From the NCBI GenBank assembly GCA_018433345.1, contig JAHDRK010000013.1, positions 7,482 to 71,481 of the forward strand: 64,000 bases of DNA, in the 5' to 3' direction. Source of the DNA: Syntrophobacterales bacterium (lineage in GTDB: Bacteria; Desulfobacterota; Syntrophia; Syntrophales; UBA2210). How positions within the stretch are numbered: position 1 is the stretch's first letter; every line of letters begins with the position of its first letter. The notes under the pieces are model-generated. The model was given only the letters and a program-made list of their open reading frames with translations. It was not told the origin of the DNA and made no database searches. The position numbers and the translations under genes were made by a program. Below, piece by piece: positions 1-64,000 of the stretch.

Positions 1-941
1 CCACCCATTATTGATATCCCTCTGTACTCTCGGCGGGGAAGCATGGAAAAGGCGAGACAGGCCTGGGCAAGTTCAGGAAGGTTGTACACCTGGACGGCAT
101 TGGCCTGCCGGAGGAGAGAATTCCAGATAACCCGGCCGCCTCCAAGGGACGCCGTATGACTGGCAACCGCCCTGGCCCCGGCCTCCGAAAGCCCGCCCTT
201 GTATATGATGACCGGTTTTTCCGGGGTCGTCCTTCGCAGGGTTTGAAGAAAGGCGGGACCATTTTCGACACCCTCCACATACATGGCGATCGTTTCCGTT
301 TCGGGATCACGAGATAAATAATCCAGCAGTTCTACTTCCCGGAGGTCGGCGCCGTTGCCGAAACTCACCACCTTGCTGAACCCTATGCCCATCCATTTCC
401 CAATATGGGCAAGATCGATGGACATGCCGCCGCTCTGGGACAGAAACGCCACTGACCCCGGCGTGCGGGACAGATCCGGTCCCGGCAGCAATGTCAAACC
501 GCTCGCAGGACAATAAACCCCGAAACAATTAGGACCAATCACCCTGATTCCTCTCCGCGCGACCTTACGGATTTCTTCTTCAAGGGCTATGCCCTCCGCC
601 GTCCCAAGCTCGCCGAATCCCGCCGAAAGGACCTCGGCGCCGGCGGCGCCCTTCGCCAGACATTCTTCCAGCACCTTCGGCACCGTTTCCGCGGGCGTTG
701 CTACAATAGCGAAATCTATGTCATGGGGAATTTCCGACACGCTTTTGTACAACTTTCTGCCCTGGAACTCGCCTCCCCTTGGATTGACGGGATAGATTTC
801 GCCTTCGAATCCTATATTTAAAAGGGCAAGCATGATGCCGCTGCCGAATCCCACGCCCTTCGATGAAACACCCACCACCGCCAGGTGTTTCGGATTGAAT
901 ATCCTGTCCATCGTCCGATCAAAATCCGCCTCTGAAACCAT
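1..941 (-). CDS. ADP-forming acyl-CoA synthetase / CoA-binding domain protein, N-terminal part (3' end lies beyond the window edge)
   Basis: Not in the ORF track because it runs off the edge. My own minus-strand translation from ATG 941-939 reads MVSEADFDRTMDRIFNPKHLAVVGVSSKG...VIGPNCFGVY...FLSQSGG. These are CoA-binding/succinyl-CoA-synthetase-alpha-like motifs. SD-like GAGGAG lies 10 nt upstream. Confidence 0.75.
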   Translation of the reverse strand, partial: MVSEADFDRTMDRIFNPKHLAVVGVSSKGVGFGSGIMLALLNIGFEGEIYPVNPRGGEFQGRKLYKSVSEIPHDIDFAIVATPAETVPKVLEECLAKGAAGAEVLSAGFGELGTAEGIALEEEIRKVARRGIRVIGPNCFGVYCPASGLTLLPGPDLSRTPGSVAFLSQSGGMSIDLAHIGKWMGIGFSKVVSFGNGADLREVELLDYLSRDPETETIAMYVEGVENGPAFLQTLRRTTPEKPVIIYKGGLSEAGARAVASHTASLGGGRVIWNSLLRQANAVQVYNLPELAQACLAFSMLPRREYRGISIMG

Positions 942-1019
942 TTTCTTTCGACTCCTCGCTTGATGTTATCTAAAGGCTGCGAAACAGCGCCTTTGTGAGG
1001 CCCCTTTTTAATCCAACCT

Positions 1020-1820
1020 TCAGACCATGATCGCGCCGCCGTCCACGTTTATCGCCTGCCCCGTAATGTTCCCCGCCTCCTCGGAGGCGAGATAGGCAAC
1101 CAGGCTCGCCACGTCTTCCGGGGTCTGAGGACGACGAAGGGGTATCTGAGATTTCACCCTTTGCTCAAAAATCTGCTCCGGTGTCTTGTCCGCCATGGAG
1201 GCAAAATTTTCTTTCATCCACTGCGCCATCCTCGCCCATCCCTCGGTCCACACGTAACCAGGACAAACGGCGTTTACCGTAATCGAATAACGGGCCAATT
1301 CCTTCGCGAGCACCTGCGTGAGTCCTATGACTCCGAACTTCGACGCGCTGTAGGCGCCGACAAGCGATTCCCCCACCTTTCCCGATATGGAAGAAATGTT
1401 GATTATGCGTCCCTGTTTGCGTTCGATCATGTGGGGCGCGACGGCACGGCAGGCAAGAAAAGTACTTTTCAGTGTCACTTCCACCGTTTTATCCCAAACT
1501 TCCACAGGCATTTTAACGAGCAGAGACATTCCCGATCCGCCGCCGATGTTGTTTACCAGGATGTCGATGGTTCCGAAGACCTCGATCGCCTGTTCAACCA
1601 TCCTTTCAACGTCTTCCTCCTTGGTTCCGTCCGCCTCTACCGCGAACGCCGTCCCGCCCTGCCCCGTGATCTCGTCTACCACGCGCCTGGCGGAAACACC
1701 TTCCAAGTCGGATACCACAACGTTGGCTCCCTCCAACGCGAGCCTGCGTGCACTGGCCCTTCCTATGCCTCCGGCCGCTCCTGTCACGATTGCAGTCTTG
1801 TCCTCAATTTGCAGGTCCAT
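1020..1820 (-). CDS. SDR family oxidoreductase (FabG-like)
   Basis: 266-aa ORF with Rossmann motif TGAAGGIGRA, NNIG, and the catalytic YSASK (YxxxK). Confidence 0.9.
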   Translation of the reverse strand: MDLQIEDKTAIVTGAAGGIGRASARRLALEGANVVVSDLEGVSARRVVDEITGQGGTAFAVEADGTKEEDVERMVEQAIEVFGTIDILVNNIGGGSGMSLLVKMPVEVWDKTVEVTLKSTFLACRAVAPHMIERKQGRIINISSISGKVGESLVGAYSASKFGVIGLTQVLAKELARYSITVNAVCPGYVWTEGWARMAQWMKENFASMADKTPEQIFEQRVKSQIPLRRPQTPEDVASLVAYLASEEAGNITGQAINVDGGAIMV

Positions 1821-2131
1821 ACAACACCTTCCCCTTTATAAACTACAGAATTATAAACTATTTATGATGAAGTGACGGCGGCCTATCCGTAGCGGCATAC
1901 CCACCGGCCGCCCGATAATTCATAATCGCCGCGCACCGGCCTGTCAAGGAATACTTTTGCCCTGCCCCCTTCTCTTCTTTTGTCTCGTAGGCGGCATATC
2001 TACCTCTATTCGAGATGAAACATGCCGTGGACGAATGCGCGGGATGTCTCTTGTATAACCGGCGCAAATTTAAAATCTCCCCTTCACGAAGTCCATCCTT
2101 CAAGAATGTGTGTGGAAAGGGGAATGGTCGA

Positions 2132-3079
2132 CTACAGGTTTGGCATGAACAGTCTTCGAGGACCGTCGATTCTCGTAAGACCGGCAGCTTGGGCGGCGGC
2201 CAAGGCCTCACGGTATTCCCCGCTCGTTATGGGACGGCCGATGTCCTTGTCGCCCACCGCCCTGTAACAGGGCCTGTACTGGTCCATGACGTTTACGTAA
2301 GTATGGGGGGAAATTTCCCGGGCTATAAAATTCATCACCTCCGCTGTACCGGCGACGTTGCCGGGCATAACCAGGTGACGTACCAGCAGTCCTCTCGCGG
2401 CAATGCCGTCCGCCGAAATTTTCAGGTCACCCACCTGCCTGTGCATTTCCTTCAAGGCCTCGCAGGCCCGCTCCCTGTAGTCCGATACCCCGCAAAAACG
2501 TCGCGCCCACGTGTTGTCCCAGAACTTGAAATCCGGCATGTAGATGTCGACGATTCCTTCGAGAATCTCCAGTGTCTCCAGGCTCTCGTATCCGCCGCAG
2601 TTATAGACGAAGGGAATTTCCAGTCCCGTCTCCGCCGCAAACACGAGTGCTTCGAGTATCTGCGGAACCACGTGCGTGGGCGTCACAAAATTAATGTTGT
2701 GACATCCCTGCCCGGCCAACGACGACATCATGCGCGCGATTTCCCGGGGAGATACCTCCCTGCCCGCGATTCCATGACTGATATCGTAATTCTGACAGAA
2801 GGAACAAAGAAGATTGCATGAAGAAAAAAATATGGTCCCCGACCCATGGCTTCCCACCAGCGGCGCTTCCTCCCCGAAATGTGGGCCATAACTCGCCACG
2901 ACGGCCCTCATCCCGGTTCGACATACCCCCCGCTCCCCTGATAGGCGGTTTACGCCGCATTTCCGGGGACATAACCCGCAGGACTCCATTATTGAGAGGG
3001 CGCGTTCCACTTTCTTTTCAAGCACACCCTTTTTATATCCTTTCAAACATGATCCTTTCTCTTTTCCGTCGTCTCCCAA
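2132..3079 (-). CDS. Radical SAM protein, PflX-like (pyruvate formate-lyase activase homolog family)
   Basis: Contains the CNLLCSFCQN CxxxCxxC radical-SAM motif and an N-terminal CGLCPRKCGVNR...GVCR cluster. The track ORF extends to 3178. I prefer TTG at 3079 (SD GGAGG 9 nt upstream), which leaves 122 bp for divergent promoters. The start is uncertain. Confidence 0.75.
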   Translation of the reverse strand: MGDDGKEKGSCLKGYKKGVLEKKVERALSIMESCGLCPRKCGVNRLSGERGVCRTGMRAVVASYGPHFGEEAPLVGSHGSGTIFFSSCNLLCSFCQNYDISHGIAGREVSPREIARMMSSLAGQGCHNINFVTPTHVVPQILEALVFAAETGLEIPFVYNCGGYESLETLEILEGIVDIYMPDFKFWDNTWARRFCGVSDYRERACEALKEMHRQVGDLKISADGIAARGLLVRHLVMPGNVAGTAEVMNFIAREISPHTYVNVMDQYRPCYRAVGDKDIGRPITSGEYREALAAAQAAGLTRIDGPRRLFMPNL

Positions 3080-3201
3080 AAATAGCCACCTCCGATTCGC
3101 CCTTGACAGAAAGATGTTTATATCACATCGTAAGGCGCCTTCAGGATACCGTCCCCGCACGATCCGCGAATGCAGCACCGAATATACAACAGGGACTGAA
3201 A

Positions 3202-4506
3202 ATGAAACAAGACCGCTTCTTCTATGGTTGGGTCATAGTCGCCGTTTCCTTTGTCAACATGGCTTTCACTTTAGGAATTTGGTATTCATTTTCTGTCTTT
3301 TTTGTGGCCGTAATCGAAGAATTTCACTGGAGCCGCGCCGTAACTTCGGGAGTCTTCTCCTGCTTCATGATTGTCCATTCCCTGTCCGCCGTCCTCGTGG
3401 GATCGATCCTGGATCGATTCGGGCCGCGTCGCGTACTGCCGACAGCCTCTTGCATCGTCGCCCTGGGACTTGTCGCATCAAGCCGAATCTCGCATCTTTG
3501 GGAATTCTACCTGTGGTACGGCGTGATGACGGCCATGGGTATCTGCGCCCTCGGATTCATAGCCCATGGAATGATCCTTCCCAAGTGGTTCGAGCGGAAG
3601 CGCGGGTTGGCAACGGGAATCGCCATGGCCGGCATCGGCCTTGGAATGCAGGTTATCGTCCCCGCAACCCAGTACCTGATAAACATTTTCGGCTGGCGGC
3701 CCGCCTACTTGGTTCTCGCCGCCGTCGTCCTGTTGGTTCTCTTCCCCTTGAATGCGCTGCTGCAGAAAAAGGATCCCGGCGAAGTCGGAGAGGTTCCCGA
3801 TGGATCGCGCTCGATCCGGGGTGAGGAAAAGAAAAAAAACGAAACTTACAGGCCTCCCGCCCCCCCTGTCGCCGACACCCTTTTCGGCGCACTTCACACC
3901 AGGCAGTTCTGGTTTCTTTTTTTCAGTTTCTTTTTTGTCCCCATGGCCGTCCAGGGGACTTTGATTCACCAGGTCGCCCGCGTTGTGGATACGGGTTTTT
4001 CCGCTGCCCGCGGCGCCTTTTTTTTCGGGCTGGCGGGTATCATGGGTTCCGTTGGAAAAATCTTTTTTGGAAGTCTCTCCGATATAATCGGCCGCGAAAA
4101 GGCATTCGCCATGGGCATGGTTTGCGCGATGCTGGGAGTGGCAAGCCTGCTGTTCCTCGAAAGCAACCGGTCGTACCTTCTGTACAGCTACGCGATCCTC
4201 TTCGGGCTGGGATACGGCTCGGTGGCGCCGCTGTTCCCCGCGAAAATGGCTGATCTCTTTCTTGGCCCCCATTTTGGAAAAATATACGGTATCTTGTCCC
4301 TTGCGGGTGGTGTAGGCGGCGCGCTGGGGGTGTTCCTGAGCGGAAAAATTTTCGACCTTACAAATGACTACACGACGGCCTTTATTCTCGGGTTGACGGC
4401 GATCACCCTTGCCATAATTCTATTTTCCCGTGCGGCTCCGAAAGGCGGAAAGATCGACAAAAGCGGCTCGGCCCCCTTGGGACGACACAACGATGATCCA
4501 CTATAA
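3202..4506 (+). CDS. MFS transporter (oxalate/formate-antiporter-like)
   Basis: The hydrophobic 12-TM-like sequence begins MKQDRFFYGWVIVAVSFVNMAF. The upstream part of track ORF 2818..4506 is antisense to the radical SAM gene and is not coding. Confidence 0.85.
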   Translation: MKQDRFFYGWVIVAVSFVNMAFTLGIWYSFSVFFVAVIEEFHWSRAVTSGVFSCFMIVHSLSAVLVGSILDRFGPRRVLPTASCIVALGLVASSRISHLWEFYLWYGVMTAMGICALGFIAHGMILPKWFERKRGLATGIAMAGIGLGMQVIVPATQYLINIFGWRPAYLVLAAVVLLVLFPLNALLQKKDPGEVGEVPDGSRSIRGEEKKKNETYRPPAPPVADTLFGALHTRQFWFLFFSFFFVPMAVQGTLIHQVARVVDTGFSAARGAFFFGLAGIMGSVGKIFFGSLSDIIGREKAFAMGMVCAMLGVASLLFLESNRSYLLYSYAILFGLGYGSVAPLFPAKMADLFLGPHFGKIYGILSLAGGVGGALGVFLSGKIFDLTNDYTTAFILGLTAITLAIILFSRAAPKGGKIDKSGSAPLGRHNDDPL

Positions 4507-4509
4507 ACT

Positions 4510-5520
4510 TCAGAGGTCCATGAGTCCCAGCGGCCAGCGGGAAAGCGCCTTGATATCGTAACCATGGCGGACACCCTTTTCCAGGAGCATTGACCCGTAA
4601 GCGGCGATCATGGCCGCGTTGTCCGTGCAAAGAACTGGGGGAGGCACGTGAAGCTCGATCCCTTTCTCCTCGCAAGCCGCCTGGAAGCAGTGTCTCAGGC
4701 GGCGATTCGCCGCCACGCCGCCGGAGACAACGATCGTGGAGACCGAGGCCGCCTCGGCCGCGCGGACGGTCTTCTCCACCAGCACATCGACAATCGCCTG
4801 CTGAAAGGATGCCGAGATGTCCGACATCTCATCGTCCGTAATCGGCTGTTCCCGAGTTTTCAGGTAGTTGAGCAAGGCTGTTTTAAGCCCGCTGAAGCTG
4901 AAATCGAAGCTGTCTTTCATGGGACGGGGAAATTTTATTTTTTGCGGGTCTCCCCGGGCGGCAAGTTCATCGATGACGACCCCGCCGGGATACCCCAGGT
5001 CGAGCATCTTCGCGGCCTTGTCGAAGGCCTCCCCCGCAGCGTCGTCCCGTGTCTGCCCCACGAGGTTTATTCTTCCAAAATCTTCGACCACATATATATT
5101 CGTGTGCCCGCCGGATACCACGAGCGCCGCGAAAGGAAATGCGGGAGGTTCTTCCACCAAGAAGGCCGCCGCGATATGTCCGGCGATATGATTGACCCCC
5201 ACGAAGGGCAGATTTTTCGCGAAGGCAATCGCCTTGGCCGTGGAAAGTCCCACGAGTATGGATCCCACAAGGCCGGGTCCTCTCGTTGCCGCAATTCCCT
5301 CGATATCTTCAAGGGTCGCTTTCGCCTCACCGAGCGCCTGGTCGATAACGGGCATTATGGCTTCCATGTGCTTGCGCGACGCTATTTCGGGGACAACACC
5401 TCCGTAAAGCGCGTGGAGATCCACCTGTGAGGCTATAACGTTCGAAAGTATTCGTCGTCCCCCCGAAACGACGGCCGCCGAGGTCTCATCGCAGGACGAT
5501 TCTATTCCGAGCACAAGCAT
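4510..5520 (-). CDS. tsaD: tRNA N6-adenosine threonylcarbamoyltransferase TsaD
   Basis: MLVLGIESSCDETSAAVV..., VNHIAGH, and a Kae1/Gcp-type length of 336 aa. Confidence 0.95.
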   Translation of the reverse strand: MLVLGIESSCDETSAAVVSGGRRILSNVIASQVDLHALYGGVVPEIASRKHMEAIMPVIDQALGEAKATLEDIEGIAATRGPGLVGSILVGLSTAKAIAFAKNLPFVGVNHIAGHIAAAFLVEEPPAFPFAALVVSGGHTNIYVVEDFGRINLVGQTRDDAAGEAFDKAAKMLDLGYPGGVVIDELAARGDPQKIKFPRPMKDSFDFSFSGLKTALLNYLKTREQPITDDEMSDISASFQQAIVDVLVEKTVRAAEAASVSTIVVSGGVAANRRLRHCFQAACEEKGIELHVPPPVLCTDNAAMIAAYGSMLLEKGVRHGYDIKALSRWPLGLMDL

Positions 5521-5627
5521 CGATACACCGCAATTCCATACCGTCTTGAAAAAACATTCACAAAAACAGGCGAAAGGTATATAAGAAGTTCATCGTTTTG
5601 TAAACAACATATGCTGAGGGATCTTCC

Positions 5628-7256
5628 ATGGAAATACAAACCGACTTTCTCGTCCTCGGCAGCGGCATAGCCGGCCTGGCATTCGCAATAAAGGCGTCGC
5701 GGCTGGGAACCGTTGCCATCGTCACAAAAAAAGAAACCATCGAATCGAACACAAATTATGCCCAGGGCGGCATCGCCACAGTCATAGACCAAGAGGACAG
5801 CTTCGAATCTCATATCAAGGATACCCTGGAAGCGGGGGGAGGCCTATGTCACGAAGATGTAGTCCGGTTCGTCGTTACCGAAGGACCGGAGCGCGTCAGA
5901 GAATTGATCGAATGGGGCGTCCGGTTTTCCCCTTCGGCCTCGTCGGAAGGCTATGACCTCGGACGCGAAGGAGGCCACAGCCATAGAAGGGTCCTGCACG
6001 CCGAGGATTTAACGGGGAGGGAAATCGAGCGGGCACTCGTCGAACGGGCCGGGACCATCGACAACATACAGATCTTCGAAAATCATTTCGCTGTCAACCT
6101 CATAACGCGTTCCAAGATAACGGGAACCGACGAGCGCCCCGACCGCTGCCTCGGATCCTATGTTTACGACATAAAAAACCAATCAGTCCGTACGTTCAGG
6201 GCAAAGTTCGTGATACTGGCCACTGGAGGATCAGGGAAGGTTTACATGATTACCACCAATCCCGATATAGCCACCGGCGACGGCCTGGCCATGGCGTTCA
6301 GAGCGAAAGCGAACATAGCGAACATGGAGTTCATCCAGTTTCATCCCACCTGCCTCTTCCATCCCCAGGCCAAGTCGTTTCTCATCAGCGAGGCCGTGCG
6401 CGGAGAAGGCGGCGTTTTAAAACTGAAAAACGGCTCCACTTTCATGGAAAAATACGATCCCAGGGGGAGCCTGGCGCCCCGCGACGTGGTCGCCCAGGCC
6501 ATCGATCGGGAACTGAAGAAAAGGGGAGACGAATTCGTCTACCTCGATATAAGGCACCGGGGCAGAAAATTCCTGAAGGAGCGGTTCCCCCACATATATC
6601 ACCGATGCCTCGAATTCGGCATCGACATGGCCCGCGACATGATTCCCGTGGCGCCGGCGGCGCACTACCAATGCGGAGGCGTTGTCGTAAATGAATACGG
6701 GGAAACCACAATCGGACATCTTTTCGCCTGTGGAGAAGTTTCTTGTACCGGATTGCACGGAGCCAACCGTCTGGCAAGCAATTCGCTGCTCGAAGCCGTT
6801 GTTTTCGCCCATAGGATTTTCAAGAGAATCGAATCCATATTCGCCGTAACACCCGCGGATACACTGTACATACCACCCTGGGATCCGAAGGGTACGGTGG
6901 AAAGCGACGAATCAATAATGATATCGCACAACTGGGACGAGATCCGCATGTGCATGTCCAATTACGTGGGGATCGTAAGATCCGACAAGCGGCTTCACCG
7001 GGCAAAGCGCAGGATTGAACTCATCTCCCAGGAAATCGACGAGTACTACTGGAATTTCAAGATTACCCCGGAATTGCTGGAACTTCGCAATATCGCCACC
7101 GTGGCCCAGTTGATCATAGCGTGCTCCCGCCTTCGAAAGGAGAGCAGGGGACTTCACTTCAACATAGACTACCCTTACAGAGACGACGCCAACTTCAAAA
7201 AGGACACCATCGTAAACAGGGATATCCTCTCGGCGCTCAACCAAAACGGATTATGA
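5628..7256 (+). CDS. nadB: L-aspartate oxidase
   Basis: FAD motif VLGSGIAGL, YAQGGIA, RGEGG, LASNSLLE; 542 aa. Confidence 0.93.
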   Translation: MEIQTDFLVLGSGIAGLAFAIKASRLGTVAIVTKKETIESNTNYAQGGIATVIDQEDSFESHIKDTLEAGGGLCHEDVVRFVVTEGPERVRELIEWGVRFSPSASSEGYDLGREGGHSHRRVLHAEDLTGREIERALVERAGTIDNIQIFENHFAVNLITRSKITGTDERPDRCLGSYVYDIKNQSVRTFRAKFVILATGGSGKVYMITTNPDIATGDGLAMAFRAKANIANMEFIQFHPTCLFHPQAKSFLISEAVRGEGGVLKLKNGSTFMEKYDPRGSLAPRDVVAQAIDRELKKRGDEFVYLDIRHRGRKFLKERFPHIYHRCLEFGIDMARDMIPVAPAAHYQCGGVVVNEYGETTIGHLFACGEVSCTGLHGANRLASNSLLEAVVFAHRIFKRIESIFAVTPADTLYIPPWDPKGTVESDESIMISHNWDEIRMCMSNYVGIVRSDKRLHRAKRRIELISQEIDEYYWNFKITPELLELRNIATVAQLIIACSRLRKESRGLHFNIDYPYRDDANFKKDTIVNRDILSALNQNGL

Positions 7257-7396
7257 TTTCAGGTTGACCCGGTTTTTGCGTAATCGCTGCCTCTGACACC
7301 ACACTTTCTTTTCTTTTTTGCGCCTTCCACTAAGGCGGATTAAAGGAATTTTCCGCATATATCCACGAAACAAAACAAATATATGTCAAATATCCA

Positions 7397-7425
7397 TTGA
7401 CAGGCATATTCTAAAACCATAAAAA
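7397..7425 (+). promoter_or_regulatory. Candidate sigma-70 promoter of the gcv operon
   Basis: TTGACA (7397-7402), 17-nt spacer, TAAAAA (7420-7425), about 30 nt upstream of the gcvT ATG. Confidence 0.4.
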
Positions 7426-7457
7426 AGGGCATACACTATCACGCAGATACTGGAGTT

Positions 7458-8768
7458 ATGAGCAAACAAACGCCTTTGTACGATCTTCACTTGTCTCTCA
7501 AGGCCCAAATAGCCGAGTTCGGCGGTTACGAAATGCCCCTGTGGTACCCTTCCGGGGCTCGAAGGGAGCACCTGGCCGTTCTTACGGGGGCCGGTCTTTT
7601 CGACACCAGCCACATGGCTGTTATCCATGTTTCCGGCCCGCGGGTCTTCGATCTACTGCAGCATTGTCTCACCAAGGACTTGGACAGGTGCATTGGAAAA
7701 TCGCGACTGCCCCTCTCACCCGGGCGGGCCGCCTACGGTGCCTTTCTCACTCCGGAGGGGCACACGATCGATGACACCGTAATAAGCATGTTGGACGAAG
7801 AAAACTTCATGCTCGTTGTAAATGCGGGCATGGGCGCAACGATCACGAACCACCTCTCGTCGGAGACAGAAGGGCTTTCCCCGGCGCCCGCGATCGAGAA
7901 CCTTAGCGACCGAATGGGCAAGCTCGATCTTCAGGGACCGAAATCGGCGATCATACTTGCTTCCACACTCGAAAAGCCCGAAATATTATGCGAGCCCTTC
8001 CCCTTTTTCAGCTTCAAAGGGCATTTCGACGAGTCTTCGCCCCTATACGGTGACGTACGGCTCTCAGACGGATCGCACATCCTTCTTTCGCGCACCGGAT
8101 ACACCGGGGAATTCGGGTTTGAACTCTACATGAAACCGGTCCGTCTCGAAAGTGTCTGGCGTCTCCTCATGAAAGAGGGAGAAAGGCACGGTTGCATCCC
8201 TTGCGGTCTCGCCGCCCGTGATTCCCTCAGAACGGGCGCCGTGCTTCCACTGTCCCACCAGGACATAGGGGACTGGCCGTTCATAAATCACCCCTGGGAA
8301 CAGGCCCTGCCGTTTGCCGGCGACGAAGGTGGATTCACGAAGACTTTCATAGGCGACGAGGCGCTGCTTCGCAACCGCGGCAAAGGTTTTTTCACTTATC
8401 CTTTCGCCGGCTTCGACCTACGAAAGGTCCAGGTCGGGCCTGACACGGCAGCTGTCAACTCAGGCGGGCGGCGGATCGGCACGGTCCTTACCTGTGTCAC
8501 CGACGTGGCCATCGACCGCGAGGGGACACGGATCATCAGTATCAACAGCCCCGACAGGCCCGAAGGTTTCCGCCCCAAGGGCCTCTGCTGCGGTTTCGTG
8601 CGACTTACTGAACCGGCGAAAAGGGGAGCCATCATAGAAATCAAGGATGGACGTCGATCCTTGCCGGTCATGATCATGGACGACCTGCGTCCCGACAGAA
8701 CGGCGCGGCGGCCGATCAGCAGCATGCTCCCGGCCGATCTAAGGCGATCGGCCGATCCAAACAAATAA
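7458..8768 (+). CDS. gcvT: Glycine cleavage system T protein (aminomethyltransferase)
   Basis: N-terminus TPLYDLHLSLKAQIAEFGGYEMPLWY..GLFDTSHM is typical of GcvT. It is followed by gcvH and gcvP. Confidence 0.9.
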   Translation: MSKQTPLYDLHLSLKAQIAEFGGYEMPLWYPSGARREHLAVLTGAGLFDTSHMAVIHVSGPRVFDLLQHCLTKDLDRCIGKSRLPLSPGRAAYGAFLTPEGHTIDDTVISMLDEENFMLVVNAGMGATITNHLSSETEGLSPAPAIENLSDRMGKLDLQGPKSAIILASTLEKPEILCEPFPFFSFKGHFDESSPLYGDVRLSDGSHILLSRTGYTGEFGFELYMKPVRLESVWRLLMKEGERHGCIPCGLAARDSLRTGAVLPLSHQDIGDWPFINHPWEQALPFAGDEGGFTKTFIGDEALLRNRGKGFFTYPFAGFDLRKVQVGPDTAAVNSGGRRIGTVLTCVTDVAIDREGTRIISINSPDRPEGFRPKGLCCGFVRLTEPAKRGAIIEIKDGRRSLPVMIMDDLRPDRTARRPISSMLPADLRRSADPNK

Positions 8769-8791
8769 CAGGAAACACAAGGAGTCTGTCG

Positions 8792-9196
8792 ATGAAAGAA
8801 ATCAGCGAATTACTATTCCCCGACGATGTCTTTTACGCGGAGGACCACGAATGGGCCCGACTCGACGGAGGCGTGATCACGGTGGGCATCAACGACTACG
8901 CCCAGGACCAGCTGGGGGATATAGTTTACGTGGAGCTTCCACGGGTGGGCGACACCTTTGAAAAGGGAGAAGAATTCGGAACGGTGGAATCGGTCAAGGC
9001 CGTCTCCGAACTCTACATGCCCGTGGGAGGCGAAATCGTCGCGGTCAACACGGACCTGGAGGATTCTCCGGAATTGATAAATCAATCTCCATACGGCGAC
9101 GGTTGGCTTATCAAGGTCAAACCCGATGACGAGACAGAAATCGAAGAACTCATGGACAAAGAGACCTATCTTGCCATGCTGAAGGAGGAGGATTGA
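8792..9196 (+). CDS. gcvH: Glycine cleavage system H protein
   Basis: 134 aa with lipoyl-lysine motif VESVKAVSE. SD AAGGAG upstream. Confidence 0.95.
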   Translation: MKEISELLFPDDVFYAEDHEWARLDGGVITVGINDYAQDQLGDIVYVELPRVGDTFEKGEEFGTVESVKAVSELYMPVGGEIVAVNTDLEDSPELINQSPYGDGWLIKVKPDDETEIEELMDKETYLAMLKEED

Positions 9197-9200
9197 TTGA

Positions 9201-10532
9201 ATGCGGTACCTGCCTCACACGGAAGGGGATGTCGCGGAGATGCTCGAAACATTGGGCATCTCGGACATGGAAGACCTGTTCGAGGTCATACCCGCATCGT
9301 GCCGGCGATCGACCGACTTGGACCTTCCCCGTCCCATGTCCGAATGGGAGTTGGACCACTTCATGGAAAATCTCTCGGCCCGGAACACGATCGATCACGA
9401 CTGCTTACTCTTTCTCGGCGCGGGAAGGTACAATCACTTTATACCGGAAACCATCGGCGCCGTACTCGGACGTTCCGAGTTTTCAACATCTTACACGCCT
9501 TACCAACCGGAGATCAGCCAGGGAACCCTGCAGGCCCTTTACGAGTACCAGACCCTGATGACCCGTCTCACCGGCATGGAAGTGGCCAACGCCTCGCTTT
9601 ACGACGGGGCGTCTGCGCTGGCGGAAGCACTGCTCATGGCGGTGAGGGTGACAAAACGAAAGAAAATAGTTCTTTCGACGGCCGTTCATCCCGCCTACAG
9701 GAAGGTGGCGGCCACCTACCTCAAACCCACGGGCTGCGAAGTCGTCGAACTGCCCTTTCTCCCCTCGGGGCGTACGGACCTTTCGCCACTGGACGAGGTC
9801 GCTGAACCGGCCGTCCTCGCCTTGCAGTCACCTAATTTTTTCGGGTGCCTGGAAGACCTTTCAAGGGCCGCCGGGCTCGTTCACGAGTCGGGCGGACTCC
9901 TGGCGGCAACCTTCACGGAACCGCTCGCCTTCGGCCTTTACCGTGCGCCGGGCGTGGACGGCGCCGACATAGTCTGCGGCGAAGGACAGAGTCTCGGCAT
10001 ACCTGTTTCCTTCGGCGGGCCCGGGCTGGGCATATTCGCGACGCTGGAGAAACACGTGCGGGCGATGCCGGGACGCCTCGTGGGAAAAACTCGGGACCGG
10101 TCGGGCAGGCGCGGTTTCGTCCTCACCCTGGCGACCAGGGAGCAGCACATAAGGCGCGAGCGGGCCACTTCGAACATCTGCACCAACAGCAGCCTCTGCG
10201 CCCTTGCCTCGGTCATGTACCTCGCCTCCCTGGGAGGAACCGGTTTCCGAGACCTCGCCAGGCTCAACTACGACAAGGCGGAATACCTGAAAAGGGGGCT
10301 CGCCGGGGCGGGATGGGAAATCCCCTTTTCGGCGCCCACCTTCAATGAATTCGTAACAGCGATTCCCGGAGACGGCGAAGAGGTGTACCGGCGATTAAAA
10401 GAGAAAAACATCCTCGCGGGAGTCCCTCTCAAGAGGTGGTATCCGGATCTCTCCGAACACTACCTGCTCTGCGTAACAGAAACAACGTCACGAGACCGAA
10501 TGGACATGCTCGTCTCGGAGGTGCGTTCATGA
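9201..10532 (+). CDS. gcvPA: Glycine dehydrogenase (decarboxylating) subunit 1
   Basis: MRYLPHTEGDVAEMLETLGI..., 443 aa, positioned between gcvH and gcvPB. Confidence 0.93.
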   Translation: MRYLPHTEGDVAEMLETLGISDMEDLFEVIPASCRRSTDLDLPRPMSEWELDHFMENLSARNTIDHDCLLFLGAGRYNHFIPETIGAVLGRSEFSTSYTPYQPEISQGTLQALYEYQTLMTRLTGMEVANASLYDGASALAEALLMAVRVTKRKKIVLSTAVHPAYRKVAATYLKPTGCEVVELPFLPSGRTDLSPLDEVAEPAVLALQSPNFFGCLEDLSRAAGLVHESGGLLAATFTEPLAFGLYRAPGVDGADIVCGEGQSLGIPVSFGGPGLGIFATLEKHVRAMPGRLVGKTRDRSGRRGFVLTLATREQHIRRERATSNICTNSSLCALASVMYLASLGGTGFRDLARLNYDKAEYLKRGLAGAGWEIPFSAPTFNEFVTAIPGDGEEVYRRLKEKNILAGVPLKRWYPDLSEHYLLCVTETTSRDRMDMLVSEVRS

Positions 10533-11986
10533 AGGAAAGAACAGGCACTACGGGTCTTGTATTCAACGAACCCCTACTTTGGGAAATGGGACGTACCGGG
10601 CGTTCGGGCATGTCCCCGCCCCCGCGCGACGTCGAACCGGCGGAAGTATGTGAAGAACTCCAGGGAAAAGGTCCGGATTTCCCCGATCTGTCGGAACCGG
10701 AAGTGGTCCGCCACTACACGAGACTTTCGCAGTGGAACTTCGGAGTCGATTCGGGCATGTATCCCCTGGGATCGTGCACCATGAAGTACAACCCCAAGAC
10801 AAACGAAAGGCAGGCCGCCCGAAAGGGTTTTGCCTCGGCGCATCCCCTGCTCCCCGACGAGCTTTCGCAGGGCGCCCTTCGCCTCATGGCGGAACTGGAA
10901 CGATGCCTCGCCCAAATAACGGGGATGGACGCCGGCACGCTGCAACCCGCGGCAGGCGCCCAGGGGGAACTCACGGGCATGTTGATTATCCACCGGTGGT
11001 TCGAAAACCGGGACGACCGTCGGACAAAAATAATCGTTCCCGACACAGCCCACGGCACAAACCCAGCGAGCGCAGCTCTCTGCGGTTTCAGGGCCTTGGC
11101 GGCGAGATCCGGTCCCCATGGCATCCTCCTTCCGGAAACCATCGAAGAGCTCATGGACGACGAGACGGCGGGCGTCATGGTGACCAACCCCAACACCTTG
11201 GGGCTTTTCGAGGAAAACATGGAAGAGATATCCCGCATCGTCCACGAACGTGGCGGGCTGGTCTATTGCGACGGCGCGAACATGAACGCCCTCATGGGTC
11301 TGGTGGACATGGCCTCCACCGGCATCGACATACTTCATCTCAATCTTCACAAGACCTTCTCCACGCCCCACGGCGGCGGGGGACCCGGATCCGGGCCGGT
11401 CATGGTCAGGAAAGAACTGGAGCCCTTCCTCCCCGTTCCCCGGGTCGTTGAAGACGAATCGGGCGCGCTTCGCCTATCCGAAAACCATCCCCTGTCCATC
11501 GGAAAGGTTCACACCTTTTACGGCAATTTCGGCGTCATGGTAAAGGCCTTGAGTTATATACTGAGCATGGGACCCAACCTGAAACGGGCGAGTGAACTGG
11601 CGGTGTTGAATGCCAATTATATCAAGGAACTTCTCAAGGATACCTATCACCTGCCCTACGACAGGACCTGCATGCACGAATGCGTATTCACCGACGCTCT
11701 CCAGCAGTCCTACGGCGTAACGACCCTCGACATCTCCAAGCGGCTCATGGACTATGGTTTTCACCCGCCGACCATCTACTTCCCCCTTGTCGTCAAGGGC
11801 GCCCTCATGATCGAGCCCACGGAAACGGAATCGAAGGAAACCATCGACACTTTCATCGAATCCATGCGATCCATCGCCAGGGAAGCGCGGGAGGAACCCG
11901 ACCTTCTGTTGAACGCCCCGCATTACTGCAAAACCGAGCGGCTCGACGAAACGGGAGCGGCCAGGAAACCCTGCCTTGCGGGATGA
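10529..11986 (+). CDS. gcvPB: Glycine dehydrogenase (decarboxylating) subunit 2
   Basis: PLP-lysine motif LNLHKTFSTPHGGGGPG. Start chosen at ATG 10529, an ATGA overlap with the gcvPA stop. The track ORF start at 10436 lies inside gcvPA. Confidence 0.93.
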   Translation: MKERTGTTGLVFNEPLLWEMGRTGRSGMSPPPRDVEPAEVCEELQGKGPDFPDLSEPEVVRHYTRLSQWNFGVDSGMYPLGSCTMKYNPKTNERQAARKGFASAHPLLPDELSQGALRLMAELERCLAQITGMDAGTLQPAAGAQGELTGMLIIHRWFENRDDRRTKIIVPDTAHGTNPASAALCGFRALAARSGPHGILLPETIEELMDDETAGVMVTNPNTLGLFEENMEEISRIVHERGGLVYCDGANMNALMGLVDMASTGIDILHLNLHKTFSTPHGGGGPGSGPVMVRKELEPFLPVPRVVEDESGALRLSENHPLSIGKVHTFYGNFGVMVKALSYILSMGPNLKRASELAVLNANYIKELLKDTYHLPYDRTCMHECVFTDALQQSYGVTTLDISKRLMDYGFHPPTIYFPLVVKGALMIEPTETESKETIDTFIESMRSIAREAREEPDLLLNAPHYCKTERLDETGAARKPCLAG

Positions 11987-12029
11987 GGATCCCCACGCCT
12001 CCACCCGCGGACATGAAAGGGCAGGTAAA

Positions 12030-13322
12030 ATGGCAACCTCTCGACTCTCATATAGACAATTCCGATGGCTCTTTCTCGGCATCATAGGGACCCTTTACTT
12101 TCTCACCTGCCTGCACAGGATGTCGCCGGCGGTTATCGCGCGTGACCTTGCCCTCTCCTTCAACGCCGATGCCGTGGCCCTGGGAGTGATTTCCTCGACC
12201 TATTTCTACTGCTATTCCGCCGCCCAGCCCGTGGTGGGATACCTATCGGACACGATAGGACCCCGTCGCGTCATGACGATCTTTTTCGGCATGGCCGCCC
12301 TGGGATCGCTCATCTTCGCCCTGGCGCCCAACACGGCGGTCGCGGCATTCGGCAGGGCCCTCGTGGGAGCTGGCGTGGGCGGCGTATTCATCCCCGGCTT
12401 AAAACTTTTTTCCGCCTGGTACAGGTCCAACGAGTTTTCCGCTCTCACGGGCATGATGATCGCCGTGGGGGGCCTGGCGGGACTCTCGGCCACCCTTCCT
12501 CTCACACTTGTCGCCGTTCGAATAGGTTGGCGGTCCACCTTCGTCGGGATCGCAGTTCTTTCCTTCGTCCTGGTTGCCCTGTGCTGGATCATCATTCGAG
12601 ACAGACCCGAAGAAAAGGGCTGGCAGGCGATACCGGGCGGTGGGAACGCCCCTTCCGGGGAAAGCGACGGAAAGGCTGAACAATCCCTTGGACGGCGCCT
12701 CGGCCTCGTCTTCAGCAATGCCGACTTCTGGAAGATATCACTTGCAACCTTCTTTACGTCCGGTGTTTCTCTAACCTTCCAGGGTCTTTGGGGGGTCCCG
12801 TACCTGATGGACGTTTTCGATTTCGACCGGTTGAGGGCAGGCCGTTACATCATGCTGTTTCCCCTTGGATTCGCCATGGGAGGTCCGGTTGTCGGTTCAA
12901 TCATGGGCAGATCGCAACTGGATCCCCGAAAGACACTCATGAGCATGGTGACCTGCGCGCTTGCCGGCTGGACGGTGATTTTCTTCATAGGCGACAAGGA
13001 CGTGCTTCCCATCGTGGCCTGCCTGTTATTCCTCTTCGGTTTCACCGCCGGGGGGACGCTTCCCGTTTCATTCACCCTGACCCGCGACCTCTTCCCGAGC
13101 CAAGTCATGGGCACCGCGGTGGGACTGATGAACACAGCGCCCTTCCTTGGAGCCGCGGTCTATCAGCCCTTCACGGGATTCATCCTAAGCCGCGCGCCGG
13201 CGCCGATGCCGGAATCGTACAGCCAGGCGGCCTACAGGAACCTCCTTATTTTATTCATACTGTCGAACGCAATCGCCCTAGCCGCGGCGTCGTTGCTGAA
13301 ATACAGGGCGCGAAGGGGCTAG
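12030..13322 (+). CDS. MFS transporter
   Basis: Polytopic hydrophobic protein. Start taken at MATSRLSYRQFRWLFLGIIG, since the track start 11976 overlaps the gcvPB end. Confidence 0.8.
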   Translation: MATSRLSYRQFRWLFLGIIGTLYFLTCLHRMSPAVIARDLALSFNADAVALGVISSTYFYCYSAAQPVVGYLSDTIGPRRVMTIFFGMAALGSLIFALAPNTAVAAFGRALVGAGVGGVFIPGLKLFSAWYRSNEFSALTGMMIAVGGLAGLSATLPLTLVAVRIGWRSTFVGIAVLSFVLVALCWIIIRDRPEEKGWQAIPGGGNAPSGESDGKAEQSLGRRLGLVFSNADFWKISLATFFTSGVSLTFQGLWGVPYLMDVFDFDRLRAGRYIMLFPLGFAMGGPVVGSIMGRSQLDPRKTLMSMVTCALAGWTVIFFIGDKDVLPIVACLLFLFGFTAGGTLPVSFTLTRDLFPSQVMGTAVGLMNTAPFLGAAVYQPFTGFILSRAPAPMPESYSQAAYRNLLILFILSNAIALAAASLLKYRARRG

Positions 13323-13355
13323 GGGTGCGGCCTTGCCGCAGGTGAGGGGTAAAGT

Positions 13356-13500
13356 GGGAACCGTTACCGAAAAAATCTTGATTCGCCCTTCGGAATCATG
13401 GCCGCTCTCTTCGCCTGTTCGTTGACAGAATGAAGTTGGGTGCAAGAAGTATAATTGGACCTCTGTTCATCCTAAGCCTATCGAAGGATGGGGAGGGGGA
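13356..13500. repeat. ~145-bp dispersed intergenic repeat, copy A (partner at 20549-20700)
   Basis: GGGAACCGTTACCGAAAAAATCTTGATTCGCCCTTCGGAATCA.GGCCGCTCTCTTCGCCTGTTCGTTGA.AGAATGAAG... is shared with copy B at roughly 90% identity by eye. It ends in a CATCCT..AGGATG hairpin module. Confidence 0.85.
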
Positions 13501-13590
13501 AGCCGGCAAGGGATAAAGGACGGGGTACGGGCGAAGCCCGGTGCAAGTTCCCTTTTGTAAAGGGGGATTTAGGGGGATTTCAAAAAAACC

Positions 13591-14466
13591 GTGAAAAACA
13601 ACCACCACTCACCAAAGCCACGCTGGCTCCGGCAGAACCTCCTGACCGGCGCAGGATATGAACGGACCCGGGCGCTCCTGCGCCGGGAGGGACTCACCAC
13701 CGTCTGCCGCGAGGCGCGCTGTCCCAACATCCGTGAATGCTTCTCTCGACACACGGCAACCCTCATGATCCTGGGCGACCGCTGCACGCGGGACTGCCGG
13801 TTCTGTGCCGTGGCGACAGGGACGCCGAACCGGCCCGACTGGAACGAACCGGCGCGTGTGGCCCGGGCCGCGAAAGAAATGAACCTCCGGTACGTGGTGG
13901 TCACCTCAGTGACCAGGGACGACCTTCCCGACGGAGGCGCGTCTCTCTTCGCCGCCGTCATAAGGGCCGTCAAGGAGGCCTCTCCGGGAGCGGCGGTGGA
14001 GGTGCTCGTCCCCGACTTCGCGGGCGACCGGGAGGCCCTCGATACGGTCCTGGAGGCCGGACCGGCGGTGCTCAACCACAACGTGGAGACTGTTCCCCGC
14101 CTCTATCCCTCGATTCGCCGCGGCGCGGATTACCGTCGTTCCCTGGCGCTCCTGGAACAGGCCTCCCGCTTCGGCGTGCCAACCAAGACGGGCCTCATGC
14201 TGGGACTGGGCGAGTGGGACTCGGAACTGGAAGAAACGCTGAGAAACGCCCTCGAGGCCGGAGCGCGCATCCTTACCCTGGGACAGTACCTAAAACCGGC
14301 GCCTGACAGAGAACCGGTGTCACGCTATGTCCCGCCTGAAGAATTCGACCGGTGGAAAGACAGGGCCCTCCGGATGGGCTTCGCCGCCGTGGCCTCGGGA
14401 CCTTTCGTGAGAAGCTCCTACGACGCGGCGGGCTTGCGCGACCTGTACCTGCGGAAGGGCACCTGA
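13591..14466 (+). CDS. lipA: Lipoyl synthase
   Basis: CPNIRECF plus radical-SAM CTRDCRFC. GTG start, 291 aa. Confidence 0.95.
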   Translation: MKNNHHSPKPRWLRQNLLTGAGYERTRALLRREGLTTVCREARCPNIRECFSRHTATLMILGDRCTRDCRFCAVATGTPNRPDWNEPARVARAAKEMNLRYVVVTSVTRDDLPDGGASLFAAVIRAVKEASPGAAVEVLVPDFAGDREALDTVLEAGPAVLNHNVETVPRLYPSIRRGADYRRSLALLEQASRFGVPTKTGLMLGLGEWDSELEETLRNALEAGARILTLGQYLKPAPDREPVSRYVPPEEFDRWKDRALRMGFAAVASGPFVRSSYDAAGLRDLYLRKGT

Positions 14467-14735
14467 TTGAACGTTCGGATGCCCGGATAAATCCCCCCGC
14501 CTTCCTCGGTCAGGCATCGTAGGTCCATCTCTCAAGGCGAAAGTAAGGAGTGGTGTCGCCTCTTTTAAAGAAGAACGATCGGACTATTTTACCGGTAAGA
14601 ATGATTCACGGTGAAAAGCCTTCCTCGAAAGAAAACGTCTCGTTCGTATCATCCGGAATAGGCTTCGCCGAAAGACCCGCGCTGTAGGCGCGGAGAACAC
14701 CCCCGGACGGACCGCTCCAGAGTTTTTCAAAAATA

Positions 14736-14773
14736 AAGGGGGACGGCCCTTTCGGGTCATCCCCCTTTTTTTG
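14736..14773. terminator. Bidirectional rho-independent terminator between convergent lipA and the esterase gene
   Basis: GGGGGACGGCCCTTTCGGGTCATCCCCC hairpin, followed by TTTTTTTT on the plus strand and TTTATTTTT on the minus strand. Confidence 0.65.
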
Positions 14774-14873
14774 TTTCATACCGTCCCTCGATGCCGCCGT
14801 GAAGGGAGGCCCCCCAGGCCGCAGCGGAAGCCGCGGCCTGGGGGGGGTAAAGGTTTGGTTATCGACATTTTCA

Positions 14874-16586
14874 TCAATCTGGCGATGATAAATCGTACCA
14901 GAAATCCAGATGGTGGGCGTCGCCAAACTTACCTTCCTCAAAAATTCCCACCACCTCGTCTCCAGTCGGGTGGAGCTTCATGATGCAGCCCCCAACACAT
15001 TCAGGGTCAGAGGAACCAATTTCCGGCCACGTTTCGCCTGCGGGACTGCCGTCCTTGGCAAAGTCCGTCCAGTAACCTATCATCCTGTCGGACAGAGCTT
15101 TCTGTTCCCGTGTCGCTTCAGGATGATCCCGCAGGGTTCCGAATACATACTGGATCTCGAACGAGTGAGAGGCGCCAAGCCCGTACCTGCCGAAGGAAAG
15201 CAAGGGCGACAGAGCGCCGAGCGCCGAGTAGGTTTCATTGATCGGCGCGTCCTCGTCGGTGAACCAGTAACCGTATACGGTTCTCTCATTAGAGGCGATC
15301 TGCCCCCACTGGACGGCATTGCTCACGGTGAAGGTGGCATCGGTCCAGATCATGCTGTAGGCGTTGCGGAAGCGGTTTGGATGAGATTCGCCCCACATCT
15401 CTTTTGCCACGTCGAGATAGTAATCGGCGACGGCACCGGCGACGTCACCTCCACTGGCTGCGAGAAACGCCGCCACTCCGGCACGATACTGCTCTTCAGT
15501 ATTCATATAACCAAAGCCACCGAGGAAGAGCCCCGCGAAAAGGGTGCCTTCGTGCAGGTTGCAGCCGATCATGATGGGGACGTCGGCATACTCGCCCGAC
15601 GAAAGGGCGCCGTCAATCGATTGGGGCAGGAATGTATCCGCTGCGTACACGGGTGTGAACCAGGCCCAACCGAGGGAGTTAAGCTGTGTTCCCATGATTT
15701 CTTCAATGGATAAGCCGCGCAGACATGCCCGCGTCTCTTCATTAGATTCGGTTCCTTTACAGAGATTTGTAAAGGGTGTTCCAAGTAAATAATAACCGAT
15801 ACTCAAATCCATCTGCTCGGGACTGTAGGATCCGCTCTGAACGACGGCCTTGTGAAACAGACCATCAACTATGTCTGACCTGGCCGCCATCAGCGACAAC
15901 ACGCTGTGACCACCGGCGGACTCACCGAAGATTGTCACGTTTTCGGGATCGCCGCCGAAGGCCTCGATATTGTCCTGTACCCATTCCAGTGCCATTACCT
16001 GGTCTTTCAGGCCGAAATTCCCCGTTGGATCCTCGAGCGCAGGGTGCGGCAGGAACCCGAAGGCGTTGAGACGGTAGTTGATGGTCACGACGATGACACC
16101 CTCGCGAACGAGGTCGGGCATGTCGTAGCCCGGGTTGCACGAGGAACCCTGGATATAGGCCCCACCGTGAATCCAGAACATGACGGGGAGACCCTCATCT
16201 TCACCGGTGTCTTCCACTGGAGCGAAGACATTGAGGTAGAGACAATCCTCGCTGCCGCTACCGTCATCCTGGATACATTTGTCGCCGAAAGTCGTTGCGT
16301 CGCGAACACCAGACCAAGGGGTTTCATACTTGACGGGAGGCGCAAAACGCAATGTTCCCACTGGTGGTTCCGCATAGGGAATGCCGCGACAGGCAATCAC
16401 CGTTCCTTCTTTGGCACATCGAATATCGCCCAGTTGCGTTTGGAATACGGGGGAAGATTCCGTCGGCGGCACATAAGTCCAGTCGTCATCGCCGGTACCG
16501 ATAATCGACGCCAGCCCAAGCACAAGCACCGCGAGGACCGCGCAATAACGCAATCCCACCCCTAACTTTTTACGCACTTCTTCCAT
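14874..16586 (-). CDS. Type-B carboxylesterase family protein, secreted or membrane-anchored
   Basis: Nucleophile elbow FGESAGG, oxyanion WIHGGAY, N-terminal hydrophobic signal LRYCAVLAVLVLGLASIIG. Start at ATG 16586 with SD AGGAGG. The track start 16640 adds 18 unsupported residues. Confidence 0.85.
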   Translation of the reverse strand: MEEVRKKLGVGLRYCAVLAVLVLGLASIIGTGDDDWTYVPPTESSPVFQTQLGDIRCAKEGTVIACRGIPYAEPPVGTLRFAPPVKYETPWSGVRDATTFGDKCIQDDGSGSEDCLYLNVFAPVEDTGEDEGLPVMFWIHGGAYIQGSSCNPGYDMPDLVREGVIVVTINYRLNAFGFLPHPALEDPTGNFGLKDQVMALEWVQDNIEAFGGDPENVTIFGESAGGHSVLSLMAARSDIVDGLFHKAVVQSGSYSPEQMDLSIGYYLLGTPFTNLCKGTESNEETRACLRGLSIEEIMGTQLNSLGWAWFTPVYAADTFLPQSIDGALSSGEYADVPIMIGCNLHEGTLFAGLFLGGFGYMNTEEQYRAGVAAFLAASGGDVAGAVADYYLDVAKEMWGESHPNRFRNAYSMIWTDATFTVSNAVQWGQIASNERTVYGYWFTDEDAPINETYSALGALSPLLSFGRYGLGASHSFEIQYVFGTLRDHPEATREQKALSDRMIGYWTDFAKDGSPAGETWPEIGSSDPECVGGCIMKLHPTGDEVVGIFEEGKFGDAHHLDFWYDLSSPD

Positions 16587-16826
16587 AAACGATTCCTCCT
16601 TTGTTTGTGTGTAACTCTCTTGTTTGCCTGTGATTCTCATTGCGGGTGCATTTATAAAACGCTTTTCCCGTCACGAAGCACGGGACAAGACGGTTGCACG
16701 AAGTCACGTTGGAAATACTTCAACTTGTCTTGCACTCGAAATATCTTTGGGAATCGGTTGGAAAAAAAGGAATCAGGCGAGCTCCATTGGCATGAGGCGC
16801 CAAGCGTGTTGCATTTTGGATGCTGA

Positions 16827-16854
16827 GGATAGTGGAGAACGGATAGTGGAGAAC
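16827..16854. repeat. Perfect 14-bp tandem duplication (GGATAGTGGAGAAC x2)
   Basis: Read directly. It lies about 240-270 bp upstream of the esterase start. Confidence 0.9.
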
Positions 16855-17136
16855 GTTGGTTTGCTTTTAGGCGAAATCCCTGTCGCTGTCAAGAAAAATT
16901 GTCTATGTATCCCAACGAAGCGTATCGAGATTTTGGTGGTGTAGGTTGTTTTTTACGGTGTTTGTCCTTACCCTGTCGAAGTCCAAGCCGTGACAAAAAC
17001 CGTTCGCACCAAGCCCTTCGATAAGGCTCAGGATAAACGGGTGTTGTGGGTTTGGGATGAACGGGGGGGATACAGGATTCATGATGAACGGGGTGTGGTT
17101 ATATTCACCTTGCCCCCCTTACCTGTGACTTTTTTA

Positions 17137-17165
17137 CCAAATGTCAAGTTTAAAGATTTGACCCC
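17137..17165. repeat. 29-nt conserved element CCAAATGTCAAGTTTAAAGATTTGACCCC, copy 1
   Basis: Identical to 33312-33340. It contains the GTCAA-N10-TTGAC inverted repeat and lies 6 nt from the stop codon of the minus-strand SDR gene. Confidence 0.9.
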
Positions 17166-17171
17166 ATCTGA

Positions 17172-17939
17172 TCAGGGCCGGATCCCGTGCCCTCCGGCTA
17201 TTACAACTTCCTTGCCCGTTATGAAGGCGGCGTCGTCGGAACAGAGGGTGAGGACCGCACCGGCGATCTCTTCGGGCTTACCCAACCGACCGATGGGTAT
17301 CGTAAATATAAGGGCGTCTTTCGCCGCGGGGTTATGGTCGAATATCTTCTGCGACATGGCCGTCTCGATGAAGCCGGGACAAACGGCGTTAACGCGGACC
17401 TTGCGGTGAGCCACTTCCAGCGCAGCCGCCTTGGTCAGCCCCAGTATGGCGTGCTTGCCGGCGCTGTATATAGACAGGCCGTCGTTACACCGCACGCCGA
17501 GAATGGAGGAGTTGTTGACGATGCACCCCCCGCCTTCTTTGCGTATCATTGGGATTTCGTATTTCATGCAGAGCCAGATGCCTCGGAGGTTCGTCTTCAT
17601 GATGGTGTCCCACTCCTCCAGCGTGGCGTTTGCGGTGCGCCTTATCATGACGCTCGTCCCCGCGTTGTTGAAGGCGTGGTTCAACCGGCCGTGGCGTTCA
17701 CCGATGGCCGCGAAAAGCGCTTCCACCTGTTCGGGCTCCGTTACATCGGTCCTGATGAACTCGGCGTCTCCGCCCTTCTGTTTTATTGTTTCCACGACTT
17801 CGTTCCCGAGGTTTTCACGGCGCGCGGCTATGACGACCGTGGCGCCCTCCGCGGCAAAGGCAAGGGCCGTGGCCTTCCCGATGCCCGAGTTCCCCCCCGT
17901 TACCAACACGATTTTATCTTCGAATCTGCGCTCTTTCAC
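17172..17939 (-). CDS. SDR family oxidoreductase
   Basis: VTGGNSGIGKA, NNAG, YSAGK. GTG start with SD GAGGAG 9 nt upstream. Confidence 0.9.
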   Translation of the reverse strand: MKERRFEDKIVLVTGGNSGIGKATALAFAAEGATVVIAARRENLGNEVVETIKQKGGDAEFIRTDVTEPEQVEALFAAIGERHGRLNHAFNNAGTSVMIRRTANATLEEWDTIMKTNLRGIWLCMKYEIPMIRKEGGGCIVNNSSILGVRCNDGLSIYSAGKHAILGLTKAAALEVAHRKVRVNAVCPGFIETAMSQKIFDHNPAAKDALIFTIPIGRLGKPEEIAGAVLTLCSDDAAFITGKEVVIAGGHGIRP

Positions 17940-18013
17940 TTTTCAGATCTCCTCGCTCTCTATCCTCCCGCGGACCAGACGCGGGGTCTTTTTCGGTTTT
18001 TCCCGCTATATGC

Positions 18014-18814
18014 CTATATCGACTGCCCCCCGTCGACGACAATTTCCTTGCCGATCATGTAACTTGCTTCGTCGGAACACATCCAGAGGATGATTCCTGA
18101 AACCTCCCGGGGTTCGCCGATACGCTTCATGGCCGTGTTCGCGATCACCATCTCGTACATGTTTGGAATGAATTGTGACGCCCTTTCAAGGATTTCCGTC
18201 TGGATCGGTCCGGGACAGACGGCATTGATGCGGATGTTTTTCTTCGCGTACTCGTAGGCCGCCGTCCGAGTCAGCCCCAGTATGGCGTGCTTGCTGGCAC
18301 AGTAGTGAGAAAGCCCGTAGTCGGCGGTAAACCCCAGGATGGAAGCCGTATTTACGATAACGCCTCCGCCCTGCGCGAGCATCTGCTTGATCTCCTGTTT
18401 CATGCACAACCAGGTTCCACGGGCGTTCGTCTCAATCACAGCGTCCCATTCTTCAACGGTCGTCTTCGCCACTGTGGGGATATGGGGGTGAGACATGCCG
18501 GCGTTGTTAACGGCGATATCGAGGCGGCAGTACTTTTCCAGAATTTTCTCGAAGAGGTTGTCGATATCGCCGGGATTTCTGATGTCGGTCCTGATAAAAC
18601 AGGCTTCACCGCCGTCCTTGATGATTTGATCCACCAGTTCGGCGCCCCGTTCTTCACGGCGGGCGGCCGTCACAACCTTGGCCCCCTCGCCCGCGAATGC
18701 CAGCGCGGTCGCCCGCCCGATCCCGGAGGTCGTCCCGGTGACAAGAACCACTTTGTCTGAAAACCGTTTCTTTTCCACTCCTTCAGCTCCTTTTTTTTGT
18801 TTTGTTAACGGCAC
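18014..18814 (-). CDS. SDR family oxidoreductase (paralog of the preceding gene)
   Basis: VTGTTSGIGRA, NNAG, YCASK. The start is either GTG 18814 or, by alignment with the paralog (VEKKRFSDKVVLVTG) and an upstream AAGGAG, GTG 18778. Confidence 0.88.
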   Translation of the reverse strand: MPLTKQKKGAEGVEKKRFSDKVVLVTGTTSGIGRATALAFAGEGAKVVTAARREERGAELVDQIIKDGGEACFIRTDIRNPGDIDNLFEKILEKYCRLDIAVNNAGMSHPHIPTVAKTTVEEWDAVIETNARGTWLCMKQEIKQMLAQGGGVIVNTASILGFTADYGLSHYCASKHAILGLTRTAAYEYAKKNIRINAVCPGPIQTEILERASQFIPNMYEMVIANTAMKRIGEPREVSGIILWMCSDEASYMIGKEIVVDGGQSI

Positions 18815-19281
18815 CTACCTGCGGTTTCCACCTTCGTCGCTCCGGCCGTATAATCGTTACCCTGTCCGCCCGCTCCGACTTAGTTGCCGGCAATGCAACC
18901 CGGCACAAGTGGACCCGTCCTCACCGTTCCCGAATGAAATTCAGGTGACGTGTCCAGCCATGTTCAGCCCTCATTACCACATTTGACCTTTTGAAGACAA
19001 GCACCTGCGGCACCTATAACGAATGTCCCTGCTTACCGCGAGGAGGGCGGACAATGGAATTGTACTCAGGATGCGCAGGCGGCGTACCTGAATGAGACCA
19101 AGCGGGCGAAGGCGGTGGGATGTATGCCACGTAAAGGGTTTGATTGTCGTCGGCGCCGCCCCTTTCTCGACCCGTCCCACGGCCTCTTTTCAAAAAGGAA
19201 GGAGTTGAATTTCGAGTCCGTTATCAAGATAACGGTGATCCTGAGCGGAGTCAAAGGGACAAATCTGAAAGCCGGAACGAA

Positions 19282-19305
19282 GGACAGGGCGCCTCCGCCC
19301 TGTCC
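19282..19305. terminator. GC-rich hairpin 25 nt downstream of the bacterioferritin-like gene
   Basis: GGACAGGGCG-cctc-CGCCCTGTCC. A T-rich tract (TTCGTTTGCTTTTTT) follows on the plus strand, and a weaker T content follows on the minus strand. Confidence 0.5.
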
Positions 19306-19329
19306 TTCGTTTGCTTTTTTGACGATTGT

Positions 19330-19881
19330 TTATTGTCCGCCTTCGCTTATGACGAATCCCGCCGGAGCGATCCCCGTTTCGGAGGGTGTGCCCGCGATGT
19401 TGGCCAGGTAGGCGGGACCGAGTTTCGTGATGTGGTCGTTGATATTGTCGAAATAATTGAAATGCGCCTGCTCTTCATCGATGATCGTCTCGAAAATCTT
19501 GGCGCTCGTGCTGTCGCCGTTTTCATTGCAAACAAGCAGGAACTGGTTGTAGCGGTCGATGGTGTCGTCTTCGAGCTGCGCGTCGAAGGAAAAAATCACG
19601 TCCACGTCCTGCCCTTTCTCTACCGCTGATTCCGGATCGGTCGTCGGCTCGCCGCCGAGTTCCTTGATCCGCTCCGCAAAGGTCTCGGCGTGTCGCATTT
19701 CGTCTATGGCTATGAGTTTTACCTTGGCTGCGAGTTCACCATAGTCCATGTCATCCAGGTTGTAGTGCTGGCTCATGTACTGAAGGATCGCCTGAAGCTC
19801 CATGGCCCTTGCCGTATTAAGAACTTCGATAACCTTTGCCTTCCGTGCTTCCCGAGTCGACTTGTTCGTTTTCCCAGCCAT
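19330..19881 (-). CDS. bfr: Bacterioferritin-family ferritin-like diiron protein
   Basis: Diiron ligand motifs DEMRHAE and EEQAHFNY in a four-helix-bundle-length protein. Start at ATG 19881 with SD GGAGGGA. About 25 extra C-terminal residues compared with classical Bfr. Confidence 0.8.
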   Translation of the reverse strand: MAGKTNKSTREARKAKVIEVLNTARAMELQAILQYMSQHYNLDDMDYGELAAKVKLIAIDEMRHAETFAERIKELGGEPTTDPESAVEKGQDVDVIFSFDAQLEDDTIDRYNQFLLVCNENGDSTSAKIFETIIDEEQAHFNYFDNINDHITKLGPAYLANIAGTPSETGIAPAGFVISEGGQ

Positions 19882-20548
19882 TTGTCTCCCTCCTCTTGAT
19901 CGCAAGTATCAGTTTCTCTATTCAGCTAAATGGAGAACCTTGATAAATCCCCCCGCCGTAATTTCGTCATTCGCGACCAGGTGAAGCACCCGGTGTTTCC
20001 AAATGTCTCATGTATTCAAGGCCGTACCTTCGCTTGCCTGGACTGACGAAAAAAGTTACGCGGAGCCCTCGAGTATTTTTTCGGTGCCTTTAATCTTCCA
20101 TGGAATCGTTTGGATACTAACCTCTTGCCGATATTTTTTCAAGCCGTTACATTTTCATTACTACAACTTTTTTATTCCCCTGTCACCGGGATTGCGGTAA
20201 TCTCGAACTTGCCACACACGGTCATCTTAAACATTCCACCCTGTACATCCCGGCTTTGCCGCATTATCGCACCATACTCGCCGCCTTCTTCATCCCGACC
20301 CCACATCCCCGCCATCCCCAAGTCCAACGCAACCCTTCATCCTGAGCTTGTAGACCCCCTTTCATCCCGAGCCTGTCGAAGGATGGAAGGGGGTGGGGTT
20401 CGGATGGTGTTTTGTATCCGGGTGGTTCTCGGCCCTGATTCCTCGGTCTCAGAATCTCTTTTCGACGGTTCCGTATCTCGCTTCACTGCGCCTCGAAAAC
20501 TCACCCTTCGGGCTCAGACAGTTCGAGGCGCGGTCGTTCCGCTTCGAT

Positions 20549-20700
20549 GGGAACCGTTACCGAAAAAATCTTGATTCGCCCTTCGGAATCAGGGCCGCTC
20601 TCTTCGCCTGTTCGTTGATAGAATGAAGCCGGGGGCAAGAAGTATGACTGAACACCCCTGTTCATCCTGAGCCCCGTCGAAGGAGGGGACGGGGAGGGGA
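20549..20700. repeat. ~150-bp dispersed intergenic repeat, copy B (partner at 13356-13500)
   Basis: See copy A. Further CATCC[TC]GAGCC..TCGAAGGA[TG]G hairpin modules flank it at 20363-20385 and 20663-20686, with an inverted copy at 20711-20730. Confidence 0.85.
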
Positions 20701-20787
20701 ACCGTTCACACTTCGACAGGGCTCAGCGCAGAGGGAGGTGCGCCTGTTTGTCTCGTTTATTCGCGTTGGAAGATTGAAAGACATCTC

Positions 20788-20926
20788 TTGACATGGCAAG
20801 AGGAATCTGTTCTACACAAACAAAAGGTCTGGGAACCGATTGGGTTTTCGCCGATTTTCGGTACAGAGTTCAAATTTTGTAGCACAGTGTGACCATCGTG
20901 CCTGCAAAGTTCGATGGTCTTTTTTT
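20788..20926 (+). ncRNA. Candidate small RNA or cis-regulatory leader (orphan promoter-to-terminator unit)
   Basis: TTGACA (20788-20793), 17-nt spacer, weak TCTACA preceded by TG. About 100 nt later comes the stem GACCATCG(20891-98)/CGATGGTC(20912-19) followed by TTTTTTT (20920-26). No coding potential. It lies 67 nt upstream of the slyD-like ATG. Confidence 0.4.
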
Positions 20927-20993
20927 ATCCGCGGTTCCACTCCTGACAAAAGGGGCCGGAACGGGGAAATCGCCTTGAAAGGAGCACGATACC

Positions 20994-21491
20994 ATGCCTG
21001 AAAAAATTAAACCGGGAGACACCGTCAGCGTTCATTACACCGGAAAGTATGAGGACGGCGGCGTTTTTGATTCATCGGAAGGCCGTGAGCCCATCAAGTT
21101 CACCGTCGGCGGGAAACAGCTCATCCGCGGGTTCGAAGAAGCAGTCGTAGGAATGAGCGAGGGAGAGAAAAAGGAGATCACAATAACACCGGAAAACGGT
21201 TACGGAGAATCCATCCCGGAACTCGTGTTCGAAATCCCCCGAAACCACGTACCGGATAATATTCAGCTGGAGGAGGGGCTCCAACTCACCCTCACGGACC
21301 AGGAGGGCAATCAACTTCCCGCCGTGGTGAAGAAGGTGACGGACGAGACGGTCACCCTGGACGCAAACCATCCGCTGGCGGGCAAAAAGCTGCACTTCGA
21401 CATCGAGGTGGTGGAAACGGGACTGACTCCCGACTCCTGTTGTGATCCCACCGGGTGCGGCAGCGGCGGAGGCGGTTGCTGCGGCTGCTGA
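20994..21491 (+). CDS. slyD: FKBP-type peptidyl-prolyl isomerase, SlyD-like, with a Cys/Gly-rich C-terminal tail
   Basis: VSVHYTGKYEDGGVFDSS..., LDANHPLAGKKLHFDIEVVE (FKBP plus IF-domain pattern). Tail is CCDPTGCGSGGGGCCGC. SD AAAGGAG. Confidence 0.85.
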   Translation: MPEKIKPGDTVSVHYTGKYEDGGVFDSSEGREPIKFTVGGKQLIRGFEEAVVGMSEGEKKEITITPENGYGESIPELVFEIPRNHVPDNIQLEEGLQLTLTDQEGNQLPAVVKKVTDETVTLDANHPLAGKKLHFDIEVVETGLTPDSCCDPTGCGSGGGGCCGC

Positions 21492-21523
21492 AGCAGCCCG
21501 CGGGGGGAGCTTGATCGTCGAAA

Positions 21524-21551
21524 GGGGTGCGGTATGCCGCGCCCCTTCTTT
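21524..21551. terminator. Hairpin terminator between convergent slyD-like and LUD-domain genes
   Basis: GGGGTGCGG-tatg-CCGCGCCCC followed by TTCTTTG. Confidence 0.55.
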
Positions 21552-21586
21552 GCTCCGACCGGTCAAGGCCGTGAATCAAAGCCTCG

Positions 21587-22243
21587 CTATATTCCCAGGT
21601 CCTGGTTTACGAGCACGACCTTGATCCTTCCCTTGGGAAATGATTTTTCCGTAATCGTCCAGCTATTGCAAATACGCTGCGTTCCCGAACATTCCTCGCA
21701 AACGGCGGTCTTCGCACAGGGCGTCTTGAACGACAGACGCATGGCGTTCACCGGGGCGGCGTAATCTTTGATTCTCACCATAGCCTCACCCAGATCCGGC
21801 ACGATCTTGTTGCGACCGGCCACGATGATCACCCATCGAGGTCCGAAAGTAATCGCCCCCACGCGGTTCCCTATCATGTCAAGATTGACCAGGAGGCCGG
21901 TTTCCGTCACCGCGTTGGTACCAGTTACAAAAAGATCGGCCAGGAGCGCCTGCCTTCGGCGTTCGAGCATCTCTTCCCGGGGAACATCCCGGTCGAGCGT
22001 GTCATAGACCGTAAATCCAAACCTCCCGTCCTTCAACGATTCGTAAAGCCCCGCCTCCTGCACAGTCATGGATCCGCCCCAGGCCACACTTTTTGCATTG
22101 AGGGAGGGGATGATTTTTTCAGTTGCGAGTTCCCGCGCCTCGTCGGCGGTTTCGACCACGAAGGCTTCAAAATTGTTCCTTTCCAGTGCCTTTTTAACCC
22201 CTTCAAGTTTCAGTTTCCAAAAGGATCGTTTTACATCGGTCAT
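21587..22243 (-). CDS. LUD-domain (lactate-utilisation LutC/YkgG-like, DUF162) protein
   Basis: 218 aa with N-terminal KKALERNNFEAFVVETADEARE and C-terminal Cys cluster CAKTAVCEECSGTQRIC, typical of this family. SD AAGGAGGAG. Confidence 0.75.
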   Translation of the reverse strand: MTDVKRSFWKLKLEGVKKALERNNFEAFVVETADEARELATEKIIPSLNAKSVAWGGSMTVQEAGLYESLKDGRFGFTVYDTLDRDVPREEMLERRRQALLADLFVTGTNAVTETGLLVNLDMIGNRVGAITFGPRWVIIVAGRNKIVPDLGEAMVRIKDYAAPVNAMRLSFKTPCAKTAVCEECSGTQRICNSWTITEKSFPKGRIKVVLVNQDLGI

Positions 22244-22297
22244 CCGTTTCTCCTCCTTTCACTGTAAAGACGACAGACACATATTTTGAAATTTCGC

Positions 22298-23182
22298 TTA
22301 TTGTAACGTAATATTTTTCGACTGCCACGCAAGACGGAACTTTATGGAATGAAGAAGTCGCTTTGAAAGAAGAACAAAAAGGTACGCCGCCCCCGCCACA
22401 ATGATCGTGGTGGCTCCGGCGGGGAGGTCGGCGGCGTAACTCACCGCCAGCCCGGTGGTGGTAAAGAGGGCGGTAAAAAAAACGGACAGCATCATGAGCC
22501 TCGACAGCCGACCGGTGAAGTTTCCCGCCACCGCCGCGGGGATGGTCAAAAGGGCGATGACCATGACGATTCCCACCACCATTACGAGCAACACCACACC
22601 CAGGGCCGTGAGACAGAGAAGAAGGAGAAAGTAAAACTCCACCTTTACGCCCCGGAGACGTGCGAATTCCTCGTCGAAGCAGACTGCCAGTAAACGACGG
22701 TAAAAGAGCACAACGACCACCACTACAACGAGGTCGAGGGCGGCGATGATCCGGAGATCTCTCGGCGATACCATGAGGATGTTCCCGAAGAGATAGCTCA
22801 TCAGGTCCTCACCGTAGCCTGGAGTCCGGGATATGAACAGCACGCCCAGGGCCATACCCAGCGCCCACACGGCCCCGATGACCGTGTCCTCCCGTTCACG
22901 GGCATAGAGGCTCACAAGACCGATTACGACGGCCGCTATCAAGGCCGAAATCACCGCTCCCAAGAGCGGTGTGAGCCATTCCCACTGGTAGACCACCCGG
23001 CAGTACCGTGCAGCACCGAGACCCGCAAGAACAGAGTGAGCAATTCCCCCCGCCAGGTAGGTAATCCGGCGGGTGACGACGTAACCGCCTATGACGCCGC
23101 AGGCGACACTTGCCAGCAGCCCCGTGGCCAAGGCATATTGGAGAAAGTGGTACTTTGCCAGATCGCCTATGAATTCAGACAT
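22298..23182 (-). CDS. znuB: Metal (Zn/Mn-type) ABC transporter permease
   Basis: ABC-3 family polytopic permease. Start at ATG 23182 overlaps the znuC stop by 8 nt. The track start 23239 lies inside znuC. Confidence 0.85.
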   Translation of the reverse strand: MSEFIGDLAKYHFLQYALATGLLASVACGVIGGYVVTRRITYLAGGIAHSVLAGLGAARYCRVVYQWEWLTPLLGAVISALIAAVVIGLVSLYAREREDTVIGAVWALGMALGVLFISRTPGYGEDLMSYLFGNILMVSPRDLRIIAALDLVVVVVVVLFYRRLLAVCFDEEFARLRGVKVEFYFLLLLCLTALGVVLLVMVVGIVMVIALLTIPAAVAGNFTGRLSRLMMLSVFFTALFTTTGLAVSYAADLPAGATTIIVAGAAYLFVLLSKRLLHSIKFRLAWQSKNITLQ

Positions 23183-23951
23183 GGCATTCTCCCCCACCGC
23201 TCCTTTCGTCATGGCGGACCATGCGCACGTCCGATCCATAGATTTCGCTGATGATCTCTCCCGTTATTTCGCTGGTGGGATGCACGACGACGCGCCGGTT
23301 TACGCAGACAACGGTGCGCACGTACCGCGACACGAAGCCGATGTCGTGACTCACAACGACAACGGTCATGCGATGGTTCAACCAGAGCAAAAGTTCAAAG
23401 AGTTCTCCCTCGTGGGCGGGATCGACGTTCGACGTGGGTTCATCGAGGATCAAAAGTTCCGGATCGGTCGCCAGTGCCCTGGCTATCAGCACCCGTTGCC
23501 TCTGCCCGCCGGAAAGTCCCGCGAAAGGACGGTCGCGAAGGTCTGCAATGTCCAGTTTGCGAAGGACGTCATCAACCCGGGCGTCCCTTTCGACGCGGCG
23601 CTGGAAAGCGAAGAGACCTCCCTTGCCAAGGAAACCCATGGAAACGACGTCTGTCACATTCACGGGGAACATCATGTCGAGCTGGGAGTGCTGGGGCATA
23701 TAACCCACGCGGTGACGCGCAGAGGCAGGGGGACACCCGAACAGCCGGATCTTTCCCCGGAGGGGTTCGAGCAGGCCGAGAACCAGCTTTACGAGCGTCG
23801 TCTTCCCTCCCCCGTTGGGTCCCACGATCGAGACAAAGTCGCCCCGCTCCACGGAAAGGTTCACCCCTTCCAGGACCGGTTCACCGTTGTAGGAAAAGGT
23901 GACGTTCTCCATCGTGACAACGGGATCTTCTTTCCTCTCTCTCTGGATCAT
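23175..23951 (-). CDS. znuC: Metal ABC transporter ATP-binding protein
   Basis: Walker A GPNGGGKTT, signature LSGGQRQR, Walker B LLILDEPT. Confidence 0.9.
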   Translation of the reverse strand: MIQRERKEDPVVTMENVTFSYNGEPVLEGVNLSVERGDFVSIVGPNGGGKTTLVKLVLGLLEPLRGKIRLFGCPPASARHRVGYMPQHSQLDMMFPVNVTDVVSMGFLGKGGLFAFQRRVERDARVDDVLRKLDIADLRDRPFAGLSGGQRQRVLIARALATDPELLILDEPTSNVDPAHEGELFELLLWLNHRMTVVVVSHDIGFVSRYVRTVVCVNRRVVVHPTSEITGEIISEIYGSDVRMVRHDERSGGGECHV

Positions 23952-24892
23952 GCACCTTCCCGCCTTTCCCCGCCTCCGACCGCCAAGGCCTTACTTATCG
24001 CCTCCCCTATTCGTTCCAGGTTCAGCAGGTAGTCTCTCGCCAGCGGATCGAGCGGAACCACCGCGCCGCCTATCTCACGGGCCACTGACTCGGCCAGGCG
24101 AGGCGAAAACTGCGGCTGGACGAAGATGACCCGCACGCCTTCCTCTTTCGCCTTCTCGATTATCGAGGCGAGTTGCCGGGGCGAAGGTTCTTTGCCGCTG
24201 ACCTCCACGGACTCCTGGTGAAGCCCGTAAGAATCGGCGAAATACCCGAAGGCCGGATGAAAGGCGTAGAAAGTCTTCCCTTTCAGGGGCGCGAGAATTT
24301 CAGTCAATTCCCGATCGATTCTTTCCAGATCCTCGAGAAAGGAGACCAGGTTGGCCCGGTAGAGGTTCTCCCTTTCCGGGTCCAACTCGACCAGGGCCTG
24401 GCAGATGGTCCGCGCCTGTATCATGACCCGCTTCGGATCAAGCCATACATGGGGATCCGCCGTCTCCCCGGACGAGGATTGTCCATGGCGGTGATCGTCG
24501 TCGCCGGTCTCGCGGTCGCGATGAAACGGCGCTTCGAAATATCTCAGGGGTACCCCCAGGCGGGTGTCCACGATCCTGAGGTTCCTCATGGTTCCCCCGA
24601 TCTTTTCAAGAATACGGTCTTCAAAGGGCAATCCGATCCGGAAAAAAATGTTCGCCTCTCCCAGCGCGGCCATCTGCCTCGGCGTGGGCTCGTAAGTATG
24701 GGGCGACATGCCCGACCCCACGAGAACCCCCACGTCCACGTGAGGACCTCCGATCCTCTCGACAAAATAGGCCTGGGGAAGAATGCTGACAAAGACCTTC
24801 GGCCGCCCCGCCATGGCCTCAACGCCAAAAAGAGCGAAAGAAACACATAAAAAGACAACCACGCCGTGAATAACATTCCATGCCCTGTTCAT
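23948..24892 (-). CDS. znuA: Metal ABC transporter substrate-binding protein, ZnuA-like
   Basis: Cluster-9-type SBP with signal peptide (VVVFLCVSFALFGVEAMA) and an acidic/His-rich loop HRDRETGDDDHRHGQSSSGETADPH, characteristic of Zn-specific ZnuA. Start at ATG 24892. A 4-nt overlap with znuC. Confidence 0.85.
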   Translation of the reverse strand: MNRAWNVIHGVVVFLCVSFALFGVEAMAGRPKVFVSILPQAYFVERIGGPHVDVGVLVGSGMSPHTYEPTPRQMAALGEANIFFRIGLPFEDRILEKIGGTMRNLRIVDTRLGVPLRYFEAPFHRDRETGDDDHRHGQSSSGETADPHVWLDPKRVMIQARTICQALVELDPERENLYRANLVSFLEDLERIDRELTEILAPLKGKTFYAFHPAFGYFADSYGLHQESVEVSGKEPSPRQLASIIEKAKEEGVRVIFVQPQFSPRLAESVAREIGGAVVPLDPLARDYLLNLERIGEAISKALAVGGGERREGA

Positions 24893-24914
24893 GCCTCGCA
24901 GCCACTCCCGACGT

Positions 24915-25172
24915 TCAACTCTCCCTGAAACAGACAAGGTAATTCTCTTTGCACTCCTCGCAGTTGCTCACCGAGTGATGGGTGGAAAAGTCCTGCCAGT
25001 GCCTGATCTGGGAGGGCGTCAATATGCCCCTTCCATTGCAGAGGGGACAGGCCGTGCCCAGGGCCTCCATGATGGCCCTGCGGATGAATTCGGAACGGTT
25101 GGGTATATCCTTCAATACCTCCATCATCGCCTCATCCACCTTGAAGCTTATCACCTCTTCTTTTTTCTTCAT
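24915..25172 (-). CDS. Small ribbon-helix-helix (CopG/NikR-type) DNA-binding protein fused to a Cys/His-rich zinc-finger-like tail
   Basis: 85 aa. RHH pattern ISFKVDEAMMEVLKDIPNRSEFIRRAIMEAL, then CPLCNGRG (CxxCxGxG), HH, CEEC. First gene of the znu cluster. Confidence 0.8.
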   Translation of the reverse strand: MKKKEEVISFKVDEAMMEVLKDIPNRSEFIRRAIMEALGTACPLCNGRGILTPSQIRHWQDFSTHHSVSNCEECKENYLVCFRES

Positions 25173-25198
25173 GGGAACGCTCCCGCCGTTTTCGAATT

Positions 25199-25226
25199 AA
25201 GTAGTACTTTGTATTACCATAGTCAA
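25199..25226 (-). promoter_or_regulatory. Candidate promoter plus palindromic operator of the RHH-znuACB operon
   Basis: Minus strand: TTGACT (25226-25221), 17-nt spacer, TACTTA. The perfect 11-bp palindrome AAGTA-C-TACTT (25199-25209) overlaps the -10 region. The -10 match is weak. Confidence 0.35.
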
Positions 25227-25388
25227 GTCGCTTTTTTCAAATGGAATTGCCGCTGAAACGGCGCAGAAGAATCGTCAAAACAAAAAACTACGATGTTTAC
25301 ACCGTCGGGGGCGATCGGATCGCCGTCGGCTGAAGACTCGTTGTCTTCTTCGAGGAAATTTTTGCTTTTAGCACCGGACAATTGCCGG

Positions 25389-26138
25389 TCAGGGCAGCCG
25401 GTTGATTGCGGAGGCGACGCAGGCGGCGCCGAAACCGTTGTCGATATTGACGACGGCCACGCCTCCCGCGCAACTGTTGAGCATGGCAAGCAGGGCCGCC
25501 AGCCCCCCGAAGCTCGCCCCGTAACCCACACTGGTGGGGACTGCGATGACCGGCTTGTCCACGAGCCCCCCCACGACGCTTGCCAGTGCACCCTCCATAC
25601 CGGCCACGACAATGACGACCCGGGCACCCCGGACCAGGTCTATCACGTCGAAAAGCCGGTGGATGCCGGCCACCCCAACGTCTATGATCCGCTCCACCCG
25701 GTTTCCCAGGATTTCCGCGGAAACCGCCGCCTCCTCCGCCACGGGCAGGTCGGAGGTGCCGGCGGCGACCACGGCGATGTAGCCCTCGGGGATATTAAGC
25801 GCCACCTTCCTGACGGTGATCGTCCGGGCGGTTTCGTTGTATTCCGCCCGGGGGCAGATTTCCGACACGGCGGCAAAGACCTCCGCAGTCGCGCGGGTGG
25901 CGAGGATGTTGGTGTCCCGAGTGAGCATGTATTCCACGATTTCGCGGACCTGGGCGGCCGTCTTACCTTGGCAGAATATGACCTCCGGACGCCCCTGCCG
26001 CTCGGGACGCTGATTGTCGATCCGGGCGAACCCCAGGTTCTTGCAGGAGGCCTCACGGATGAGTTCCAGGGCGGCCTCCATACCGAGAGCCCCCTCTTTG
26101 AAGGCGGCGAGGATATTCTTCAGTTCATCGTCTTTCAT
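25389..26138 (-). CDS. larB: Nickel-pincer cofactor biosynthesis protein LarB (PurE-like NaAD carboxylase/hydrolase)
   Basis: [57 protein letters not shown]. Start at ATG 26138 with SD GGAAGGAGA. The track start 26231 overlaps larE. Confidence 0.88.
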
Positions 26139-26199
26139 GGATCCCGTCTCCTTCCGGCGTCTCGAGGGATGTTCCGATCCCTCGGCATTCCGGCGCCCC

Positions 26200-26985
26200 T
26201 CAATCCATGCTGCCGCTGCGGTACCCTTCAAGGTCGAGTGCCACGTAGCGGAAACCCATTTGTTTCAATCGCTTCGCCACCTTTCCCATCCGTTCTTCGC
26301 TCATGAAAAGACGCCTCTGCCCCGGCGCCACCTCTATGCGGGCCATGACACCGTCGCTCCTGACCCTCACCTGCTCCATGCCTTCCTCGATGAGGTATTC
26401 TTCAGCCATTTCAATGCGCGTAAGTGTCTCCAGCGTCACCTCGAACCCATGGGGCAGCCTGGTCATCAGGCAGGAATCAGCCGGCGTTATCCAGCTTTCT
26501 CTTCCCCGCTCACGCAGGAGTTCGGTTATTTCGCCCCGGGTAAACCCCATTTCGCGGAGCGGGCTCAGCACACCCCGTTCTTTAAGCGCGCTCATTCCCG
26601 GTCGAAGCGCCTTCCTGTCGTCGGCCTGTGTCCCGTCCAGCAGGTGCCTGATCTTGCGCGATTCAGCTTCACGACCCATCAGTTCGAACATGGCATCTTT
26701 GCAGAGATAGCATCTGTTCCGGGGGTTATATCGGATTTCCTCGCCGATCGGCATGTCTATACTGCGATGTTCCACGCCCAGGCACGCGATGATATCGTTG
26801 GCGCGCCGAATGTCACGCTTCAGGGTATAGGGCGCGAACACGGTGAAGGCAGTTACCCCGCCGCCGAGGGCCTCACGGGCGATGTCGAGCAGGAAGGCGC
26901 TGTCCTGACCGCCTGAAAAGGCGACGGCGCACGGTTCCAGCCCCCGGAGCCGTTCCAACAGGGCTTCCAGTTTATTATCCTTCAT
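26200..26985 (-). CDS. larE: Nickel-pincer cofactor sulfur transferase LarE (PP-loop ATPase)
   Basis: PP-loop AFSGGQDS, CxxC (C92, C95) and DSCLMTR (C172). Overlaps the larC stop by 11 nt. Confidence 0.88.
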
Positions 26986-28207
26986 GTGCCTCCTCTTTCG
27001 ATGCCACCCTTGTACGCTCCACGGCGTCGTACACCTCTTTCAGGGGTACGCCCCTCTCCAGGGCTATGCGGCGGCAATCTTCGTACTCCGGCTTCCATGT
27101 GATCCTGCCGGGACCACGAAGAGCCCTCTTCACCCGAACCTCCCCCAGGTCTGTCTGTACCGTGACCAAGTCCCGATCGAGCGTCGTCCTTCCGAGGCGC
27201 TGTTTCCGCACTCCCAGGGTGGCGGTTTCCTGCAGGCTTATCTCTTCCGCCTCAGCCTGCCGCGAAGGTTCGCAAACCGCCGAAAGCACCACGGCCGGCC
27301 TCGATTTTTTCATGATAACGGGCGTAAGGTACACGTCTATCGCACCGGCGTCAAAAAGCCGGTCCATTACGTGCTCGAGCATTTCCGGGCTCATGTCGTC
27401 GATGTTGCATTCCACGAGGCAGATATCATTATCGCCGTCTGTCAATCGTCCGGGCTCGGCCTCGCCGAGGATCACCCTGAGCACATTGGGTATCTCAATG
27501 TCTCTCGTCCCCACGCCGTAACCGATCTTTAAAGGCCGAAAAGCCGCTTCGGAGGTAAAGCAGTCCACGGTGGAAGCCAGGACGGCAGCCCCCGTGGGCG
27601 TTGTCAATTCGAAGGGGGCCCTCCCCTTCGTGACCGGTATTCCTCGCAGGATTTCCAGCGTGGCAGGCGCAGGAACGGGAAGGGTTCCGTGGGCACATGT
27701 GACGAATCCTCCTCCAAGCTCAACGGGAGAAGACATGACGCGATCCACCTCGAGGATCTCCAGACAGACGGCGGCGCCCACGATATCGATAATGGAATCA
27801 ACGGCGCCCACCTCGTGGAAATGCACTTCTTCGACGTCGGCGCCGTGGATCTTTCCTTCGGCGCGGGCTATCCTGGAAAATATATCGATGCTCGTTTTTT
27901 TAACCCCATCGGAAAGTCGGGAGGCCTGTATAAGCGCCTTGATATCGGTGAAAGACCGGCCGTGAAAATCGCCTTTGTGTTGATATGCTCCTTTTCGCCG
28001 GTCTGGTTCGTCGTTATGTATCACGTCGATCTTCGTTCCGGTGACCCCTCTCATCTCTCGACATGACCGCCTCAGTTCATATCCGTATAGGTCGAGCTTT
28101 TTAAGGGACTCGACCAGCCGATCAAAATCGACGCCCACATCCACCAGCGCGCCCAGGTTCATGTCTCCGCTTATTCCCGCGAAGCAATCGTAGTAAAGTA
28201 TTTTCAT
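26975..28207 (-). CDS. larC: Nickel insertion protein LarC (DUF111)
   Basis: MKILYYDCFAGISGDMNLGALVDVG is the canonical LarC N-terminus. Start at ATG 28207 with SD GAGGTGG. The track start 28342 adds 45 unsupported residues. Confidence 0.9.
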   Translation of the reverse strand: MKILYYDCFAGISGDMNLGALVDVGVDFDRLVESLKKLDLYGYELRRSCREMRGVTGTKIDVIHNDEPDRRKGAYQHKGDFHGRSFTDIKALIQASRLSDGVKKTSIDIFSRIARAEGKIHGADVEEVHFHEVGAVDSIIDIVGAAVCLEILEVDRVMSSPVELGGGFVTCAHGTLPVPAPATLEILRGIPVTKGRAPFELTTPTGAAVLASTVDCFTSEAAFRPLKIGYGVGTRDIEIPNVLRVILGEAEPGRLTDGDNDICLVECNIDDMSPEMLEHVMDRLFDAGAIDVYLTPVIMKKSRPAVVLSAVCEPSRQAEAEEISLQETATLGVRKQRLGRTTLDRDLVTVQTDLGEVRVKRALRGPGRITWKPEYEDCRRIALERGVPLKEVYDAVERTRVASKEEAHEG

Positions 28208-28431
28208 CGAGCCACCTCGGTTCACCTCGCAAGGCGACGACCCCGCCCCGGCAGCAAGCACTGTATCCGTCAACCGTCGTGAATGCAACGATTTTTCACC
28301 GCCGAAACAGGGCGGCGTAAAACCGGCCTCCGGGAACATCAATCATGGTTGCATTTTTTGCCGTTCAATGAAATAGAACCTTGTCGAACCACATAAACGC
28401 TTGGCAAGCAAAAAAAAACGGGAGGTTTCAT

Positions 28432-29217
28432 ATGGACATTGCAGGAAAAATTATCGTTGTCACAGGCGGCGGCGGTGGTATCGGAGAGGGACTCTGCCGC
28501 CGGTTCGCCGCGGAGGGCGCAAAAACGGTGGTCGTCGCCGACTTGGATGAAGAGAGGGCACGCAAGGTAGCTGAAAGTATCAAGGGAATCGCTGCCTACT
28601 GTGACGTGCGAGACAGACGGGACATCGAGGATCTCATCTCGAACACGGAAGAAAGGGTGGGACCCATAGACCTGTTCTGCTCGAACGCGGGGATTATAAC
28701 CCTGGGCGGTGTCGAGGTCCCCGATGAACAGTGGCAGAGAATCTGGGAGATAAACGTGCTCTCACACGTACGAGTGGGACGCGTACTGATTCCGCGAATG
28801 ATCGAGCGGGGAGGCGGAGCATTGATGATAACGGCTTCGGCCGCGGGGTTGCTGAGCCAAATCGGTTCTATCCCTTACTCGGTGACGAAACACGCCGCCG
28901 TAGGGCTGGCGGAAAGCATCGCCATCACCTATGGTGATCAGGGCATACAGGTATTCGCTCTCTGCCCGCAGGCGGTTCGGTCGGACATGACTCGTCGGCA
29001 CGAAGGAGGCGGGGTGGCGGCCGTCGACGGTCTCATGGAGCCGGAAGAAGTGGCGGAAAAGGTGATGCAGGCCTTCAGGGACGATACCTTCCTTATCCTC
29101 CCCCATGGGGAAGTAAAGACCTACATGCAGCGCAAGGCAAGCGATTACGACAGATGGCTTCACGGGATGCGACGTCTCCAGGCGCGCTTCCTGGAAGGCG
29201 CCCCTCTCAAGCAATGA
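28432..29217 (+). CDS. SDR family oxidoreductase
   Basis: VTGGGGGIGEG, SNAG, YSVTK. ATG 28432 preceded by GGGAGG. Confidence 0.88.
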   Translation: MDIAGKIIVVTGGGGGIGEGLCRRFAAEGAKTVVVADLDEERARKVAESIKGIAAYCDVRDRRDIEDLISNTEERVGPIDLFCSNAGIITLGGVEVPDEQWQRIWEINVLSHVRVGRVLIPRMIERGGGALMITASAAGLLSQIGSIPYSVTKHAAVGLAESIAITYGDQGIQVFALCPQAVRSDMTRRHEGGGVAAVDGLMEPEEVAEKVMQAFRDDTFLILPHGEVKTYMQRKASDYDRWLHGMRRLQARFLEGAPLKQ

Positions 29218-29224
29218 TTCCCGA

Positions 29225-29250
29225 GCGGGTGAGGATGTCTCCTCACCCGC
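29225..29250. terminator. Perfect 11-bp stem hairpin just after the SDR stop (no U-tract)
   Basis: GCGGGTGAGGA-tgtc-TCCTCACCCGC. Confidence 0.45.
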
Positions 29251-29714
29251 CGTATGGCAAAACCGGAATGTGAGACCGACGGTCCTTTTAAATCAGACTC
29301 CCGGCCGTGTCCAAGGGAGTGATTTATTTCTAATTCAATTGACAAAACCTCTTCGAAATGTTTTATAGGTTCGAAAGTCTTGCCAGTGTCGTCGAAACCG
29401 GCCGCTGATTCCGCGCCCGCAACGCAACCGGGGGGTTACAGGTGCAAACGTCTTCGCTTCTTATCAACCCCTATGTATTCAATCGACAATCGGAAGCGCG
29501 ACGCCATGACGGCAGAGGCCTGTCTTCTACTTCTTTCCCCCTTGAAAACCAACAGTTAGGCCTGGAGAATATCTCCTATCCGAAGCCGTTGGATAACGGT
29601 ACGACTGGACATCTCTTTAAACTGCCGAAAAGTGAAAGGACATGTTCCATATTCGTGTGGGGACATTAATACACTGAACACAGAATAAACTTTAAACAGA
29701 AGGAGGATCGAATC

Positions 29715-30293
29715 ATGTCTGAAACGAACAGAAAGGGTTTTTCAAGGATACGGGTCATCCTGACGCTCGTCATCCTGACCGGATGTTTCCTGGCCGCCGG
29801 CTGCACCTCCACCCCCAACCAGCTCGACCCCTCGGCGACCTCACCCCAGATTGTTGTCAATCCCGGCAACGTCCGTCTCGGTGTAGCCTATCTCACGGGC
29901 ACGGATATCGTGTTCGAGGGTTCGGGTTTCGAACCGGAGGATTCGGTATTTATTTCGCTCATCGGTCCGGAGGACACGGAAATCGCCGTAGCCGACGCAA
30001 CGGTCAAGGCTGACGGAACATTCCAGGCCAAGGCGGGCGCTCTTGGAAAGGTGGCCGGCATGTTGAGGGCCGATGTCGCCGGCAAATATAAGGAAGACGG
30101 CAGTTACGAACAGTTCATCGTTTTGACCCAAGATCCAATTCCTACCGGTACTTACAAGGTGCGGGCAACGGGCATGTTGTCCGATGTGACGGCGGAAACA
30201 CAAATTAACGTGATGGATCCAGGCCTGACGGACCGCTTCAAGGATTGGCTCGGGAAAAAAATGGGGAAAATAGTGGATAAACGCGCCAGCTGA
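29715..30293 (+). CDS. Hypothetical lipoprotein
   Basis: Signal peptide with lipobox (ILTGCFLAAGC) and SD AGGAGG. The beta-rich mature part has no recognisable catalytic motif. Confidence 0.7.
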   Translation: MSETNRKGFSRIRVILTLVILTGCFLAAGCTSTPNQLDPSATSPQIVVNPGNVRLGVAYLTGTDIVFEGSGFEPEDSVFISLIGPEDTEIAVADATVKADGTFQAKAGALGKVAGMLRADVAGKYKEDGSYEQFIVLTQDPIPTGTYKVRATGMLSDVTAETQINVMDPGLTDRFKDWLGKKMGKIVDKRAS

Positions 30294-30483
30294 CGCAGAA
30301 CTGATTTCTCCGGTGAAGCCGAGGCAAAGGCGGCGGTCCGCGAAACAACCGGCGTGAATAACGAAACGGCGATGCCGAAAGGGTTGGAACGTGGGCGGCG
30401 AACGCGGTTCTCCCGTGGCCGGGACAGGCGGGGTGCATTACCGAAGCCTGAGCGACAAAACCGATATTTTGAAATAGGGGCGC

Positions 30484-30511
30484 TTGACTTTCGGGGTGTG
30501 ACGCGTATTAT
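30484..30511 (+). promoter_or_regulatory. Candidate sigma-70 promoter upstream of sufCB
   Basis: TTGACT, 16-nt spacer, TATTAT. This implies a GC-rich leader of about 160 nt. Confidence 0.45.
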
Positions 30512-30678
30512 CTTTTTCCAACGGCATCGGGCGACAAGGCCAAATAGGCGATAGATGCACACTCTCGGGCGGGGCGGCTTCCGGTCGTCCCGACGATTGT
30601 ATTGAAGCCCGGAAGGTCGGTCCGTCTCGGCGCGGAAACGACCAAGACCGCCTGTTGCAACATTTAGTGGGAGGCGTC

Positions 30679-31440
30679 ATGCTTATAATAGAAAATCTTC
30701 AGGTAAAACTGCTGAACAAGGAATTGCTCAGGCACATAGATCTCGAAATTCGGCCAGGAGAGACGCATATTCTCTTCGGACCGAACGGGTCGGGAAAAAC
30801 ATCCCTCCTGATGACCATCATGGGATATCCCCAGTACGAGGTAACGGCGGGAAAAATCTGGTTCAACGGCGAGGACATCACCCATCTTTCCATAGATCAA
30901 AGGGCACGCAGGGGCATCGGCATGTCTTATCAACGGCCGCCCGCCATCCGCGGAGTAAAAACGAGACAGATCGTCGAAATGTGTGCCGGAAATCCGGAAA
31001 TCGTGGAACAATTGGCCGAACGGCTTAATTTTTCCGACTTTCTCGATCGGGACATAAACGTCGGGTTTTCCGGCGGGGAAATAAAACGCTCGGAACTATT
31101 GCAGCTCATGGCGCAGAAGCCGGAGCTGGCGCTCTTCGATGAGCCGGAATCGGGCGTGGATCTGGAAAACATAGCCATCATAGGAAACGCCATCGACGAA
31201 CTGCTCGAGCGTGGGCACTTGCCCCGATATGGAAAATCTGTAAAGGAAGAAAAAGAATCCAGGACAAGGATGGGACTTATCATCACCCACACGGGTTTCA
31301 TTTTGGATTATATCACCGCCGACCAGGGACTGGTACTATACGACGGGGTGCTGGCATGCAGGACCAACCCCATGGAAATATTCAAGCAGATACGAAGCGT
31401 GGGCTACGAGGAGTGTGTGCGATGCGGATGCGCGAGCTAG
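30679..31440 (+). CDS. sufC: Fe-S cluster assembly ATPase SufC
   Basis: GPNGSGKTS, FSGGEIKRSE, LALFDEPESGVD. ATG 30679 with SD GGGAGG. Confidence 0.9.
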   Translation: MLIIENLQVKLLNKELLRHIDLEIRPGETHILFGPNGSGKTSLLMTIMGYPQYEVTAGKIWFNGEDITHLSIDQRARRGIGMSYQRPPAIRGVKTRQIVEMCAGNPEIVEQLAERLNFSDFLDRDINVGFSGGEIKRSELLQLMAQKPELALFDEPESGVDLENIAIIGNAIDELLERGHLPRYGKSVKEEKESRTRMGLIITHTGFILDYITADQGLVLYDGVLACRTNPMEIFKQIRSVGYEECVRCGCAS

Positions 31441-32639
31441 ACGAAAGGGCCCGCGCCGCCTTGAACAAGGCGGCGGCGCTCGGTGAAGACATCGATCTCG
31501 ATTCCTTTTTAACGGATTCACCACGGTATGAAAAAATCGACGATCTAAAGAGGCTGCCCGAACAGGACCGGCAACGAATGCTCATGGCGGGCATCGACAC
31601 CGACGGGAGACAACGATCGGGATCCTATCTCCAGAAGGACGGATCCCCCGTTTTTTCCGCCGCCTTCCAGGAAGGTCTCGAGATAGTTCCCATCAAGGAG
31701 GCTCTGGAACGGTACGATTGGCTCGTCGACTTTTACTGGAACCTGATACCTGTGGACATGGACAAATACACGGCCCGCGCCAGGCTGAACCTCCAGAACG
31801 GGTATCTTATCAGGGCCCTGCCCGGCGCCCGAATCACCATCCCGGCCCAGGCCTGCATGTACATTGAAACAAACGGCTTCAGCCAGAACGTGCACAACAT
31901 CGTCATTGCGGAAGAGGGTTCCGAGCTGCACATGATCACGGGATGCGCCTCGGCGACCCACGTCGCAAGGGGAGTACACGTGGGCATTTCCGAGTTCTAC
32001 GTGAAGAAAAACGCGAAACTCAGTTTCACAATGATTCACCACTGGGCCGAGGACGTCGCGGTGAGACCCAGGTCGGCCTGTATCGTCGAAGAGGGAGGAC
32101 TGTTCCTCAACAATTACATAAGCATGAAGCCGGTACGATCTCTCCAGATGGCACCCGTCACGTCGCTCGTGGGAAAGGGAGCGGTGGCGCGGTTCTACAG
32201 CCTCCTCGCCGGACATCCAGGAAGTGAACTCGACGTTGGAGGCCGCGTGATTCTGCGTGCGGAAGAGACGAGGGCCGAAATCGTCTCGCGGTCCATCACA
32301 AACGGCGGCACTATTATCGCCCGCGGCGACTTGATCGGAGAAGTACCGGGTGTCAGGGGACACCTCGAATGTCACGGACTGATCCTAAAGGGCGGCGTCA
32401 TAAAGGCCGTCCCTGAACTGACCGCCACGGCGGAAGGCGTAGAAATGTCCCACGAGGCGGCGGTGGGCAAAATCGCCCAGGAAGAAATTTTTTACCTCAT
32501 GTCGCGGGGGCTGACGGAAGAAGAATCAGCGGCGATGATAGTGCGAGGCTTTCTCAACGTTGAAATCCCCGGGCTTCCCCGACCTCTCCAGCAGGAAATC
32601 GACCGAGCCGTGGAACTCAGCCGAACAGAAATGATGTAA
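31422..32639 (+). CDS. sufB: Fe-S cluster assembly scaffold, SufB/SufD family
   Basis: C-terminal beta-helix region with SHEAAVGKI..EEIFYLMSRGL..EESAAMIVRGF, typical of SufB/D. The start overlaps the sufC end. Confidence 0.85.
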   Translation: MRMRELDERARAALNKAAALGEDIDLDSFLTDSPRYEKIDDLKRLPEQDRQRMLMAGIDTDGRQRSGSYLQKDGSPVFSAAFQEGLEIVPIKEALERYDWLVDFYWNLIPVDMDKYTARARLNLQNGYLIRALPGARITIPAQACMYIETNGFSQNVHNIVIAEEGSELHMITGCASATHVARGVHVGISEFYVKKNAKLSFTMIHHWAEDVAVRPRSACIVEEGGLFLNNYISMKPVRSLQMAPVTSLVGKGAVARFYSLLAGHPGSELDVGGRVILRAEETRAEIVSRSITNGGTIIARGDLIGEVPGVRGHLECHGLILKGGVIKAVPELTATAEGVEMSHEAAVGKIAQEEIFYLMSRGLTEEESAAMIVRGFLNVEIPGLPRPLQQEIDRAVELSRTEMM

Positions 32640-32665
32640 AAAAATAGACCGGAAGGTTCTTGAGG

Positions 32666-32693
32666 TAAAGTTTTTCGCCCCGATATCCGATTG
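32666..32693 (+). promoter_or_regulatory. Candidate sigma-28 (FliA)-like promoter
   Basis: Exact TAAAGTTT, then a 12-nt spacer, then tCCGATtg (core CCGAT of GCCGATAA). It lies 34 nt before the ATG at 32727. The spacer is 1 nt longer than consensus. Confidence 0.35.
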
Positions 32694-32726
32694 TAGAATA
32701 AAGATTAAGGGGGAGAACAAAAAACC

Positions 32727-33077
32727 ATGTCTTCGGCAATGCTTACGGCGCTCACGGGATTGCAGGCACAGAGCCTCGCGATGGCTGTAAGCGCCAACAA
32801 CGTGGCGAACGTAGAAACCGACGGCTTTAAGAAAAGCCGGGTCCTGTTCCGCGAGGCCCTTCCCTCCGGCGTATCCGTCGCCGTAGAAAAAGACGAGAGA
32901 CCGGGAACCATAGTCACAGGGGCTTTTCCGGAAGACGGAGAGCGGGAACTCTCCAACGTAAACCTGCACGAGGAAATTGTCCGACTGATAACCACCGGTT
33001 ACGCCTATAAAGCCGGCGTGGTGACGGTACGCACAGCCTACGAGATGGAAGAAAAACTTATGGATATCTTGGCCTGA
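32727..33077 (+). CDS. Miniature flagellar hook/rod-family protein (N- and C-terminal D0 segments only)
   Basis: 116 aa. N-terminus LTGLQAQSLAMAVSANNVANVETDGFKKSR matches the rod/hook signature (..NNIANvnT.GFK). C-terminus ELSNVNLHEEIVRLITTGYAYKA matches the conserved SNVdl.eE...mI......A terminus. SD AAGGGGGAG. Confidence 0.75.
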   Translation: MSSAMLTALTGLQAQSLAMAVSANNVANVETDGFKKSRVLFREALPSGVSVAVEKDERPGTIVTGAFPEDGERELSNVNLHEEIVRLITTGYAYKAGVVTVRTAYEMEEKLMDILA

Positions 33078-33311
33078 ACCGGGCGAAGAATCCCTCTTTC
33101 CTTCCACCCCTGACCTCGAACCTCTTACCTATCGCCATAGCCTTTTTACCCCGGTTCCCCGTTCCGTCCTTCGACAGGGCTCTCCCAGGCTTGGCGAAGG
33201 GCTCATAATGAATGGAGAATATTTCCGCCCCCCTCGCCGCCCATAGCCTATAGCCCATGCCCTTTTACCCCTTATCCTTAACCCTTTACACTCACACCCC
33301 TCTCTTTTTTC

Positions 33312-33340
33312 CCAAATGTCAAGTTTAAAGATTTGACCCC
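33312..33340. repeat. 29-nt conserved element CCAAATGTCAAGTTTAAAGATTTGACCCC, copy 2
   Basis: Identical to 17137-17165. It lies 3 nt from the stop codon of the minus-strand MBL-fold gene, and its upstream flank is C/T-rich repeat DNA (..CCTTTTACCCC.. x2). Confidence 0.9.
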
Positions 33341-33343
33341 TAT

Positions 33344-34222
33344 CTAACATATGCCGCGTATGCTCTTTTTTGCGAAAAACCGCTCCCGTTCCTGTATGTC
33401 CTCCGGCAAACCGTCAAAAAGACTCATCGCCTTGTCTTCCTTAAGTATATCCTCGAAGACTTCATCTTCCACCGGCTTGCTTTTGGACTCCATGTGCCGC
33501 TTGGTGATGGAGACCCAGCAGTCGACTTGGCGTAAAGCGGTGTCAAGGATCGCGGCGGGCTCATCGCTATGGCCGTAATGACCAAAGCAGAGATGAGACA
33601 CATCAAGGGAGGCGATCCTGAGGAGAGAGGAGCGGTAAACGTCGTAGAAAAAGGGCGCCGGGGAGGCAAGACGAAGATAGATCCCTTCCTCCCGGGGATA
33701 ATAAACACCCGCAGCTTCTCCGACAAAAAGTATGTCGTCCATCTTGTAACATCGGTGATGAGAGGCATGACCCGGCGTGTCGATAATTTCAAAGAGCCCC
33801 TCTTCCATGACGGTTTCCGGTGCGACGAACACATCCTCTCGGCAGGGTTCGACAGACCCGTATGCATCCGCCAAGTCTCCCAGGGCCTTCTTCGACGCCG
33901 CCCATAGTTTCGAGGGATCCACGAGGTGACGGACACTGGTGGGTTTGCAGAACACTTTTGTTTCCGGGTGGCGGTGGAGAAGAAACCCCAGACCGCCCAC
34001 ATGATCGAGATGAATATGTGTAATCAATACGGCGTCGATCCTATCCACCCCCAGTTTGTCCAATTCGTCGTGAAGCCTTGTTATGGTGGACCTGGGGCCG
34101 GGATCCACGAGTACGGTTTTTCCCCGGCGACGGACAAGCCAGCTGCTGATGAATCTTCTGAAACCTCGAAGTGGTTGGTCGAGGTCGATAAGATAGCAGT
34201 TCTCAAGTAGTTCTTGTGCCAT
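33344..34222 (-). CDS. MBL-fold metallo-hydrolase
   Basis: HIHLDHVGG (HxHxDH), DTPGHASHH; 292 aa. Confidence 0.88.
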   Translation of the reverse strand: MAQELLENCYLIDLDQPLRGFRRFISSWLVRRRGKTVLVDPGPRSTITRLHDELDKLGVDRIDAVLITHIHLDHVGGLGFLLHRHPETKVFCKPTSVRHLVDPSKLWAASKKALGDLADAYGSVEPCREDVFVAPETVMEEGLFEIIDTPGHASHHRCYKMDDILFVGEAAGVYYPREEGIYLRLASPAPFFYDVYRSSLLRIASLDVSHLCFGHYGHSDEPAAILDTALRQVDCWVSITKRHMESKSKPVEDEVFEDILKEDKAMSLFDGLPEDIQERERFFAKKSIRGIC

Positions 34223-34709
34223 GGCTGGTTACGAATCGACCGCCTTCAAAAACTATCCTCGTTTGTTCCGGCGAAAACCGGAACGCGAAAACGCCGACCT
34301 TGTTTTTATTTCTGCAATGCCCTACCCGCCGGCTGTGGAAACGTAGCGTTTTTTCATTAGGCATTTGCAGATTTCCGTTTATATCCGCCGGAGATGGTAT
34401 GGGTCAAGACCAAATGCCCTTTGTGCGAAGTAAAATCCCGAATAAATTACCGCCTCGCATTGTTATTGTCTCGGTGGAGAGGCCCGGCCGTGGCAAGTCG
34501 AGAAGCATCGCGAGGGTTTGTAAAGGAATCTGAACCTATTGAGTCGGCCGTCCACTTTATTTATTGCCGGATGCGGCATAAAAAACAATTGACATTGAAT
34601 CGTGCCGCCAAGTAGTTTATAAATACAGTTCGAACATATTCCCCGCACCACCATTAATAGAAGGCGAGATTGGCGGAATATTTCCAGTAAGCGCGGCACA
34701 TACATTTTC

Positions 34710-37700
34710 ATGAACACTGAACCCGTCAACAATGACCCCTTGATCCTCAGGCATCGCCGTATTCTCGCCCAGGCGGCTGTTTTTGACGGCGATTTCAGCA
34801 TCGATTGGCTCCAGGAGCTTACAGGCGAGAAGGCATCCGTCATATTTTCAGCCCTTGAATACGCAGTCGAAGGGGGGCTGCTTTCCCGGATCGATCTCGC
34901 ACTCTTTTCGTTCATTGACGCTGATGAGAGGAACGCCCTCGTCAGGGAGCTGCCCACCGAGGAAGTCGAACCGCTGCACCGTAAGGCGGCCGCCCTGTTA
35001 TTCTCCAACATGCCGGAAGGTTCGGAGAGAACCACCCGTGTCGCCCGTCACCTGCTTCACCTTTCAAACGACTATGAGGGTTGTCGTATTCTGCTGGAGA
35101 ACGGAAACATCCACCGGCGCCGCTTCAGGGACGATGAGGCAAGAATCTTTTACGAAAAGGCACTCGACGATCTTCGCAGTATAAAAAACCGCAATGCCGA
35201 CCGACTCTTTATTCAATCAACTCTCGAGTACTGCAAGGTATCGACCGACAGCGACAAACAGAACCGCGTGATTGCAATCATAGAAGAGGCCATTGCCCGA
35301 GCCGAATCCGTCGGCGACCGGGATTCTCTGGGTTTCCTTGAAATGCAGCTCGGTAAAAGCGAATGGCTCCGTTCGCGCTACCCGGAAGCACTCCATCATT
35401 TCGAGAAGGGTTGGGACATGACCAAGAGCGCCGACGATGCGATTATCCAGAAATCCGCGACCATCCTGGGCATGTTCTATAATTACTGGTCGGGGCGATA
35501 CCGGGATGTGGTCGAGGTATATGAAAAGCTGGTCCCCAATGTAGAAGATCAGTTCCCCAAGGGACGCCTTCCCCTCCTCGCGGCGTTGACCGCCGGCGTA
35601 TGCCTGGGACATACGGGCCTTTATTCCCAAGCCCTGGGAATGCTGCATGCCATTCGCGGACACAGCCGTTCCATCGGTAACCTTTCAATGGCAGGACTTG
35701 CCGGAGTTTCCCTTGGATACCTCCTCCTGGAACTTCAGCGGCCCGATGACGCCATCCAGTGTATAATGGACTCATGGGAAGAAACGGAAACAAGCAAGAG
35801 CATTTACGCCCGCCTGGGCGGCCTCTGTCTGCTGGGATACGCCTATCTGCTCGTCGGTGATCACGATCGCGCCGTTGAATGTCTCAGGGAATACCTGGAC
35901 GAAAGCAGGCGGTCTCAAATGACTGTCAAGTATACAGCCCTCTGGATGCAGATCTGCCGGGCCATGGAGGAAGGTTCCTTCCCTCCCCTCGAAGGTCTTT
36001 CTCTAGAGGAGGAAATCGCTTATTCACTGAAAAGCGGCAATTTCCTCATGAAAGGCGTCGCCCATCGTTACCGGGCCATGAAAATGAGGCAAGCCCGTGA
36101 ACCCTCCGGCGCCATACTGGCGGAACTGGAAAAGTCCCTCGGCGATCTAGAGACCTGCGGCCACCAGGTTGAATTGGCCAATTCCAAGCTGGAGATCTCC
36201 CGTGAGTACATCCTTATGGGCGATCATGACCGGGCCGCCGAATTTGCAGGACCTGCCGCGCGAACTCTATACTCCTTTAACGAAGCCCTGGTTCCCGACG
36301 ATATAAGGCCCCTGGTGAAAGACTTACGCAAAGACAATGACTTGCTTGACGAAATTCTCAGGCTGAGCCAGGAGTTGGCCACTATCAGAGATTACGGGGA
36401 ACTGTTAAAGCGGATCGTATCGGCCAGCAACAGGATAACGTGTGCTGAGCGGGGTGCGGTTTTCGCTATAGAAGGCGGCCATCCCGAGAAGATCGTCCTC
36501 CGGTCGGCAAAAAATCTCACGGCGGAAGATGTAAAGATGCCCGAATTCGACCGGTCCATGAAACTTATCATGGAAACCGCCGGAAATCCACGTGGAAAAA
36601 TACTTGGAGAAATGGATCATGACAATCTCGGCAACGCCCGAGGGAGGGATATCATACGGTCCTGCATCTGCGTTCCACTGAAAATCAGGAACAAGCTTAA
36701 GGGAGTTCTTTATCACGACAACCGCCTTTTTAGAAGCGCATTCAAGGAATCAGACCTGGAAATTCTCGACTATTTCGCCACCCAGGCAGCCATAGCGATG
36801 GACAATGCCGAGGCCTGGGAAAGATTGCAGAACCTCTATGAAAAACAACAACTGGAAAAGGAGCATTACGAGAAAGAATACCTGGAAACGATCCACTTCG
36901 CAGATTTCGTGGGTAAAAGCCCGACCATCAGACAGGTTTTCGTGGAAGCCGAGCAGGTCGCCCAAACGGATGCCACCGTGCTGATTTTGGGTGAAACCGG
37001 AGTGGGAAAAGAACTGGTGGCTCGCTACATTCACCGCCACAGCTCCCGGGCCGACAAGCCCTTTATCAGGGTTCACTGTGGCGCCTTACCGGAAAGTCTA
37101 ATTTCGAGCGAACTTTTCGGCCATGAGAAGGGTGCCTTTACGGGAGCCACGTCCCGCCGTGTAGGTCGCTTCGAACTTGCAAACGGAGGGACCATTTTCT
37201 TGGACGAAATCGGCGACATATCGATGGAGGTCCAAGTAAGACTGCTGAGGATTCTCCAGCATAAAGAATTTGAGCGCGTGGGAGGCCATGAGACATTGCG
37301 TTCCGATTTCCGCCTTCTTGCCGCAACAAACCGAAACCTGGAAGAAGAAGTGGAAAACGGTCGATTCCGCCGCGACCTTTACTACCGGCTCAACGTCTTC
37401 CCCATCAGGGTTCCACCCCTACGCGAGCGAAAGGAGGATATCCCTTTACTGGCCCGCTACTTTCTCGACATCTATGCCAACAAGAGCAACAAACCCGTCA
37501 GCAAGCTGAAACCCGATGAAATGGGGAAGCTCCTGTCCTATGACTGGCCGGGCAATGTGAGGGAGCTCGAAAATGTCATCGAGCGCGGGGTAATCCTGGC
37601 AAAGGGTTCCATTTACAAGGTGCCTGACCTGAACGGCCCCCACCACCGAAGAAACGATGGATCATCCATGAATCTTCGAGAAAATGAACGGAATCACATT

Positions 37701-37883
37701 CTCAAGATTTTGAAAAAGACCGGTGGTAAAGTGGCCGGACCGGGAGGAGCTGCGGAAATCCTCGAAATCCATCCCAACACCCTCTTTTCGCGGATGAAAA
37801 AACTCGGGATCTCAAGGAAGGCGGATTACGTGTCAGGTCCTTCCCGGTCGACATCCGCAGGATGTCAGGATAACGATATCTAG
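34710..37883 (+). CDS. Sigma-54-dependent transcriptional activator with a long TPR-like N-terminal region and a GAF domain
   Basis: 1057 aa. AAA+ Walker A GETGVGKE, GAFTGA loop, FLDEIG, RRDLYYRLNV. C-terminal Fis-type HTH AAEILEIHPNTLFSRMKKLGI. A GAF-like segment sits at about residues 570-720 and helical repeats at about 1-560. Confidence 0.9.
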   Translation: MNTEPVNNDPLILRHRRILAQAAVFDGDFSIDWLQELTGEKASVIFSALEYAVEGGLLSRIDLALFSFIDADERNALVRELPTEEVEPLHRKAAALLFSNMPEGSERTTRVARHLLHLSNDYEGCRILLENGNIHRRRFRDDEARIFYEKALDDLRSIKNRNADRLFIQSTLEYCKVSTDSDKQNRVIAIIEEAIARAESVGDRDSLGFLEMQLGKSEWLRSRYPEALHHFEKGWDMTKSADDAIIQKSATILGMFYNYWSGRYRDVVEVYEKLVPNVEDQFPKGRLPLLAALTAGVCLGHTGLYSQALGMLHAIRGHSRSIGNLSMAGLAGVSLGYLLLELQRPDDAIQCIMDSWEETETSKSIYARLGGLCLLGYAYLLVGDHDRAVECLREYLDESRRSQMTVKYTALWMQICRAMEEGSFPPLEGLSLEEEIAYSLKSGNFLMKGVAHRYRAMKMRQAREPSGAILAELEKSLGDLETCGHQVELANSKLEISREYILMGDHDRAAEFAGPAARTLYSFNEALVPDDIRPLVKDLRKDNDLLDEILRLSQELATIRDYGELLKRIVSASNRITCAERGAVFAIEGGHPEKIVLRSAKNLTAEDVKMPEFDRSMKLIMETAGNPRGKILGEMDHDNLGNARGRDIIRSCICVPLKIRNKLKGVLYHDNRLFRSAFKESDLEILDYFATQAAIAMDNAEAWERLQNLYEKQQLEKEHYEKEYLETIHFADFVGKSPTIRQVFVEAEQVAQTDATVLILGETGVGKELVARYIHRHSSRADKPFIRVHCGALPESLISSELFGHEKGAFTGATSRRVGRFELANGGTIFLDEIGDISMEVQVRLLRILQHKEFERVGGHETLRSDFRLLAATNRNLEEEVENGRFRRDLYYRLNVFPIRVPPLRERKEDIPLLARYFLDIYANKSNKPVSKLKPDEMGKLLSYDWPGNVRELENVIERGVILAKGSIYKVPDLNGPHHRRNDGSSMNLRENERNHILKILKKTGGKVAGPGGAAEILEIHPNTLFSRMKKLGISRKADYVSGPSRSTSAGCQDNDI

Positions 37884-38094
37884 TTTAATGACGATATATC
37901 GTTGTTTCTTCCTCCTCGTTGCGCATTGTGTGTCCAGTCATTTGTCTCCAGAATCGACTTATCACATTCAATCAATATTCGATGGTCTTGCAAAAATCAG
38001 CACTCCTCTCGTCTGCCTGAGCGGGGTTGAGAGGGAATATCCGAAAAGACCAGGGGCAATAGGCCGTGGGCGACGGATACGGATAAGGGGCTAT

Positions 38095-38109
38095 TGGCAC
38101 GATGATTGC
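38095..38109 (+). promoter_or_regulatory. Sigma-54 (-24/-12) promoter
   Basis: TGGCAC-gatga-TTGC is an exact match to the TGGCAC-N5-TTGC consensus. It lies 208 nt upstream of the SBP gene and directly downstream of the activator gene. Confidence 0.75.
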
Positions 38110-38316
38110 GTAATATGCAATGTGAAAGTTTGAGAAAGAACAGTATCACCGATGAAAACCAATTTTATCCTCACTTCAAAGAAAGCTTACCGGAAGGACC
38201 AGGCATTGATCGTCAAAAGCGTTGCACCGACCATCATCATTACGTCAAACATAGACATACATAAATTTATACGTTTCCCGCCGTAACAATCCAGCCACAC
38301 CAAAAAGGAGGGTGTC

Positions 38317-39579
38317 ATGCAAAAATCACGTCTACTTTTCATCGTCGTCAGCACCGTGCTGGCTGTTATCCTTTTTGCTTCCACGGCACCGGCCAAAAGA
38401 GAAAAAGAAATACGCTTGGGTTTCATGGGTGATCTTTCTGCTCCCTTTTCTCTGAGCGCCGAAGCCGCGGCGAAACTCGCCGTCGAAGAGATTAACGAAG
38501 CCGGCGGCATATTGGGAAGACCCGTTCGTCTCTTCGTAGAAGACACAGGCGGCGAGATTCCAAAGGGGATCGAAGTCTACAAAAAACTTGTTATGCACAA
38601 TCGGGTAAATGCGGTCATCGTGGCCGAAAAGGTTGAAATGGGGGTGGCCGGAATACAAATCGGGGCAGAGTTGTTCCGAGAGTTTCCCCACGTCATGTTT
38701 TCCACCATAGGTTCGGGTGATGCCATCTGGCACCATGTGCGAGATGATTATGACCGCTTCAAGTTCGGGTTCCAGACCTACTATTTCGTTTCGTCCCACT
38801 ACCTTGAAATTTTAGGCGGGAAACTTCTTCCAGACTTTTATGGCAACGTCGTAGGCGCAAAAAAGATCGCCATTCTTTACGAAGATATGGACTGGACCCG
38901 TCCCATCCGGCGCGGCCTCCCCGGCGTATCGCCTCCCCTCAAGGAAGTTTATGAAAACGCTGGATTTGAAGTCGTCTACGAGGCCACTCTTTCTCTCGAC
39001 CAGCAGGTGTTCAGTTCGATCTTCGAGCGGATAGCCCAGTCCGAAACAGATATCATCGACTGCGTAGTGGGTTACATAGACCAGGTTTCCTTCATCAAAC
39101 AATGGGTAGACTCGCCGGCAAGGAATATTCCATGGTTCTTCTGGGGAGGTATCGCAGGAATGCCCATGGCCTGGGATATGACGGGAGGGGCCATCGCGGG
39201 TGGTAGCATCGGTTCTTCCTTCGTGAGAGTGCCCATTACCGAAAAAACGATCCCTTTCATGGATAACATGATCGGAAAATACAAAGTGGGGCCCATCTTC
39301 GGTTCCCACACCACATATGACACAATATTCGGTTACCGGAAGGCCCTTGAACAGGCCGGTGACCTCAAGGATATCAACAGGATTATCAAAGAACTCGAAA
39401 ACGTAAGAGAAACAGCCGTCCTGGGAACCATCGGTTGGGATCCCAAGTATCACTATAATATACCGTATCCCGAGTACATAACGCCCATAGTGCAGTGGCA
39501 GGACGGTCAAATGGTGCCCGTCTATCCCGAGGACATCGCCCTTGGAAGCTTTAAACCGGTCACCGAGCTAAGAAAGTAA
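38317..39579 (+). CDS. ABC transporter substrate-binding protein (LivK/type I periplasmic binding fold)
   Basis: Signal peptide MQKSRLLFIVVSTVLAVILFASTAPA, EIRLGFMGDLS..., 420 aa. SD AAGGAGG. Confidence 0.85.
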   Translation: MQKSRLLFIVVSTVLAVILFASTAPAKREKEIRLGFMGDLSAPFSLSAEAAAKLAVEEINEAGGILGRPVRLFVEDTGGEIPKGIEVYKKLVMHNRVNAVIVAEKVEMGVAGIQIGAELFREFPHVMFSTIGSGDAIWHHVRDDYDRFKFGFQTYYFVSSHYLEILGGKLLPDFYGNVVGAKKIAILYEDMDWTRPIRRGLPGVSPPLKEVYENAGFEVVYEATLSLDQQVFSSIFERIAQSETDIIDCVVGYIDQVSFIKQWVDSPARNIPWFFWGGIAGMPMAWDMTGGAIAGGSIGSSFVRVPITEKTIPFMDNMIGKYKVGPIFGSHTTYDTIFGYRKALEQAGDLKDINRIIKELENVRETAVLGTIGWDPKYHYNIPYPEYITPIVQWQDGQMVPVYPEDIALGSFKPVTELRK

Positions 39580-39664
39580 GCCCCTTACTCGGCCGACGCG
39601 GGCAAGGTACTGTTTCACCAGCCCGCGGCGGCGGTCGAGGGACCCTGTGGGCAACATAACAGAA

Positions 39665-39683
39665 GGCGGCGCGGAGCGCCGCC
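39665..39683 (+). other. Intercistronic GC hairpin between the SBP and permease genes
   Basis: GGCGGCGC-gga-GCGCCGCC, a possible attenuator or mRNA-stability element. Confidence 0.4.
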
Positions 39684-39699
39684 AGCGAGAAACAACGCC

Positions 39700-40575
39700 A
39701 TGATCACCCTTATTCAAAACATCCTTGTCTACACGCTTATCTGGGGATCGATCTACCTTCTAATATCCATCGGCTTTTCCCTGATATGCGGTGTACTGCG
39801 CATCTTCCACCTGGGCTACGGAATCACCTTCGTGATCGCCGCATATGCCATGTGGTTCTTTTTGACAGACATGAACATGGGACTCGTTACCAGTATCATA
39901 CTCATGATTCTGCTGCAGATATTTATCGCCATAGTGGTTTTCTACAAAGGAGTATTTCAGCAATTCCTCGATGAAGAAGAAAACCTCCTGGTTGTATCGA
40001 TCCTGCTGTTTCTTTTCGCCAGCAATTTCATCAACTGGATGTATCCTATTACGGCAGGGGTAAGCATCCCCACGCGTTTTTTCCCGGGATCGGTCATGAT
40101 AGGAGCCGTAACCATTTCCAAACAGATGATCGCGGCGGCTGTTACAGGAATTATTGTAACCTTCCTGCTTGTACTAATGTTTCTCAAAACACGCACGGGG
40201 CTCATAATCCGGGCCATGAGCCAGGACCTCAACGCCGCGCGACTAATGGGCGCGAACGTCGACAACATGTATTACCTGGCCATGATCCTGTCGGTCATAC
40301 CCCCCGCTATTTGTGTAATAATGATCGCTCCTTTCTGGAGCATAGACCCCCATATGGGGATGCCGCTCCTCATCACGGCGCTACTTATAGCCATTCTGGG
40401 GGGACTGGGGAACCTGAAAGGAAACATCATAGCAGCCTACCTGATTGCCCTTATCCATTTTTCGACTAATTTTCTGCTGGCGCCTCGATTTATGACTTTC
40501 GCCGCACTCGTAGCGACACTCATCTTCCTCATAGCCAAACGGGGAGGAATTATGGCAGGGGAAACGATATGGTAA
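39700..40575 (+). CDS. Branched-chain-amino-acid-type ABC permease (LivH family)
   Basis: 291-aa polytopic protein of LivH-like length and pattern (..RAMSQDLNAARLMGANV..). Confidence 0.88.
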   Translation: MITLIQNILVYTLIWGSIYLLISIGFSLICGVLRIFHLGYGITFVIAAYAMWFFLTDMNMGLVTSIILMILLQIFIAIVVFYKGVFQQFLDEEENLLVVSILLFLFASNFINWMYPITAGVSIPTRFFPGSVMIGAVTISKQMIAAAVTGIIVTFLLVLMFLKTRTGLIIRAMSQDLNAARLMGANVDNMYYLAMILSVIPPAICVIMIAPFWSIDPHMGMPLLITALLIAILGGLGNLKGNIIAAYLIALIHFSTNFLLAPRFMTFAALVATLIFLIAKRGGIMAGETIW

Positions 40576-41612
40576 AAGTGGAACTAAAAAGAGACCGAAT
40601 CCTTCTACGGTGGGGGCAGAAAAAATACGAATGGTGCATAGAACCCCGCTACTGGAGAAACCCGATCATAGGTGTGTCCATATTGTTGGTTCTTCCGCTG
40701 TTCTTTTATTCCTTTCCCCATCTTCTTACGATGCTGACCACGGCCAATCTGCTGGCGGCCATCTCCATTCCCTTGACATTGCAAATCCTTGGAACCGCCC
40801 GCGTCAACTTCGGACCACAGTTTTACCTGGGGATAGGCGGCTACACGGCTGCGCTCCTCAATCTTCACCTGGGATGGAATCCCTTGTTTACGCTCATCGG
40901 AACAATCGTGGTCTGCGGTTCCGTGTCATTCCTTCTAAGTCCGATTACCTGGGTTGCCAAGGGGCTTTATTTTTCTCTGATCACACTTATACTTCCCCTG
41001 GCCTTTCTGGATCTGACCTACCAGTTCGGCGACATATTCAGGGGCGAGGTGGGGCTCTTCGGAATGAGCTCCCTTCTTGACCTTGGTCGGGTGCGATGGA
41101 ACTACCTATCACATTACTACCTCTCCCTGTTTCTGATGCTGGTTTACCTCTTCTCGGCGGACAAAATCGGCCGTTCCAGGTTCGGCGTCACTCTGGCAGC
41201 CATTAATGAAAACGAGGACGTGGCCAGAATGATGGGAGTCAACGTAAATCGTTACAAGGTATTCTATTACGTGCTGCCGTCGATTCTCACCGGAATCGTG
41301 GGTTGGTTCATTGTCCATACATTCAGGTCTTTTGCGGGTGTAACCTATCTCCCTCTGGAATACATGCTTAAGGTGTTGTTTATCGTCATAATCGGAGGCC
41401 GGGCCTTTGTTTATGGTGCGGTTCCCGGCGCCTACGTTGTCGCTATGCTGGAAGAAGGGTTGAGAACGTTCGGCCACATCAGCCATTGGCTGTTCCCACT
41501 GGTTCTTATAGCGCTTATCTACATTCTTCCCCGTGGAGAGGGTCTATGGGGTCTTTACCACAAACGGCACCCAAGGGATTACTTCCCCAAGTTACATGTG
41601 CGCCGGGAATGA
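40569..41612 (+). CDS. Branched-chain-amino-acid-type ABC permease (LivM family)
   Basis: 347-aa polytopic protein with INENEDVARMMGVNV. The ATG overlaps the preceding stop. Confidence 0.88.
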   Translation: MVKVELKRDRILLRWGQKKYEWCIEPRYWRNPIIGVSILLVLPLFFYSFPHLLTMLTTANLLAAISIPLTLQILGTARVNFGPQFYLGIGGYTAALLNLHLGWNPLFTLIGTIVVCGSVSFLLSPITWVAKGLYFSLITLILPLAFLDLTYQFGDIFRGEVGLFGMSSLLDLGRVRWNYLSHYYLSLFLMLVYLFSADKIGRSRFGVTLAAINENEDVARMMGVNVNRYKVFYYVLPSILTGIVGWFIVHTFRSFAGVTYLPLEYMLKVLFIVIIGGRAFVYGAVPGAYVVAMLEEGLRTFGHISHWLFPLVLIALIYILPRGEGLWGLYHKRHPRDYFPKLHVRRE

Positions 41613-41670
41613 CCCGTTTCAAGCAATGGGGAAATACAAGAGAGATGACCGACAAAGGAGATTATTCCTC

Positions 41671-42396
41671 GTGTTAGAAGTCGATAATATAAGCATAAAT
41701 TTCGGCGGCCTTAGGGCGCTGGACGATGTAAGCTTTTCCGTCGATGAAGCAGAAGTGGTGGGTCTTATAGGTCCGAACGGCGCCGGGAAAACAACCATGA
41801 TGAATATCATCTGCGGCATTTACAAACCCACTGACGGCAGAATTTTTTTTGAAGGAGAAGATATAACGGGAATGCCTCCTCACAAGATATGTCATCGGGG
41901 AATATCCAGAACCTATCAGATCCCGCAGCCCTTCTACGCCATGACTGCCCTTGCGAACGTTGTAACAAGCGTCCTCAACGGCAAGAAACGACCAAACATG
42001 TGCCTGTCCGACGCGGGCTTGGAGGCTTCTTATTACCTTGAATTCGTGGGACTTTTTTCCAAACGGGACGAACTGGCAAGTAATTTGAATCTCTACGAGT
42101 TACGAATGCTCGAACTGGCACGGGCCCTTGCCACCACACCGAAACTCCTTCTCCTGGACGAGGCGATGGCGGGATTAAATCCGGTGGAATCGGAAAAGGC
42201 ACTGGAAATGATTTGGAGTGCCCAGGAGCAGTTCGGCATTACCCTCCTATGGATCGAGCATGTGATGAAAATCATTATGAAGGCGGCCAAGAGGATTGTG
42301 GTCCTACAATACGGCAAGAAAATAGCCGAAGGACCCCCCGAGCAAATCGCCAATGATCCACGCATTATTGAGGCCTATTTAGGGGGTGCGCACTGA
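41671..42396 (+). CDS. ABC transporter ATP-binding protein (LivG family)
   Basis: GPNGAGKTT and YELRMLELARAL. Start set at GTG 41671 (VLEVDNISINFGG, SD AAAGGAG). The track start 41533 overlaps the permease, and ATG 41625 is an alternative. Confidence 0.85.
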   Translation: MLEVDNISINFGGLRALDDVSFSVDEAEVVGLIGPNGAGKTTMMNIICGIYKPTDGRIFFEGEDITGMPPHKICHRGISRTYQIPQPFYAMTALANVVTSVLNGKKRPNMCLSDAGLEASYYLEFVGLFSKRDELASNLNLYELRMLELARALATTPKLLLLDEAMAGLNPVESEKALEMIWSAQEQFGITLLWIEHVMKIIMKAAKRIVVLQYGKKIAEGPPEQIANDPRIIEAYLGGAH

Positions 42397-42397
42397 A

Positions 42398-43102
42398 ATG
42401 CTTACCATCAAAAACCTGAACGTCTCTTACGGTGTCATTCCCGTCCTGCACAACGTAAACATGACAGTGGAAAAGGGTGAGTTGGTGGCCCTGCTCGGTT
42501 CAAACGGTGCAGGAAAAACTACGCTGTTGAACACAGTCTCCGGTATCCTCCAGGGGGCATCGGGAACGATCGAGTTTTTGGGAAAGCGAATTGAAAAGTC
42601 AGCCCCTCAGAATATTGTTCGCATGGGCATATCGCAGATCCCCGAAGGAAGAAAGATTTTTCCCTACATGACGGTCAAGGAAAACCTTTTCATGGGAGCA
42701 AGTACACGACAGGCATGGGGAAGTCGCCACGAAATGTTCGAACGGGTCACAAAATTATTTCCCATTCTTGAAGAGCGGAAAAACCAGCGGGCGAGTCTCA
42801 TGAGTGGCGGAGAGCAACAGATGCTCGTCATTGCCAGGGGACTTATGGCAAAACCGCTTCTCCTCATGATCGACGAACCATCTCTGGGATTGAGTCCTCT
42901 CTTTCAAAAGCAGATTTACCGGGCAATCGAAACCCTTCCAGAACAAGGAATAACCATCCTCTTGGCCGAACAGAATGCCCAGATATCGTTGGAAATAAGC
43001 AATAGAGGCTACGTCCTACAGGACGGCGAAATTGTCATGGGAGGAACAAGCGAAGAGTTATTAGCCAGTGATATGATAAGACAAGCATACTTGGGGGTTT
43101 AA
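42398..43102 (+). CDS. ABC transporter ATP-binding protein (LivF family)
   Basis: MLTIKNLNVSYG, GSNGAGKTT, MSGGEQQML, LLMIDEPS. Confidence 0.88.
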   Translation: MLTIKNLNVSYGVIPVLHNVNMTVEKGELVALLGSNGAGKTTLLNTVSGILQGASGTIEFLGKRIEKSAPQNIVRMGISQIPEGRKIFPYMTVKENLFMGASTRQAWGSRHEMFERVTKLFPILEERKNQRASLMSGGEQQMLVIARGLMAKPLLLMIDEPSLGLSPLFQKQIYRAIETLPEQGITILLAEQNAQISLEISNRGYVLQDGEIVMGGTSEELLASDMIRQAYLGV

Positions 43103-43108
43103 TAATAG

Positions 43109-44470
43109 ATGAACAGCGACTATTTTTCTTATACGGCATCTCTTTTCGACCGCTCGCGGGTTGAAGAGAAATCGGAGGCACTCAAAGGAATTCGGGTGCT
43201 CGACCTTTCGCACATGATTTTCGGTCCAAAGGCTGCCGATGTACTAGCCGAACACGGTGCCGAAGTGGTCAAGGTGGAAGTTCCATACCAGGGAGACTAC
43301 TGGCGGAGCGCAACCTATTGGGGTAAATACTGGAAGCACTCCAATCCCATGTGGCATTTCATCAATCACAGCAAATACTTTGTTGGCATCGATGTCAAGT
43401 ATCCAAAGGGCAAGGAGCTGATACTGAAACTGGCCGAGCAGTCCGACATCGTGATTGAAAACTTCGCCAGCGGAACGGTTGAAGCCTGGGGAATCGGCTA
43501 TACCCAGACCCGCGCCATCAATCCAAAGATCATTTATGCCAGCCTCAGCACTTATGGACAGACCGGTCCTTTCCGTTTTTTCCCGGGCTGGGATCTACTG
43601 GCCCAGGGCACCAGTGGCGTCATAAGTATCACCGGCTACCCCGACACCGAGTATTTTTTTAAGGTGCCGGACTTCTTCGGTGATTTCTATCCCGGCTTTT
43701 TTGCAGCAATGCTTATAATGATGGCGCTTAATCATCGGGAAAAAACCGGTGAAGGCCAGTATCTTGATGTCTGCCAGGCGGAAATCCTCATGCGCTCCCT
43801 CTTTCATTTCACTTACAGCAGCGTCACGGGACAAGAGCTGGGCAGAACGGGGAACCATGACCCTACAACCTCTCCATCAGGTATTTTCAAGACTTCCGAC
43901 GGCGGCTTCGTCGCGCTTTCCGTCGGAACGGATGAACAGTTCAAGGCCATCTGTGTCGAAATGAGCCGGGAAGACCTCGCCGATGATGGACGGTATGCCA
44001 AGGCCCTGAATAGACTTGATCCGACGCATGCCGATGAACTCAACGACATAGTCGCCCAATGGGTTGCCACAATGACACTCGAATCGGCACGGCGTCTTCG
44101 GGAAAATTGCCGTTTCCCCTTCAGCGTCGTGGAAGACGACGTCACCATATCCAAGGACGAATGGCGGCGGGAACGAGGAAGTGTCGTAGAATTCGACGAT
44201 ACAATGTACGGAAAGCTCGTCATGGCAGGTTCCGCAGCCATGATGAGCGAGACACCGGGACGCATCAAGTGGCTGACACGTCCCCTTGGGTACCACAATC
44301 GGTATATCTTCAAAACAAGGCTCGGATTGTCGGAGGAAGAAATTCGAGAGCTCGAAAAAGAGCGTGTGGTGGGCTACTGGGACTACCGCGTGGGCCAGAG
44401 ACCACCGGTTTATTACAAGATCGAGGAAGACAAAATTTTCAATTACGGTGATAAAGGCGATGTCCAGTAA
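43109..44470 (+). CDS. Family III CoA-transferase (CaiB/BaiF/Frc family), subunit 1
   Basis: LKGIRVLDLSHMIFGPKAADVLAEHGAEVVKVE and the catalytic-Asp region GWDLLAQGTSG; 453 aa. Confidence 0.88.
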   Translation: MNSDYFSYTASLFDRSRVEEKSEALKGIRVLDLSHMIFGPKAADVLAEHGAEVVKVEVPYQGDYWRSATYWGKYWKHSNPMWHFINHSKYFVGIDVKYPKGKELILKLAEQSDIVIENFASGTVEAWGIGYTQTRAINPKIIYASLSTYGQTGPFRFFPGWDLLAQGTSGVISITGYPDTEYFFKVPDFFGDFYPGFFAAMLIMMALNHREKTGEGQYLDVCQAEILMRSLFHFTYSSVTGQELGRTGNHDPTTSPSGIFKTSDGGFVALSVGTDEQFKAICVEMSREDLADDGRYAKALNRLDPTHADELNDIVAQWVATMTLESARRLRENCRFPFSVVEDDVTISKDEWRRERGSVVEFDDTMYGKLVMAGSAAMMSETPGRIKWLTRPLGYHNRYIFKTRLGLSEEEIRELEKERVVGYWDYRVGQRPPVYYKIEEDKIFNYGDKGDVQ

Positions 44471-45794
44471 GGAAAAAATCTATTCCAGGTACATGCAGAA
44501 CAGAAATGCGGCCAAGAGAATCTCCGAATGGAGTTCCGTCCTTTCCGAGATAATGTCTCCGGAGGGAAAACCAGAGGCTCTTAGCGACACAATGGTGCTT
44601 GACCTCAGTTATGCCAATTTCACGGGCATGATAGCTTCCAGTATTCTCGCCGAGGCGGGGGCGGAGGTCATCAAGGTGGAACCCCCCGAGGGCGATCCGG
44701 CGCGGCTCATGACCCCCTATGGAAAAACGATAGAAGGAACAGGGATCCCCTACATCATGGAATGTCGCAACAAGTACAATATCACCCTCGATATCTACAA
44801 GTACGATGACAGGGAAAAACTTTGCGCCCTGGTCAAAAAGGCGGACATTTTAATAGAAACCTTCGAACCCGGAATGATGGACGGACTCGGAATAGGATAT
44901 CGGCAACTCAAGGAGATCAATCCAGGCCTGATCTACGTCGCTATAACACCTTACGGTCAATATACGAAGGACGCGGAGAAACGTTCTTCATTGCCTTGGT
45001 CCGACCTTACCAGCCAGGCTGAATCGGGAATGGCGGCGCTGATCGGAGCCCTGCCCGATGACCCGGAACCTTTCAACTGGCCCACCCGAGCAGGGTTTCA
45101 CGCGGCAACATACACCAGCGCCGTATCGGCAGTGTGCAGCACCCTTATCGCGCTCTTTTTCAAACGGCGAAACGGGACGGGACAGATGATCGACGTAGCC
45201 ACGGCTGATTCCTATTCTTCCTGCGTAGGGTTCCCGCCGACCATAGGTTACATATGGAAAAAACCAAGACCGCGTTACGGAACCCTGGATTACGGACTGT
45301 GTCCCTATGGTTTTTTCAAGTGCAAGGACGGCTATGTCGCCATAGCCTGCTTCCGTGACCAGGATTTTCGCGCGGCGCTCCGCATTCTTGGTCTCTGGAA
45401 AATCGAAGAAGAGTGGAAAACGCTTCTCGACAGAATCACCGATGACATTGAAAGGGCGAAAACTCTAAACCGCGAAATCGAAAAGGTCGTGGCTTCGATG
45501 ACCTTCGATGAAATATTTCAAAAATTTCAGGAATTCAGTATAAAGGCAGCACGTTCTAAGTGGCGCGGCGGGGGTCTTCCTGTTACCACCAAGATGCTTC
45601 ATCCCATGGAGGTCATGGAGGTGGAGCACTGGAAGGCCCGAAACGCCTTTTTTAAGGCGGACGACAAGTATTACGGGATATTCCAGGTACCTGTCACCGG
45701 CAAGATGTCCAAGACGCCCTTGCGCATCAAAAGGATCGCCGCCCGCATAGGTGAAGACACAACATACATTTTTGAAAAATACGGTATATCGTGA
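44460..45794 (+). CDS. Family III CoA-transferase, subunit 2
   Basis: MVLDLSYANFTGMIASSILAEAGAEVIKVEPPEGDP and WSDLTSQAESG. ATG 44460 overlaps the upstream stop by 11 nt. The track start 44286 is internal to the previous gene. Confidence 0.85.
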   Translation: MSSKEKIYSRYMQNRNAAKRISEWSSVLSEIMSPEGKPEALSDTMVLDLSYANFTGMIASSILAEAGAEVIKVEPPEGDPARLMTPYGKTIEGTGIPYIMECRNKYNITLDIYKYDDREKLCALVKKADILIETFEPGMMDGLGIGYRQLKEINPGLIYVAITPYGQYTKDAEKRSSLPWSDLTSQAESGMAALIGALPDDPEPFNWPTRAGFHAATYTSAVSAVCSTLIALFFKRRNGTGQMIDVATADSYSSCVGFPPTIGYIWKKPRPRYGTLDYGLCPYGFFKCKDGYVAIACFRDQDFRAALRILGLWKIEEEWKTLLDRITDDIERAKTLNREIEKVVASMTFDEIFQKFQEFSIKAARSKWRGGGLPVTTKMLHPMEVMEVEHWKARNAFFKADDKYYGIFQVPVTGKMSKTPLRIKRIAARIGEDTTYIFEKYGIS

Positions 45795-45922
45795 TATCGG
45801 CGGTAAGCTCAAAAAAATAGCCGAGGTGATAACATAATAGTGACACAAAGAAAGCCGCCTTCTTGGAATGTCCGGAATAACGGGTATCGAAGACGGACGG
45901 AGAGTGAGAAACGGGTGGAGCC

Positions 45923-47521
45923 ATGAAGGAAAAAAAGAAAGACGTGGACCTCGACGAAATCAGGCCCGACCTGGCGGAGACCATCGAGCGCCACCGCCTG
46001 ACCCTCGACGAAGCCCGTCCGGAGGCCGTAAAGAAAAGGCACGAACGAAACCAGCGTACCATACGGGAAAATATCGCCGACCTGCTCGATCCGACTGGCT
46101 CAATAGAGTACGGATCCCTCGCCCTGGCCGCCCAGCGACAGCGGATCCCAATGGATGAGTTGATGAAGAAGACCCCCGCCGATGGTCTTATCGCCGAAGT
46201 GGGATCGGTGAACGGAGACCTCTTCGGGCAACAAAAAAGCCGTTGCATGGTGCTGGGGTATGATTACACCGTCCTCGCCGGAACCCAGGGCTGGTTCAAT
46301 CACAAGAAAAAAGACAGGATGCTGAAACTCGCCTATAAATGGAGGATCCCCGTGGTCCTCTTCGCCGAAGGTGGGGGCGGCCGTCCGGGTGACGTGGACA
46401 TGACCGATATCGTCGTCGCCGGGCTGGATTTCATGTCCTTTACGCTGTTTGCCCGGCTAAGCGGCCTTGTGCCGTTGGTCGGTGTGGTAAGCGGCCGCTG
46501 CTTCGCCGGCAACGCGGCCCTCCTGGGATGCTGTGACGTTATAATAGCAACCAAAGATTCGAATATAGGCATGGCCGGCCCCGCTATGATCGAAGGCGGG
46601 GGGCTGGGGGTGTTCGCACCCGAGGACGTGGGCCCCATTTCCATTCAGTCTCCCAACGGCGTCGTGGATATAGTCGCTGAAGACGACGCCGATGCCGTTG
46701 CCAAGGCAAAATGGTATCTTTCTTACTTCCAGGGGGATATGCCGACCTGGGATTGCGCCGATCAACGTCATTTGCGCCACGTCGTCCCGGCAAACCGGAG
46801 GCGGGCGTATAACGTCCGAAGGGCCATAGAGATCCTGGCGGACAGTAAGTCGGTACTGGAACTGCGACCCGAATTCGGAATTGGAATCGTCACGGCCCTT
46901 GTGAGGATAGAAGGAAAGCCCTTCGGGTTGATGGCCAACAACACATTCCACTTGGCCGGGGCGATCGATTCCGACGGCGCCGACAAGGCATCCCGGTTTG
47001 TTCAACTCTGCGACGCCTTTGACCTGCCGGTAATCGTTCTCATCGACACGCCGGGCTTCATGGTGGGACCCGAAGCGGAAAAGACGGCGCAGGTCCGCCA
47101 TTTCGGCCGTATCTTTCTGAATGCCGCCAATGCCGATATCCCGGTTTTCAGTGTCGTGCTAAGGAGGGGGTACGGACTCGGTGCCATGGCAGTAGCCGGG
47201 GGCAGTTTTCACAACTCCGATTTTATCGTTTCATGGCCCACCGGTGAATTCGGGGGCATGGGGCTGGAGGGCGCCGTCCGCCTCGGTTTTAAAAAGGAAC
47301 TAGAGGCAATCGATGATCCCGAGGAAAGGGAAAAGCGCTTCGAGGAACTTGTGGGCCTTTACTACGAACGGGGCAAAGCTGTCAACATGGCCTCGTGCTT
47401 GGAAATAGACAACGTGATCGACCCCGCGGACACCCGTCGCTGGATCATGCAAGGTCTTCGCTCACAACCGGAACGCCGACTGCGAACCACGAAAAAGCGA
47501 CCCAACATAGACGGGTGGTAA
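45923..47521 (+). CDS. Acyl-CoA carboxyltransferase (biotin-dependent enzyme CT/beta subunit), lineage 1
   Basis: 532 aa. RTIRENIADLLDPTGSIEYG, FAEGGGGRPGD, and a second crotonase-like half ending ..IDNVIDPADTR. Confidence 0.85.
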   Translation: MKEKKKDVDLDEIRPDLAETIERHRLTLDEARPEAVKKRHERNQRTIRENIADLLDPTGSIEYGSLALAAQRQRIPMDELMKKTPADGLIAEVGSVNGDLFGQQKSRCMVLGYDYTVLAGTQGWFNHKKKDRMLKLAYKWRIPVVLFAEGGGGRPGDVDMTDIVVAGLDFMSFTLFARLSGLVPLVGVVSGRCFAGNAALLGCCDVIIATKDSNIGMAGPAMIEGGGLGVFAPEDVGPISIQSPNGVVDIVAEDDADAVAKAKWYLSYFQGDMPTWDCADQRHLRHVVPANRRRAYNVRRAIEILADSKSVLELRPEFGIGIVTALVRIEGKPFGLMANNTFHLAGAIDSDGADKASRFVQLCDAFDLPVIVLIDTPGFMVGPEAEKTAQVRHFGRIFLNAANADIPVFSVVLRRGYGLGAMAVAGGSFHNSDFIVSWPTGEFGGMGLEGAVRLGFKKELEAIDDPEEREKRFEELVGLYYERGKAVNMASCLEIDNVIDPADTRRWIMQGLRSQPERRLRTTKKRPNIDGW

Positions 47522-47650
47522 AGCAATCTTGGAGGAACCACGATCTCTCGAACAAACCAACGAGAAAAACCCGGGAATGGAACCGGGCATTCGCTGCGGG
47601 GCCTTTGTGATCTCCTCGTGCCCTGTTGAAGAAATCCCTTTGATGGCGGT

Positions 47651-47872
47651 ATGTTCATGGCAATCGACATAAAGGCCCCCATGCCCGGCATCATAATGGA
47701 AATCCTCGTAGACGAAGGCTACACAGTCAGACGTGACGACGAGCTCCTGATCCTGGAAGCGATGAAGATGGAAAATCCAATCCGCTCACCGGAAGACGGC
47801 GTCGTGAAAACCATCCTCGTGAGAAAAAAGGACTTCGTCGATACCGACCAGATCATCATGTCCCTGGAGTAG
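47651..47872 (+). CDS. Stand-alone biotin carboxyl carrier domain protein
   Basis: 73 aa with biotinyl-lysine motif LEAMKMENPI. There is no N-terminal extension. Confidence 0.85.
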   Translation: MFMAIDIKAPMPGIIMEILVDEGYTVRRDDELLILEAMKMENPIRSPEDGVVKTILVRKKDFVDTDQIIMSLE

Positions 47873-48004
47873 ATCCCTTCGATCGGGATTTATGTTTTTC
47901 CTGGGGACGAAAACACCCGGGATACGAAGGATAAAACGCCTCGTAATCGCCTTCTGTTTACCCTTCAATGAATATAAAGTCTTGAGGAAGGAGAAACAAA
48001 AACC

Positions 48005-49561
48005 ATGGCCTTTGAAAAACAGTTGGAAGAACTCAGGCAGAAAAAAGAGCGGGCGCTCATGATGGGAGGACCCGAAAAAATCAAAAAGCAGCACGACGCG
48101 GGCAAATACACGGCCCGCGAACGCATCGACAAGCTGCTCGATGGGGGAAGCTTCGATGAAATCGGGATGCTGAGCCATTCCGACATGCCGGGAATGGCTC
48201 ACAAGAGCCCTGCCGACGGCAAGGTGGGCGGCTACGGCCTTATAAACGGGCGTCCGGTAGGAGTCCTTGCCGCCGATTTCACAGTCCTTGGGGCCACATC
48301 GAGCCGCGTGGCGGGACGAAAGGAACATGACATCAGGAGCACGGCGGACCGCCACGGGTTTCCCGTCATATACCTGGGCGAGGCCGGAGGTGCCCGAATG
48401 CCGGATATAATGGGCTCGGCGGGGCTGGCCTCCTACGGTGGCGGCGGAAGGGACACCTTCCTGCAACTGATGAGCCGTGTCCGAAGAACTCCACTGGTAA
48501 CGGCGATCTTAGGCCTCTGCTACGGGGAACCGACATGGATGGCTTGCCTTGCCGATTTCGTGGTCATGGTCAAGGGTACGGCCATGGGTGTTTCGGGTCC
48601 TCGGATACTGTCAATCGCCTTGGGCGAAGAGATAACCGACGAGGAGCTCGGAGGCTGGGAGCTGCACGCAAAGGTGACGGGAATGACCGATCGGACGGCG
48701 GAAAACGAGGATGAGTGTTTCAAGATTATACGGGATTACCTGGATTACATGCCTTCGCACAATGAGGAAGTTCCTCCCGCAAAGGAGGTTCCGGAAGGAT
48801 CGGGTGAAAACATGTCAAAAATCCTCGACATCATCCCGGAAAAGCGAAACAGGGCCTACGACATGAACCGGGTGATCGAGTGCATTGTAGACCGGGAGAG
48901 TCTTTTCCCCATCAAGCCGCTGTTCGGCCAAACGGCCATCACTTCTCTGGCACGAGTGGACGGAAAGGTCGTGGGCATCGTGGCGAACCAGCCTCGCGTC
49001 AACTCGGGGGCCATGGATACCGATGGAATCGAAAAGGTCATCAGCTTTCTTTGTCTCTGCGACTCCTTCAACATTCCATTGATCTTTCTTGAAGACATTC
49101 CGGGATTTCTCGTGGGATGCGCCGCCGAGAGAAAACGGGTGGGCGCCCACGTCATGAATTTCATGAATGCCTTGGGGCTTGTGACTGTCCCAAAGATCAC
49201 TATCATTATGAGAAAGGCCTATGGAATGGCCTTCTGGAACATGTGCGGTTCCGGAAGCGGGGCCGATTCGATCGTCGCGTGGCCCACCGCCGAAATGAGT
49301 TTCGTCGATCCCGTCATCGCCGCCAACGTGGTCTACGGCGCCACTGCGGCGGCTACACCGGAGGAAAAGGAAGAACGGATAGCCAAGATGGCCGAGGGTA
49401 CCGACCCTTACGGAGCCGCTGGCCTACACTATATTCAAGATGTCATCGATCCGCGGGAAACGAGGAACCACATTATCAAGGTGCTGCGGCGGACTCGGGA
49501 TTTTTCAAAAACGAAGGGAATAGGCGAACACAAACTGGCCAACTGGCCTACGAAATTCTAA
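48005..49561 (+). CDS. Acyl-CoA carboxyltransferase (12S/PccB/MmdA-like), lineage 2
   Basis: 518 aa. GGPEKIKKQHDAGKYTARERIDKLLDGGSFDEIG, LGEAGGARMPD, ..IQDVIDPRETR. SD GAAGGAG. Confidence 0.88.
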   Translation: MAFEKQLEELRQKKERALMMGGPEKIKKQHDAGKYTARERIDKLLDGGSFDEIGMLSHSDMPGMAHKSPADGKVGGYGLINGRPVGVLAADFTVLGATSSRVAGRKEHDIRSTADRHGFPVIYLGEAGGARMPDIMGSAGLASYGGGGRDTFLQLMSRVRRTPLVTAILGLCYGEPTWMACLADFVVMVKGTAMGVSGPRILSIALGEEITDEELGGWELHAKVTGMTDRTAENEDECFKIIRDYLDYMPSHNEEVPPAKEVPEGSGENMSKILDIIPEKRNRAYDMNRVIECIVDRESLFPIKPLFGQTAITSLARVDGKVVGIVANQPRVNSGAMDTDGIEKVISFLCLCDSFNIPLIFLEDIPGFLVGCAAERKRVGAHVMNFMNALGLVTVPKITIIMRKAYGMAFWNMCGSGSGADSIVAWPTAEMSFVDPVIAANVVYGATAAATPEEKEERIAKMAEGTDPYGAAGLHYIQDVIDPRETRNHIIKVLRRTRDFSKTKGIGEHKLANWPTKF

Positions 49562-49582
49562 ATTCACCATCCTCGATGGTTT

Positions 49583-49617
49583 CCGCCGCTTCCCCCTCCA
49601 TAAACGGGAAGCGGCGG
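49583..49617. terminator. 12-bp GC hairpin between convergent genes (no U-tract)
   Basis: CCGCCGCTTCCC-N11-GGGAAGCGGCGG. Confidence 0.45.
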
Positions 49618-49627
49618 ACCTCGACTT

Positions 49628-50266
49628 TCACTGATTCCCTTCGGCCCGGCCCAGATCCCGGCGGGCGGACCAGAGCCTGTGAATCGCCGTGAGATTCGTG
49701 GAGACGGCCATGAACCATAGGATGAGGATCAAGGGGGCGTCCGGTGAAATGGAGGGGAGCCAAGCCTCGGCCACCGGTACCGCCAGCGAGGCGGCTGCAA
49801 GAAAAATAATGCGTTCCGGTCTTTGCATGAAACCAACCACCCTGATCGTACCCAGCGATTCGGCGCGAGCCTTTACGTAACTAACCATGTAGGAACCGGC
49901 GATGACGAAAAGGACCGCGTAAAAAGTTACATCGTTGCGGTAATGGACCAGGAGGCCGGCCAATATCAGAAAATCGGCCACCCGGTCGGCGCTCGAATCG
50001 AGCAATGCACCGAATCGGCTCGCGCTCCCGCTCAAGCGCGCCACCGTTCCATCGAGGGTATCGAGCAGACCTGAGAGGAGAAGGGCCAATCCGGCCCAGA
50101 AAAAGAACCCGCCGGCATAGAGAAAAAAAACCCCCAGCGACACCGCCAGGGAAAACAGCGTCAGCGCGTTGGGGGTGATAGGCCCATTGGCAAGCGGTCC
50201 GGCGAGTGTCTCCATGCATCTATAATAATATCTTACGATTCGTTCCCGCACGGTCGCATCCTCCAA
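49628..50266 (-). CDS. CDP-alcohol phosphatidyltransferase family protein
   Basis: DTLDGTVARLSGSASRFGALLDSSADRVAD is the full D-x2-DG-x2-AR..G-x3-D-x3-D motif. TTG start at 50266 with GGAG 6 nt upstream; ATG 50215 is an alternative. Confidence 0.85.
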   Translation of the reverse strand: MEDATVRERIVRYYYRCMETLAGPLANGPITPNALTLFSLAVSLGVFFLYAGGFFFWAGLALLLSGLLDTLDGTVARLSGSASRFGALLDSSADRVADFLILAGLLVHYRNDVTFYAVLFVIAGSYMVSYVKARAESLGTIRVVGFMQRPERIIFLAAASLAVPVAEAWLPSISPDAPLILILWFMAVSTNLTAIHRLWSARRDLGRAEGNQ

Positions 50267-51204
50267 AAGGTCTCCACGGCAAAACGCACCCTATCTTCCG
50301 GCGCTGCGTGTTTTTTCTTCAAATCTTCGACGACACGGAGTCGCGGCACCAGCCCTCCGCCGTTGGCGAGCTGGATGTTAAGGCCGGGTCTTGCATTCAG
50401 TTCGAGCAATACCGGACCGCGTTTTTTGTCCAGGACAATGTCGGCGCCGATATATCCAAGTCCGGTCATTTCGTAACAACATGATGCCAACCTCAGTATT
50501 TCCCGCCATCCGGGAACGCGGACCAGATCGAAGGCCTTGTTGGTGTCGGGATGCCTTTCAATGGGGCGCGAGTACTGAACGGCGTTTATGATTTTCCCAT
50601 CCGATATGTCGAGACCCACTCCGACCGCGCCCTGGTGGAGATTGGCCTTGCCGTCCGAAACGCGTGTTGTAAGGCGGAGCATGGCCATGACAGGATAACC
50701 TTGAAAGACTATTATTCTAATGTCGGGGACACCCTCCCAAGAATAATCCGCAAAGATATCGTCACAGTGGATCAATTCTTCCACGATTGCGGCATCGGGC
50801 GTGCCTGCCAGGGAATACAGACCTCCCAGTATGTTGGACACGTGTCGCTTGAGATCATTGAGCGTAATCGCCGCCCCAGAGGATTTTATGTAGGCATTCG
50901 GACCGCTTTCCTTGATTATAAGTATTCCCTTTCCCCCCGATCCCCGCGCAGGTTTTACGGCGAATCCTTCCAGGTTCTCCAGGAGGCCCGCGAGATCACG
51001 GACCCTGTGCTGTTCCCGCATAGAAAAATAAAGCTCGGGAACCGGAATGCCGTATTTCCGGGCAAGCACCTTGGTCTTGAGCTTGTCATCGACGAGGGGA
51101 TAGAGGGAACGAGGGTTGTAACGGGCGATGAATTCTATGTTTCGTCGATTCATGCCTAGGATTCCAAGTTTCCTCAACTGTCCAAGCCCGATGAATCTCG
51201 TCAT
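50233..51204 (-). CDS. RimK-related ATP-grasp ligase (alpha-L-glutamate ligase-like protein)
   Basis: GILGMNRRNIEFIARYNPR, VKPARGSGGKGILII, GADIVLDKKRGPVLLELNARPGL; 323 aa. Confidence 0.85.
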   Translation of the reverse strand: MTRFIGLGQLRKLGILGMNRRNIEFIARYNPRSLYPLVDDKLKTKVLARKYGIPVPELYFSMREQHRVRDLAGLLENLEGFAVKPARGSGGKGILIIKESGPNAYIKSSGAAITLNDLKRHVSNILGGLYSLAGTPDAAIVEELIHCDDIFADYSWEGVPDIRIIVFQGYPVMAMLRLTTRVSDGKANLHQGAVGVGLDISDGKIINAVQYSRPIERHPDTNKAFDLVRVPGWREILRLASCCYEMTGLGYIGADIVLDKKRGPVLLELNARPGLNIQLANGGGLVPRLRVVEDLKKKHAAPEDRVRFAVETFWRMRPCGNES

Positions 51205-52718
51205 GACCGGGATATCCTACGCAGGCTGCTGAATCTCCTCAATTCAAACAATCTGTATCCTGTGTAATTCCCCATAAGCATAATCAGGGCGACGACAATC
51301 AAATTTATCTCGGGAAAATGAAAGGTCAGATGTTGCGTCACCCTCCACTGCATCAACAGGTAGGCCAGCACTGCGACCAAGAGACTCCCCGCCCCCTGCA
51401 CGAACACCTCCCAGGGTCCCTCGTCCTCCCACAGGATAGACATGCGCTCGATGGTCCAAGCAATGATGATGATAGGGAAAAAGGTGACTGTCATCCCCGT
51501 GTTGAACCCCAGCTGATAGCCAAAGAGACTGAAAAAAATCACTATAAAAACGACGATTACCACAATGGTGGAAATGCGGGCAACTAACAAAAGGTTCAGG
51601 TTGGACAGATAGCCACGCAGAAGCAAACCGAAAGAAACGATCGCTATGAAACTCACCAGACCGGGCAATAGTGTGGTTTGGAGAAATGAAAGCGCAATGA
51701 GTATGGGCATGAAAGTTCCGGATGTTTTTACTCCCACGATTATTCTCATAAAAACCAGTACCAGCGCCCCAACGGGCAAAAGAAGCAGTATCCGCAAAAG
51801 GTTCTGCTCTTCCACTGGGAGTTTGTGCACCCCGAGCAGCGCGAATCCCGAATCCTTCATGGTTTCCTGCGCCAACTGTATGGTCGAAATACTCCGTTGA
51901 AGCATGGCGAACCGCGTTTGTGAACTTTCGCCTCCGCTCACGTCGAGAAGGGATTGTCCTTCCAGGTTCCACAGGAAAAAATTCTCTGGAATCCCCTGGT
52001 ATCCGGTTACGGGATTGAACAACACCCATCCGCCATTCGTGTATACCTCTATCATCTCCCGTAACTGTTGGTTCCGACGTCCGTCTTCCAGGTAAAGACC
52101 GGCCACTATCCTGGTCGGGATACGAGCGTAATTAAGCAATTTTACAAGTAACGGCACAAGCGGGGTCTCCGCGAGCAGCAGCGCGGCGTTTTGGTTGGCC
52201 GACGGTTCCGCGAGCAGTTTTATCAATTCACGGGTCATGCTTTCCGGCGTACTGGACATCGAATGGGCTGCGGCCAACAGTTGGTTTGCGGCGAGCGCCT
52301 CGGGTTCATTCCAATAAACGTCAAATAATTGTGGAGGAGGATCATCCCTTTTTTGGCGGGGGATTGTTTGGGGGGCAACCTCCACTTTGTAATAAAGTGT
52401 TTGGGGACCCTCGGCGTTTCGTATCGTCCATTCTCCCCGCCTGTTACCGTTTTCGTTGATAACGGAAAAGCCGTAGCCTGGAGACGCCGTTTGTTCCGAC
52501 AGGATGACAAAGCCCGGGGGGTCATCGGGGATGTCCAGGGTCACCGTCACCGTCCCTCCATGCGCGACGAAATCGACGCGGGCCTCTATCAGCCAGACCG
52601 TCGTCTGATCTCCCGGAAGAAGGGGGATGCCAGTCTGATTGTGGCGAGCCCAAAGAGTCGCCAGGCCTGTCACGATGAGGCACAGTACAATAATATGAAA
52701 AAATATTCGAGAGGTCAT
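51201..52718 (-). CDS. Membrane protein: extracytoplasmic (inactive transglutaminase-like) domain fused to a ~7-TM C-terminal module
   Basis: An N-terminal TM helix (FFHIIVLCLIVTGLATLWA), a soluble region of about 280 aa, then roughly 7 hydrophobic helices in residues ~300-490. ATGA overlap with the ATP-grasp gene. Confidence 0.75.
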   Translation of the reverse strand: MTSRIFFHIIVLCLIVTGLATLWARHNQTGIPLLPGDQTTVWLIEARVDFVAHGGTVTVTLDIPDDPPGFVILSEQTASPGYGFSVINENGNRRGEWTIRNAEGPQTLYYKVEVAPQTIPRQKRDDPPPQLFDVYWNEPEALAANQLLAAAHSMSSTPESMTRELIKLLAEPSANQNAALLLAETPLVPLLVKLLNYARIPTRIVAGLYLEDGRRNQQLREMIEVYTNGGWVLFNPVTGYQGIPENFFLWNLEGQSLLDVSGGESSQTRFAMLQRSISTIQLAQETMKDSGFALLGVHKLPVEEQNLLRILLLLPVGALVLVFMRIIVGVKTSGTFMPILIALSFLQTTLLPGLVSFIAIVSFGLLLRGYLSNLNLLLVARISTIVVIVVFIVIFFSLFGYQLGFNTGMTVTFFPIIIIAWTIERMSILWEDEGPWEVFVQGAGSLLVAVLAYLLMQWRVTQHLTFHFPEINLIVVALIMLMGNYTGYRLFELRRFSSLRRISRS

Positions 52719-53560
52719 TACGGCCTTGTGATGTCGCCCGGAGGTTCCGGAGGAAGCCCGGGCGGCGCTATGTATGTCTCGCTCACGTCCACCACCATGA
52801 CATCCTTGAGTACATTGCGACCGATCAAGACGGGATGCTCCATGTGACTGCGGTCGGAGAGCGTAAACTGGGCGATTTGATTGATCCCGCCGACGGTCAC
52901 ACTCAGCTCAACCACCGGGCGCCGATCAACCTCTTTCGACAGGGCTTGTATGATCTTCGCGCTGCGCACCAAGGGCCGTTCCAAGGTGTATTCTTCGCTA
53001 TTCTCAGGGTTTACAATAGTAAAGCGAATCCACTCATCTCCGTTTCGCTCGAATTTCTGAATATTGTGCGCATTCAGCGAAGATGTCACAGCACCTGTGT
53101 CAATCCTGGCAGGAAGTATTTTCCCGGGAGGCGTGATGAAAACTTTTTCCACGGCCCCCACTACCTGTTTGTCTCTCAACCTAGCTCCGGTGGATTTTCC
53201 AGCGGATTTTCCAGTGGATTTTCCGACGGCCTCCCGGCGCTCGCTTTTAACTGCCTCCCGCTCGCGAAGGCGCATCGCATGCACGACTTTTTCTATTTCA
53301 TCTAGACGCCCTTCCAGTTGTTCCTGCCTGCAAGAGATATCCCTCAACTGTAGAAACATGGCTTGAGAATAATCCGCCATCGCCTGGTTCATAATCACTT
53401 GCTCCCGTGCCATCACCCGTATCCATTCGGCCTGTTCTTGCGTGTTTTTCTCAATTTCACGGAGTTCCGCCTCTTTGATGAGCAACGAGTAGTTGGCGCA
53501 CCCCACGAAAAAAAAGATGAATGCTGAAAATAAGATATAGAGGAATACATCTCTTTTCAC
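52718..53560 (-). CDS. Membrane-anchored coiled-coil protein with a C-terminal retropepsin-like domain (family usually annotated 'putative ATP-dependent zinc protease')
   Basis: N-terminal anchor VFLYILFSAFIFFFVGC, a heptad-rich segment, a (GKS[TA])3 linker, then ARIDTGAVTSSL ... PVLIGRNVL. TAATG overlap with the next gene. Confidence 0.75.
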   Translation of the reverse strand: MKRDVFLYILFSAFIFFFVGCANYSLLIKEAELREIEKNTQEQAEWIRVMAREQVIMNQAMADYSQAMFLQLRDISCRQEQLEGRLDEIEKVVHAMRLREREAVKSERREAVGKSTGKSAGKSTGARLRDKQVVGAVEKVFITPPGKILPARIDTGAVTSSLNAHNIQKFERNGDEWIRFTIVNPENSEEYTLERPLVRSAKIIQALSKEVDRRPVVELSVTVGGINQIAQFTLSDRSHMEHPVLIGRNVLKDVMVVDVSETYIAPPGLPPEPPGDITRP

Positions 53561-53775
53561 GACAAACTCCTATACTAAACCATACGGCAGGTATCAGCCA
53601 AGCAACGTTCTTCCTGGGAACCAAGAACAGGGGATTGGAATCCCGATCTGCGATTCTCCGACTCTGACGCCCCGTTACCATGGAATGTCATGTATCCTGC
53701 GTACGCCATTATCAATAACCCGAGGGAATCGTCAAGTAGTAAGGACCTGTGATATACGTTTTTTTTCACCGCTGT

Positions 53776-55026
53776 TCATCGCTTCTTCGCCAGAAAATAA
53801 AGCCGGCCGTATTCCTTCATATAGCCGGCGATCAGGCCGGCTTCCTCGCCCGTCCCCATAAATAGATCCACCCTACCCGGCCCCTTGATGGCACCTCCCG
53901 TATCCTGGTTGAGAACGAACCGCGAAAAGGGCGTCCAGGAAATGACATTACCTTCGGCGCTGAAATTAGGCTGCTTCAGCGATATAAACGCCGGAGCGCC
54001 CTTGGGGAAAAGGGCCGGGTCGGTGGCGATGGTGCGTCCCGCAGTAACAGGAATATTGAGCGCCCCCAGGGGTCCCTCTTCCACCACCCTGAAAAATACG
54101 TAACTTTCGTTGTGAGCCAAGATCGACATCATCTCGTCGGCCGAGTGGAGATATTGTTTTATACCTTTGAGCGACACATCAGCCAAGGCAACAACCCCTA
54201 TCTCTGCGAGATATCGCCCAAGACTCCTGTAAGGCCTGCCGTTCGACGCCGCGTAACTTACCCGTATGGTCTCGCCGTTCTTCAGGACTATTGTGCCGGA
54301 ACCCTGGATGTGCATAAAGAAGAGATCCACAGGATCGTCTGTCCAGGCGATCTCGAGGCCCCTTCCCTCGAGACGCCCCTCGATATCGATCTCCTTCCTG
54401 CTGTAGTAAGGAATTACCTCACCGTTCTCGATGCGTGCAACTATCCGCTCCCCTTCATATTTGTCATTGAACAGATCCAACCGGATTACCGTATGGTCGT
54501 CGGGTGTGCGATAGATGGGGTAACGGTATCTATCGGTGCGCTCAAGCGACCCCCTGATAACGGGCTCGAAATACCCGGTAAACAGGACGTCGCCATCACC
54601 GTTACGACCTATTGCGCGGTAAAGATCGAATTTTCCCTTCATCTTCTCTCGAATTTCCCCCGGGAAGGGATTGTCCTCAAAAATGTCCCTCAACAGGAAC
54701 AAGGACTCCTTCATTTCCTGGAGTGTGTACTCTATGTCACCATAATGGAACGTCCGGTCGCCGGGAAGCCGATCGTAATAAAGGAGGCTGCGGTCTATGG
54801 CCGTTATGAACGACTCCGCGTCCAAATCGTCGGTAAAATCGGGCCAATGATCCTCCTCCACCAGGACAAGGCGGCCGGGTTCGGGCTCTTCCTCCAAGGA
54901 AGGCCCTTGGGGTGCGAGGACACATCCCATCGCCATGGCGCTTACAAATACGGGGATGACGACTACGGCGACGAAAAATCTAATGATAAAATTTCTCTTG
55001 GAACCCTCGAGGTACAGGAAACTCAT
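53776..55026 (-). CDS. mltA: Membrane-bound lytic murein transglycosylase A
   Basis: Lipobox AMAMGC and C-terminal 3D-domain motif QDTGGAIKGPGRVDLFMGTG; 416 aa. Confidence 0.85.
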   Translation of the reverse strand: MSFLYLEGSKRNFIIRFFVAVVVIPVFVSAMAMGCVLAPQGPSLEEEPEPGRLVLVEEDHWPDFTDDLDAESFITAIDRSLLYYDRLPGDRTFHYGDIEYTLQEMKESLFLLRDIFEDNPFPGEIREKMKGKFDLYRAIGRNGDGDVLFTGYFEPVIRGSLERTDRYRYPIYRTPDDHTVIRLDLFNDKYEGERIVARIENGEVIPYYSRKEIDIEGRLEGRGLEIAWTDDPVDLFFMHIQGSGTIVLKNGETIRVSYAASNGRPYRSLGRYLAEIGVVALADVSLKGIKQYLHSADEMMSILAHNESYVFFRVVEEGPLGALNIPVTAGRTIATDPALFPKGAPAFISLKQPNFSAEGNVISWTPFSRFVLNQDTGGAIKGPGRVDLFMGTGEEAGLIAGYMKEYGRLYFLAKKR

Positions 55027-55045
55027 GTCAACACTTTATCCTCTA

Positions 55046-55513
55046 TTACGGTTCGATTATCAGCGGGATTTCATCACAGTAATCCGGATACTTGGGACAT
55101 TTTATGCACTCCGACCAGATCTTTTCGGGCAATGCCTCCCTATCCACGTCGACAAATCCGATGCTTTTGAAAAATTCTTCCTGGTTCGTAAGGGTGAAAA
55201 TGCGGTAGAGGTCGAGTGTAATCGCCTCGGAAACGCACGCTTCCACCAGTTTCGTCGCAATCCCACGGCGGCGATATTCGGGAAGTACATACAATGACCT
55301 GATCTCGGCCAGGTTTTCCCAAAATATATGCATTCCACATATTCCAACCACCTCTTTGCCATCATCGACACAATAGACAAAATAGTCCCGCAAGTAGCCG
55401 TAAAGCTCCATGAGCGAACGTGGCAGCATTTCGCCGCGTCGGGCGGATTCGTTTATCATCCTGTGTATATGTTTAACATCGCTGATCTTGGCTTTTCGAA
55501 GCATACTCCACAC
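55046..55513 (-). CDS. GNAT family N-acetyltransferase (short N-acetylglutamate-synthase-like)
   Basis: Acetyl-CoA motif YRRRGIATKL and a C-terminal KIWSECIKCPKYPDYCDE tail. Start is GTG 55513 or ATG 55504. Confidence 0.8.
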   Translation of the reverse strand: MWSMLRKAKISDVKHIHRMINESARRGEMLPRSLMELYGYLRDYFVYCVDDGKEVVGICGMHIFWENLAEIRSLYVLPEYRRRGIATKLVEACVSEAITLDLYRIFTLTNQEEFFKSIGFVDVDREALPEKIWSECIKCPKYPDYCDEIPLIIEP

Positions 55514-55563
55514 GGCTCCACTGTTGTTTTTTAACTGCCCGGCAAGGTAAAGGACCTTGAAGA

Positions 55564-57258
55564 CTATAAGCGCCCGCCCTGGGACATGCGCAACATTTCT
55601 CTTGCGTGATCCAATGTTTTATCCGTCAATTCGACACCCCCGAGCATGCGTGCGATTTCCTCCACCCGCTCGTCGTCACCGAGAAGGCTGACACCGGTGC
55701 TTGTCCTGTCACCATCCACTCCCTTGGTCACAAGGTAATGGGTTGTCCCGAAACTGGCAATCTGTGGATGATGCGTAATGCAAATAACCTGGTGCCGCGA
55801 GGAAATATCCCTAAGTTTCGATCCCACGACCTCCGCCGCGGCGCCGCCGATACCGCTGTCCACCTCGTCGAAGATAACCGTTTCGGCTGTGGTATCATGA
55901 ACAAGGACTTTCTTTAGAGCCAGCACGATCCGGGACAATTCGCCCCCCGATGCGACCTTGCTAAGTGGTTTCAGACCTTCACCGGGGTTGGCGGAAAGGT
56001 AAAACTCCACCACGTCGCGGCCCTTGCCGTGCAGGGGCATTGTCTCGCCGCCTTCAGACTCACCCTCTATAAAACGAACCTCGAAAGACGCCTTCGGCAT
56101 GCGAAGGTCCTCCAGTTCATCCATAACGGCTCTCTCCAAGACCATCGCCGCCTCTCGACGCCGCCTTGACAGGCTGTCCGCCAAGCTTTCCAACTCGGCT
56201 TTCATGGCGGCGATATCCCGCTCAAGCGCCTCGAGGTTTCCCTCCAGGCGGTCTATCGACTCCAGTTCTTCCGCGATCTTTTTCCCCCTTTCGAGAACGG
56301 CTTTCACCGATCCTCCGTATTTTCGCTTCAGCGTCCCTATGAGCTCAAGCCTCTCATCAATCTCCTCCAGCCGCCGCGGGTCATGATTTAGACCTCCCAG
56401 ATAGTCTCTCAAGGATAGGGCGGCGTCTTCGAGCCCAAAATACAAGGTGTCCATGAAGGCCTCGTCAATGGACAAACCGGTATCCAGACTCTTTATTTCA
56501 GCTATCATGGCCCTGACACGGTCCAACCCTCCCAGGAGGGCATCTTCGCCCTCGTAGAGTGTCTCGTAGGAGTCTCGTGCCAGGTTGCGAAGCTTTTCCG
56601 CATTCATGAGAATCCGTTTCTCGTCGGCAAGATCCTGGTCTTCACCGGGATTGAGATTGGCCGCTTCGATTTCGTTCATTTGAAACCTGAACAGTTCCTC
56701 GCGCTCCGCCCGATCTCGCCCGGCTGCCTTCAGTTTTTCCAATTTTTGTAGAAGCGACTGGTATTCGGCGAACCGCGCCCCGTAGAAACCTCTTTCCTCT
56801 TCCAGTCCGGCGAACTCGTCAAGTATGTCGATGTGGTTCTCGTTCCGCACCAGCAACTGATGGGCGTGTTGACCACAGATGTTTACCAGGAACTCGCCGA
56901 TGGACGCCAGTATGGCCGCCGTCACGAGGCGCCCGTTCACCGTGATGCGATTTCTGCCGGAACGACTGATAGTCCTCCTGATCACCAGTTCATCGCCGTC
57001 GTATAAATCAAGTTCTTCAAGCCTTCTTTTCACGTCTCGATTAGAGGCTATATCGAACTGCGCTTCCACGACGGCCGACTCCGCCGAGGAACGCACCACG
57101 TCATTCGACACCCGATCGCCGAGCAATAAATTGACGGCGCCCACGATGATCGATTTCCCCGCCCCCGTTTCACCGGACATGACGGTCAGACCGGGAGAAA
57201 AGGAGATCCTCAAGGAATCTATGATGGCAAAATTTTCTATGTACAGTTCGTTCAACAT
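55564..57258 (-). CDS. recN: DNA repair protein RecN
   Basis: Walker A GETGAGKS, long coiled coil, signature ASGGELSRIVLAL, Walker B IFDEVDSGIGG; 564 aa. Confidence 0.95.
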   Translation of the reverse strand: MLNELYIENFAIIDSLRISFSPGLTVMSGETGAGKSIIVGAVNLLLGDRVSNDVVRSSAESAVVEAQFDIASNRDVKRRLEELDLYDGDELVIRRTISRSGRNRITVNGRLVTAAILASIGEFLVNICGQHAHQLLVRNENHIDILDEFAGLEEERGFYGARFAEYQSLLQKLEKLKAAGRDRAEREELFRFQMNEIEAANLNPGEDQDLADEKRILMNAEKLRNLARDSYETLYEGEDALLGGLDRVRAMIAEIKSLDTGLSIDEAFMDTLYFGLEDAALSLRDYLGGLNHDPRRLEEIDERLELIGTLKRKYGGSVKAVLERGKKIAEELESIDRLEGNLEALERDIAAMKAELESLADSLSRRRREAAMVLERAVMDELEDLRMPKASFEVRFIEGESEGGETMPLHGKGRDVVEFYLSANPGEGLKPLSKVASGGELSRIVLALKKVLVHDTTAETVIFDEVDSGIGGAAAEVVGSKLRDISSRHQVICITHHPQIASFGTTHYLVTKGVDGDRTSTGVSLLGDDERVEEIARMLGGVELTDKTLDHAREMLRMSQGGRL

Positions 57259-57264
57259 GTCGCC

Positions 57265-58113
57265 TTACGGAAGGCCGCCCCATCCGAGTTTTCCGCGAAG
57301 CACCTCCATATAGTCCCGTTCGGACGAATCGAAGAGACGTACGCCGTGCTCCGCCTTGACAATCGTCACTGTGTCACCCGATTTCATGAGAATCGAGTCC
57401 TGGCCGTCGGCGGTCACCGTGGCGCCCTCCTCGCGCGTATAAAGGACGATCTTGATGGCGCTTTCGGGCGGTATGACAATGGGCCGGTTTGACAATGTAT
57501 GGGGACAGATCGGCGTGATAATCACGGCGTCCATTTCCGGGAAAACGATGGGTCCCCCCGCTGAAAGGGAATAGGCCGTGGAACCCGTCGGTGTCGATAT
57601 GATGAGACCGTCTGCCTTAAAGGTTGTAAGATACTTCTCATCCACGAAAGTTTCCAGGTTGACCATGCGGGAAAGGTTGCCCCTGTTGATGACCACGTCG
57701 TTCAACGCCGACAGATGGCCGCCGTTGACCGAAGCGTCGAGCATCATCCGCTTGGACGTTCGACAGTCCCCCTTCAATGCCAGTTCCATGGCGTCGTATA
57801 TTTCGTGAAGGTTTACAACCGTCATGAACCCGAAAGAACCGAGATTGACGCCCATGATGGGCACATCGTGTCCCTGAACAGCCCTCGCTGTCTTGAGTAA
57901 AGTCCCGTCACCGCCGAAGGCGACGATCATATCCACCATGTCCCCCATCCGTTCCGACGTCGCCGACTCGAGACCTGCGACCTTCGGGGCAAGTTCCTCT
58001 TCGTAAACAACCGAAATGCCCCGCTCCAAAAGCCAGGCGCCCAGCTTGACGGACTCCTTGACGGCGTTTTGCTTACCCATGTTTGCGATAATACCCACCC
58101 GCCTTATGTTCAT
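57265..58113 (-). CDS. nadK: NAD kinase
   Basis: FGGDGTLL, NDVVI, TPTGSTAYSLSAGGPI. Start at ATG 58113 (MNIRRVGIIAN). The track start 58293 adds 60 implausible residues. Confidence 0.9.
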   Translation of the reverse strand: MNIRRVGIIANMGKQNAVKESVKLGAWLLERGISVVYEEELAPKVAGLESATSERMGDMVDMIVAFGGDGTLLKTARAVQGHDVPIMGVNLGSFGFMTVVNLHEIYDAMELALKGDCRTSKRMMLDASVNGGHLSALNDVVINRGNLSRMVNLETFVDEKYLTTFKADGLIISTPTGSTAYSLSAGGPIVFPEMDAVIITPICPHTLSNRPIVIPPESAIKIVLYTREEGATVTADGQDSILMKSGDTVTIVKAEHGVRLFDSSERDYMEVLRGKLGWGGLP

Positions 58114-58476
58114 GATCTGCCGTGTCCCCTTCATCTCCAAAAACGCAGTCCAAAACCGGAAACACCGATTATTATTGAACGGTTCAGTCCACACCGTGTT
58201 TCGGCGAATTTCTATCACAAAAGAACGCGACTGTCTATTTGCATTACTACAATGAGAAGAGAGGAAATAAAAAAAAATGATGGTCCGGCTCAAAATGAAC
58301 GGTGAAGGGTGAGATCCTGCCGTGTGTCGGCGTACCCGTATAGTTAATTCAACATTGAGGCGGCTATTGTCTTGACATGGGGCGATACCCTGGGATAGGT
58401 TTCTCAGCTCCGGGGACCCCCCAGGCAGGGCGCTCCATCAAGAAGGCGAAAGAAGGAATTGTGGGAGAATTAAGCA

Positions 58477-59097
58477 ATGGGATTCTTGAAAGGGAATGTC
58501 ACCTTCAGGCGGTACCGCGTCGTGGAAGACCCGCCCGTTGATTTCCGAAACTTCTTCGACGAACGAATCAAGCTGCACGCATTCAGTGAAACGACCGCTG
58601 AGACAAGGGAAAAAATTATCGGTTGGACGAGTGTCGGAAACGTACTGGATACAGACTTTCAGTACGCATCGTACCTCTACGGAGAATATGTGCTTTTTAA
58701 CCTGCGGGTGGACAGGAAAATCATCCCCCCGGCGCTGCTCCGCGTCAAAACGTTGGAGGCCGAAGAGCGATACCTCAAAGAACAGGGGCTGAAAAAAATT
58801 TTCAGGCAACAGCGTGCCGAAATCAGGGACAGGGTTCGAAAAGAACTGCTTAAAAAGATCACTCCCGTTCCCTCTTTCCACGAGGTCTGTTGGTCCTACG
58901 CCGAGGGGTGGCTTCTTTTTGGAACACTTTCCGAAAAAGCGGCCGAGGACTTCGAGGAACTATTCAAGCAGACCTTCAACCTACAACTTGTTCCCCATGT
59001 GCCTTGGGATCCGGCTTTATTGGAACCGGAGATTATCGAATCCCTCTCTTCCGCCGGGAACCAGTCCTCTTTAAGGAGCATCGACAATGGAAATTAA
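58477..59097 (+). CDS. RdgC-like recombination-associated protein, N-terminal two thirds
   Basis: MGFLKGNVTFRRYRV.. parallels E. coli RdgC MLWFKNLMVYRL.. (sequence recalled from memory). So do GWTSV/GWVPP, RKIIPPALLR/EKILPSPVIK and AAEDFEELFKQTF/AEDTLALLRKSLG. Confidence 0.65.
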   Translation: MGFLKGNVTFRRYRVVEDPPVDFRNFFDERIKLHAFSETTAETREKIIGWTSVGNVLDTDFQYASYLYGEYVLFNLRVDRKIIPPALLRVKTLEAEERYLKEQGLKKIFRQQRAEIRDRVRKELLKKITPVPSFHEVCWSYAEGWLLFGTLSEKAAEDFEELFKQTFNLQLVPHVPWDPALLEPEIIESLSSAGNQSSLRSIDNGN

Positions 59098-59605
59098 CCG
59101 GAAGGATCTCTCATTCCTGGGCCGGGAATTTTTGACTTGGCTCTGGTACAAGAGCGAAGAACGGAACGGAGCCGTCATGATTCCGGGCGAGGGAGACGTG
59201 GAGCTCGTTTTTCTGCGCCGTATAGTCCTTGTATCGGGCGAAGGAGAATATTCGGAAACCGTGTCATGCAGCGGCCTCCACGCGGATCTTTCAGAAGGCA
59301 AGGCCGCCCTCAAGGCGGGCAAGAAGGTCCGGGAGGCGCGCATAAAAATGGGTATCGGAAACGATGATTGGGAGTTCACCTTCAAGGCGGATGACTTTTG
59401 TTTCCAATCCATGAAATTACCGTCCGGTTTCGAGGAAGGCGAAGATGAAGCGGAAGAGGAAGGCCGTGTTTTGGACAGAATAGGATGTATCGATACCGTG
59501 ACAACCGCCTTGGAACAACTCTTTAGCTCATTTCTCGAGCTGCACCGCTCCGACGCCTGGAAATCACGGGAACTTCCACAGATGGCGAAGTGGATCGGCG
59601 AATGA
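59087..59605 (+). CDS. RdgC-like protein, C-terminal third, encoded as a separate coupled ORF
   Basis: FLTWLW, ARIKMGIGNDDWEFTFKADDFCFQSMKLP and RIGCIDTVTTALEQLFSSFLE parallel the RdgC C-terminal region. It has its own SD AAGGAG (59073-78) 8 nt before the ATG and overlaps ORF1 by 11 nt. Confidence 0.65.
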   Translation: MEINRKDLSFLGREFLTWLWYKSEERNGAVMIPGEGDVELVFLRRIVLVSGEGEYSETVSCSGLHADLSEGKAALKAGKKVREARIKMGIGNDDWEFTFKADDFCFQSMKLPSGFEEGEDEAEEEGRVLDRIGCIDTVTTALEQLFSSFLELHRSDAWKSRELPQMAKWIGE

Positions 59606-59922
59606 ATCGGTGAGGCAACGGTCTTCCTTTTTACCTACAGAGCTACCGATACCTGTGCCTGAAGGTCGTCCCCCGGTCTTGCGGCGAAGCGTTTCATTGT
59701 GCCGGATTGCGGCCGGCCATGAAACAAGACCGGAGGAGGGAGGCGGCGGAAGCAGTATGGAAAAATACCGACAGGCCATATCGTGACACGATTTAAAAGG
59801 TTTGAAGATCGGCCACGCGACCGCATAGGTGCGCCCGGAAATGTTGTCGCCGTCCTGCACGTCCCCATACATCATCGCGACCCATTTTCACGTACTCCGT
59901 TCTACATGAACGAACCCCTGTA

Positions 59923-61962
59923 TCAGAAATCTCGGAATTCCTCCTCTCCGTCATCGAGAGGGATCGCCTTGAGCGCCTTCTCCCTTGTCCGAGCGGCATC
60001 CGAACTTTTATTATAGGATATCGTTTCTGCACCTTTCCTTTGAACGGTTTTGTCACCCTCTTCCATCGTTTCGTATCCTCTGCCGCCGGCGGAAAGGCCG
60101 GATTTTTGCTTTGCAAAGCCCTGTACCAAGACCATGAGCTCATGTACCATATCCTGCATGTGCTCGGCCTGGGCGTTCAGTTCCTCCGCGGCCGCGGCCG
60201 TTTCCTCGGCGTTGGCGGCGGTTTGTTGGGTCACCTTGTCCATCTCCGCCACGCCCCTGTTCACTTGGGCGATCCCCTGCGCCTGTTCCGCGGATGCGGC
60301 GGCGATTTCACCCACCAGCTCCGCCACCTTGGCTGCGCTGACACCCACCTGAGAGAAATCTTCGTTTGTAGTGGTCACCAAGTTGGAGCCTTCCCTAACT
60401 TTCTTCACAGTTCCCTCGATCAATTCCGCCGTGTTCTTCGCCGCCTCGGCAGCCCTTATAGCCAAATTCCTCACTTCGTCGGCCACCACGGCGAACCCGG
60501 CGCCGGCCTCACCGGCTCGGGCCGCCTCGACGGCGGCGTTCAAGGCCAGGAGATTGGTCTGAAAGGCGATTTCGTCTATGGTTTTAACAATCCTCGAAGT
60601 CTCGTCGCTCGCCCGGGAAATTTCATCCATAGAAATTGTCAACTTGTTCATGGACTGGTTCGCCCTTTCGACCACCTGCTTGGCTTCGCTCATCAGGCTG
60701 TCCGCATGCATGGCGTTCTCGGCATTCTGGCTGGTCATGGATGACATCTCCTCGAAGGAGGCGGACGTCTCTTCTATTGCCGCCGCCTGCTCGGCTGCAC
60801 CTTCCGCCAAAGACTGGCTCGACGCCGATACTTGCTCGGCCGCGGAAGACACCTCCCTGGCGCCCCCGCCAAGAGCGAGGATAATGCGGTTTACGGGTTT
60901 CGTGATGGAACGAATCAGGATAACGGCAATGACGACCGCAAGAATGATGGCTATGAAAAGACCCGTGATGACCATGTAAGAGGCCCGATCCAGAACGGTC
61001 GCCGCCCCGGCGGCGGATTCTTCGGTCTCCTTCATGCCCGCCATGGCGATCCTTCCTGCCACCTCGGCGATCTTTACCGCTACCGCGTTGCGCTTTTCTT
61101 CAATCGCCTTCTTCTCCTGGAAAACGGCAACGAAGTTTTCCATGGCCAGGCGGTACTGTTCCGATGCTGTCCGGCAGTTCTCAATCAAGCGCAGGTTGAG
61201 CTCATCGTTGCTTTCCCTGCGGAGCTTGTCGAACAAATCCCCCAATTCATCCAATCGGGACAGGTTGTCTCTCAATCCGATTATATCCCTGTCGCCGATG
61301 GCTTTCGTCGTGGCGATCATCATTTTATTCAAGGCATCCAGGATCGCATTGCCCGTCTGAATCCGTGAAGTCCGAATCCATACTTCGTCGCCGATGTACT
61401 TTACCCGTTCCGCCGTCATTTCACCGACGCTCAACGGACCGAGGTACGCATCGACGAACACAAGCATTTCCGAATACTGCATGCCGAGAAATTCCTCGAG
61501 CGCCTTATTGAAACCGGATGCTTCTTCTTCAGCCGAAGCCAGGCTGTCGGCCAGTTCCTGGTTCTGTATCACCGTGAGTTCCAACAATCGCTCGTATTCC
61601 TCAGCGGCCGCGGAGGCAATTTTCGTGTTTTCCAGCATTTCGTCCATCTTGTATTTTACGGCATGGGCTTGGGCCTCTTCCAGGCATTGTTTCATGTCGC
61701 TCAGGTATTGCCGCGTGTTTTCGAGAAACCTTTCTTCTTCCGTATAGGCGTAACCACGGGCGTCAAGCATGGTCGCCAGTGCCAGTTGGTAGACCCTGTT
61801 CGCCATGTTCGTGGCGGGTATGTTCTCTTCCACCAATCGACTGCTCGACGCGGATACCTGCAGCATATTCACAATGGCCAAGCTTCCCACCATCACGACA
61901 ATGATCACCATGACGGCGAAACCGGCAGCAAGCCTCGTGGACAATTTCATTTTTTTGAACAT
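59923..61962 (-). CDS. Methyl-accepting chemotaxis protein
   Basis: Two TM segments flank a helical sensor of about 290 aa, followed by a HAMP domain. Signalling hairpin [47 protein letters not shown]. Confidence 0.92.
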
Positions 61963-62044
61963 CTCGAATTCTCCCTTAACATCCCTTGAACTCCCGGGGC
62001 TTTATCACCCGACCTTTCAGCGGTTATTATTTTGCTCCATCGTA

Positions 62045-62083
62045 AAAAACAAAAAAAGTCATGTCCCCTTGACGAGGGGCATG
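62045..62083 (-). terminator. Rho-independent terminator (minus strand) upstream of the MCP promoter region
   Basis: Minus strand reads CATGCCCCTCGTCAAGGGGACATG, followed by ACTTTTTTTGTTTTTT. Confidence 0.55.
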
Positions 62084-62360
62084 TAGAACACATTGAATAT
62101 GCCGGACCCCGACCTGCGCAGGGGTGACGAAAATGATAATTCCCGTCTTTTTTACGGGTGCATCTTCTTTGAAACCTAAAACCGGCATATGCGAAGCCTT
62201 TGTGACGTCTATTTCCTTTTCTCTGAATATCGAACTGCGCATACCCGCACATACCCGCACGCACATACAAAGAAAGGCGACTTCGACCCCCCCTTCTTCG
62301 ATGCCGCCTTCAACATCGGTAAAAAACCGAACCAAACAGCACACTACAAAGTTTTTATTG

Positions 62361-62369
62361 TATCGGCAT
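62361..62369. repeat. Target-site duplication, left copy (TATCGGCAT)
   Basis: Identical 9-mer at 63696-63704, immediately outside the IS inverted repeats. Confidence 0.85.
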
Positions 62370-63695
62370 CACTAGTGTCCCAAGGTTGAAATTTCTACCT
62401 ATCTCAACTGATTGAAATATAAATAGATTGAGCGAAAAATGTCATTTATCGATTTGAAAAAAGTTTACCCGATATGCCAGTCTCCACCATCAACGATAAT
62501 GGAGGCGCCGCATGAATGCCGGGAAAACGATTTTCGCCCAGCTGATGGACTTTGTCACCCCCTACGAGTTTCGGAAATGCGTCGAACGCTACGACGGCAA
62601 CCGCAAGGTGATCAGTTTTTCCTGCTGGGATCAATACCTCTGCATGGCCTTCGCCCAGCTCACGTACCGAGAAAGCCTGCGCGACATTCAAGTCTGCCTT
62701 CGGGCGGCTCAATCGAAGTTATACCATCTGGGCATCCGCGGGAAGGTCTCCCGCAATACCCTCGCCCATGCCAATCAGAACAGGGACTGGCGAATCTACG
62801 CCGATTTTGCTCATGTTCTCATCGCCAAAGCCAGAAGACTCTATGCCCGGGATTCCTTCGGTGTCGAACTGGATCAGACGGTGTATGCACTGGATTCAAC
62901 CACAATCAATCTGTGCCTGGCACTGTTCCCTTGGGCGGGATTCCGCAAGCACAAGGGCGCGGTGAAGCTCCTCACGCTTCTGGATCTTCGCGGGAACATC
63001 CCAACCGTGGCCATCATCACCACGGGAAAGGTACACGATGTGAACATCCTCGACGATCTGAGCTTCGAGGCCGGATCCATCTACATTATGGATCGCGGGT
63101 ATCTCGATTATGGGCGTCTCTACGCAATACACCAAAACTTGGGGTTCTTTGTCACACCGGCGAAGAAAAACTTCGGAGGAAGACGTCTTTACTCCCGCCC
63201 CGTGGACAAATCCACCGGCGGTTCAATGCGACCAGACCGTCACCCTCAAGGGCTTTTACGCGAAACGGGATTACCCGGAGAAACTCCGTCGCATCCGATA
63301 CTTCGATTCAAAGAACGACAAACGCCTTGTATTCCTTACCAACAATTTTTCTCTGCCGGCGGAGACGATCGCCGAACTCTATCGCAATCGCTGGCAGGTG
63401 GAGCTGTTTTTCAAGTGGATCAAGCAGCACCTCCGGATCAAGGCATTTTATGGTACCACCGAAAACGCCGTCAAGACCCAGATATGGATCGCAATCTCCG
63501 TTTATGTTCTGGTGGCGATCGTGAAAAAGACCTTGAATCTGGACCACAGTCTCTACACAATTCTACAGGTTTTGAGCGTGACTCTTTTCGAGAAAACGCC
63601 TATTTTACAAGCACTTACGAATACACACTACGAAAACAAGGAGAGCCACCTCAGCAACCAGTTGTATTTATTCGATTAACCTTGGGACAGTAGTG
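62370..63695 (+). mobile_element. IS4-family insertion sequence, 1326 bp
   Basis: IRL is CACTAGTGTCCCAAGGTT (62370-87). IRR at 63678-95 has reverse complement CACTACTGTCCCAAGGTT, a 17/18 match. A 9-bp TSD flanks it, and it carries a single DDE transposase gene. Confidence 0.9.
62512..63679 (+). pseudogene. IS4-family DDE transposase, disrupted by a 1-nt frameshift near 63215-63221
   Basis: The N-terminal 235 aa (DUF4372-like MNAGKTIFAQLMDF.., YALDSTTI, IYIMDRGY) are in frame 1. The conserved C-terminus (VQCDQTVTLKGFY..YRNRWQVELFFKWIKQHL) is in frame 2. The junction is at ACCGGCGGTTCAA. Confidence 0.8.
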
Positions 63696-64000
63696 TATCG
63701 GCATTTAGAAAAAATACTTTAATGGAGAGGTTGTCGCCCGTCCATGGCACAAAGGCGGTTCCCTCTTCGGGAGCGGGCTGCATGAACTCGGCATTGTAGT
63801 TGGGCCGGTATGCCTGTTCCAGATAGTGATTGGCGGCGTGCATGGTCGTGATCCCCTGGAGGGCCAGCTCCTTCACCAGCCGATCCTGGTGTGTCTCGAA
63901 GACCCGTTCGCTCCGTCCCCGTGCCTCCGGTGAATAGGCCGGGATCATCAGGATGCCCAATTGCTTCATGGCGCGTCCGAACTGGGTGAGCTGGGTCTTG
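63676..64000 (-). pseudogene. Fragment of an integrase-core (rve) transposase (IS481/ISNCY-like). The 5' end is outside the window, and the 3' end abuts and reads into the IS4 element.
   Basis: In-frame translation from the window edge reads KTQLTQFGRAMKQLGILMIPAYSPEARGRSERVFETHQDRLVKEL.., the conserved rve C-terminal region. The last ~10 codons of the ORF are TSD/IRR sequence. With the IS removed, the frame would still stop after 5 more codons. Confidence 0.65.
63696..63704. repeat. Target-site duplication, right copy (TATCGGCAT)
   Basis: See the left copy. Confidence 0.85.

Follow-up and report, generated by a model that had tools for sequence, protein, structure and literature searches.

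Two kinds of zinc-uptake repressor are distinguished in a 2024 review, namely, Zur, of the Fur family, and AdcR/ZitR, of the MarR family. The window considered here, a stretch of 64,000 nucleotides from a Syntrophobacterales bacterium (contig JAHDRK010000013.1), harbours a znuA-znuC-znuB operon headed by a gene of another type, coding for a small protein with a predicted ribbon-helix-helix (RHH) domain and a tail rich in Cys and His. The question raised by this locus is what such a protein does in the place of Zur, and to which metal, if any, it responds. The same gene, together with the same DNA site, stands before zinc importers in many phyla, where related genomes have Zur, and its product is therefore probably an undescribed kind of zinc-sensing repressor. 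More precisely, we consider it likely, judging from the genome comparisons below, that the RHH protein is a zinc-corepressed autorepressor of an undescribed family doing the job of Zur.

The RHH gene and its predicted DNA-binding domain

The first-pass annotation had placed an 85-aa open reading frame at the head of the znu operon, and this frame was recovered with an identical sequence (Table 1). The gene order is RHH gene, znuA, znuC and znuB, with a gap of 22 nt between the RHH stop codon and znuA. The RHH fold attributed earlier to the N-terminal 40 residues is supported by Pfam, since residues 8–38 match RHH_1 with 23.5 bits for a cut-off of 20.5, a margin of about 3 bits; of 62 relatives, only 26 match this model at E ≤ 0.01. 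Pfam detected neither a Fur nor a winged-helix domain in the 85-aa protein. The second helix of the RHH domain (residues 26–40) opens with the invariant NRSEFIR. In the relatives, K11 and N25–R31 are invariant, and the segment formed by F10, K11 and N25–R31 is nearly invariant overall, which fits a putative DNA-reading segment and is consistent with the invariance of the operator described below. We infer that the protein binds DNA.

Table 1. Features of the znu locus, with positions in the window.
Feature	Position	Strand	Basis or remark
RHH + Cys/His-tail gene, 85 aa	24915–25172, including stop codon	minus	ORF, ATG start
Predicted RHH domain, residues 7–40	25053–25154	minus	Strand VISFKVD and helices 14–20 and 26–40
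Cys5His2 tail, residues 41–85	24918–25052	minus	Conservation, AlphaFold2 secondary structure, weak anti-TRAP profile match
Putative ribosome-binding site GGGAG	25180–25184	minus	7 nt before the ATG of the RHH gene, read from sequence
Palindrome AAGTA-C-TACTT (first-pass annotation)	25199–25209	none	Second operator half-site and flanking bases
Predicted operator GTAATAC-AAA-GTACTAC, 17 bp	25201–25217	none	1 mismatch to the family consensus
-35-like hexamer TTGACT	25221–25226	minus	3 nt upstream of the operator, read from sequence
Two terminator-like hairpins	25249–25262, 25290–25305	minus	Between larB and the znu promoter
znuA, periplasmic zinc-binding protein	23948–24892	minus	Likely ATG at 24892; longest ORF 23948–24937, from a TTG at 24937
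znuC, ABC ATPase	23175–23951	minus	Pfam ABC_tran, E 7e-33; 4-nt overlap with the end of znuA
znuB, ABC-3 permease	22298–23239	minus	Pfam ABC-3, E 1e-67; start codon uncertain

The AlphaFold2 model of the monomer (mean pLDDT 87.7) displays an extended segment (residues 1–13) and two helices (14–20 and 26–40), followed by a knuckle, a helix and a hairpin. A Foldseek search of the PDB with this model returned nothing at E ≤ 0.001; as far as this monomer search goes, the whole 85-aa protein is without structural precedent in the PDB, and the small size of an RHH monomer precludes a match of that part. Sequence and fold searches of the PDB retrieved no solved RHH structure, the N-terminal 41 residues giving just spurious summed matches to designed alpha-repeat proteins, and a profile comparison with an approximate CopG sequence was not significant. 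A naturally tandem-duplicated relative of 185 aa (P0069) also exists; folded without alignment as a single-chain stand-in for the dimer, it gave an unusable model (pLDDT 35.8).

A conserved predicted operator in the core promoter

Eighty loci of the family, all from MAGs, were looked at in detail. The operator consensus that they share, GTAWTAC-N3-GTAWTAC, is composed of two 7-bp palindromic half-sites separated by 10 bp from centre to centre. A predicted operator of this kind, with a repeated and palindromic short half-site as in the RHH superfamily, lies upstream of the RHH gene with at most one mismatch in 72 of the 80 loci (exact in 27). Elsewhere in the 743 kb of flanking sequence, three matches only were found, all belonging to the system, and none was unrelated to it. 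Judged by these counts, the 17-bp site is conserved among the relatives far above chance. It does not appear to define a wide regulon. In the 2.13-Mb genome to which the window belongs, the site in the znu promoter is the sole match at one mismatch or fewer, and operator counts in 20 other carrier genomes were about those of a reversed-pattern control. The exception is a genome (G066) where the operon is reduced to RHH-znuC-znuB, and where the unlinked znuA is preceded by TTGACT-N13-GTATTAC-TAT-GTATTAC-TAT-GTATTAC, with three tandem half-sites. In view of this lack of an operator surplus beyond znu sites, the regulator appears to be local. A variant half-site, GTAACAC, was observed in Acidobacteriota, and co-variation of the strand residues with such operator variants followed no clear pattern.

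With regard to the position of the operator, a TTGAC box lies no more than 45 nt upstream of it in 64 of the 73 related promoters that have the site. The operator starts 3–6, 12–15 or 21–33 nt after the box (about 0–33 nt overall), and given this variable distance, it overlaps the core promoter or the transcription start without being a fixed promoter element. The first-pass annotation had described a perfect palindrome overlapping the putative -10 box. The palindrome is present, but it is only half of the 17-bp site, and the -10 box is not convincing: a consensus promoter scan of positions 24850–25450 yielded no full promoter, and a canonical -10 could not be called.

Spread of the family and probable displacement of Zur

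The RHH/Cys-His family counts at least 508 loci in species-representative genomes, and its homologues fall into 68 clusters, with 286 representatives at 50% identity. Going by the labels of their records, the 80 loci come from about 12 lineages of phylum level, including Desulfobacterota, Spirochaetota, Planctomycetota, Acidobacteriota, Zixibacteria and others. The anticipated tie of the homologues to metal transporters holds, as znu genes adjoin the RHH gene in 68 of these loci. Seven others have an uncharacterised His/Cys-rich membrane protein in place of znu, and in three (L042, L070 and L066) the RHH gene sits beside unrelated genes and lacks the operator. Members of the family are at present annotated as 'CopG family regulator' or 'YgiT-type zinc finger'; neither Pfam nor NCBIfam has a model for them, and full-text searches of the published literature brought up no study of a zinc regulator of the RHH type. 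A 'CopG family' mention in a study of zinc in Paracoccus turned out to be an unrelated table entry.

The relation to Zur was assessed in 61 genomes of the same order as that of the window. In 10 of them, the RHH gene immediately precedes znuA in the same orientation. A Fur-family (Zur-like) gene is adjacent to znuA in 17, and in 14 of these it likewise immediately precedes znuA in the same orientation; not one of the 61 has both beside znuA. The operator follows the RHH gene: each of the 10 znuA loci of the RHH type has it (8 with one mismatch or none, 2 with two mismatches), and 20 other znuA loci all lack it. Moreover, Fur-family genes are entirely absent from 6 of the 10 RHH-bearing genomes. 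In several related genomes, znuA is adjoined by neither regulator, and no obvious alternative was seen upstream of these znuA genes.

No recognisable zur gene was found in the genome of the window: the single Fur-family gene of this assembly (93% complete) lies on another contig, abuts rubrerythrin and is PerR-like (E 1e-24 for PerR and 8e-4 for Zur). The proposal of a metal sensor other than Zur at the head of znuACB thus gains support from the znu linkage, the shared operator, the lack of Zur and the mutual exclusivity beside znuA; each computational check suggested with the first-pass annotation spoke for it. The exclusive occupation of the znuA-adjacent slot also lends indirect support to a zinc-dependent repression of znuABC, that is, to the role of Zur.

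The Cys/His tail

The tail is predicted to begin with a knuckle, C42-P-L-C45-x-G-x-G, followed by a helix (residues 53–62) bearing H58 and a beta-hairpin (66–70/77–81) bearing H66, C71-x-x-C74 and C81. Eight potential metal ligands had been listed in the first-pass annotation. All are present, but H65 is conserved in only 18% of the 261 full-length relatives over which conservation was counted, which leaves seven: C42 and C45 (100%), C71 (92%), C74 and H58 (89% each), C81 (85%) and H66 (83%). The full set occurs in 196 relatives. Seven ligands are too few for two complete tetrahedral sites.

Regarding known zinc motifs, the tail scores below the Pfam cut-offs for both DnaJ_CXXCXGXG (16.9 bits for 32.7) and Anti-TRAP (13.3 bits for 32), and it has a single CxxCxGxG, not the paired repeats of the DnaJ/anti-TRAP domain. 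A family profile does match anti-TRAP (3LCZ/2BX9) weakly, with an E value of 7e-4 over residues 42–68. The tail had also been described as unrelated in size and pattern to the ACT-like domain of NikR, and we agree, because NikR_C of Pfam gave no match in the protein at E ≤ 0.1; the tail is also 45 residues long and has another ligand pattern.

The likeness to anti-TRAP bears on the alternative that survives best, although we consider it unlikely, namely, that the protein is a metal-independent RHH autorepressor, whose tail would be a structural zinc ribbon serving folding or oligomerisation, the zinc response lying elsewhere or being absent. Cys4 ribbons are commonly structural, the tail shows a weak likeness to the structural zinc motif found in anti-TRAP and DnaJ, and no regulon past the local operon emerged in the 20 genomes. 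Against this, a constitutive repressor would leave unexplained the fixation to zinc importers across phyla, the exclusion with a Fur-family gene beside znuA, and the 83% to 89% conservation of H58, H66 and C81 beyond the Cys4 set; furthermore, 6 of 10 carrier genomes have no Fur-family protein that could supply zinc control.

The metal transported

The identity of the metal had been questioned on the grounds that the operon lies directly downstream of larCEB. The genes larB, larE and larC are indeed found upstream of the RHH-znu operon on the same strand, but the doubt that they cast on the metal did not hold. No lar homologue was detected in any of the 80 related loci, and the two terminator-like hairpins between larB and the znu promoter compare with 0.6 expected in shuffles. 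In addition, ZnuA matches the Pfam ZnuA model with an E value of 3e-72, and its closest solved relative is the zinc-specific ZnuA of Synechocystis (1PQ4, E 5e-68), with which it aligns three His ligands; a His/Asp-rich loop is present as well. Manganese and iron binders match at 1e-20 or worse. By these sequence comparisons, the ZnuA of the window is of the zinc type. The nickel/lar link was rejected in view of the unconserved lar linkage, the hairpins that separate larB from the promoter and the zinc-type ZnuA.

A broader version of this doubt, in which the transporter imports something other than zinc and the regulator senses Ni, Co, Mn or Fe, seems to us improbable. Besides the lar genes, it can invoke the presence of Mn and Fe carriers among the Cluster A-I binding proteins. 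It can also invoke NCBIfam, where ZnuA falls below every equivalog cut-off, the Deinococcus MntC model scoring almost as high as AztC. For znuC and znuB, the best NCBIfam matches are AztA and AztB, respectively, both below cut-off. The evidence against the lar link tells equally against this version, as do the distance of the Mn and Fe binders and the fact that the other gene found in this slot in related genomes belongs to the Fur family and adjoins the same kind of transporter.

Proposed mode of action

The gene order, the family conservation, the operator with its co-occurrence with the gene, the Fur exclusivity beside znuA and the zinc type of ZnuA are results of computation; beyond these, the zinc-corepressed autorepressor can be pictured as follows. 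RHH domains would pair into dimers, whose two-stranded beta-ribbon enters the major groove, with one dimer per half-site GTAWTAC. The half-sites being one helical turn apart, two dimers would share one face of the double helix. In the window, they would occupy the DNA immediately downstream of the -35 box, so that RNA polymerase would be blocked and the RHH gene itself, together with znuA-znuC-znuB, repressed. We likewise infer zinc binding, with the following stoichiometry, assignment of ligands to sites and direction of the zinc effect. In the tail, C42, C45, C71 and C74 probably form a ribbon site of the Cys4 type for one Zn(II), and a second, exchangeable Zn(II) may be bound by H58, H66 and C81 plus one further ligand. 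Zinc, acting as a corepressor, would bring order into the tail and favour cooperative contacts from dimer to dimer; the protein would thus sit on the operator under zinc sufficiency and leave it under zinc scarcity. Functionally, the RHH protein would replace Zur.

On balance, we favour the full combination of these features, namely, a new family of zinc metalloregulators, the second metal-sensing RHH family after NikR. In this combined reading, a minimal repressor of 85 residues would read Zn(II) via a new Cys5His2 knuckle-helix-hairpin domain, with one structural site of the Cys4 type and one exchangeable site of the His2Cys type. Its cooperative binding would take place at an operator, GTAWTAC-N3-GTAWTAC, that is nearly universal. 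At the znu locus of many lineages, most of them uncultured, this repressor would have taken over from Zur; in some genomes, it would further control a large, unannotated family of His/Cys membrane proteins of about 205 aa, which would then be candidate zinc importers.

Two further explanations are very improbable in our opinion. The five conserved cysteines of the tail might form a thiol/redox switch, in which cysteine oxidation frees zinc and lifts repression, the operon then responding to stress from oxidants or electrophiles rather than to the supply of zinc. Zinc-thiolate centres do act as redox switches in RsrA and Hsp33. However, the regulated genes are zinc importers and not redox defence genes, many carriers are labelled as members of groups usually regarded as anaerobic, such as Syntrophales, Desulfobacterales and Spirochaetes, and the gene with which it alternates beside znuA is Zur-like, of the Fur family. 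As for an activator of the operon, or a protein that binds DNA in the apo form only and is released by zinc, the poor -10 here is a possible sign of activator dependence, but in 64 of 73 promoters the operator covers the spacer, the -10 or the transcription start, all of them repressor positions, and an importer turned on by an apo-protein sitting on its own core promoter would be mechanistically awkward.

Significance

If the zinc-corepressed autorepressor is confirmed, it would constitute a third, structurally unrelated regulator of zinc uptake and lengthen the short list of metal-sensor families by one. It would account for the control of zinc uptake in genomes devoid of Fur-family proteins, as are 6 of the 10 carriers, and provide a better annotation for the genes now named after CopG or YgiT. 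Thanks to its strong conservation, the operator could serve for predicting genes under zinc control in uncultured bacteria, a candidate new transporter family among them. An 85-residue sensor and a 17-bp operator would also make a handy system for allostery studies and zinc biosensors.

Comparison with known systems

Like the tail, the anti-TRAP (RtpA) protein and the DnaJ cysteine-rich domain have a zinc knuckle, CxxCxGxG, and a short helix after it. The tail differs from them by its one CxxCxGxG, the second pair being a plain CxxC in the hairpin, and by its Pfam scores below the cut-offs; in addition, those proteins do not bind DNA. With Arc, MetJ and CopG, the classical small RHH repressors, the protein is connected by its Pfam RHH_1 match, and its repeated half-sites with a 10-bp spacing suggest a cooperative binding of several dimers, in the way that tandem MetJ boxes are bound cooperatively by several dimers. 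Arc, MetJ and CopG, by contrast, lack a metal-binding tail.

NikR, the nickel-responsive RHH repressor of nikABCDE, resembles the present protein in having an N-terminal RHH DNA-binding domain and a C-terminal metal-binding domain, predicted here. A further expected likeness is corepression by the metal itself, directed at the ABC-type importer that takes it up. The differences are several. The ACT-like NikR_C tetramerisation domain is replaced by a 45-residue Cys5His2 knuckle-helix-hairpin, and the protein has 85 aa, whereas NikR has about 133. The half-sites GTAWTAC are one helical turn apart with an N3 spacer, unlike the E. coli NikR site, GTATGA-N16-TCATAC. Finally, the neighbours are znu genes in 68 of 80 loci, with a zinc-type ZnuA in the window, and not genes for nickel uptake. 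According to the 2024 review, NikR senses nickel only, and no other RHH metal sensor is named there.

As described in the same review, Zur possesses a structural Cys4 site and a regulatory His/Cys site. The RHH gene occupies here the slot directly before znuA that a Fur-family gene takes in related genomes, and its product presumably fulfils the same job, but it has an unrelated fold, without the Fur domain PF01475, another operator and about half the size. AdcR and ZitR, the MarR-family repressors of zinc uptake, which the review describes as bound to DNA only when zinc is bound and as so far restricted to Streptococcus and Lactococcus, have a winged-helix fold and no sequence relationship to the RHH protein. 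Being zinc uptake repressors outside the Fur family, they nevertheless offer a precedent for the recruitment of another DNA-binding scaffold to this function.

A ribbon-helix-helix gene at the head of the znu operon

In the window, the znuA-znuC-znuB genes, of which znuC and znuB have overlapping reading frames, are preceded by a gene for an 85-aa ribbon-helix-helix (RHH) protein with a Cys/His tail, a candidate new metal sensor according to the first-pass annotation, and a ribosome-binding site, GGGAG, can be read 7 nt ahead of its ATG. Pfam RHH_1 covers residues 8-38 by a small margin (23.5 bits against a cut-off of 20.5), the tail scores below threshold for DnaJ_CXXCXGXG and Anti-TRAP, and no NCBIfam model matches the protein. 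Since the NikR_C and Fur domains were both searched for in the Pfam scan and are absent, it lies outside the NikR and Zur/Fur families, and the earlier remark that its tail is unlike the ACT-like domain of NikR holds. Upstream, larB is accompanied by ORFs previously read as larE and larC. Beyond the operon, the tail of an FKBP-type peptidyl-prolyl isomerase recalls the metal-binding tails of the SlyD type.

Features of the window and of related loci
Feature	Coordinates	Strand	Remarks
RHH gene	24915-25172	-	85 codons, ATG start; product MKKKEEVISFKVDEAMMEVLKDIPNRSEFIRRAIMEALGTACPLCNGRGILTPSQIRHWQDFSTHHSVSNCEECKENYLVCFRES
znuA	likely ATG 24892	-	starts 22 nt past RHH-gene stop codon; Pfam ZnuA E 3e-72
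Operator	25201-25217		GTAATAC-AAA-GTACTAC; 45 to 29 nt before ATG; one mismatch
Two terminator-like hairpins	25249-25262, 25290-25305		between larB and RHH gene
larB (with putative larE, larC)	within 25389-28342	-	AIR carboxylase-like; directly upstream of znu promoter
LUD-domain gene	21587-22243	-	after znuB; convergent with FKBP gene
FKBP gene	20994-21491	+	Pfam FKBP_C E 1e-25; Cys/Gly-rich C-terminal tail CCDPTGCGSGGGGCCGC
Fur-family gene, own genome	L081:821-1860 (contig C74)		PerR-like; rubrerythrin immediately follows
Membrane-protein genes after RHH gene and operator	L022:6400-7017, L024:2333-2965, L040:556-1152, L047:717-1334, L058:6287-6925, L074:6504-7466, L080:6402-6998
Diverged second RHH-gene copy	L112:691-987 (genome G056, contig C37)
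Unlinked znuA of genome G066	L119:499-1527		PF01297 E 7e-79

Family, conservation and predicted structure

A word-indexed search returned 68 related clusters (E 1e-51 to 1e-10; most of 83-105 aa), and among representatives at 50% identity, exhaustive searching with HMMER gave 286 matches at E <= 1e-3, of which 90 reach E <= 1e-10. At least 508 RHH-gene loci were confirmed when one genome was scanned for each species. Existing labels are generic ('CopG family transcriptional regulator', 'YgiT-type zinc finger protein', 'hypothetical'). By record title, the lineages include Desulfobacterota-type bacteria, Spirochaetota, Planctomycetota, Acidobacteriota, Zixibacteria, Bacillota, Chloroflexota, Verrucomicrobiota, Eisenbacteria, Glassbacteria and others, with Sumerlaeota and Cloacimonadota also represented in the cluster search. 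The 80 loci examined are all MAG-derived.

Over 261 full-length relatives, F10, K11, N25, S27, F29, I30, R31 and A33 are 95-100% conserved, R26 84% and E28 79%. In the tail, C42, C45, G47 and G49 are invariant (100%), followed by P43 (99%), C71 (92%), H58 and C74 (89% each), L44 (87%), C81 (85%) and H66 (83%). Seven of the eight potential ligands proposed at first pass are thus conserved, the complete set occurring in 196 of the 261 relatives; the eighth, H65, is not. In one 185-aa protein of the representative library, P0069, the entire RHH and Cys/His unit is naturally duplicated in tandem, possibly giving a single-chain dimer that could be useful for structural work. A related genome carries a second, diverged copy, with NRSESIRE and CPPC in place of the family NRSEFIR and CPLC. 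This copy lacks the operator described below, and the 339-aa ORF after it is unrelated.

The AlphaFold2 model (62-sequence alignment, mean pLDDT 87.7) is extended over residues 1-13 and, consistent with an RHH fold, helical at 14-20 and 26-40. Then come a C42-x-x-C45 knuckle, a helix (53-62) bearing H58, and a hairpin (66-70/77-81) with C71-x-x-C74 in its turn and H66 and C81 at its open end. The model suggests a Cys4 ribbon site built from both knuckles, and its topology, together with conservation, suggests a second site formed by H58, H66 and C81. A Foldseek search of the PDB with this model gave nothing significant; with the family profile there is a weak hit to anti-TRAP (3LCZ, E 7e-4) that spans the knuckle and the helix.

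A conserved putative operator

Lining up the upstream regions of RHH genes revealed the motif GTAWTAC-N3-GTAWTAC. With start codons corrected, 72 of the 80 loci carry it with at most one mismatch in the 200 nt that precede the RHH gene (27 exact). The remaining 743,384 bases hold no unrelated match at this threshold, the three matches outside the upstream regions lying ahead of true starts (two) or inside a znu cluster (one). The window operator is the sole such match in its own 2.13-Mb genome; the palindrome AAGTA-C-TACTT noted at first pass is indeed present, but constitutes only its second half-site. Each half-site is a 7-bp palindrome, with centres 10 bp apart, a geometry that two twofold-symmetric RHH dimers on one helix face would need.

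A TTGAC box lies at most 45 nt upstream of the operator in 64 of 73 promoters. The distance from this box to the start of the operator is 3-6 nt in 31 promoters (3 nt in the window), 12-15 nt in 11 and 21-33 nt in 20; the operator therefore covers either the spacer and -10 region or the start site, and is distinct from any fixed promoter element. In the 3-6-nt class, the final base of the second half-site is often A or T, making it resemble a -10 hexamer; in the window promoter, no convincing -10 could be called.

When 20 carrier genomes were scanned alongside a reversed-pattern control, mostly just the local site was found, one-mismatch counts elsewhere being close to the control, so that the regulator appears essentially local. 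The exception is G066, the genome holding locus L043, whose operon is RHH-znuC-znuB without znuA. Its unlinked znuA is preceded by TTGACT-N13-GTATTAC-TAT-GTATTAC-TAT-GTATTAC, a run of three exact half-sites spaced 10 bp apart: the operator goes with the zinc genes rather than with the regulator. On the same strand, just ahead of this znuA, is a gene for a DUF1980 protein.

Probable replacement of Zur beside znuA

The window's genome (93% complete) contains a single Fur-family gene, which fits PerR models best (E 1e-24, versus 8e-4 for Zur) and is paired with rubrerythrin; this assembly yielded no candidate for Fur or Zur. We ran the RHH family profile, Pfam FUR and ZnuA against 61 genomes from the order to which the window belongs, and compared coordinates. 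The slot beside znuA is occupied by the RHH gene in 10 genomes (in every case immediately upstream and in the same orientation), by a Fur-family gene in 17 (14 of them placed likewise, one divergent, two downstream in the operon), by both in none and by neither in eight. Six of the 10 RHH carriers have no Fur-family gene genome-wide. The operator, with at most one mismatch, accompanies eight of the 10 RHH-type znuA loci and, with two mismatches and adjoining TTGACT, the other two; it is absent from all 20 other znuA loci examined in the order. In our view, no other argument that the RHH protein does the job of Zur is as strong as this in-place replacement.

Gene neighbourhood across the family

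ZnuA, ZnuC, ZnuB, LarB, LarE, LarC and the LUD-domain protein of the window served as tblastn queries against the 80 loci. Association with a metal transporter extends well beyond the window, znu genes directly adjoining the RHH gene in 68 loci, most commonly as RHH-znuA-znuC-znuB, with RHH-znuC-znuB in three loci and a divergent znuA in two spirochaete loci. No lar or LUD homologue was detected in any of the 80.

Among the 12 loci without adjoining znu, two are cut off by a contig edge, three lack the operator and adjoin unrelated genes (for a GAF-HD protein in both L042 and L070, for a PPDK-like protein in L066), and in seven the znu position is taken by a gene for a polytopic membrane protein of about 205 aa. 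The latter has conserved HAPF, HPxHxxLSA, GYTGSxGIATLSD, PHxGHVLLSTWA and IPCCVSDI motifs, plus an extra His-rich N-terminus in L074, and matches nothing in Pfam or NCBIfam. Its family is very large (at least 7,934 clusters at 90% identity, 'hypothetical proteins', some labelled Elusimicrobia, Omnitrophica or Proteobacteria), with no copy in the window's own genome. This His/Cys membrane protein is a candidate new zinc importer family.

Proposed mechanism and nature of the metal

Our computations show the gene order, the family, the operator, the mutual exclusion of the RHH gene and Fur-family genes, and the type of transporter; to these our model adds DNA binding, zinc binding, a ligand-to-site assignment and a sign of response, all of which we infer. 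The RHH protein is probably a zinc-corepressed autorepressor of its own gene and znuACB. Zinc-loaded protein would bind the operator as two cooperating dimers, which would occlude the promoter; under zinc limitation, loss of exchangeable zinc would weaken dimer-dimer contacts or tail ordering, and the operon would be expressed. The main alternative, a metal-independent autorepressor whose zinc ribbon is purely structural, seems to us improbable.

The adjacent larCEB genes had raised doubts as to the metal. Window ZnuA, however, matches the zinc-specific Synechocystis ZnuA (1PQ4) at E 5e-68, versus 1e-20 or worse for the Mn/Fe binders PsaA, MntC and MtsA; the three His, found in PH, DPH and FHP motifs, align, and a His/Asp-rich loop (DDDHRHG...) is present. 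Because ZnuA is of the zinc type and lar linkage is absent from the relatives, nickel or another metal is unlikely to be the one handled.

Comparison with known metal sensors

A 2024 survey in Chemical Reviews of how bacteria sense metals presents NikR as a nickel sensor only, and the zinc-uptake repressors it names are Zur and the MarR-family AdcR/ZitR; our full-text literature search turned up no account of an RHH zinc regulator. We therefore rate the protein as a probable metal-corepressed repressor on a known DNA-binding fold, of which the sensory domain and the metal would be new. The zinc-responsive repressor proposed here would resemble NikR in joining an RHH to a metal domain and repressing an importer, and Zur in occupying the same slot and acting on the same targets.

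Follow-up and report, generated by a model that had tools for sequence, protein, structure and literature searches.

The locus examined here, in the genome of an uncultured, syntroph-type anaerobe (a Syntrophobacterales bacterium), raises the question of what an ABC importer, a CoA-transferase gene pair and two carboxyltransferase (CT) genes flanking a biotin carboxyl carrier protein (BCCP) gene accomplish together. In the window (the whole stretch of 64,000 nucleotides that was analysed), open reading frame (ORF) calls and family profile searches define 11 genes in this cluster, all on the forward strand (34710-49561; Table 1). Family matches bear out the genes, order and shared direction given in a first-pass annotation of this DNA, but not its count of twelve; the sole extra ORF in the span matches no family. 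A dedicated sigma-54 activator gene adjoins a co-directional string of ten genes 3′ of a -24/-12 promoter, and this string most likely serves organic-acid import, ATP-free attachment of CoA and then movement of a carboxyl group via biotin. The cluster is real; its component types are familiar and their combination is uncharacterised.

Table 1 Features of the cluster, in window coordinates (~, start set by comparison with relatives).
Feature	Position	Strand	Properties
Sigma-54 enhancer-binding activator	34710-37883	+	1057 aa; PF00158 Sigma54_activat 240.8 bits
Candidate enhancer (UAS)	37872-37904		Palindrome gACGATATATCGTt at 37890-37903
Familyless ORF	37888-38133		81 aa; overlies enhancer/promoter region
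Predicted -24/-12 promoter, TGGCACgatgaTTGCg	38095-38110	+	Perfect TGGCAC-N5-TTGC, downstream of ACGATATATCGT palindrome
Periplasmic substrate-binding protein (SBP)	38317-39579	+	420 aa, Sec signal peptide; Peripla_BP_6 94.7 bits
GC-rich hairpin, GGCGGCGCGGAGCGCCGCC	39665-39683	+	SBP-livH spacer; no U tract
HAAT-family permeases, LivH-like and LivM-like	39700-40575, 40569-41612	+	BPD_transp_2 90.2, 109 bits
ABC ATPases, LivG-like and LivF-like	~41626-42396, ~42398-43102	+	BCA_ABC_TP_C
Family III CoA-transferase subunit 1 (CoAT1)	43109-44470	+	453 aa; CoA_transf_3 315.7 bits
Family III CoA-transferase subunit 2 (CoAT2)	44460-45794	+	444 aa; CoA_transf_3 262.2 bits
CT1, LCC-type Carboxyl_trans	45923-47521	+	532 aa; 4RCN 667 bits, 5FIF 629 bits
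BCCP	47651-47872	+	73 aa, EAMKME; Biotin_lipoyl 68.5 bits
CT2, PCC-beta/12S/MmdA-type Carboxyl_trans	48005-49561	+	518 aa; 1VRG 356 bits, 1ON3 312 bits
13-bp GC-rich hairpin (fold)	49582-49618		Between convergent stops of CT2 and next gene

The minimal or overlapping gaps described in the first pass are found from livH to CoAT2, where the two permease genes overlap by 7 nt and the two CoA-transferase genes by 11 nt, but not throughout: four gaps measure 120 nt (SBP-livH), 128 nt (CoAT2-CT1), 129 nt (CT1-BCCP) and 132 nt (BCCP-CT2), and a 433-nt spacer separates the activator and SBP genes. Internal promoters or terminators had been named as a test of the unity of the string; the four larger gaps hold no promoter-like site and only one weak terminator-like hairpin (47869-47893), total counts equalling those of shuffled sequence. 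The hairpin in the SBP-livH spacer may stabilise the mRNA or act as a partial attenuator. The sole strong hairpin of the operon lies 3′ of CT2, whose stop faces that of a gene assigned by family match to the CDP-alcohol phosphatidyltransferases (49628), and is the probable transcript end.

The activator is composed of a TPR-like N-terminal region of ~540 residues, in which TPR families were matched, a GAF domain (residues 561-699; 35.8 bits), an AAA+ domain (residues 734-899), a lid and an HTH_8 domain (20.1 bits). The GAFTGA loop and the Walker A motif GETGVGKE are both readable in its translation, placing the AAA+ sigma-54 interaction domain in the protein. Its best NCBIfam matches, NifA, FhlA and NorR, all score under their cut-offs. 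With enhancer-binding proteins of that type it shares the GAF, AAA+ and Fis-type HTH domains and, as predicted from sequence, the use of a palindromic enhancer site ahead of a -24/-12 promoter; it differs from them in its extra N-terminal region. Orthologues of the activator, 61-69% identical, adjoin orthologous or related clusters.

With at most one mismatch allowed, the 2.13 Mb genome contains a single copy of the palindrome; a degenerate copy, AACGATATCTAGTT (37872-37885), straddles the 3′ end of the activator gene. Taken by itself, the -24/-12 pattern is no more than chance would give in 64 kb (at least one match in 73 of 100 shuffles); what makes the element credible is where it lies and that relatives conserve it. 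Palindrome and promoter recur as a pair at five other loci, preceding orthologous operons in genomes G001, G020 and G013 and ligase genes in G011:C9 and L006, at a spacing of 86-106 nt versus 204 nt here; in L006, a member of the Desulfobacteraceae, the operon encodes a ligase and a single-chain carboxylase. In the leader of ~195 nt after the promoter, neither an Rfam match nor conservation among relatives was found. The recurrence of the predicted pair supports the dedicated sigma-54 control proposed earlier, and its place before orthologous operons favours control of a single operon over a wider regulon. The word regulon should therefore give way to one operon and its activator, since the palindrome occurs only once in the genome.

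The string opens with a full importer set of the HAAT/Liv type (TC 3.A.1.4), comprising a Peripla_BP_6 SBP, two BPD_transp_2 permeases and LivG-like and LivF-like ATPases (215 and 246 bits against the respective models). Judged by its sequence, the SBP is of the cluster-B/Liv type; its orthologues are 60-75% identical, and its best match among solved structures reaches only E = 1e-8. The first-pass identification of a Liv-type importer is supported; the SBP is distant from true LivJ, scoring 22.6 bits where the model requires 477, and falls outside LivJ/LivK. The transporter components bear Pfam names that would fit ordinary branched-chain amino-acid (LIV) uptake beside unrelated acyl-CoA enzymes, yet that explanation is very improbable given this SBP score, permeases far under the LivH and LivM cut-offs, and the translational coupling of transporter to CoA-transferase genes in every orthologue.

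CoAT1 and CoAT2, always paired in relatives, each carry a D-x-x-(A/S)-Q-x-x-G motif (CoAT1, GWDLLAQGTSG; CoAT2, WSDLTSQAESG, invariant among orthologues), whose Asp we take to be the active-site residue from the motif position in Frc/CaiB. The invariant columns among CoAT2 orthologues are W180, D182, S185, Q186 and G190. When compared with succinyl-CoA:(R)-benzylsuccinate CoA-transferase, BbsEF (9FN0), CoAT1 is closer to chain B (133 bits) than to chain A (72 bits), and CoAT2 closer to chain A (89 bits) than to chain B (68 bits). The two systems have in common a pair of adjacent, divergent family III genes and the activation, here predicted, of an acid via CoA transfer in an anaerobe. They differ in that the similarity amounts to only 89-133 bits, the Asp motif is kept here in both subunits, each subunit is ~40 residues longer, and the CoA-transferase shares its operon with an ABC importer and not with Bbs-type beta-oxidation genes. 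Activation by CoA transfer instead of a ligase, as first suggested, is supported, probably through a two-subunit family III enzyme.

The remaining three genes form a biotin module lacking biotin carboxylase (BC), in agreement with the first reading. CT1 matches the CT domain of long-chain carboxylase (LCC) far better than the beta subunit of propionyl-CoA carboxylase (PCC-beta; only 230 bits), and its homologues at 62-68% identity are the C-terminal domains of 1100-aa BC-BCCP-CT chains, such fused forms being found in L006, L007, L008, L012 and L056; of 101 relatives, 18 have it as a stand-alone protein. CT1 was rejected as a single-chain LCC (~1100 aa), because it is a CT only, without fused BC and BCCP domains. 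Substrates of the LCC family are acyl-CoAs of C2-C16 (PMC6491548). In CT2, a clade-specific motif, YGMAFWNM, replaces the YGGAYD of PCC-beta, and orthologues with 78-83% identity are part of several acid-activation clusters. CT1 and CT2 belong to different subfamilies and are only ~28% identical; the best NCBIfam match of both is mmdA (CT2, 402 bits; CT1, 251 bits; cut-off 999). The BCCP has no linker or anchor region and is minimal, as are all BCCPs of the lineage, which are free domains of 71-73 residues.

Comparison with relatives distinguishes this module from the preceding genes. Six relatives retain the seven-gene core of importer and CoA-transferase, at 61-89% identity, and the CT content of the orthologous operons varies: same-genus relatives hold CT1 only, a sister genus CT2 only and another relative (G084) neither. 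Paralogous cassettes without any CT are present in G000:C30, G011:C57 and several metagenome contigs. On this sequence comparison, the CT genes are variable, interchangeable add-ons to a conserved core. The same variation would suit CT genes that are separately expressed neighbours at a permissive operon end, the core alone being the functional unit for import and thioesterification, as would their higher GC3 (0.67-0.74 versus 0.55-0.61 in the core) and the 128-132 nt gaps that flank every gene of the module. Such independence is quite improbable, as at least five independent arrangements (the window, G001/G005, G020/G013, L140 and G011:C9) place a CT1- or CT2-type gene after a pair of CoA-transferase genes, and the gaps hold no promoter-like site or convincing terminator, the only strong hairpin coming after CT2. 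Orthologous operons with CT1 only, CT2 only or no CT leave unproven the first-pass view that the module serves one activation and decarboxylation step alone. Carboxyl transfer may run in either direction, the same activator type controlling an ATP-dependent CT1-family carboxylase in L006, and we concur that the substrate cannot be read from sequence.

No ATP-grasp BC and no membrane beta subunit OadB (OAD_beta) is encoded in the window, and the genome has a single copy of each. The BC gene, on contig C52, shares 4 nt with a PycB-like gene whose 659-aa product has its own BCCP domain; a 5S keto-acid CT (HMGL-like/PYC_OADA) is absent from the operon, and the PycB-like protein is the one coupled to BC. 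The OadB gene, on contig C60, adjoins genes for a GcdA-like CT and a 71-aa BCCP that is 66% identical to that of the operon, and C60 also encodes methylmalonyl-CoA mutase-like and epimerase-like proteins (judged solely by ORF size and N-terminal sequence). Family searches of the annotated genes gave no delta/gamma anchor subunit; an ORF within the 128-132 nt gaps would have at most ~42 aa. The energy-coupling partner is encoded outside the operon.

The explanation that we tentatively favour, from gene content and comparison, is sodium-pump-coupled decarboxylation of the imported, CoA-activated acid. The activator would sense the substrate or a derivative through its TPR-GAF region and switch the string on, and the Liv-type system would import a carboxylic acid other than a branched-chain amino acid. 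The overlapping family III genes would form a BbsEF-like heteromeric CoA-transferase, taking CoA from an acyl-CoA donor to make the thioester at no cost in ATP. CT1 and/or CT2, as alternative or cooperating alpha subunits sharing a freely diffusing carrier, would move the carboxyl group of a carboxy-acyl-CoA (malonyl- or glutaconyl-type) to the 73-aa BCCP; the single OadB/GcdB of the genome would discharge the carboxybiotin, conserving energy by sodium export. The decarboxylated acyl-CoA might then be the CoA donor for the next round or enter beta-oxidation encoded elsewhere.

Consistent with pump-coupled decarboxylation are the domain content of all 11 genes, the conservation of the core and the promoter-palindrome pair, the lack of BC in an operon whose genome couples its only BC to a PycB-like, BCCP-bearing partner, and the one genomic OadB. 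Relatives of CT2 adjoin OadB genes: in G017:C2 an 82%-identical orthologue directly adjoins genes for OadB and an acyl-CoA ligase, after which come remnants of an activator of this type, and in G020 a distance of 0.65 kb separates a 57%-identical paralogue from the OadB gene downstream of it. In G001, of the same genus, a BCCP gene and two tandem CT genes are located 3′ of an OadB gene, which means that a pump-type decarboxylase can include a carrier and two CTs. G000, the genome with the present operon, has BCCP-CT2 in it and no G001-type OadB cluster, and G001, G004 and G005 show the converse. Against the pump stand the location of OadB outside the operon, the failure to find an anchor subunit, the ATP-dependent carboxylases nearest to CT1 and the cost of an ATP-driven importer as the front end of a low-yield decarboxylation. 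Genome G013, estimated to be 100% complete, has an orthologous operon with CT2, yet no OadB or CT1 anywhere; the pump is thus no universal partner, unless the assembly missed OadB. The activator and palindrome of L006, found with a ligase and a carboxylase, suggest that the pathway may need carboxylation instead.

Known Na+-translocating biotin decarboxylases (GcdABCD for glutaconyl-CoA, MmdABCDE for methylmalonyl-CoA and OadABG for oxaloacetate) likewise join a BC-less CT to a small BCCP, and the operon has the CT alpha subunit and a carrier with the MKM lysine but no OAD_beta in cis. It also differs from them in its apparent lack of an anchor subunit, in having two unrelated CTs, not one, and a bare carrier domain, and in mmdA scores well below the cut-off. 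Cycles of CoA-transferase and decarboxylase operate on oxalate (Frc/Oxc), on malonate via malonyl-CoA in Sporomusa malonica and in the conversion of succinate to propionate in Propionigenium. Their common logic is that the acid is thioesterified by the CoA ester of its decarboxylation product and then decarboxylated, so that transport, transferase and decarboxylase suffice, in keeping with an operon that has no dehydrogenase, hydratase or thiolase gene. Transport in those cycles is by antiporters or secondary carriers instead of an ATP-driven system; the oxalate enzyme is TPP-dependent, and none is known to have two CTs.

Carboxylation could alternatively proceed in trans, with the BC of C52 charging the free BCCP at the expense of ATP and CT1 and/or CT2 carboxylating an acyl-CoA, after the model of dissociated E. 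coli-type or mycobacterial shared-alpha carboxylases. Membership of CT1 in the LCC carboxylase family, the 65%-identical activator and same palindrome before a ligase and a fused BC-BCCP-CT1-type chain in L006, free BCCPs that could serve several partners, and G013 without OadB all agree with it. It is nonetheless unlikely: the overlap of the only BC gene with its PycB-like neighbour suggests a dedicated pair, and a CoA-transferase in place of a ligase argues for ATP economy.

A further possibility, judged somewhat less likely than pump-coupled decarboxylation, is that CT1-BCCP-CT2 moves a carboxyl group from one acyl-CoA to another without ATP; a transcarboxylase of this type would be a biotin enzyme of a new kind. 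CT2 would load the free BCCP with a carboxyl group stripped from a common donor, for example methylmalonyl-CoA or malonyl-CoA, and CT1 would carboxylate the CoA-transferase product, or the reverse. Two CTs of different subfamilies flanking the carrier, in an operon that encodes neither BC nor OadB, would fit, as would the company of CT2 relatives with decarboxylase pumps and the CT1 relatives that are carboxylase domains, the L006 arrangement, the mutase-like and epimerase-like genes on C60, and G013. CT1- and CT2-type genes again lie within 10 kb in G011:C9, with an activator and a CoA-transferase pair, and CT2-clade genes of ~80% identity stand beside variable second CTs in L130, L131, L238 and L140, as expected of a common and a substrate-specific half. 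Weighing against it, orthologous operons hold just one of the two CTs, G013 having no CT1 at all, and the tandem CTs and BCCP after OadB in G001 indicate that a CT pair need not imply transcarboxylation. We know of no characterised enzyme of this kind, and a full-text literature search found none. The closest comparison is the Propionibacterium methylmalonyl-CoA:pyruvate transcarboxylase (12S/5S/1.3S), to whose 12S subunit (1ON3) CT2 is related and which shares with this proposal ATP-free carboxyl shuttling between two CT sites via a small biotin protein. The second CT here is an LCC-type acyl-CoA CT, not an HMGL-like 5S, and the carrier lacks the N-terminal anchor that holds 1.3S in the classical complex. 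If transcarboxylation is nevertheless the true function, the operon would be the ATP-free counterpart of the Desulfobacteraceae pathway of ligase and single-chain LCC, with the CoA-transferase standing in for the ligase and CT2 for biotin carboxylase, and both ATP-consuming steps would be replaced.

The gene string consists of eleven co-directional + strand genes spanning positions 34710–49561, as defined by ORF listing and family scans, one fewer than the twelve counted in the first-pass annotation. A possible twelfth gene, the ORF at 37888–38133, was rejected, as it matches no family and lies across the promoter and enhancer. The minimal or overlapping gaps originally described hold from livH to CoAT2, the second of the two family III CoA-transferase genes, but not for four spacers of 120–132 nt; the spacer between the activator and the binding protein (SBP) gene is 433 nt long. 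A simple scan found no promoter-like sites in the spacers, where the sole terminator-like site is a weak hairpin directly 3′ of the carrier gene, and overall counts of promoter-like and terminator-like sites equal those of shuffled sequence. Internal promoters or terminators splitting the transporter from the enzyme genes, named earlier as evidence against a common unit, thus do not rise above the shuffle expectation. The transcript probably ends at a 13-bp GC-rich hairpin, which lies where the stop of CT2 faces that of a convergent CDP-alcohol phosphatidyltransferase gene.

Features of the operon and its control region in the window.
Feature	Coordinates	Strand	Characteristics
Sigma-54 activator	34710–37883	+	1057 aa; TPR-like N-terminus, GAF, AAA+ with GAFTGA, HTH_8
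-24/-12 element	38095–38110		TGGCACgatgaTTGCg
Binding protein (SBP)		+	Peripla_BP_6, signal peptide
Permeases, two		+	BPD_transp_2
ATPases, two		+	LivG-like, LivF-like
Family III CoA-transferase genes, two (CoAT1, CoAT2)		+	11-nt mutual overlap
Carboxyltransferase CT1	45923–47521	+	532 aa
Biotinyl carrier protein (BCCP)	47651–47872	+	73 aa, EAMKME
Carboxyltransferase CT2	48005–49561	+	518 aa
GC-rich hairpin	49582–49618		likely transcript end

The window comes from a MAG, 93% complete, that belongs to a family within the Syntrophales. CoAT2 was used as the query against 100 relatives, and the window proteins were mapped onto the retrieved loci. The seven-gene core SBP–livHMGF–CoAT1–CoAT2 is kept at 61–89% identity, and the genes that follow it vary. 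In two genomes of the same genus, G001 and G005, only CT1 follows, and the operon end is bordered by the same convergent lipid gene as in the window; the activator lies upstream of the core in G001, and the G005 contig stops within livF. Only CT2 follows the core in G020 and G013, of the sister genus g9, with the G020 activator located downstream, whereas the core is followed by no CT in a further relative (G084) and by CT2 plus a second PCC-like CT in a metagenome contig (L140). In G001 and G005, whose assemblies include the end of the operon, CT1 is not followed by BCCP–CT2, and a true CT2 orthologue is absent from G001, G004 and G005. The CT1-only operons of these closest relatives indicate that the 2-kb BCCP–CT2 block of the window is an indel relative to them. 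GC3 of CT1, BCCP and CT2 in the window is 0.67–0.74, compared with 0.55–0.61 for the transporter and CoA-transferase genes, and GC3 of the CT genes exceeds that of the core in each of the three genomes compared (the window; CT1 in G001; CT2 in G020). The comparison provides a new demonstration that the CT genes are exchangeable add-ons to the core; that they are unlinked hitch-hikers seems improbable. Among the genomes examined, the window genome alone joins an LCC-type (single-chain long-chain acyl-CoA carboxylase) CT, a free carrier and a PCC-type CT behind the core, a combination described here for the first time.

Paralogous cores at approximately 50% identity, on contig C30 of the same genome, on contig C57 of genome G011 and on several metagenome contigs, carry no CT. 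The C30 copy (L110, 3617–9678) is a livHMGF–CoAT1–CoAT2 cassette of 42–54% identity with no adjacent SBP, preceded by a LuxR-type response-regulator gene.

The -24/-12 pattern by itself is no rarer in 64 kb than expected by chance. In the window, the palindrome ACGATATATCGT, of which a degenerate second copy is present, lies 204 nt upstream of the element, and the identical palindrome lies 89 nt upstream of a -24/-12 element in the orthologous operons of G001, G020 and G013. The spacing is 86 nt in contig C9 of G011, before an acyl-CoA ligase gene adjoining a 61%-identical activator, and 106 nt in L006, a Desulfobacteraceae MAG locus, before a ligase and single-chain LCC operon whose adjoining activator is 65% identical. 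The enhancer–promoter distance of 204 nt in the window, versus 86–89 nt in four relatives, implies that roughly 115 nt of additional DNA separate enhancer from promoter here (37904–38095). This conserved palindrome and -24/-12 pair is a new, testable candidate operator for the unusual TPR-GAF sigma-54 activator. A scan of the genome's own 2.13 Mb at ≤1 mismatch returned the window site only, and three sites with two mismatches have no -24/-12 element nearby; the single copy argues for an operon with a dedicated activator, and the wider regulon initially proposed was rejected. The leaders are long, and leader RNA was discarded as a clue to the ligand because Rfam gave no match to a riboswitch or leader RNA and the sequence is not conserved across four orthologous operons.

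Two predictions are well supported by domain content, by the conserved gene pairing and by translational coupling: uptake through the ABC system, and formation of the CoA thioester without ATP by a heteromer resembling BbsEF. The CoA-transferase subunits match the two chains of the benzylsuccinate CoA-transferase structure (9FN0) reciprocally, in line with such a heteromer. The acid itself, as the first-pass annotation held, cannot be read from the sequence, the SBP being remote from every solved or named relative. Its structure was dropped as a route to the substrate (best solved homologue E = 1e-8, with mostly the N-terminal lobe covered); within cluster-B SBPs, a similar fold does not reveal the ligand. 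No consistent catabolic partner occurs near the core across 20 metagenome loci. The ligases of parallel clusters, of the uncharacterised PRK06178 and fatty-acyl-CoA-ligase-like families, hint at an aliphatic acid, and the LCC affinity of CT1 offers hints only of an aliphatic acyl group that is bulky or of medium to long chain length.

CT1 scores 667 bits (4RCN) and 629 bits (5FIF) against the LCC CT domain, compared with 230 bits against PCC-beta. Its 62–68% homologues (in Pseudomonas, Bradyrhizobium, Desulfatibacillum and others) form the C-terminal third of 1100-aa chains of biotin carboxylase (BC), BCCP and CT, and stand-alone CT1-like copies occur in 18 of 101 relatives. Enzymes of the LCC family take C2–C16 acyl-CoAs as substrates, and their role in the cell is unsettled (PMC6491548). 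In genus g9, a stand-alone CT1 homologue is divergent to neighbouring genes (L005, 3860–11587; L232, 5845–9765; L233, 1398–6550) that, judged from their N-termini only, resemble ADP-forming acyl-CoA synthetases of 699 or 480 aa; in some loci it also adjoins a 404-aa membrane protein. An Sfp-type 4′-phosphopantetheinyl transferase gene (11850–12716) after the activator–ligase–LCC string of L006 might mean that the carboxylated acyl-CoA serves biosynthesis at that locus, not catabolism.

CT2 is of the PCC-beta/12S/MmdA type (1VRG, 356 bits; 1ON3, 312 bits), with hundreds of 66–70% homologues in Desulfobacterota and a clade motif, YGMAFWNM, replacing the PCC-beta YGGAYD. CT2-clade genes of 78–83% identity recur at the ends of differing acid-activation clusters: adjoining a ligase and OadB, the membrane sodium-pump decarboxylase subunit, with activator remnants, in contig C2 of G017; beside the activator and a ligase in C9 of G011, with a CoA-transferase pair and CT1-like gene 10 kb away; and beside NMO-family reductases, often with additional CTs, in L130, L131, L235, L237 and L238. 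The G017 activator homologue (L132, 6069–8789) is broken up among five or more ORFs, through either gene decay or indel errors in a two-contig, probably long-read assembly. The NMO-family (nitronate monooxygenase/FabK-like) gene is next to the CT in L130 (7565–10576), L235 (9001–11772) and L238 (10001–12512), and one unannotated gene intervenes in L237 (706–4270). This proximity, repeated in Syntrophales and Desulfobacterales, may mark an enoyl-reducing step linked to carboxyl transfer; an NMO gene also lies 3′ of a paralogous CoA-transferase pair (L111) and, in L105, some 4 kb upstream of the operon of G020.

As encoded, the biotin step is ATP-independent, and two main mechanisms compete for it, with either direction of carboxyl transfer conceivable. 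Tentatively ranked first is sodium-pump-coupled decarboxylation, in which the carboxyl group would leave via biotin, because in related genomes OadB genes are physically linked to relatives of CT2, among them a tandem CT pair accompanied by a carrier, and because the genome's OadB is accompanied by a closely related carrier. The tandem pair belongs to a G001 cluster ordered OadB–BCCP–CT–CT–OYE–activator, its second CT 56% identical to CT2, and a cluster of this type is absent from the window genome. Its gene content marks this locus (L217, contig C11, 44000–56525) as a decarboxylase cluster of the pump type, with two CTs in tandem; it encodes an OadB cut by the contig end, a 71-aa BCCP, CTs of 520 and 514 aa, a 648-aa OYE/BaiCD-like Fe–S flavoenzyme and a 477-aa sigma-54 activator. 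An acyl-CoA to acyl-CoA transcarboxylase, ranked second and rather unlikely, would suit the CT1–BCCP–CT2 arrangement, the recurrence of a conserved CT2 alongside variable second CTs, a second locus (C9 of G011) in which genes of the CT1 and CT2 types accompany the activator, and the control by the same type of activator of a ligase and ATP-dependent CT1-family carboxylase in L006. In G013, a genome rated 100% complete, the operon includes CT2, and both CT1 and OadB are missing from the genome; the lack of OadB points the same way. Such an enzyme is without precedent, however, no description of it having been found in the literature, and some operons have a single CT. The OadB and LCC linkages that would frame these two competing mechanisms are new.

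The genome encodes four carboxyltransferases, two in the operon and one each on C66 and C60. Its only OadB lies on C60 (L135, 85–12636), with the 596-aa GcdA-like CT and, on the opposite strand, a 71-aa BCCP 66% identical to the operon carrier. A 463-aa neighbour may encode a further sigma-54 activator. Other neighbours are 613-aa acyl-CoA dehydrogenase-like, thiolase-like, 720-aa mutase-like, ArgK-like and epimerase-like genes; all these assignments were judged from sizes and N-termini only, and the cluster is probably the organism's glutaconyl-/methylmalonyl-CoA hub. The single BC gene (C52, 46758–50257 with its partner) overlaps by 4 nt a 659-aa PycB-like gene bearing its own BCCP domain; that this BC charges the free operon carrier in trans is improbable, about as likely as hitch-hiking CT genes, though both still count as serious alternatives. 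The C66 CT (L136, 8009–9550) sits in a fatty-acid-synthesis-like cluster, among FabF/ACP/FabZ-like genes. No AccA/AccD-type CT occurs in the 93%-complete genome, and with a single BC, malonyl-CoA supply may rely on that shared BC or on carboxyl transfer.

All parts come from known families, and the operon belongs to no characterised system. By their defining tests, the SBP is not a LivJ and the operon is not a single-chain LCC; it differs from the classical transcarboxylase in having no 5S subunit and from Na+-decarboxylases in having no beta subunit in cis. No paper combining Syntrophales, CoA-transferase and carboxyltransferase was found in the literature. The window is the best single construct with which to ask whether energy-limited syntrophs run ATP-free acyl-CoA/acyl-CoA carboxyl transfer; it also addresses the sharing of one sodium pump among several carboxyltransferases, and bears on a question of long standing, namely which class of substrates LCC-type carboxyltransferases use physiologically. 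The core, of which related genomes and metagenome contigs also hold paralogues, has no characterised member, and its ligand, once identified, would give an annotation to a gene block that recurs across Syntrophales and other anaerobes.

Follow-up and report, generated by a model that had tools for sequence, protein, structure and literature searches.

In the Gcd system of Acidaminococcus fermentans, a carboxyltransferase (CT) loads a biotin carrier with CO2 taken from a dicarboxylyl-CoA; its gene, gcdA, adjoins the genes of the two-subunit glutaconate CoA-transferase. The transcarboxylase of Propionibacterium (12S, 5S and 1.3S subunits) is ATP-independent and has a biotin carrier acting between two carboxyltransferase sites, the second of which is a TIM-barrel subunit (5S) that acts on pyruvate; its 1.3S subunit carries an N-terminal tether. 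In actinomycetes, a single biotin carboxylase (BC) subunit encoded elsewhere, AccA3, serves several CT (AccD) subunits, and in malonate decarboxylase the CT-related subunits MdcD and MdcE decarboxylate without a biotin carrier.

According to Braune 1999, as cited in PMC7145394 and PMC2996986, gcdA lies apart from gcdDCB, the genes of the beta and delta subunits and of the carrier, which form a "second operon". GcdC and MmdC, the classical carriers of Na+-pumping decarboxylases, carry an anchor at the N-terminus and an Ala/Pro linker (PMC7145394). The mycobacterial LCC complex AccA3-AccD4-AccD5-AccE5 contains two divergent CTs, and its BC is encoded elsewhere (PMC13012033; PMC4347857).

The operon and its products

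The window, which is the whole 64-kb stretch of DNA that was analysed, comes from an anaerobic deltaproteobacterium. Two CT genes (CT1 and CT2) and, between them, the gene of a bare biotin carrier close a sigma-54-type operon, whose part upstream of CT1 codes for an ABC importer and a pair of family III CoA-transferase proteins. The features are as follows:

34710..37883, + strand: sigma-54-dependent activator, TPR + GAF + AAA+ + HTH, 1057 aa (Pfam Sigma54_activat, E 8e-72, GAF, TPR)
38095..38110, + strand: sigma-54 promoter-like site TGGCACGATGATTGCG, -24/-12 type (1 mismatch, best in the window)
38317..39579, + strand: periplasmic substrate-binding protein of an ABC transporter (Pfam Peripla_BP_6)
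39700..41612, + strand: two ABC permeases, 39700-40575 and 40569-41612 (BPD_transp_2 on identical contigs)
41671..43102, + strand: two ABC ATPases, about 41671-42396 and 42386/42398-43102 (ABC_tran on identical contigs)
43109..44470, + strand: family III CoA-transferase subunit 1, 453 aa (CoA_transf_3, E 6e-94)
44460..45794, + strand: family III CoA-transferase subunit 2, 444 aa (CoA_transf_3, E 9e-78)
45923..47521, + strand: CT1, 532 aa, stand-alone CT from the single-chain LCC lineage (4rcn residues 571-1070, 667 bits)
47651..47872, + strand: bare biotinyl carrier, 71-73 aa, EAMKME, likely start 47657 (Biotin_lipoyl, E 4e-19)
48005..49561, + strand: CT2, 518 aa, member of a 520-aa family found throughout Desulfobacterota/Syntrophales, PccB/12S/MmdA group (356 bits to 1vrg, 312 to Propionibacterium 12S)

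The promoter-like site, 207 nt 5' of the first transporter gene, is a match to the consensus alone, and at two mismatches the window has no more such sites than chance would give. CT1, the carrier and CT2 apparently belong to one transcription unit and would be co-transcribed. The locus is best explained as an operon under sigma-54 control for the catabolism of a carboxylic acid, probably a dicarboxylate, that is taken up from outside.

The two CoA-transferase genes overlap by 11 nt. The solved structures closest to subunit 1 are formyl-CoA transferase, YfdE, SUGCT and BbsF, and those closest to subunit 2 are 4ed9 (CaiB/BaiF family, the best), SUGCT, formyl-CoA transferase and BbsE. The pair is reminiscent of succinyl-CoA:(R)-benzylsuccinate CoA-transferase BbsEF, a heteromeric family III enzyme whose substrate is a dicarboxylate, but both proteins match BbsE/BbsF weakly (68-133 bits). 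It is plausible that these CoA-transferases supply thioester substrates to the CTs, as the first-pass annotation of this DNA proposed.

Both CT genes are full-length open reading frames and the Carboxyl_trans domain is nearly complete in each (CT1 residues 39-528, model 2-492 of 493, E 3e-71; CT2 residues 28-495, model 1-476, E 1e-105), in keeping with the earlier annotation, whose coordinates hold for the three reading frames and whose quoted motifs are all found in the translations. The existence of hundreds of homologues at 65-85% identity shows that the genes are real. CT1 and CT2 are 29% identical, so that they are, as had been claimed, of different lineages: old paralogues and not a recent duplication.

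CT1 had been described as similar to the beta subunits of MCC/GCC, but its scores against these are just 138-150 bits, versus 667 bits against the CT domain of 4rcn (a single-chain LCC) and 629 bits against 5fif. CT1 aligns with single-chain LCC nearly without gaps over about 500 residues, and the active-site motifs FAEGGGGRPGD and GYGLGAMA are identical in CT1 and 4rcn. CT1 starts where the LCC linker that follows the BCCP domain starts, and it has neither BC nor fused BCCP. [quoted passage not shown]

Regarding CT2, the proposed likeness to PccB, MmdA and 12S holds as membership of a broad group (300-356 bits), with no close characterised relative. The motifs GEAGGAR[MIL]PD and RK[AST]YGMA[FY]WNM are found across its family. 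CT2 is in the same group as the CT of methylmalonyl-CoA decarboxylase, MmdABCD(E), from Veillonella parvula / Propionigenium modestum, but it scores 402 bits where the cut-off of TIGR01117 is 999, and is therefore not an MmdA equivalog; the locus also lacks MmdB and MmdD. The second oxyanion motif of CT2 differs from that of PccB by a Met at the G419 position. A bulky residue is found at this position in LCC too, so the Met is no evidence of lost biotin use. Catalytically, both CTs look intact.

The bare biotinyl domain that had been reported between the two CTs is indeed there. Gene callers place its start at 47657 on identical contigs, which gives 71 aa (73 aa for the reading frame from 47651). 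The carrier is intact, with its MKM motif, and 99-100% conserved in numerous samples of the species. Its type is that of PycB/OadA/MmdC and not that of AccB, and it scores against the MmdC model, but it has neither the N-terminal anchor and Ala/Pro linker of the decarboxylase carriers nor the tether of 1.3S.

The earlier claim that BC and a membrane beta subunit are absent from the 64 kb agrees with both tblastn (queries: the LCC BC domain and an OAD_beta) and Pfam searches on all large ORFs. OAD_gamma and 5S were not found in the 64 kb either, and the sole ATP-grasp protein of the window (50233-51204) is of the ATPgrasp_ST/RimK type.

Homologous loci in other genomes

The CT1-carrier-CT2 triad is not conserved across genomes: it was found in this species only. 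In L087, the ABC and CoA-transferase cassette (CoA-transferases 82-83% identical) is followed by CT1 alone (78%), and in L094 the same cassette (79/76%) is followed by CT2 alone (82%); the cassette also occurs with CT2 only in L138, L128, L140, L146 and L147. The pair of CoA-transferase genes is kept in L087, L094, L128 and L138, and orthologues of the substrate-binding protein (61-67% identical) lead the cassette in L094 and L138. None of these syntenic loci has a carrier gene, which in this series of operons is present only where both CTs occur. The cassettes with CT1 only or CT2 only suggest that each CT can act in the pathway together with partners whose genes lie in other places.

Stand-alone homologues of CT1 (71-85% identical) adjoin a dicarboxylate-type importer, TRAP DctPQM (L083), or ADP-forming acyl-CoA synthetases (L001, L002), a setting consistent with decarboxylation and then a thioester cleavage that conserves energy. 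The CT domains of single-chain LCCs with the order BC-BCCP-CT, among them LCCs from Desulfobacteraceae (L004, L005, L054), share 62-68% identity with CT1, whose family spans every stage of gene fission, from fusions of about 1100 aa to BCCP-CT proteins of about 600 aa and CT-only proteins of about 530 aa. In L004, an orthologue of the sigma-54 activator (65% identity) lies ahead of the genes for an AMP-ligase and a single-chain LCC. No BC was found beside stand-alone CT1 or CT2 homologues at any examined locus.

We surveyed the neighbourhoods of 80 CT2-family loci, and saw no BC gene, no CT1-type second CT and no 5S-type neighbour among them. "Lone" CTs are the rule in this set: only the window species and L101 have a carrier gene, OAD_beta is confined to L091/L097 (adjacency in one genome), and a second, divergent CT is encoded at about 9 of the 80. 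The neighbours belong to acyl-CoA catabolism (3-hydroxyacyl-CoA dehydrogenase, thiolase, AbfD-like, NMO, ACAD, ligases). Outside the species, the nearest orthologue of CT2 (82%) is encoded directly downstream of OAD_beta (L091), and downstream of this pair are frameshifted fragments of an activator orthologue (56-75% identical). In L101, two CTs occur with a bare 70-aa carrier and a pair of acyl-CoA ligases, and the contig of 14.6 kb bears neither BC nor beta. L099, L159 and L168 have two CTs and no carrier gene.

The closest carrier homologue with a readable context (62%), a bare protein of 71 aa, follows OAD_gamma-OAD_beta in L185, and no CT gene lies within 10 kb on either side of this operon. 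This layout suggests that in this group the pump and carrier modules are encoded apart from the CT genes, and that a bare carrier serves the pump.

Possible functions of the two carboxyltransferases

We propose, with a probability of roughly 45%, that the CTs and the carrier make up the soluble portion of a split acyl-CoA decarboxylase of the Na+-pump type, whose membrane subunit is encoded elsewhere. The acid, imported by the ABC system, would receive CoA from the two-subunit CoA-transferase, giving a malonyl- or glutaconyl-type carboxy-acyl-CoA. CT1 and/or CT2 would then load the free carboxyl onto the small carrier's biotin, so that a shortened acyl-CoA is left, and the carboxybiotin would be decarboxylated by an OAD_beta-type membrane subunit with export of Na+ (or H+). 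CT1 and CT2 would be alternative or parallel alpha subunits, differing in acyl specificity, for one carrier and pump. Gene content, domain integrity and synteny are observed, as is the link of OAD_beta to CT2 orthologues and to carrier homologues in relatives; the direction of the reaction and the presence of the beta subunit in this genome are inferred. The dicarboxylate specificity of the nearest CoA-transferase relatives (formyl-CoA:oxalate transferase, YfdE, SUGCT, BbsEF) also counts for a decarboxylase. As in the Gcd system described in the citations of Braune 1999, the CT genes would lie apart from the membrane beta gene. Unlike that system, there are two CTs, whose relationship to GcdA is remote (60-80 bits), the carrier is encoded with them, and the CoA-transferase is of family III and not family I.

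Some observations count against a split decarboxylase: OAD_beta and OAD_gamma are missing from the 64 kb, the carrier lacks the segments typical of GcdC and MmdC, CT1 comes from an ATP-dependent carboxylase, and OAD_beta adjoins the CT in one genome among 80 loci. That the carrier accompanies only the two-CT version in the syntenic series would be explained more naturally by a CT-to-CT shuttle.

Such a shuttle is what the first-pass annotation put forward: an ATP-independent acyl-CoA:acyl-CoA transcarboxylase, moving the carboxyl from a carboxy-acyl-CoA to biotin and on to a second acyl-CoA. We know of no enzyme of this type that has been purified, assigned or characterised, as it had stated, but the idea is not new: Wilkes et al. 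2002, as cited in PMC4561516, postulated as a pathway hypothesis for anaerobic n-alkane degradation the same chemistry, CO2 passing from alkylmalonyl-CoA to propionyl-CoA. Genes for an alkylsuccinate synthase or a mutase are absent from the window. The single apparent transcription unit, the absence of BC, OAD_beta and 5S from the 64 kb, the second locus with two CTs and a bare carrier (L101), the second CT in about 9/80 loci and the ATP that an energy-limited anaerobe would save all agree with this proposal. CT2 would more likely be on the donor side, given its decarboxylase-associated relatives (L091), and CT1 on the acceptor side, given its carboxylase ancestry; the nearest fused relatives of CT1 are ATP-dependent carboxylases, one of them (L004) under an orthologous activator. 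We nevertheless consider a transcarboxylase rather unlikely, since no donor/acceptor pair can be named, the carrier has no tethering segment, its nearest homologue with context sits in a pump module, and several two-CT loci have no carrier. The persistence of one-CT operons indicates that neither CT obligatorily requires the other in cis. The two CT lineages, the bare carrier and the lack of BC and beta in the 64 kb, on which the proposal was built, stand; the step from there to a new transcarboxylase is countered by the one-species triad, the one-CT operons, the L185 carrier and the split-gene precedents.

It may also be that CT1 and/or CT2 carboxylate the CoA-transferase product in ATP-dependent carboxylases, the carrier being charged by a housekeeping or shared BC encoded elsewhere, much as AccA3 works with the AccD subunits of actinomycetes. 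The identity of CT1 to LCC CT domains, the fission stages of its family and the L004 regulator, which controls an acyl-CoA ligase and a full LCC, point in this direction, as does the mycobacterial holoenzyme with its two different CTs and BC (PMC13012033); that complex is ATP-dependent and biosynthetic, and a CT1-CT2 hetero-oligomer is not indicated at the window. We find this unlikely: BC is missing from the window and from the examined neighbourhoods of stand-alone homologues, the carrier is not of the AccB type, the operon has no genes for processing a carboxylated product, and spending ATP on carboxylation would be costly for such an anaerobe. Very improbable, last, is a decarboxylation by the CT-fold proteins acting directly or with free biotin, in the manner of MdcD and MdcE, in which the carrier would be accessory or a leftover. 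Most CT1- and CT2-type genes in relatives do lack a nearby carrier, BC or beta, GcdA by itself decarboxylates glutaconyl-CoA when given free biotin (Braune 1999, cited in PMC2996986), and CT2 departs from PccB at G419. However, LCC shares the bulky residue, the carrier is conserved with its MKM motif, CT1 retains all motifs of a biochemically proven biotin enzyme, and the OAD_beta gene beside a CT2 orthologue implies carboxybiotin chemistry.

On balance, the comparison with relatives suggests that the locus may encode plug-in parts of a membrane decarboxylase, and not a new enzyme class.

Gene content and regulation of the operon

The forward-strand genes from 34710 to 49561 form one apparent transcription unit with its own regulator gene ahead.

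Features of the operon, in gene order
34710-37883 (+): sigma-54 activator, 1057 aa, with TPR, GAF and AAA+ domains
following (+): branched-chain-type ABC importer (binding protein, two permeases, two ATPases)
following (+): two family III CoA-transferase genes, adjacent, divergent and co-conserved, with an 11-nt overlap
45923-47521 (+): CT1, carboxyltransferase (CT) of 532 aa, after the CoA-transferase genes
47651 or 47657 to 47872 (+): carrier, a bare biotinyl domain of 71-73 aa (EAMKME), between CT1 and CT2
48005-49561 (+): CT2, carboxyltransferase of 518 aa, last gene of the unit

The window's best match to the sigma-54 -24/-12 consensus, TGGCACGATGATTGCG at 38095-38110, lies 207 nt 5' of the first transporter gene and is a candidate promoter. 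Between the later genes there is neither a second site of this quality nor a convincing terminator or Rfam element: the Rfam scan of 37800-49800 returned zero matches, and the sigma-70 and terminator scans for internal signals stayed at chance level. Directly 3' of the carrier stop (47869-47893), a weak hairpin precedes a T-rich tail, a feature with no statistical support. By eye, a likeness of about 22 nt is seen between the sequence just 5' of the carrier start and that just 3' of its stop (ATCCCTTTGATGGCGGTATGTT vs ATCCCTTCGATCGGGATTTATGTT); the idea of an insertion scar with direct repeats was rejected, a repeat search and a MAFFT alignment giving nothing above chance. Third-position GC is 0.55-0.61 in the transporter and CoA-transferase genes and rises to 0.69 in CT1, 0.74 in the carrier and 0.67 in CT2. 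This step, which is also present in the related loci L087 and L094, may reflect a mosaic origin or differing expression levels.

The TPR-GAF sigma-54 activator family adjoins three carboxyl-handling set-ups, which suggests a shared effector class: the window (34710-37883), locus L004 (3076-6273) and locus L091 (11920-14373). [quoted passage not shown] In L091, frameshifts break it into fragments (56-75% identical) beside a pair of genes for OAD_beta, a membrane decarboxylase subunit, and a CT2 orthologue. Eight independent Logan assemblies of the window species end exactly at 37118, in the AAA+ region of the activator gene, probably because of a repeat shared with paralogous activators.

No biotin carboxylase (BC), OAD_beta (PF03977) or OAD_gamma (PF04277) is encoded anywhere in the 64 kb, and no large ORF of the window contains a 5S TIM-barrel (HMGL-like) domain. 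Of the 82 loci from a genome scan with CT1 (L001-L082), 74 were positive with the same BC query, the BC lying upstream. Compared with the Na+-translocating decarboxylases (Oad/Mmd/Gcd), the window encodes the CT alpha subunit and a biotinylated-type carrier with the MKM motif, but neither OAD_beta nor OAD_gamma, and the carrier is devoid of the N-terminal anchor and the Ala/Pro-rich linker. Compared with transcarboxylase (12S/5S/1.3S), the 12S-type CT is matched by CT2 and the 5S subunit is absent.

Two other regions of the window are unconnected with the CT1-carrier-CT2 triad: 5628-14466, which encodes an L-aspartate-oxidase/fumarate-reductase-like flavoprotein, glycine-cleavage T and split P proteins, an MFS transporter and lipoyl synthase, and 26975-28342, which encodes a LarC-type nickel-insertion protein. 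A DDE transposase (DUF4372 + DDE_Tnp_1) is found near the window end (62512-63693).

Ancestry and motifs of the two carboxyltransferases

Both proteins contain the two crotonase-like halves in one chain: CT1 spans positions 2-492 and CT2 positions 1-476 of the 493-position Carboxyl_trans model (PF01039). Since these full-model enzymes are only 29% identical to each other, and BC, OAD_beta, OAD_gamma and 5S are missing from the 64 kb, the first-pass annotation was right to describe two divergent full-length CTs and a bare carrier with no BC or membrane subunit.

The same annotation had called the N-terminus of CT1 similar to the beta subunits of MCC and GCC, to which CT1 scores 138-150 bits; the protein belongs instead to the clade of LCC CT domains. 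It matches residues 571-1070 of the single-chain LCC 4RCN with 667 bits (E 1e-199) and the CT of the Deinococcus carboxylase 5FIF with 629 bits, while no non-LCC structure exceeds 230 bits. The alignment with LCC is near-gapless, and FAEGGGGRPGD and GYGLGAMA are identical in both proteins. The former is the first oxyanion motif (equivalent to G182-G183 of PccB), the latter the core of the second, as in active LCC. Unlike single-chain LCC, CT1 has no N-terminally fused BC and BCCP, and the gene 5' of it encodes a CoA-transferase. All stages of gene fission are seen in the family: BC-BCCP-CT proteins of about 1100 aa (62-68% identical to CT1, including those of Desulfatibacillum alkenivorans and other Desulfobacteraceae), BCCP-CT proteins of about 600 aa (64-69%), and a stand-alone clade of about 530 aa which includes CT1 (71-85%). 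Other members of this clade are found beside TRAP DctPQM importers or ADP-forming acyl-CoA synthetases, or alone, with no carrier, BC or CT2 nearby. The genome scan with CT1 was dominated by single-chain LCCs of Bradyrhizobium and Pseudomonas, so that it gives little information about the stand-alone clade.

CT2 was placed, in agreement with the earlier description, in the broad PccB/12S/MmdA group (356 bits to 1VRG, 312 bits to 12S, 1on3), where no characterised protein is close to it; its score lies far under the MmdA equivalog cut-off. It represents a very large family from Desulfobacterota and Syntrophales, whose members are about 520 aa long and have the family-wide signatures GEAGGAR[MIL]PD and RK[AST]YGMA[FY]WNM. 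The first oxyanion motif is kept (GEAGGARMPD, equivalent to PccB G182-G183). In the second, YGMAFW stands against FGGAY(D) of Streptomyces PccB, with Met in place of G419 and Trp in place of the specificity residue D422, and this is kept throughout the family. The residue equivalent to G419 is Leu in LCC and CT1, and Phe, Tyr or Met in partner CTs elsewhere, so that the change in CT2 need not be the sign of a pseudo-enzyme. As the backbone provides the hydrogen bonds and LCC has Leu at that position, CT2 is probably active, judging from its motifs.

The CT2 family is not classical GcdA (only 80 bits to 1pix/3gf3), although its gene neighbours are crotonyl-CoA-centred (3-hydroxyacyl-CoA dehydrogenase, thiolase, AbfD-like proteins). 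In the literature on the Gcd subunits of Syntrophus aciditrophicus, we located no gene identifiers for comparison with this family. Among 80 metagenomic CT2-family loci, the genes most often nearby are those for 3-hydroxyacyl-CoA dehydrogenase (position -1, 21 loci), NMO (position +1, 20 loci), thiolase, AbfD/HpaB-like proteins, SDRs, alpha/beta hydrolases, acyl-CoA ligases and ACADs. None of the 80 has a BC or a 5S subunit, a carrier is found only in the window species and in L101, and OAD_beta only in L091/L097. A second or third divergent PccB/12S-like CT is encoded within 10 kb of the CT2-family gene in L098, L099, L141/L142, L158, L159, L168 and L092, usually with no carrier gene.

Operon variants and partner genes in relatives

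The exact arrangement of the triad occurs in more than 10 public assemblies at 99-100% identity, all from one species; the search for conservation across genomes, which the first-pass annotation had called for, thus found it in this species only. Elsewhere, the cassette of importer and CoA-transferase genes exists in two other forms. The form with CT1 only is that of L087 (GCA_018399535.1; the protein cluster includes 'delta proteobacterium MLS_D', OPL16833.1), which is collinear with 42727-47450 and resumes at 49653, so that the carrier and CT2 are missing; it continues directly into the genes found downstream in the window (CDP-alcohol phosphatidyltransferase, MltA, GNAT, RecN, NAD kinase, RdgC). 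The form with CT2 only is that of L094 and L138, whose collinearity with the window covers 38419-45784 and starts again at 48005, CT1 and the carrier therefore being missing; CT2-type genes likewise follow CoA-transferase genes in L128, L140, L146 and L147. Neither a motif scan nor tblastn detected a biotinyl domain in the CT1-only and CT2-only loci; most matches of the AMK motif scan for hidden carriers were false positives in 3-hydroxyacyl-CoA dehydrogenase (NPALVMKLVEV). In the syntenic series, the carrier gene is present only where both CTs occur. The spacers of the window, L087, L094 and L138 are too diverged to tell insertion from deletion. Between the CDP-alcohol phosphatidyltransferase and MltA genes, the window has a three-gene cassette on the reverse strand (50233-53560; ATPgrasp_ST/RimK-like ligase, 7TM transglutaminase-like protein and RimB-like protein), which is an insertion relative to L087.

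Regarding possible partners, the closest CT2 orthologue outside the species (82%) lies directly 3' of an OAD_beta gene on a 2.47-Mb contig (L091). The closest carrier homologue with readable context, P0264 (62% identical, a bare 71-aa domain), is encoded by the third gene of an operon in L185, after OAD_gamma (48 aa) and OAD_beta (373 aa), with no CT gene within 10 kb on either side. These two contexts indicate that the membrane pump and the carrier can be encoded apart from the CT genes in this group. The anchor and linker are not universal, since the carrier of L185 is equally bare, and a carrier without them evidently serves such a pump. In L091, OAD_beta (8567-9856, 429 aa) has an insertion of about 80 aa in the first cytoplasmic loop (…LRAPSPGMVSRLSVERGDSFECGAAIVATDAGEITSPVYGRVAKFRVTENQRVDAGDVVAVIV…), absent from the 373-aa protein of L185, which resembles a biotinyl/lipoyl barrel-sandwich domain minus the MKM lysine. 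Three small ORFs 3' of CT2 in the same locus, considered as gamma/delta subunits, are frameshift fragments of the sigma-54 activator.

In Acidaminococcus fermentans, gcdA sits with the genes of the two-subunit glutaconate CoA-transferase. The separation seen in the relatives resembles what is known of that organism, whose gcdA is separate from a 'second operon' gcdDCB (Braune 1999, as cited in PMC7145394 and PMC2996986); GcdA alone is also described as functioning with free biotin (Braune 1999, as cited in PMC2996986).

Possible functions of the locus

Based on the genes and intact motifs observed, on the syntenic variants and on the partner genes associated with these proteins in relatives, we propose, with a probability of about 45%, that a split Na+-pump-type biotin decarboxylase has its soluble half encoded at this locus, inside a substrate-specific operon. 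A (di)carboxylic acid would be taken up, and CoA would be transferred to it by a BbsEF-like heteromeric family III transferase, a type matched by the adjacent, divergent and co-conserved gene pair; the nearest solved relatives of these transferases act on dicarboxylates (oxalate, glutarate/hydroxymethylglutarate, benzylsuccinate). CT1 and/or CT2 would then move the carboxyl group from the carboxy-acyl-CoA onto the carrier, and the carboxybiotin would be discharged by a beta subunit encoded elsewhere. What we infer here is in which direction the reaction runs, which class of substrate is used, that the genes are co-transcribed and that this genome encodes a beta subunit. Sister operons have CT1 or CT2 at the same position, and the simplest view is therefore that the two are alpha subunits used as alternatives or in parallel. 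As long or bulky chains fit into LCC-type pockets, CT1 and CT2 may prefer different acyl chains.

The first-pass annotation had proposed an ATP-independent acyl-CoA:acyl-CoA transcarboxylase made of the two CTs and the bare carrier, which would shuttle CO2 between two thioesters. In our version of this free-standing enzyme, CT2 would take CO2 from a carboxy-acyl-CoA and CT1 would carboxylate the CoA ester of the imported acid, or the reverse. We consider this unlikely, yet the best placed of the alternatives. The pedigrees of the CTs do contrast, CT1 being of carboxylase lineage and CT2 decarboxylase-associated, the carrier gene is confined to the two-CT version of the syntenic series, and the orthologous activator of L004 accompanies an acyl-CoA ligase and a full ATP-dependent LCC. 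A second, independent locus with two CTs and a bare carrier also exists: L101 (28-7000, marine metagenome) encodes a PccB-like CT, an acyl-CoA ligase, a CT2-type CT (70%), a bare 70-aa carrier (45%) and a second acyl-CoA ligase, with no BC or OAD_beta on its 14.6-kb contig. Against it, the triad is not conserved, single-CT operons exist, some two-CT loci have no carrier (L099, L159, L168), and the carrier homologue of L185 is linked to a pump. The absence of BC and membrane subunits in cis, from which that proposal was argued, is weak evidence in this lineage in view of the comparative loci; a membrane subunit was indeed found beside the CT2 orthologue of L091 and with the carrier homologue of L185, in relatives only. 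We know of no enzyme assigned so far to the acyl-CoA transcarboxylation of alkane degradation. The concept is not new: transcarboxylation was proposed for anaerobic alkane degradation by Wilkes et al. 2002 (as cited in PMC4561516).

An ATP-dependent carboxylase that uses a BC encoded elsewhere seems to us less probable still; there is a precedent in the mycobacterial LCC complex, in which the CTs AccD4 and AccD5 work with the BC AccA3 encoded elsewhere (PMC13012033), but the window contains no ATP-grasp BC. Biotin-independent decarboxylation, at a locus that includes a biotinyl domain, appears very improbable.

All the parts are of known kinds; their combination, an LCC-derived stand-alone CT and a 12S/MmdA-like CT with a bare carrier in a CoA-transferase/ABC operon, is unusual and seems not to have been described. 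If the locus were a transcarboxylase, it would be a new type of biotin enzyme and an ATP-saving route of carboxylation, in which thermoneutral carboxyl exchange replaces the ATP-driven step of relatives such as L004, and the first enzyme for a transcarboxylation that has long been hypothesised for the anaerobic metabolism of hydrocarbons and fatty acids. Whichever the function, the operon occurs naturally in three forms, with CT1 only, with CT2 only, or with both and the carrier, and these could readily be compared in a biochemical test. If the locus is half of a split decarboxylase, as we favor, Desulfobacterota and Syntrophales would use CTs as exchangeable cartridges: CTs of varied ancestry, among them an LCC carboxylase domain without its BC and BCCP, would be placed in operons for the uptake and activation of particular substrates, and all would deliver to a single common carrier and Na+ pump. 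Such a scheme would account for the large number of 'orphan' acyl-CoA carboxylase beta genes in the annotation of these genomes, and would point to decarboxylation-driven energy conservation on dicarboxylates.
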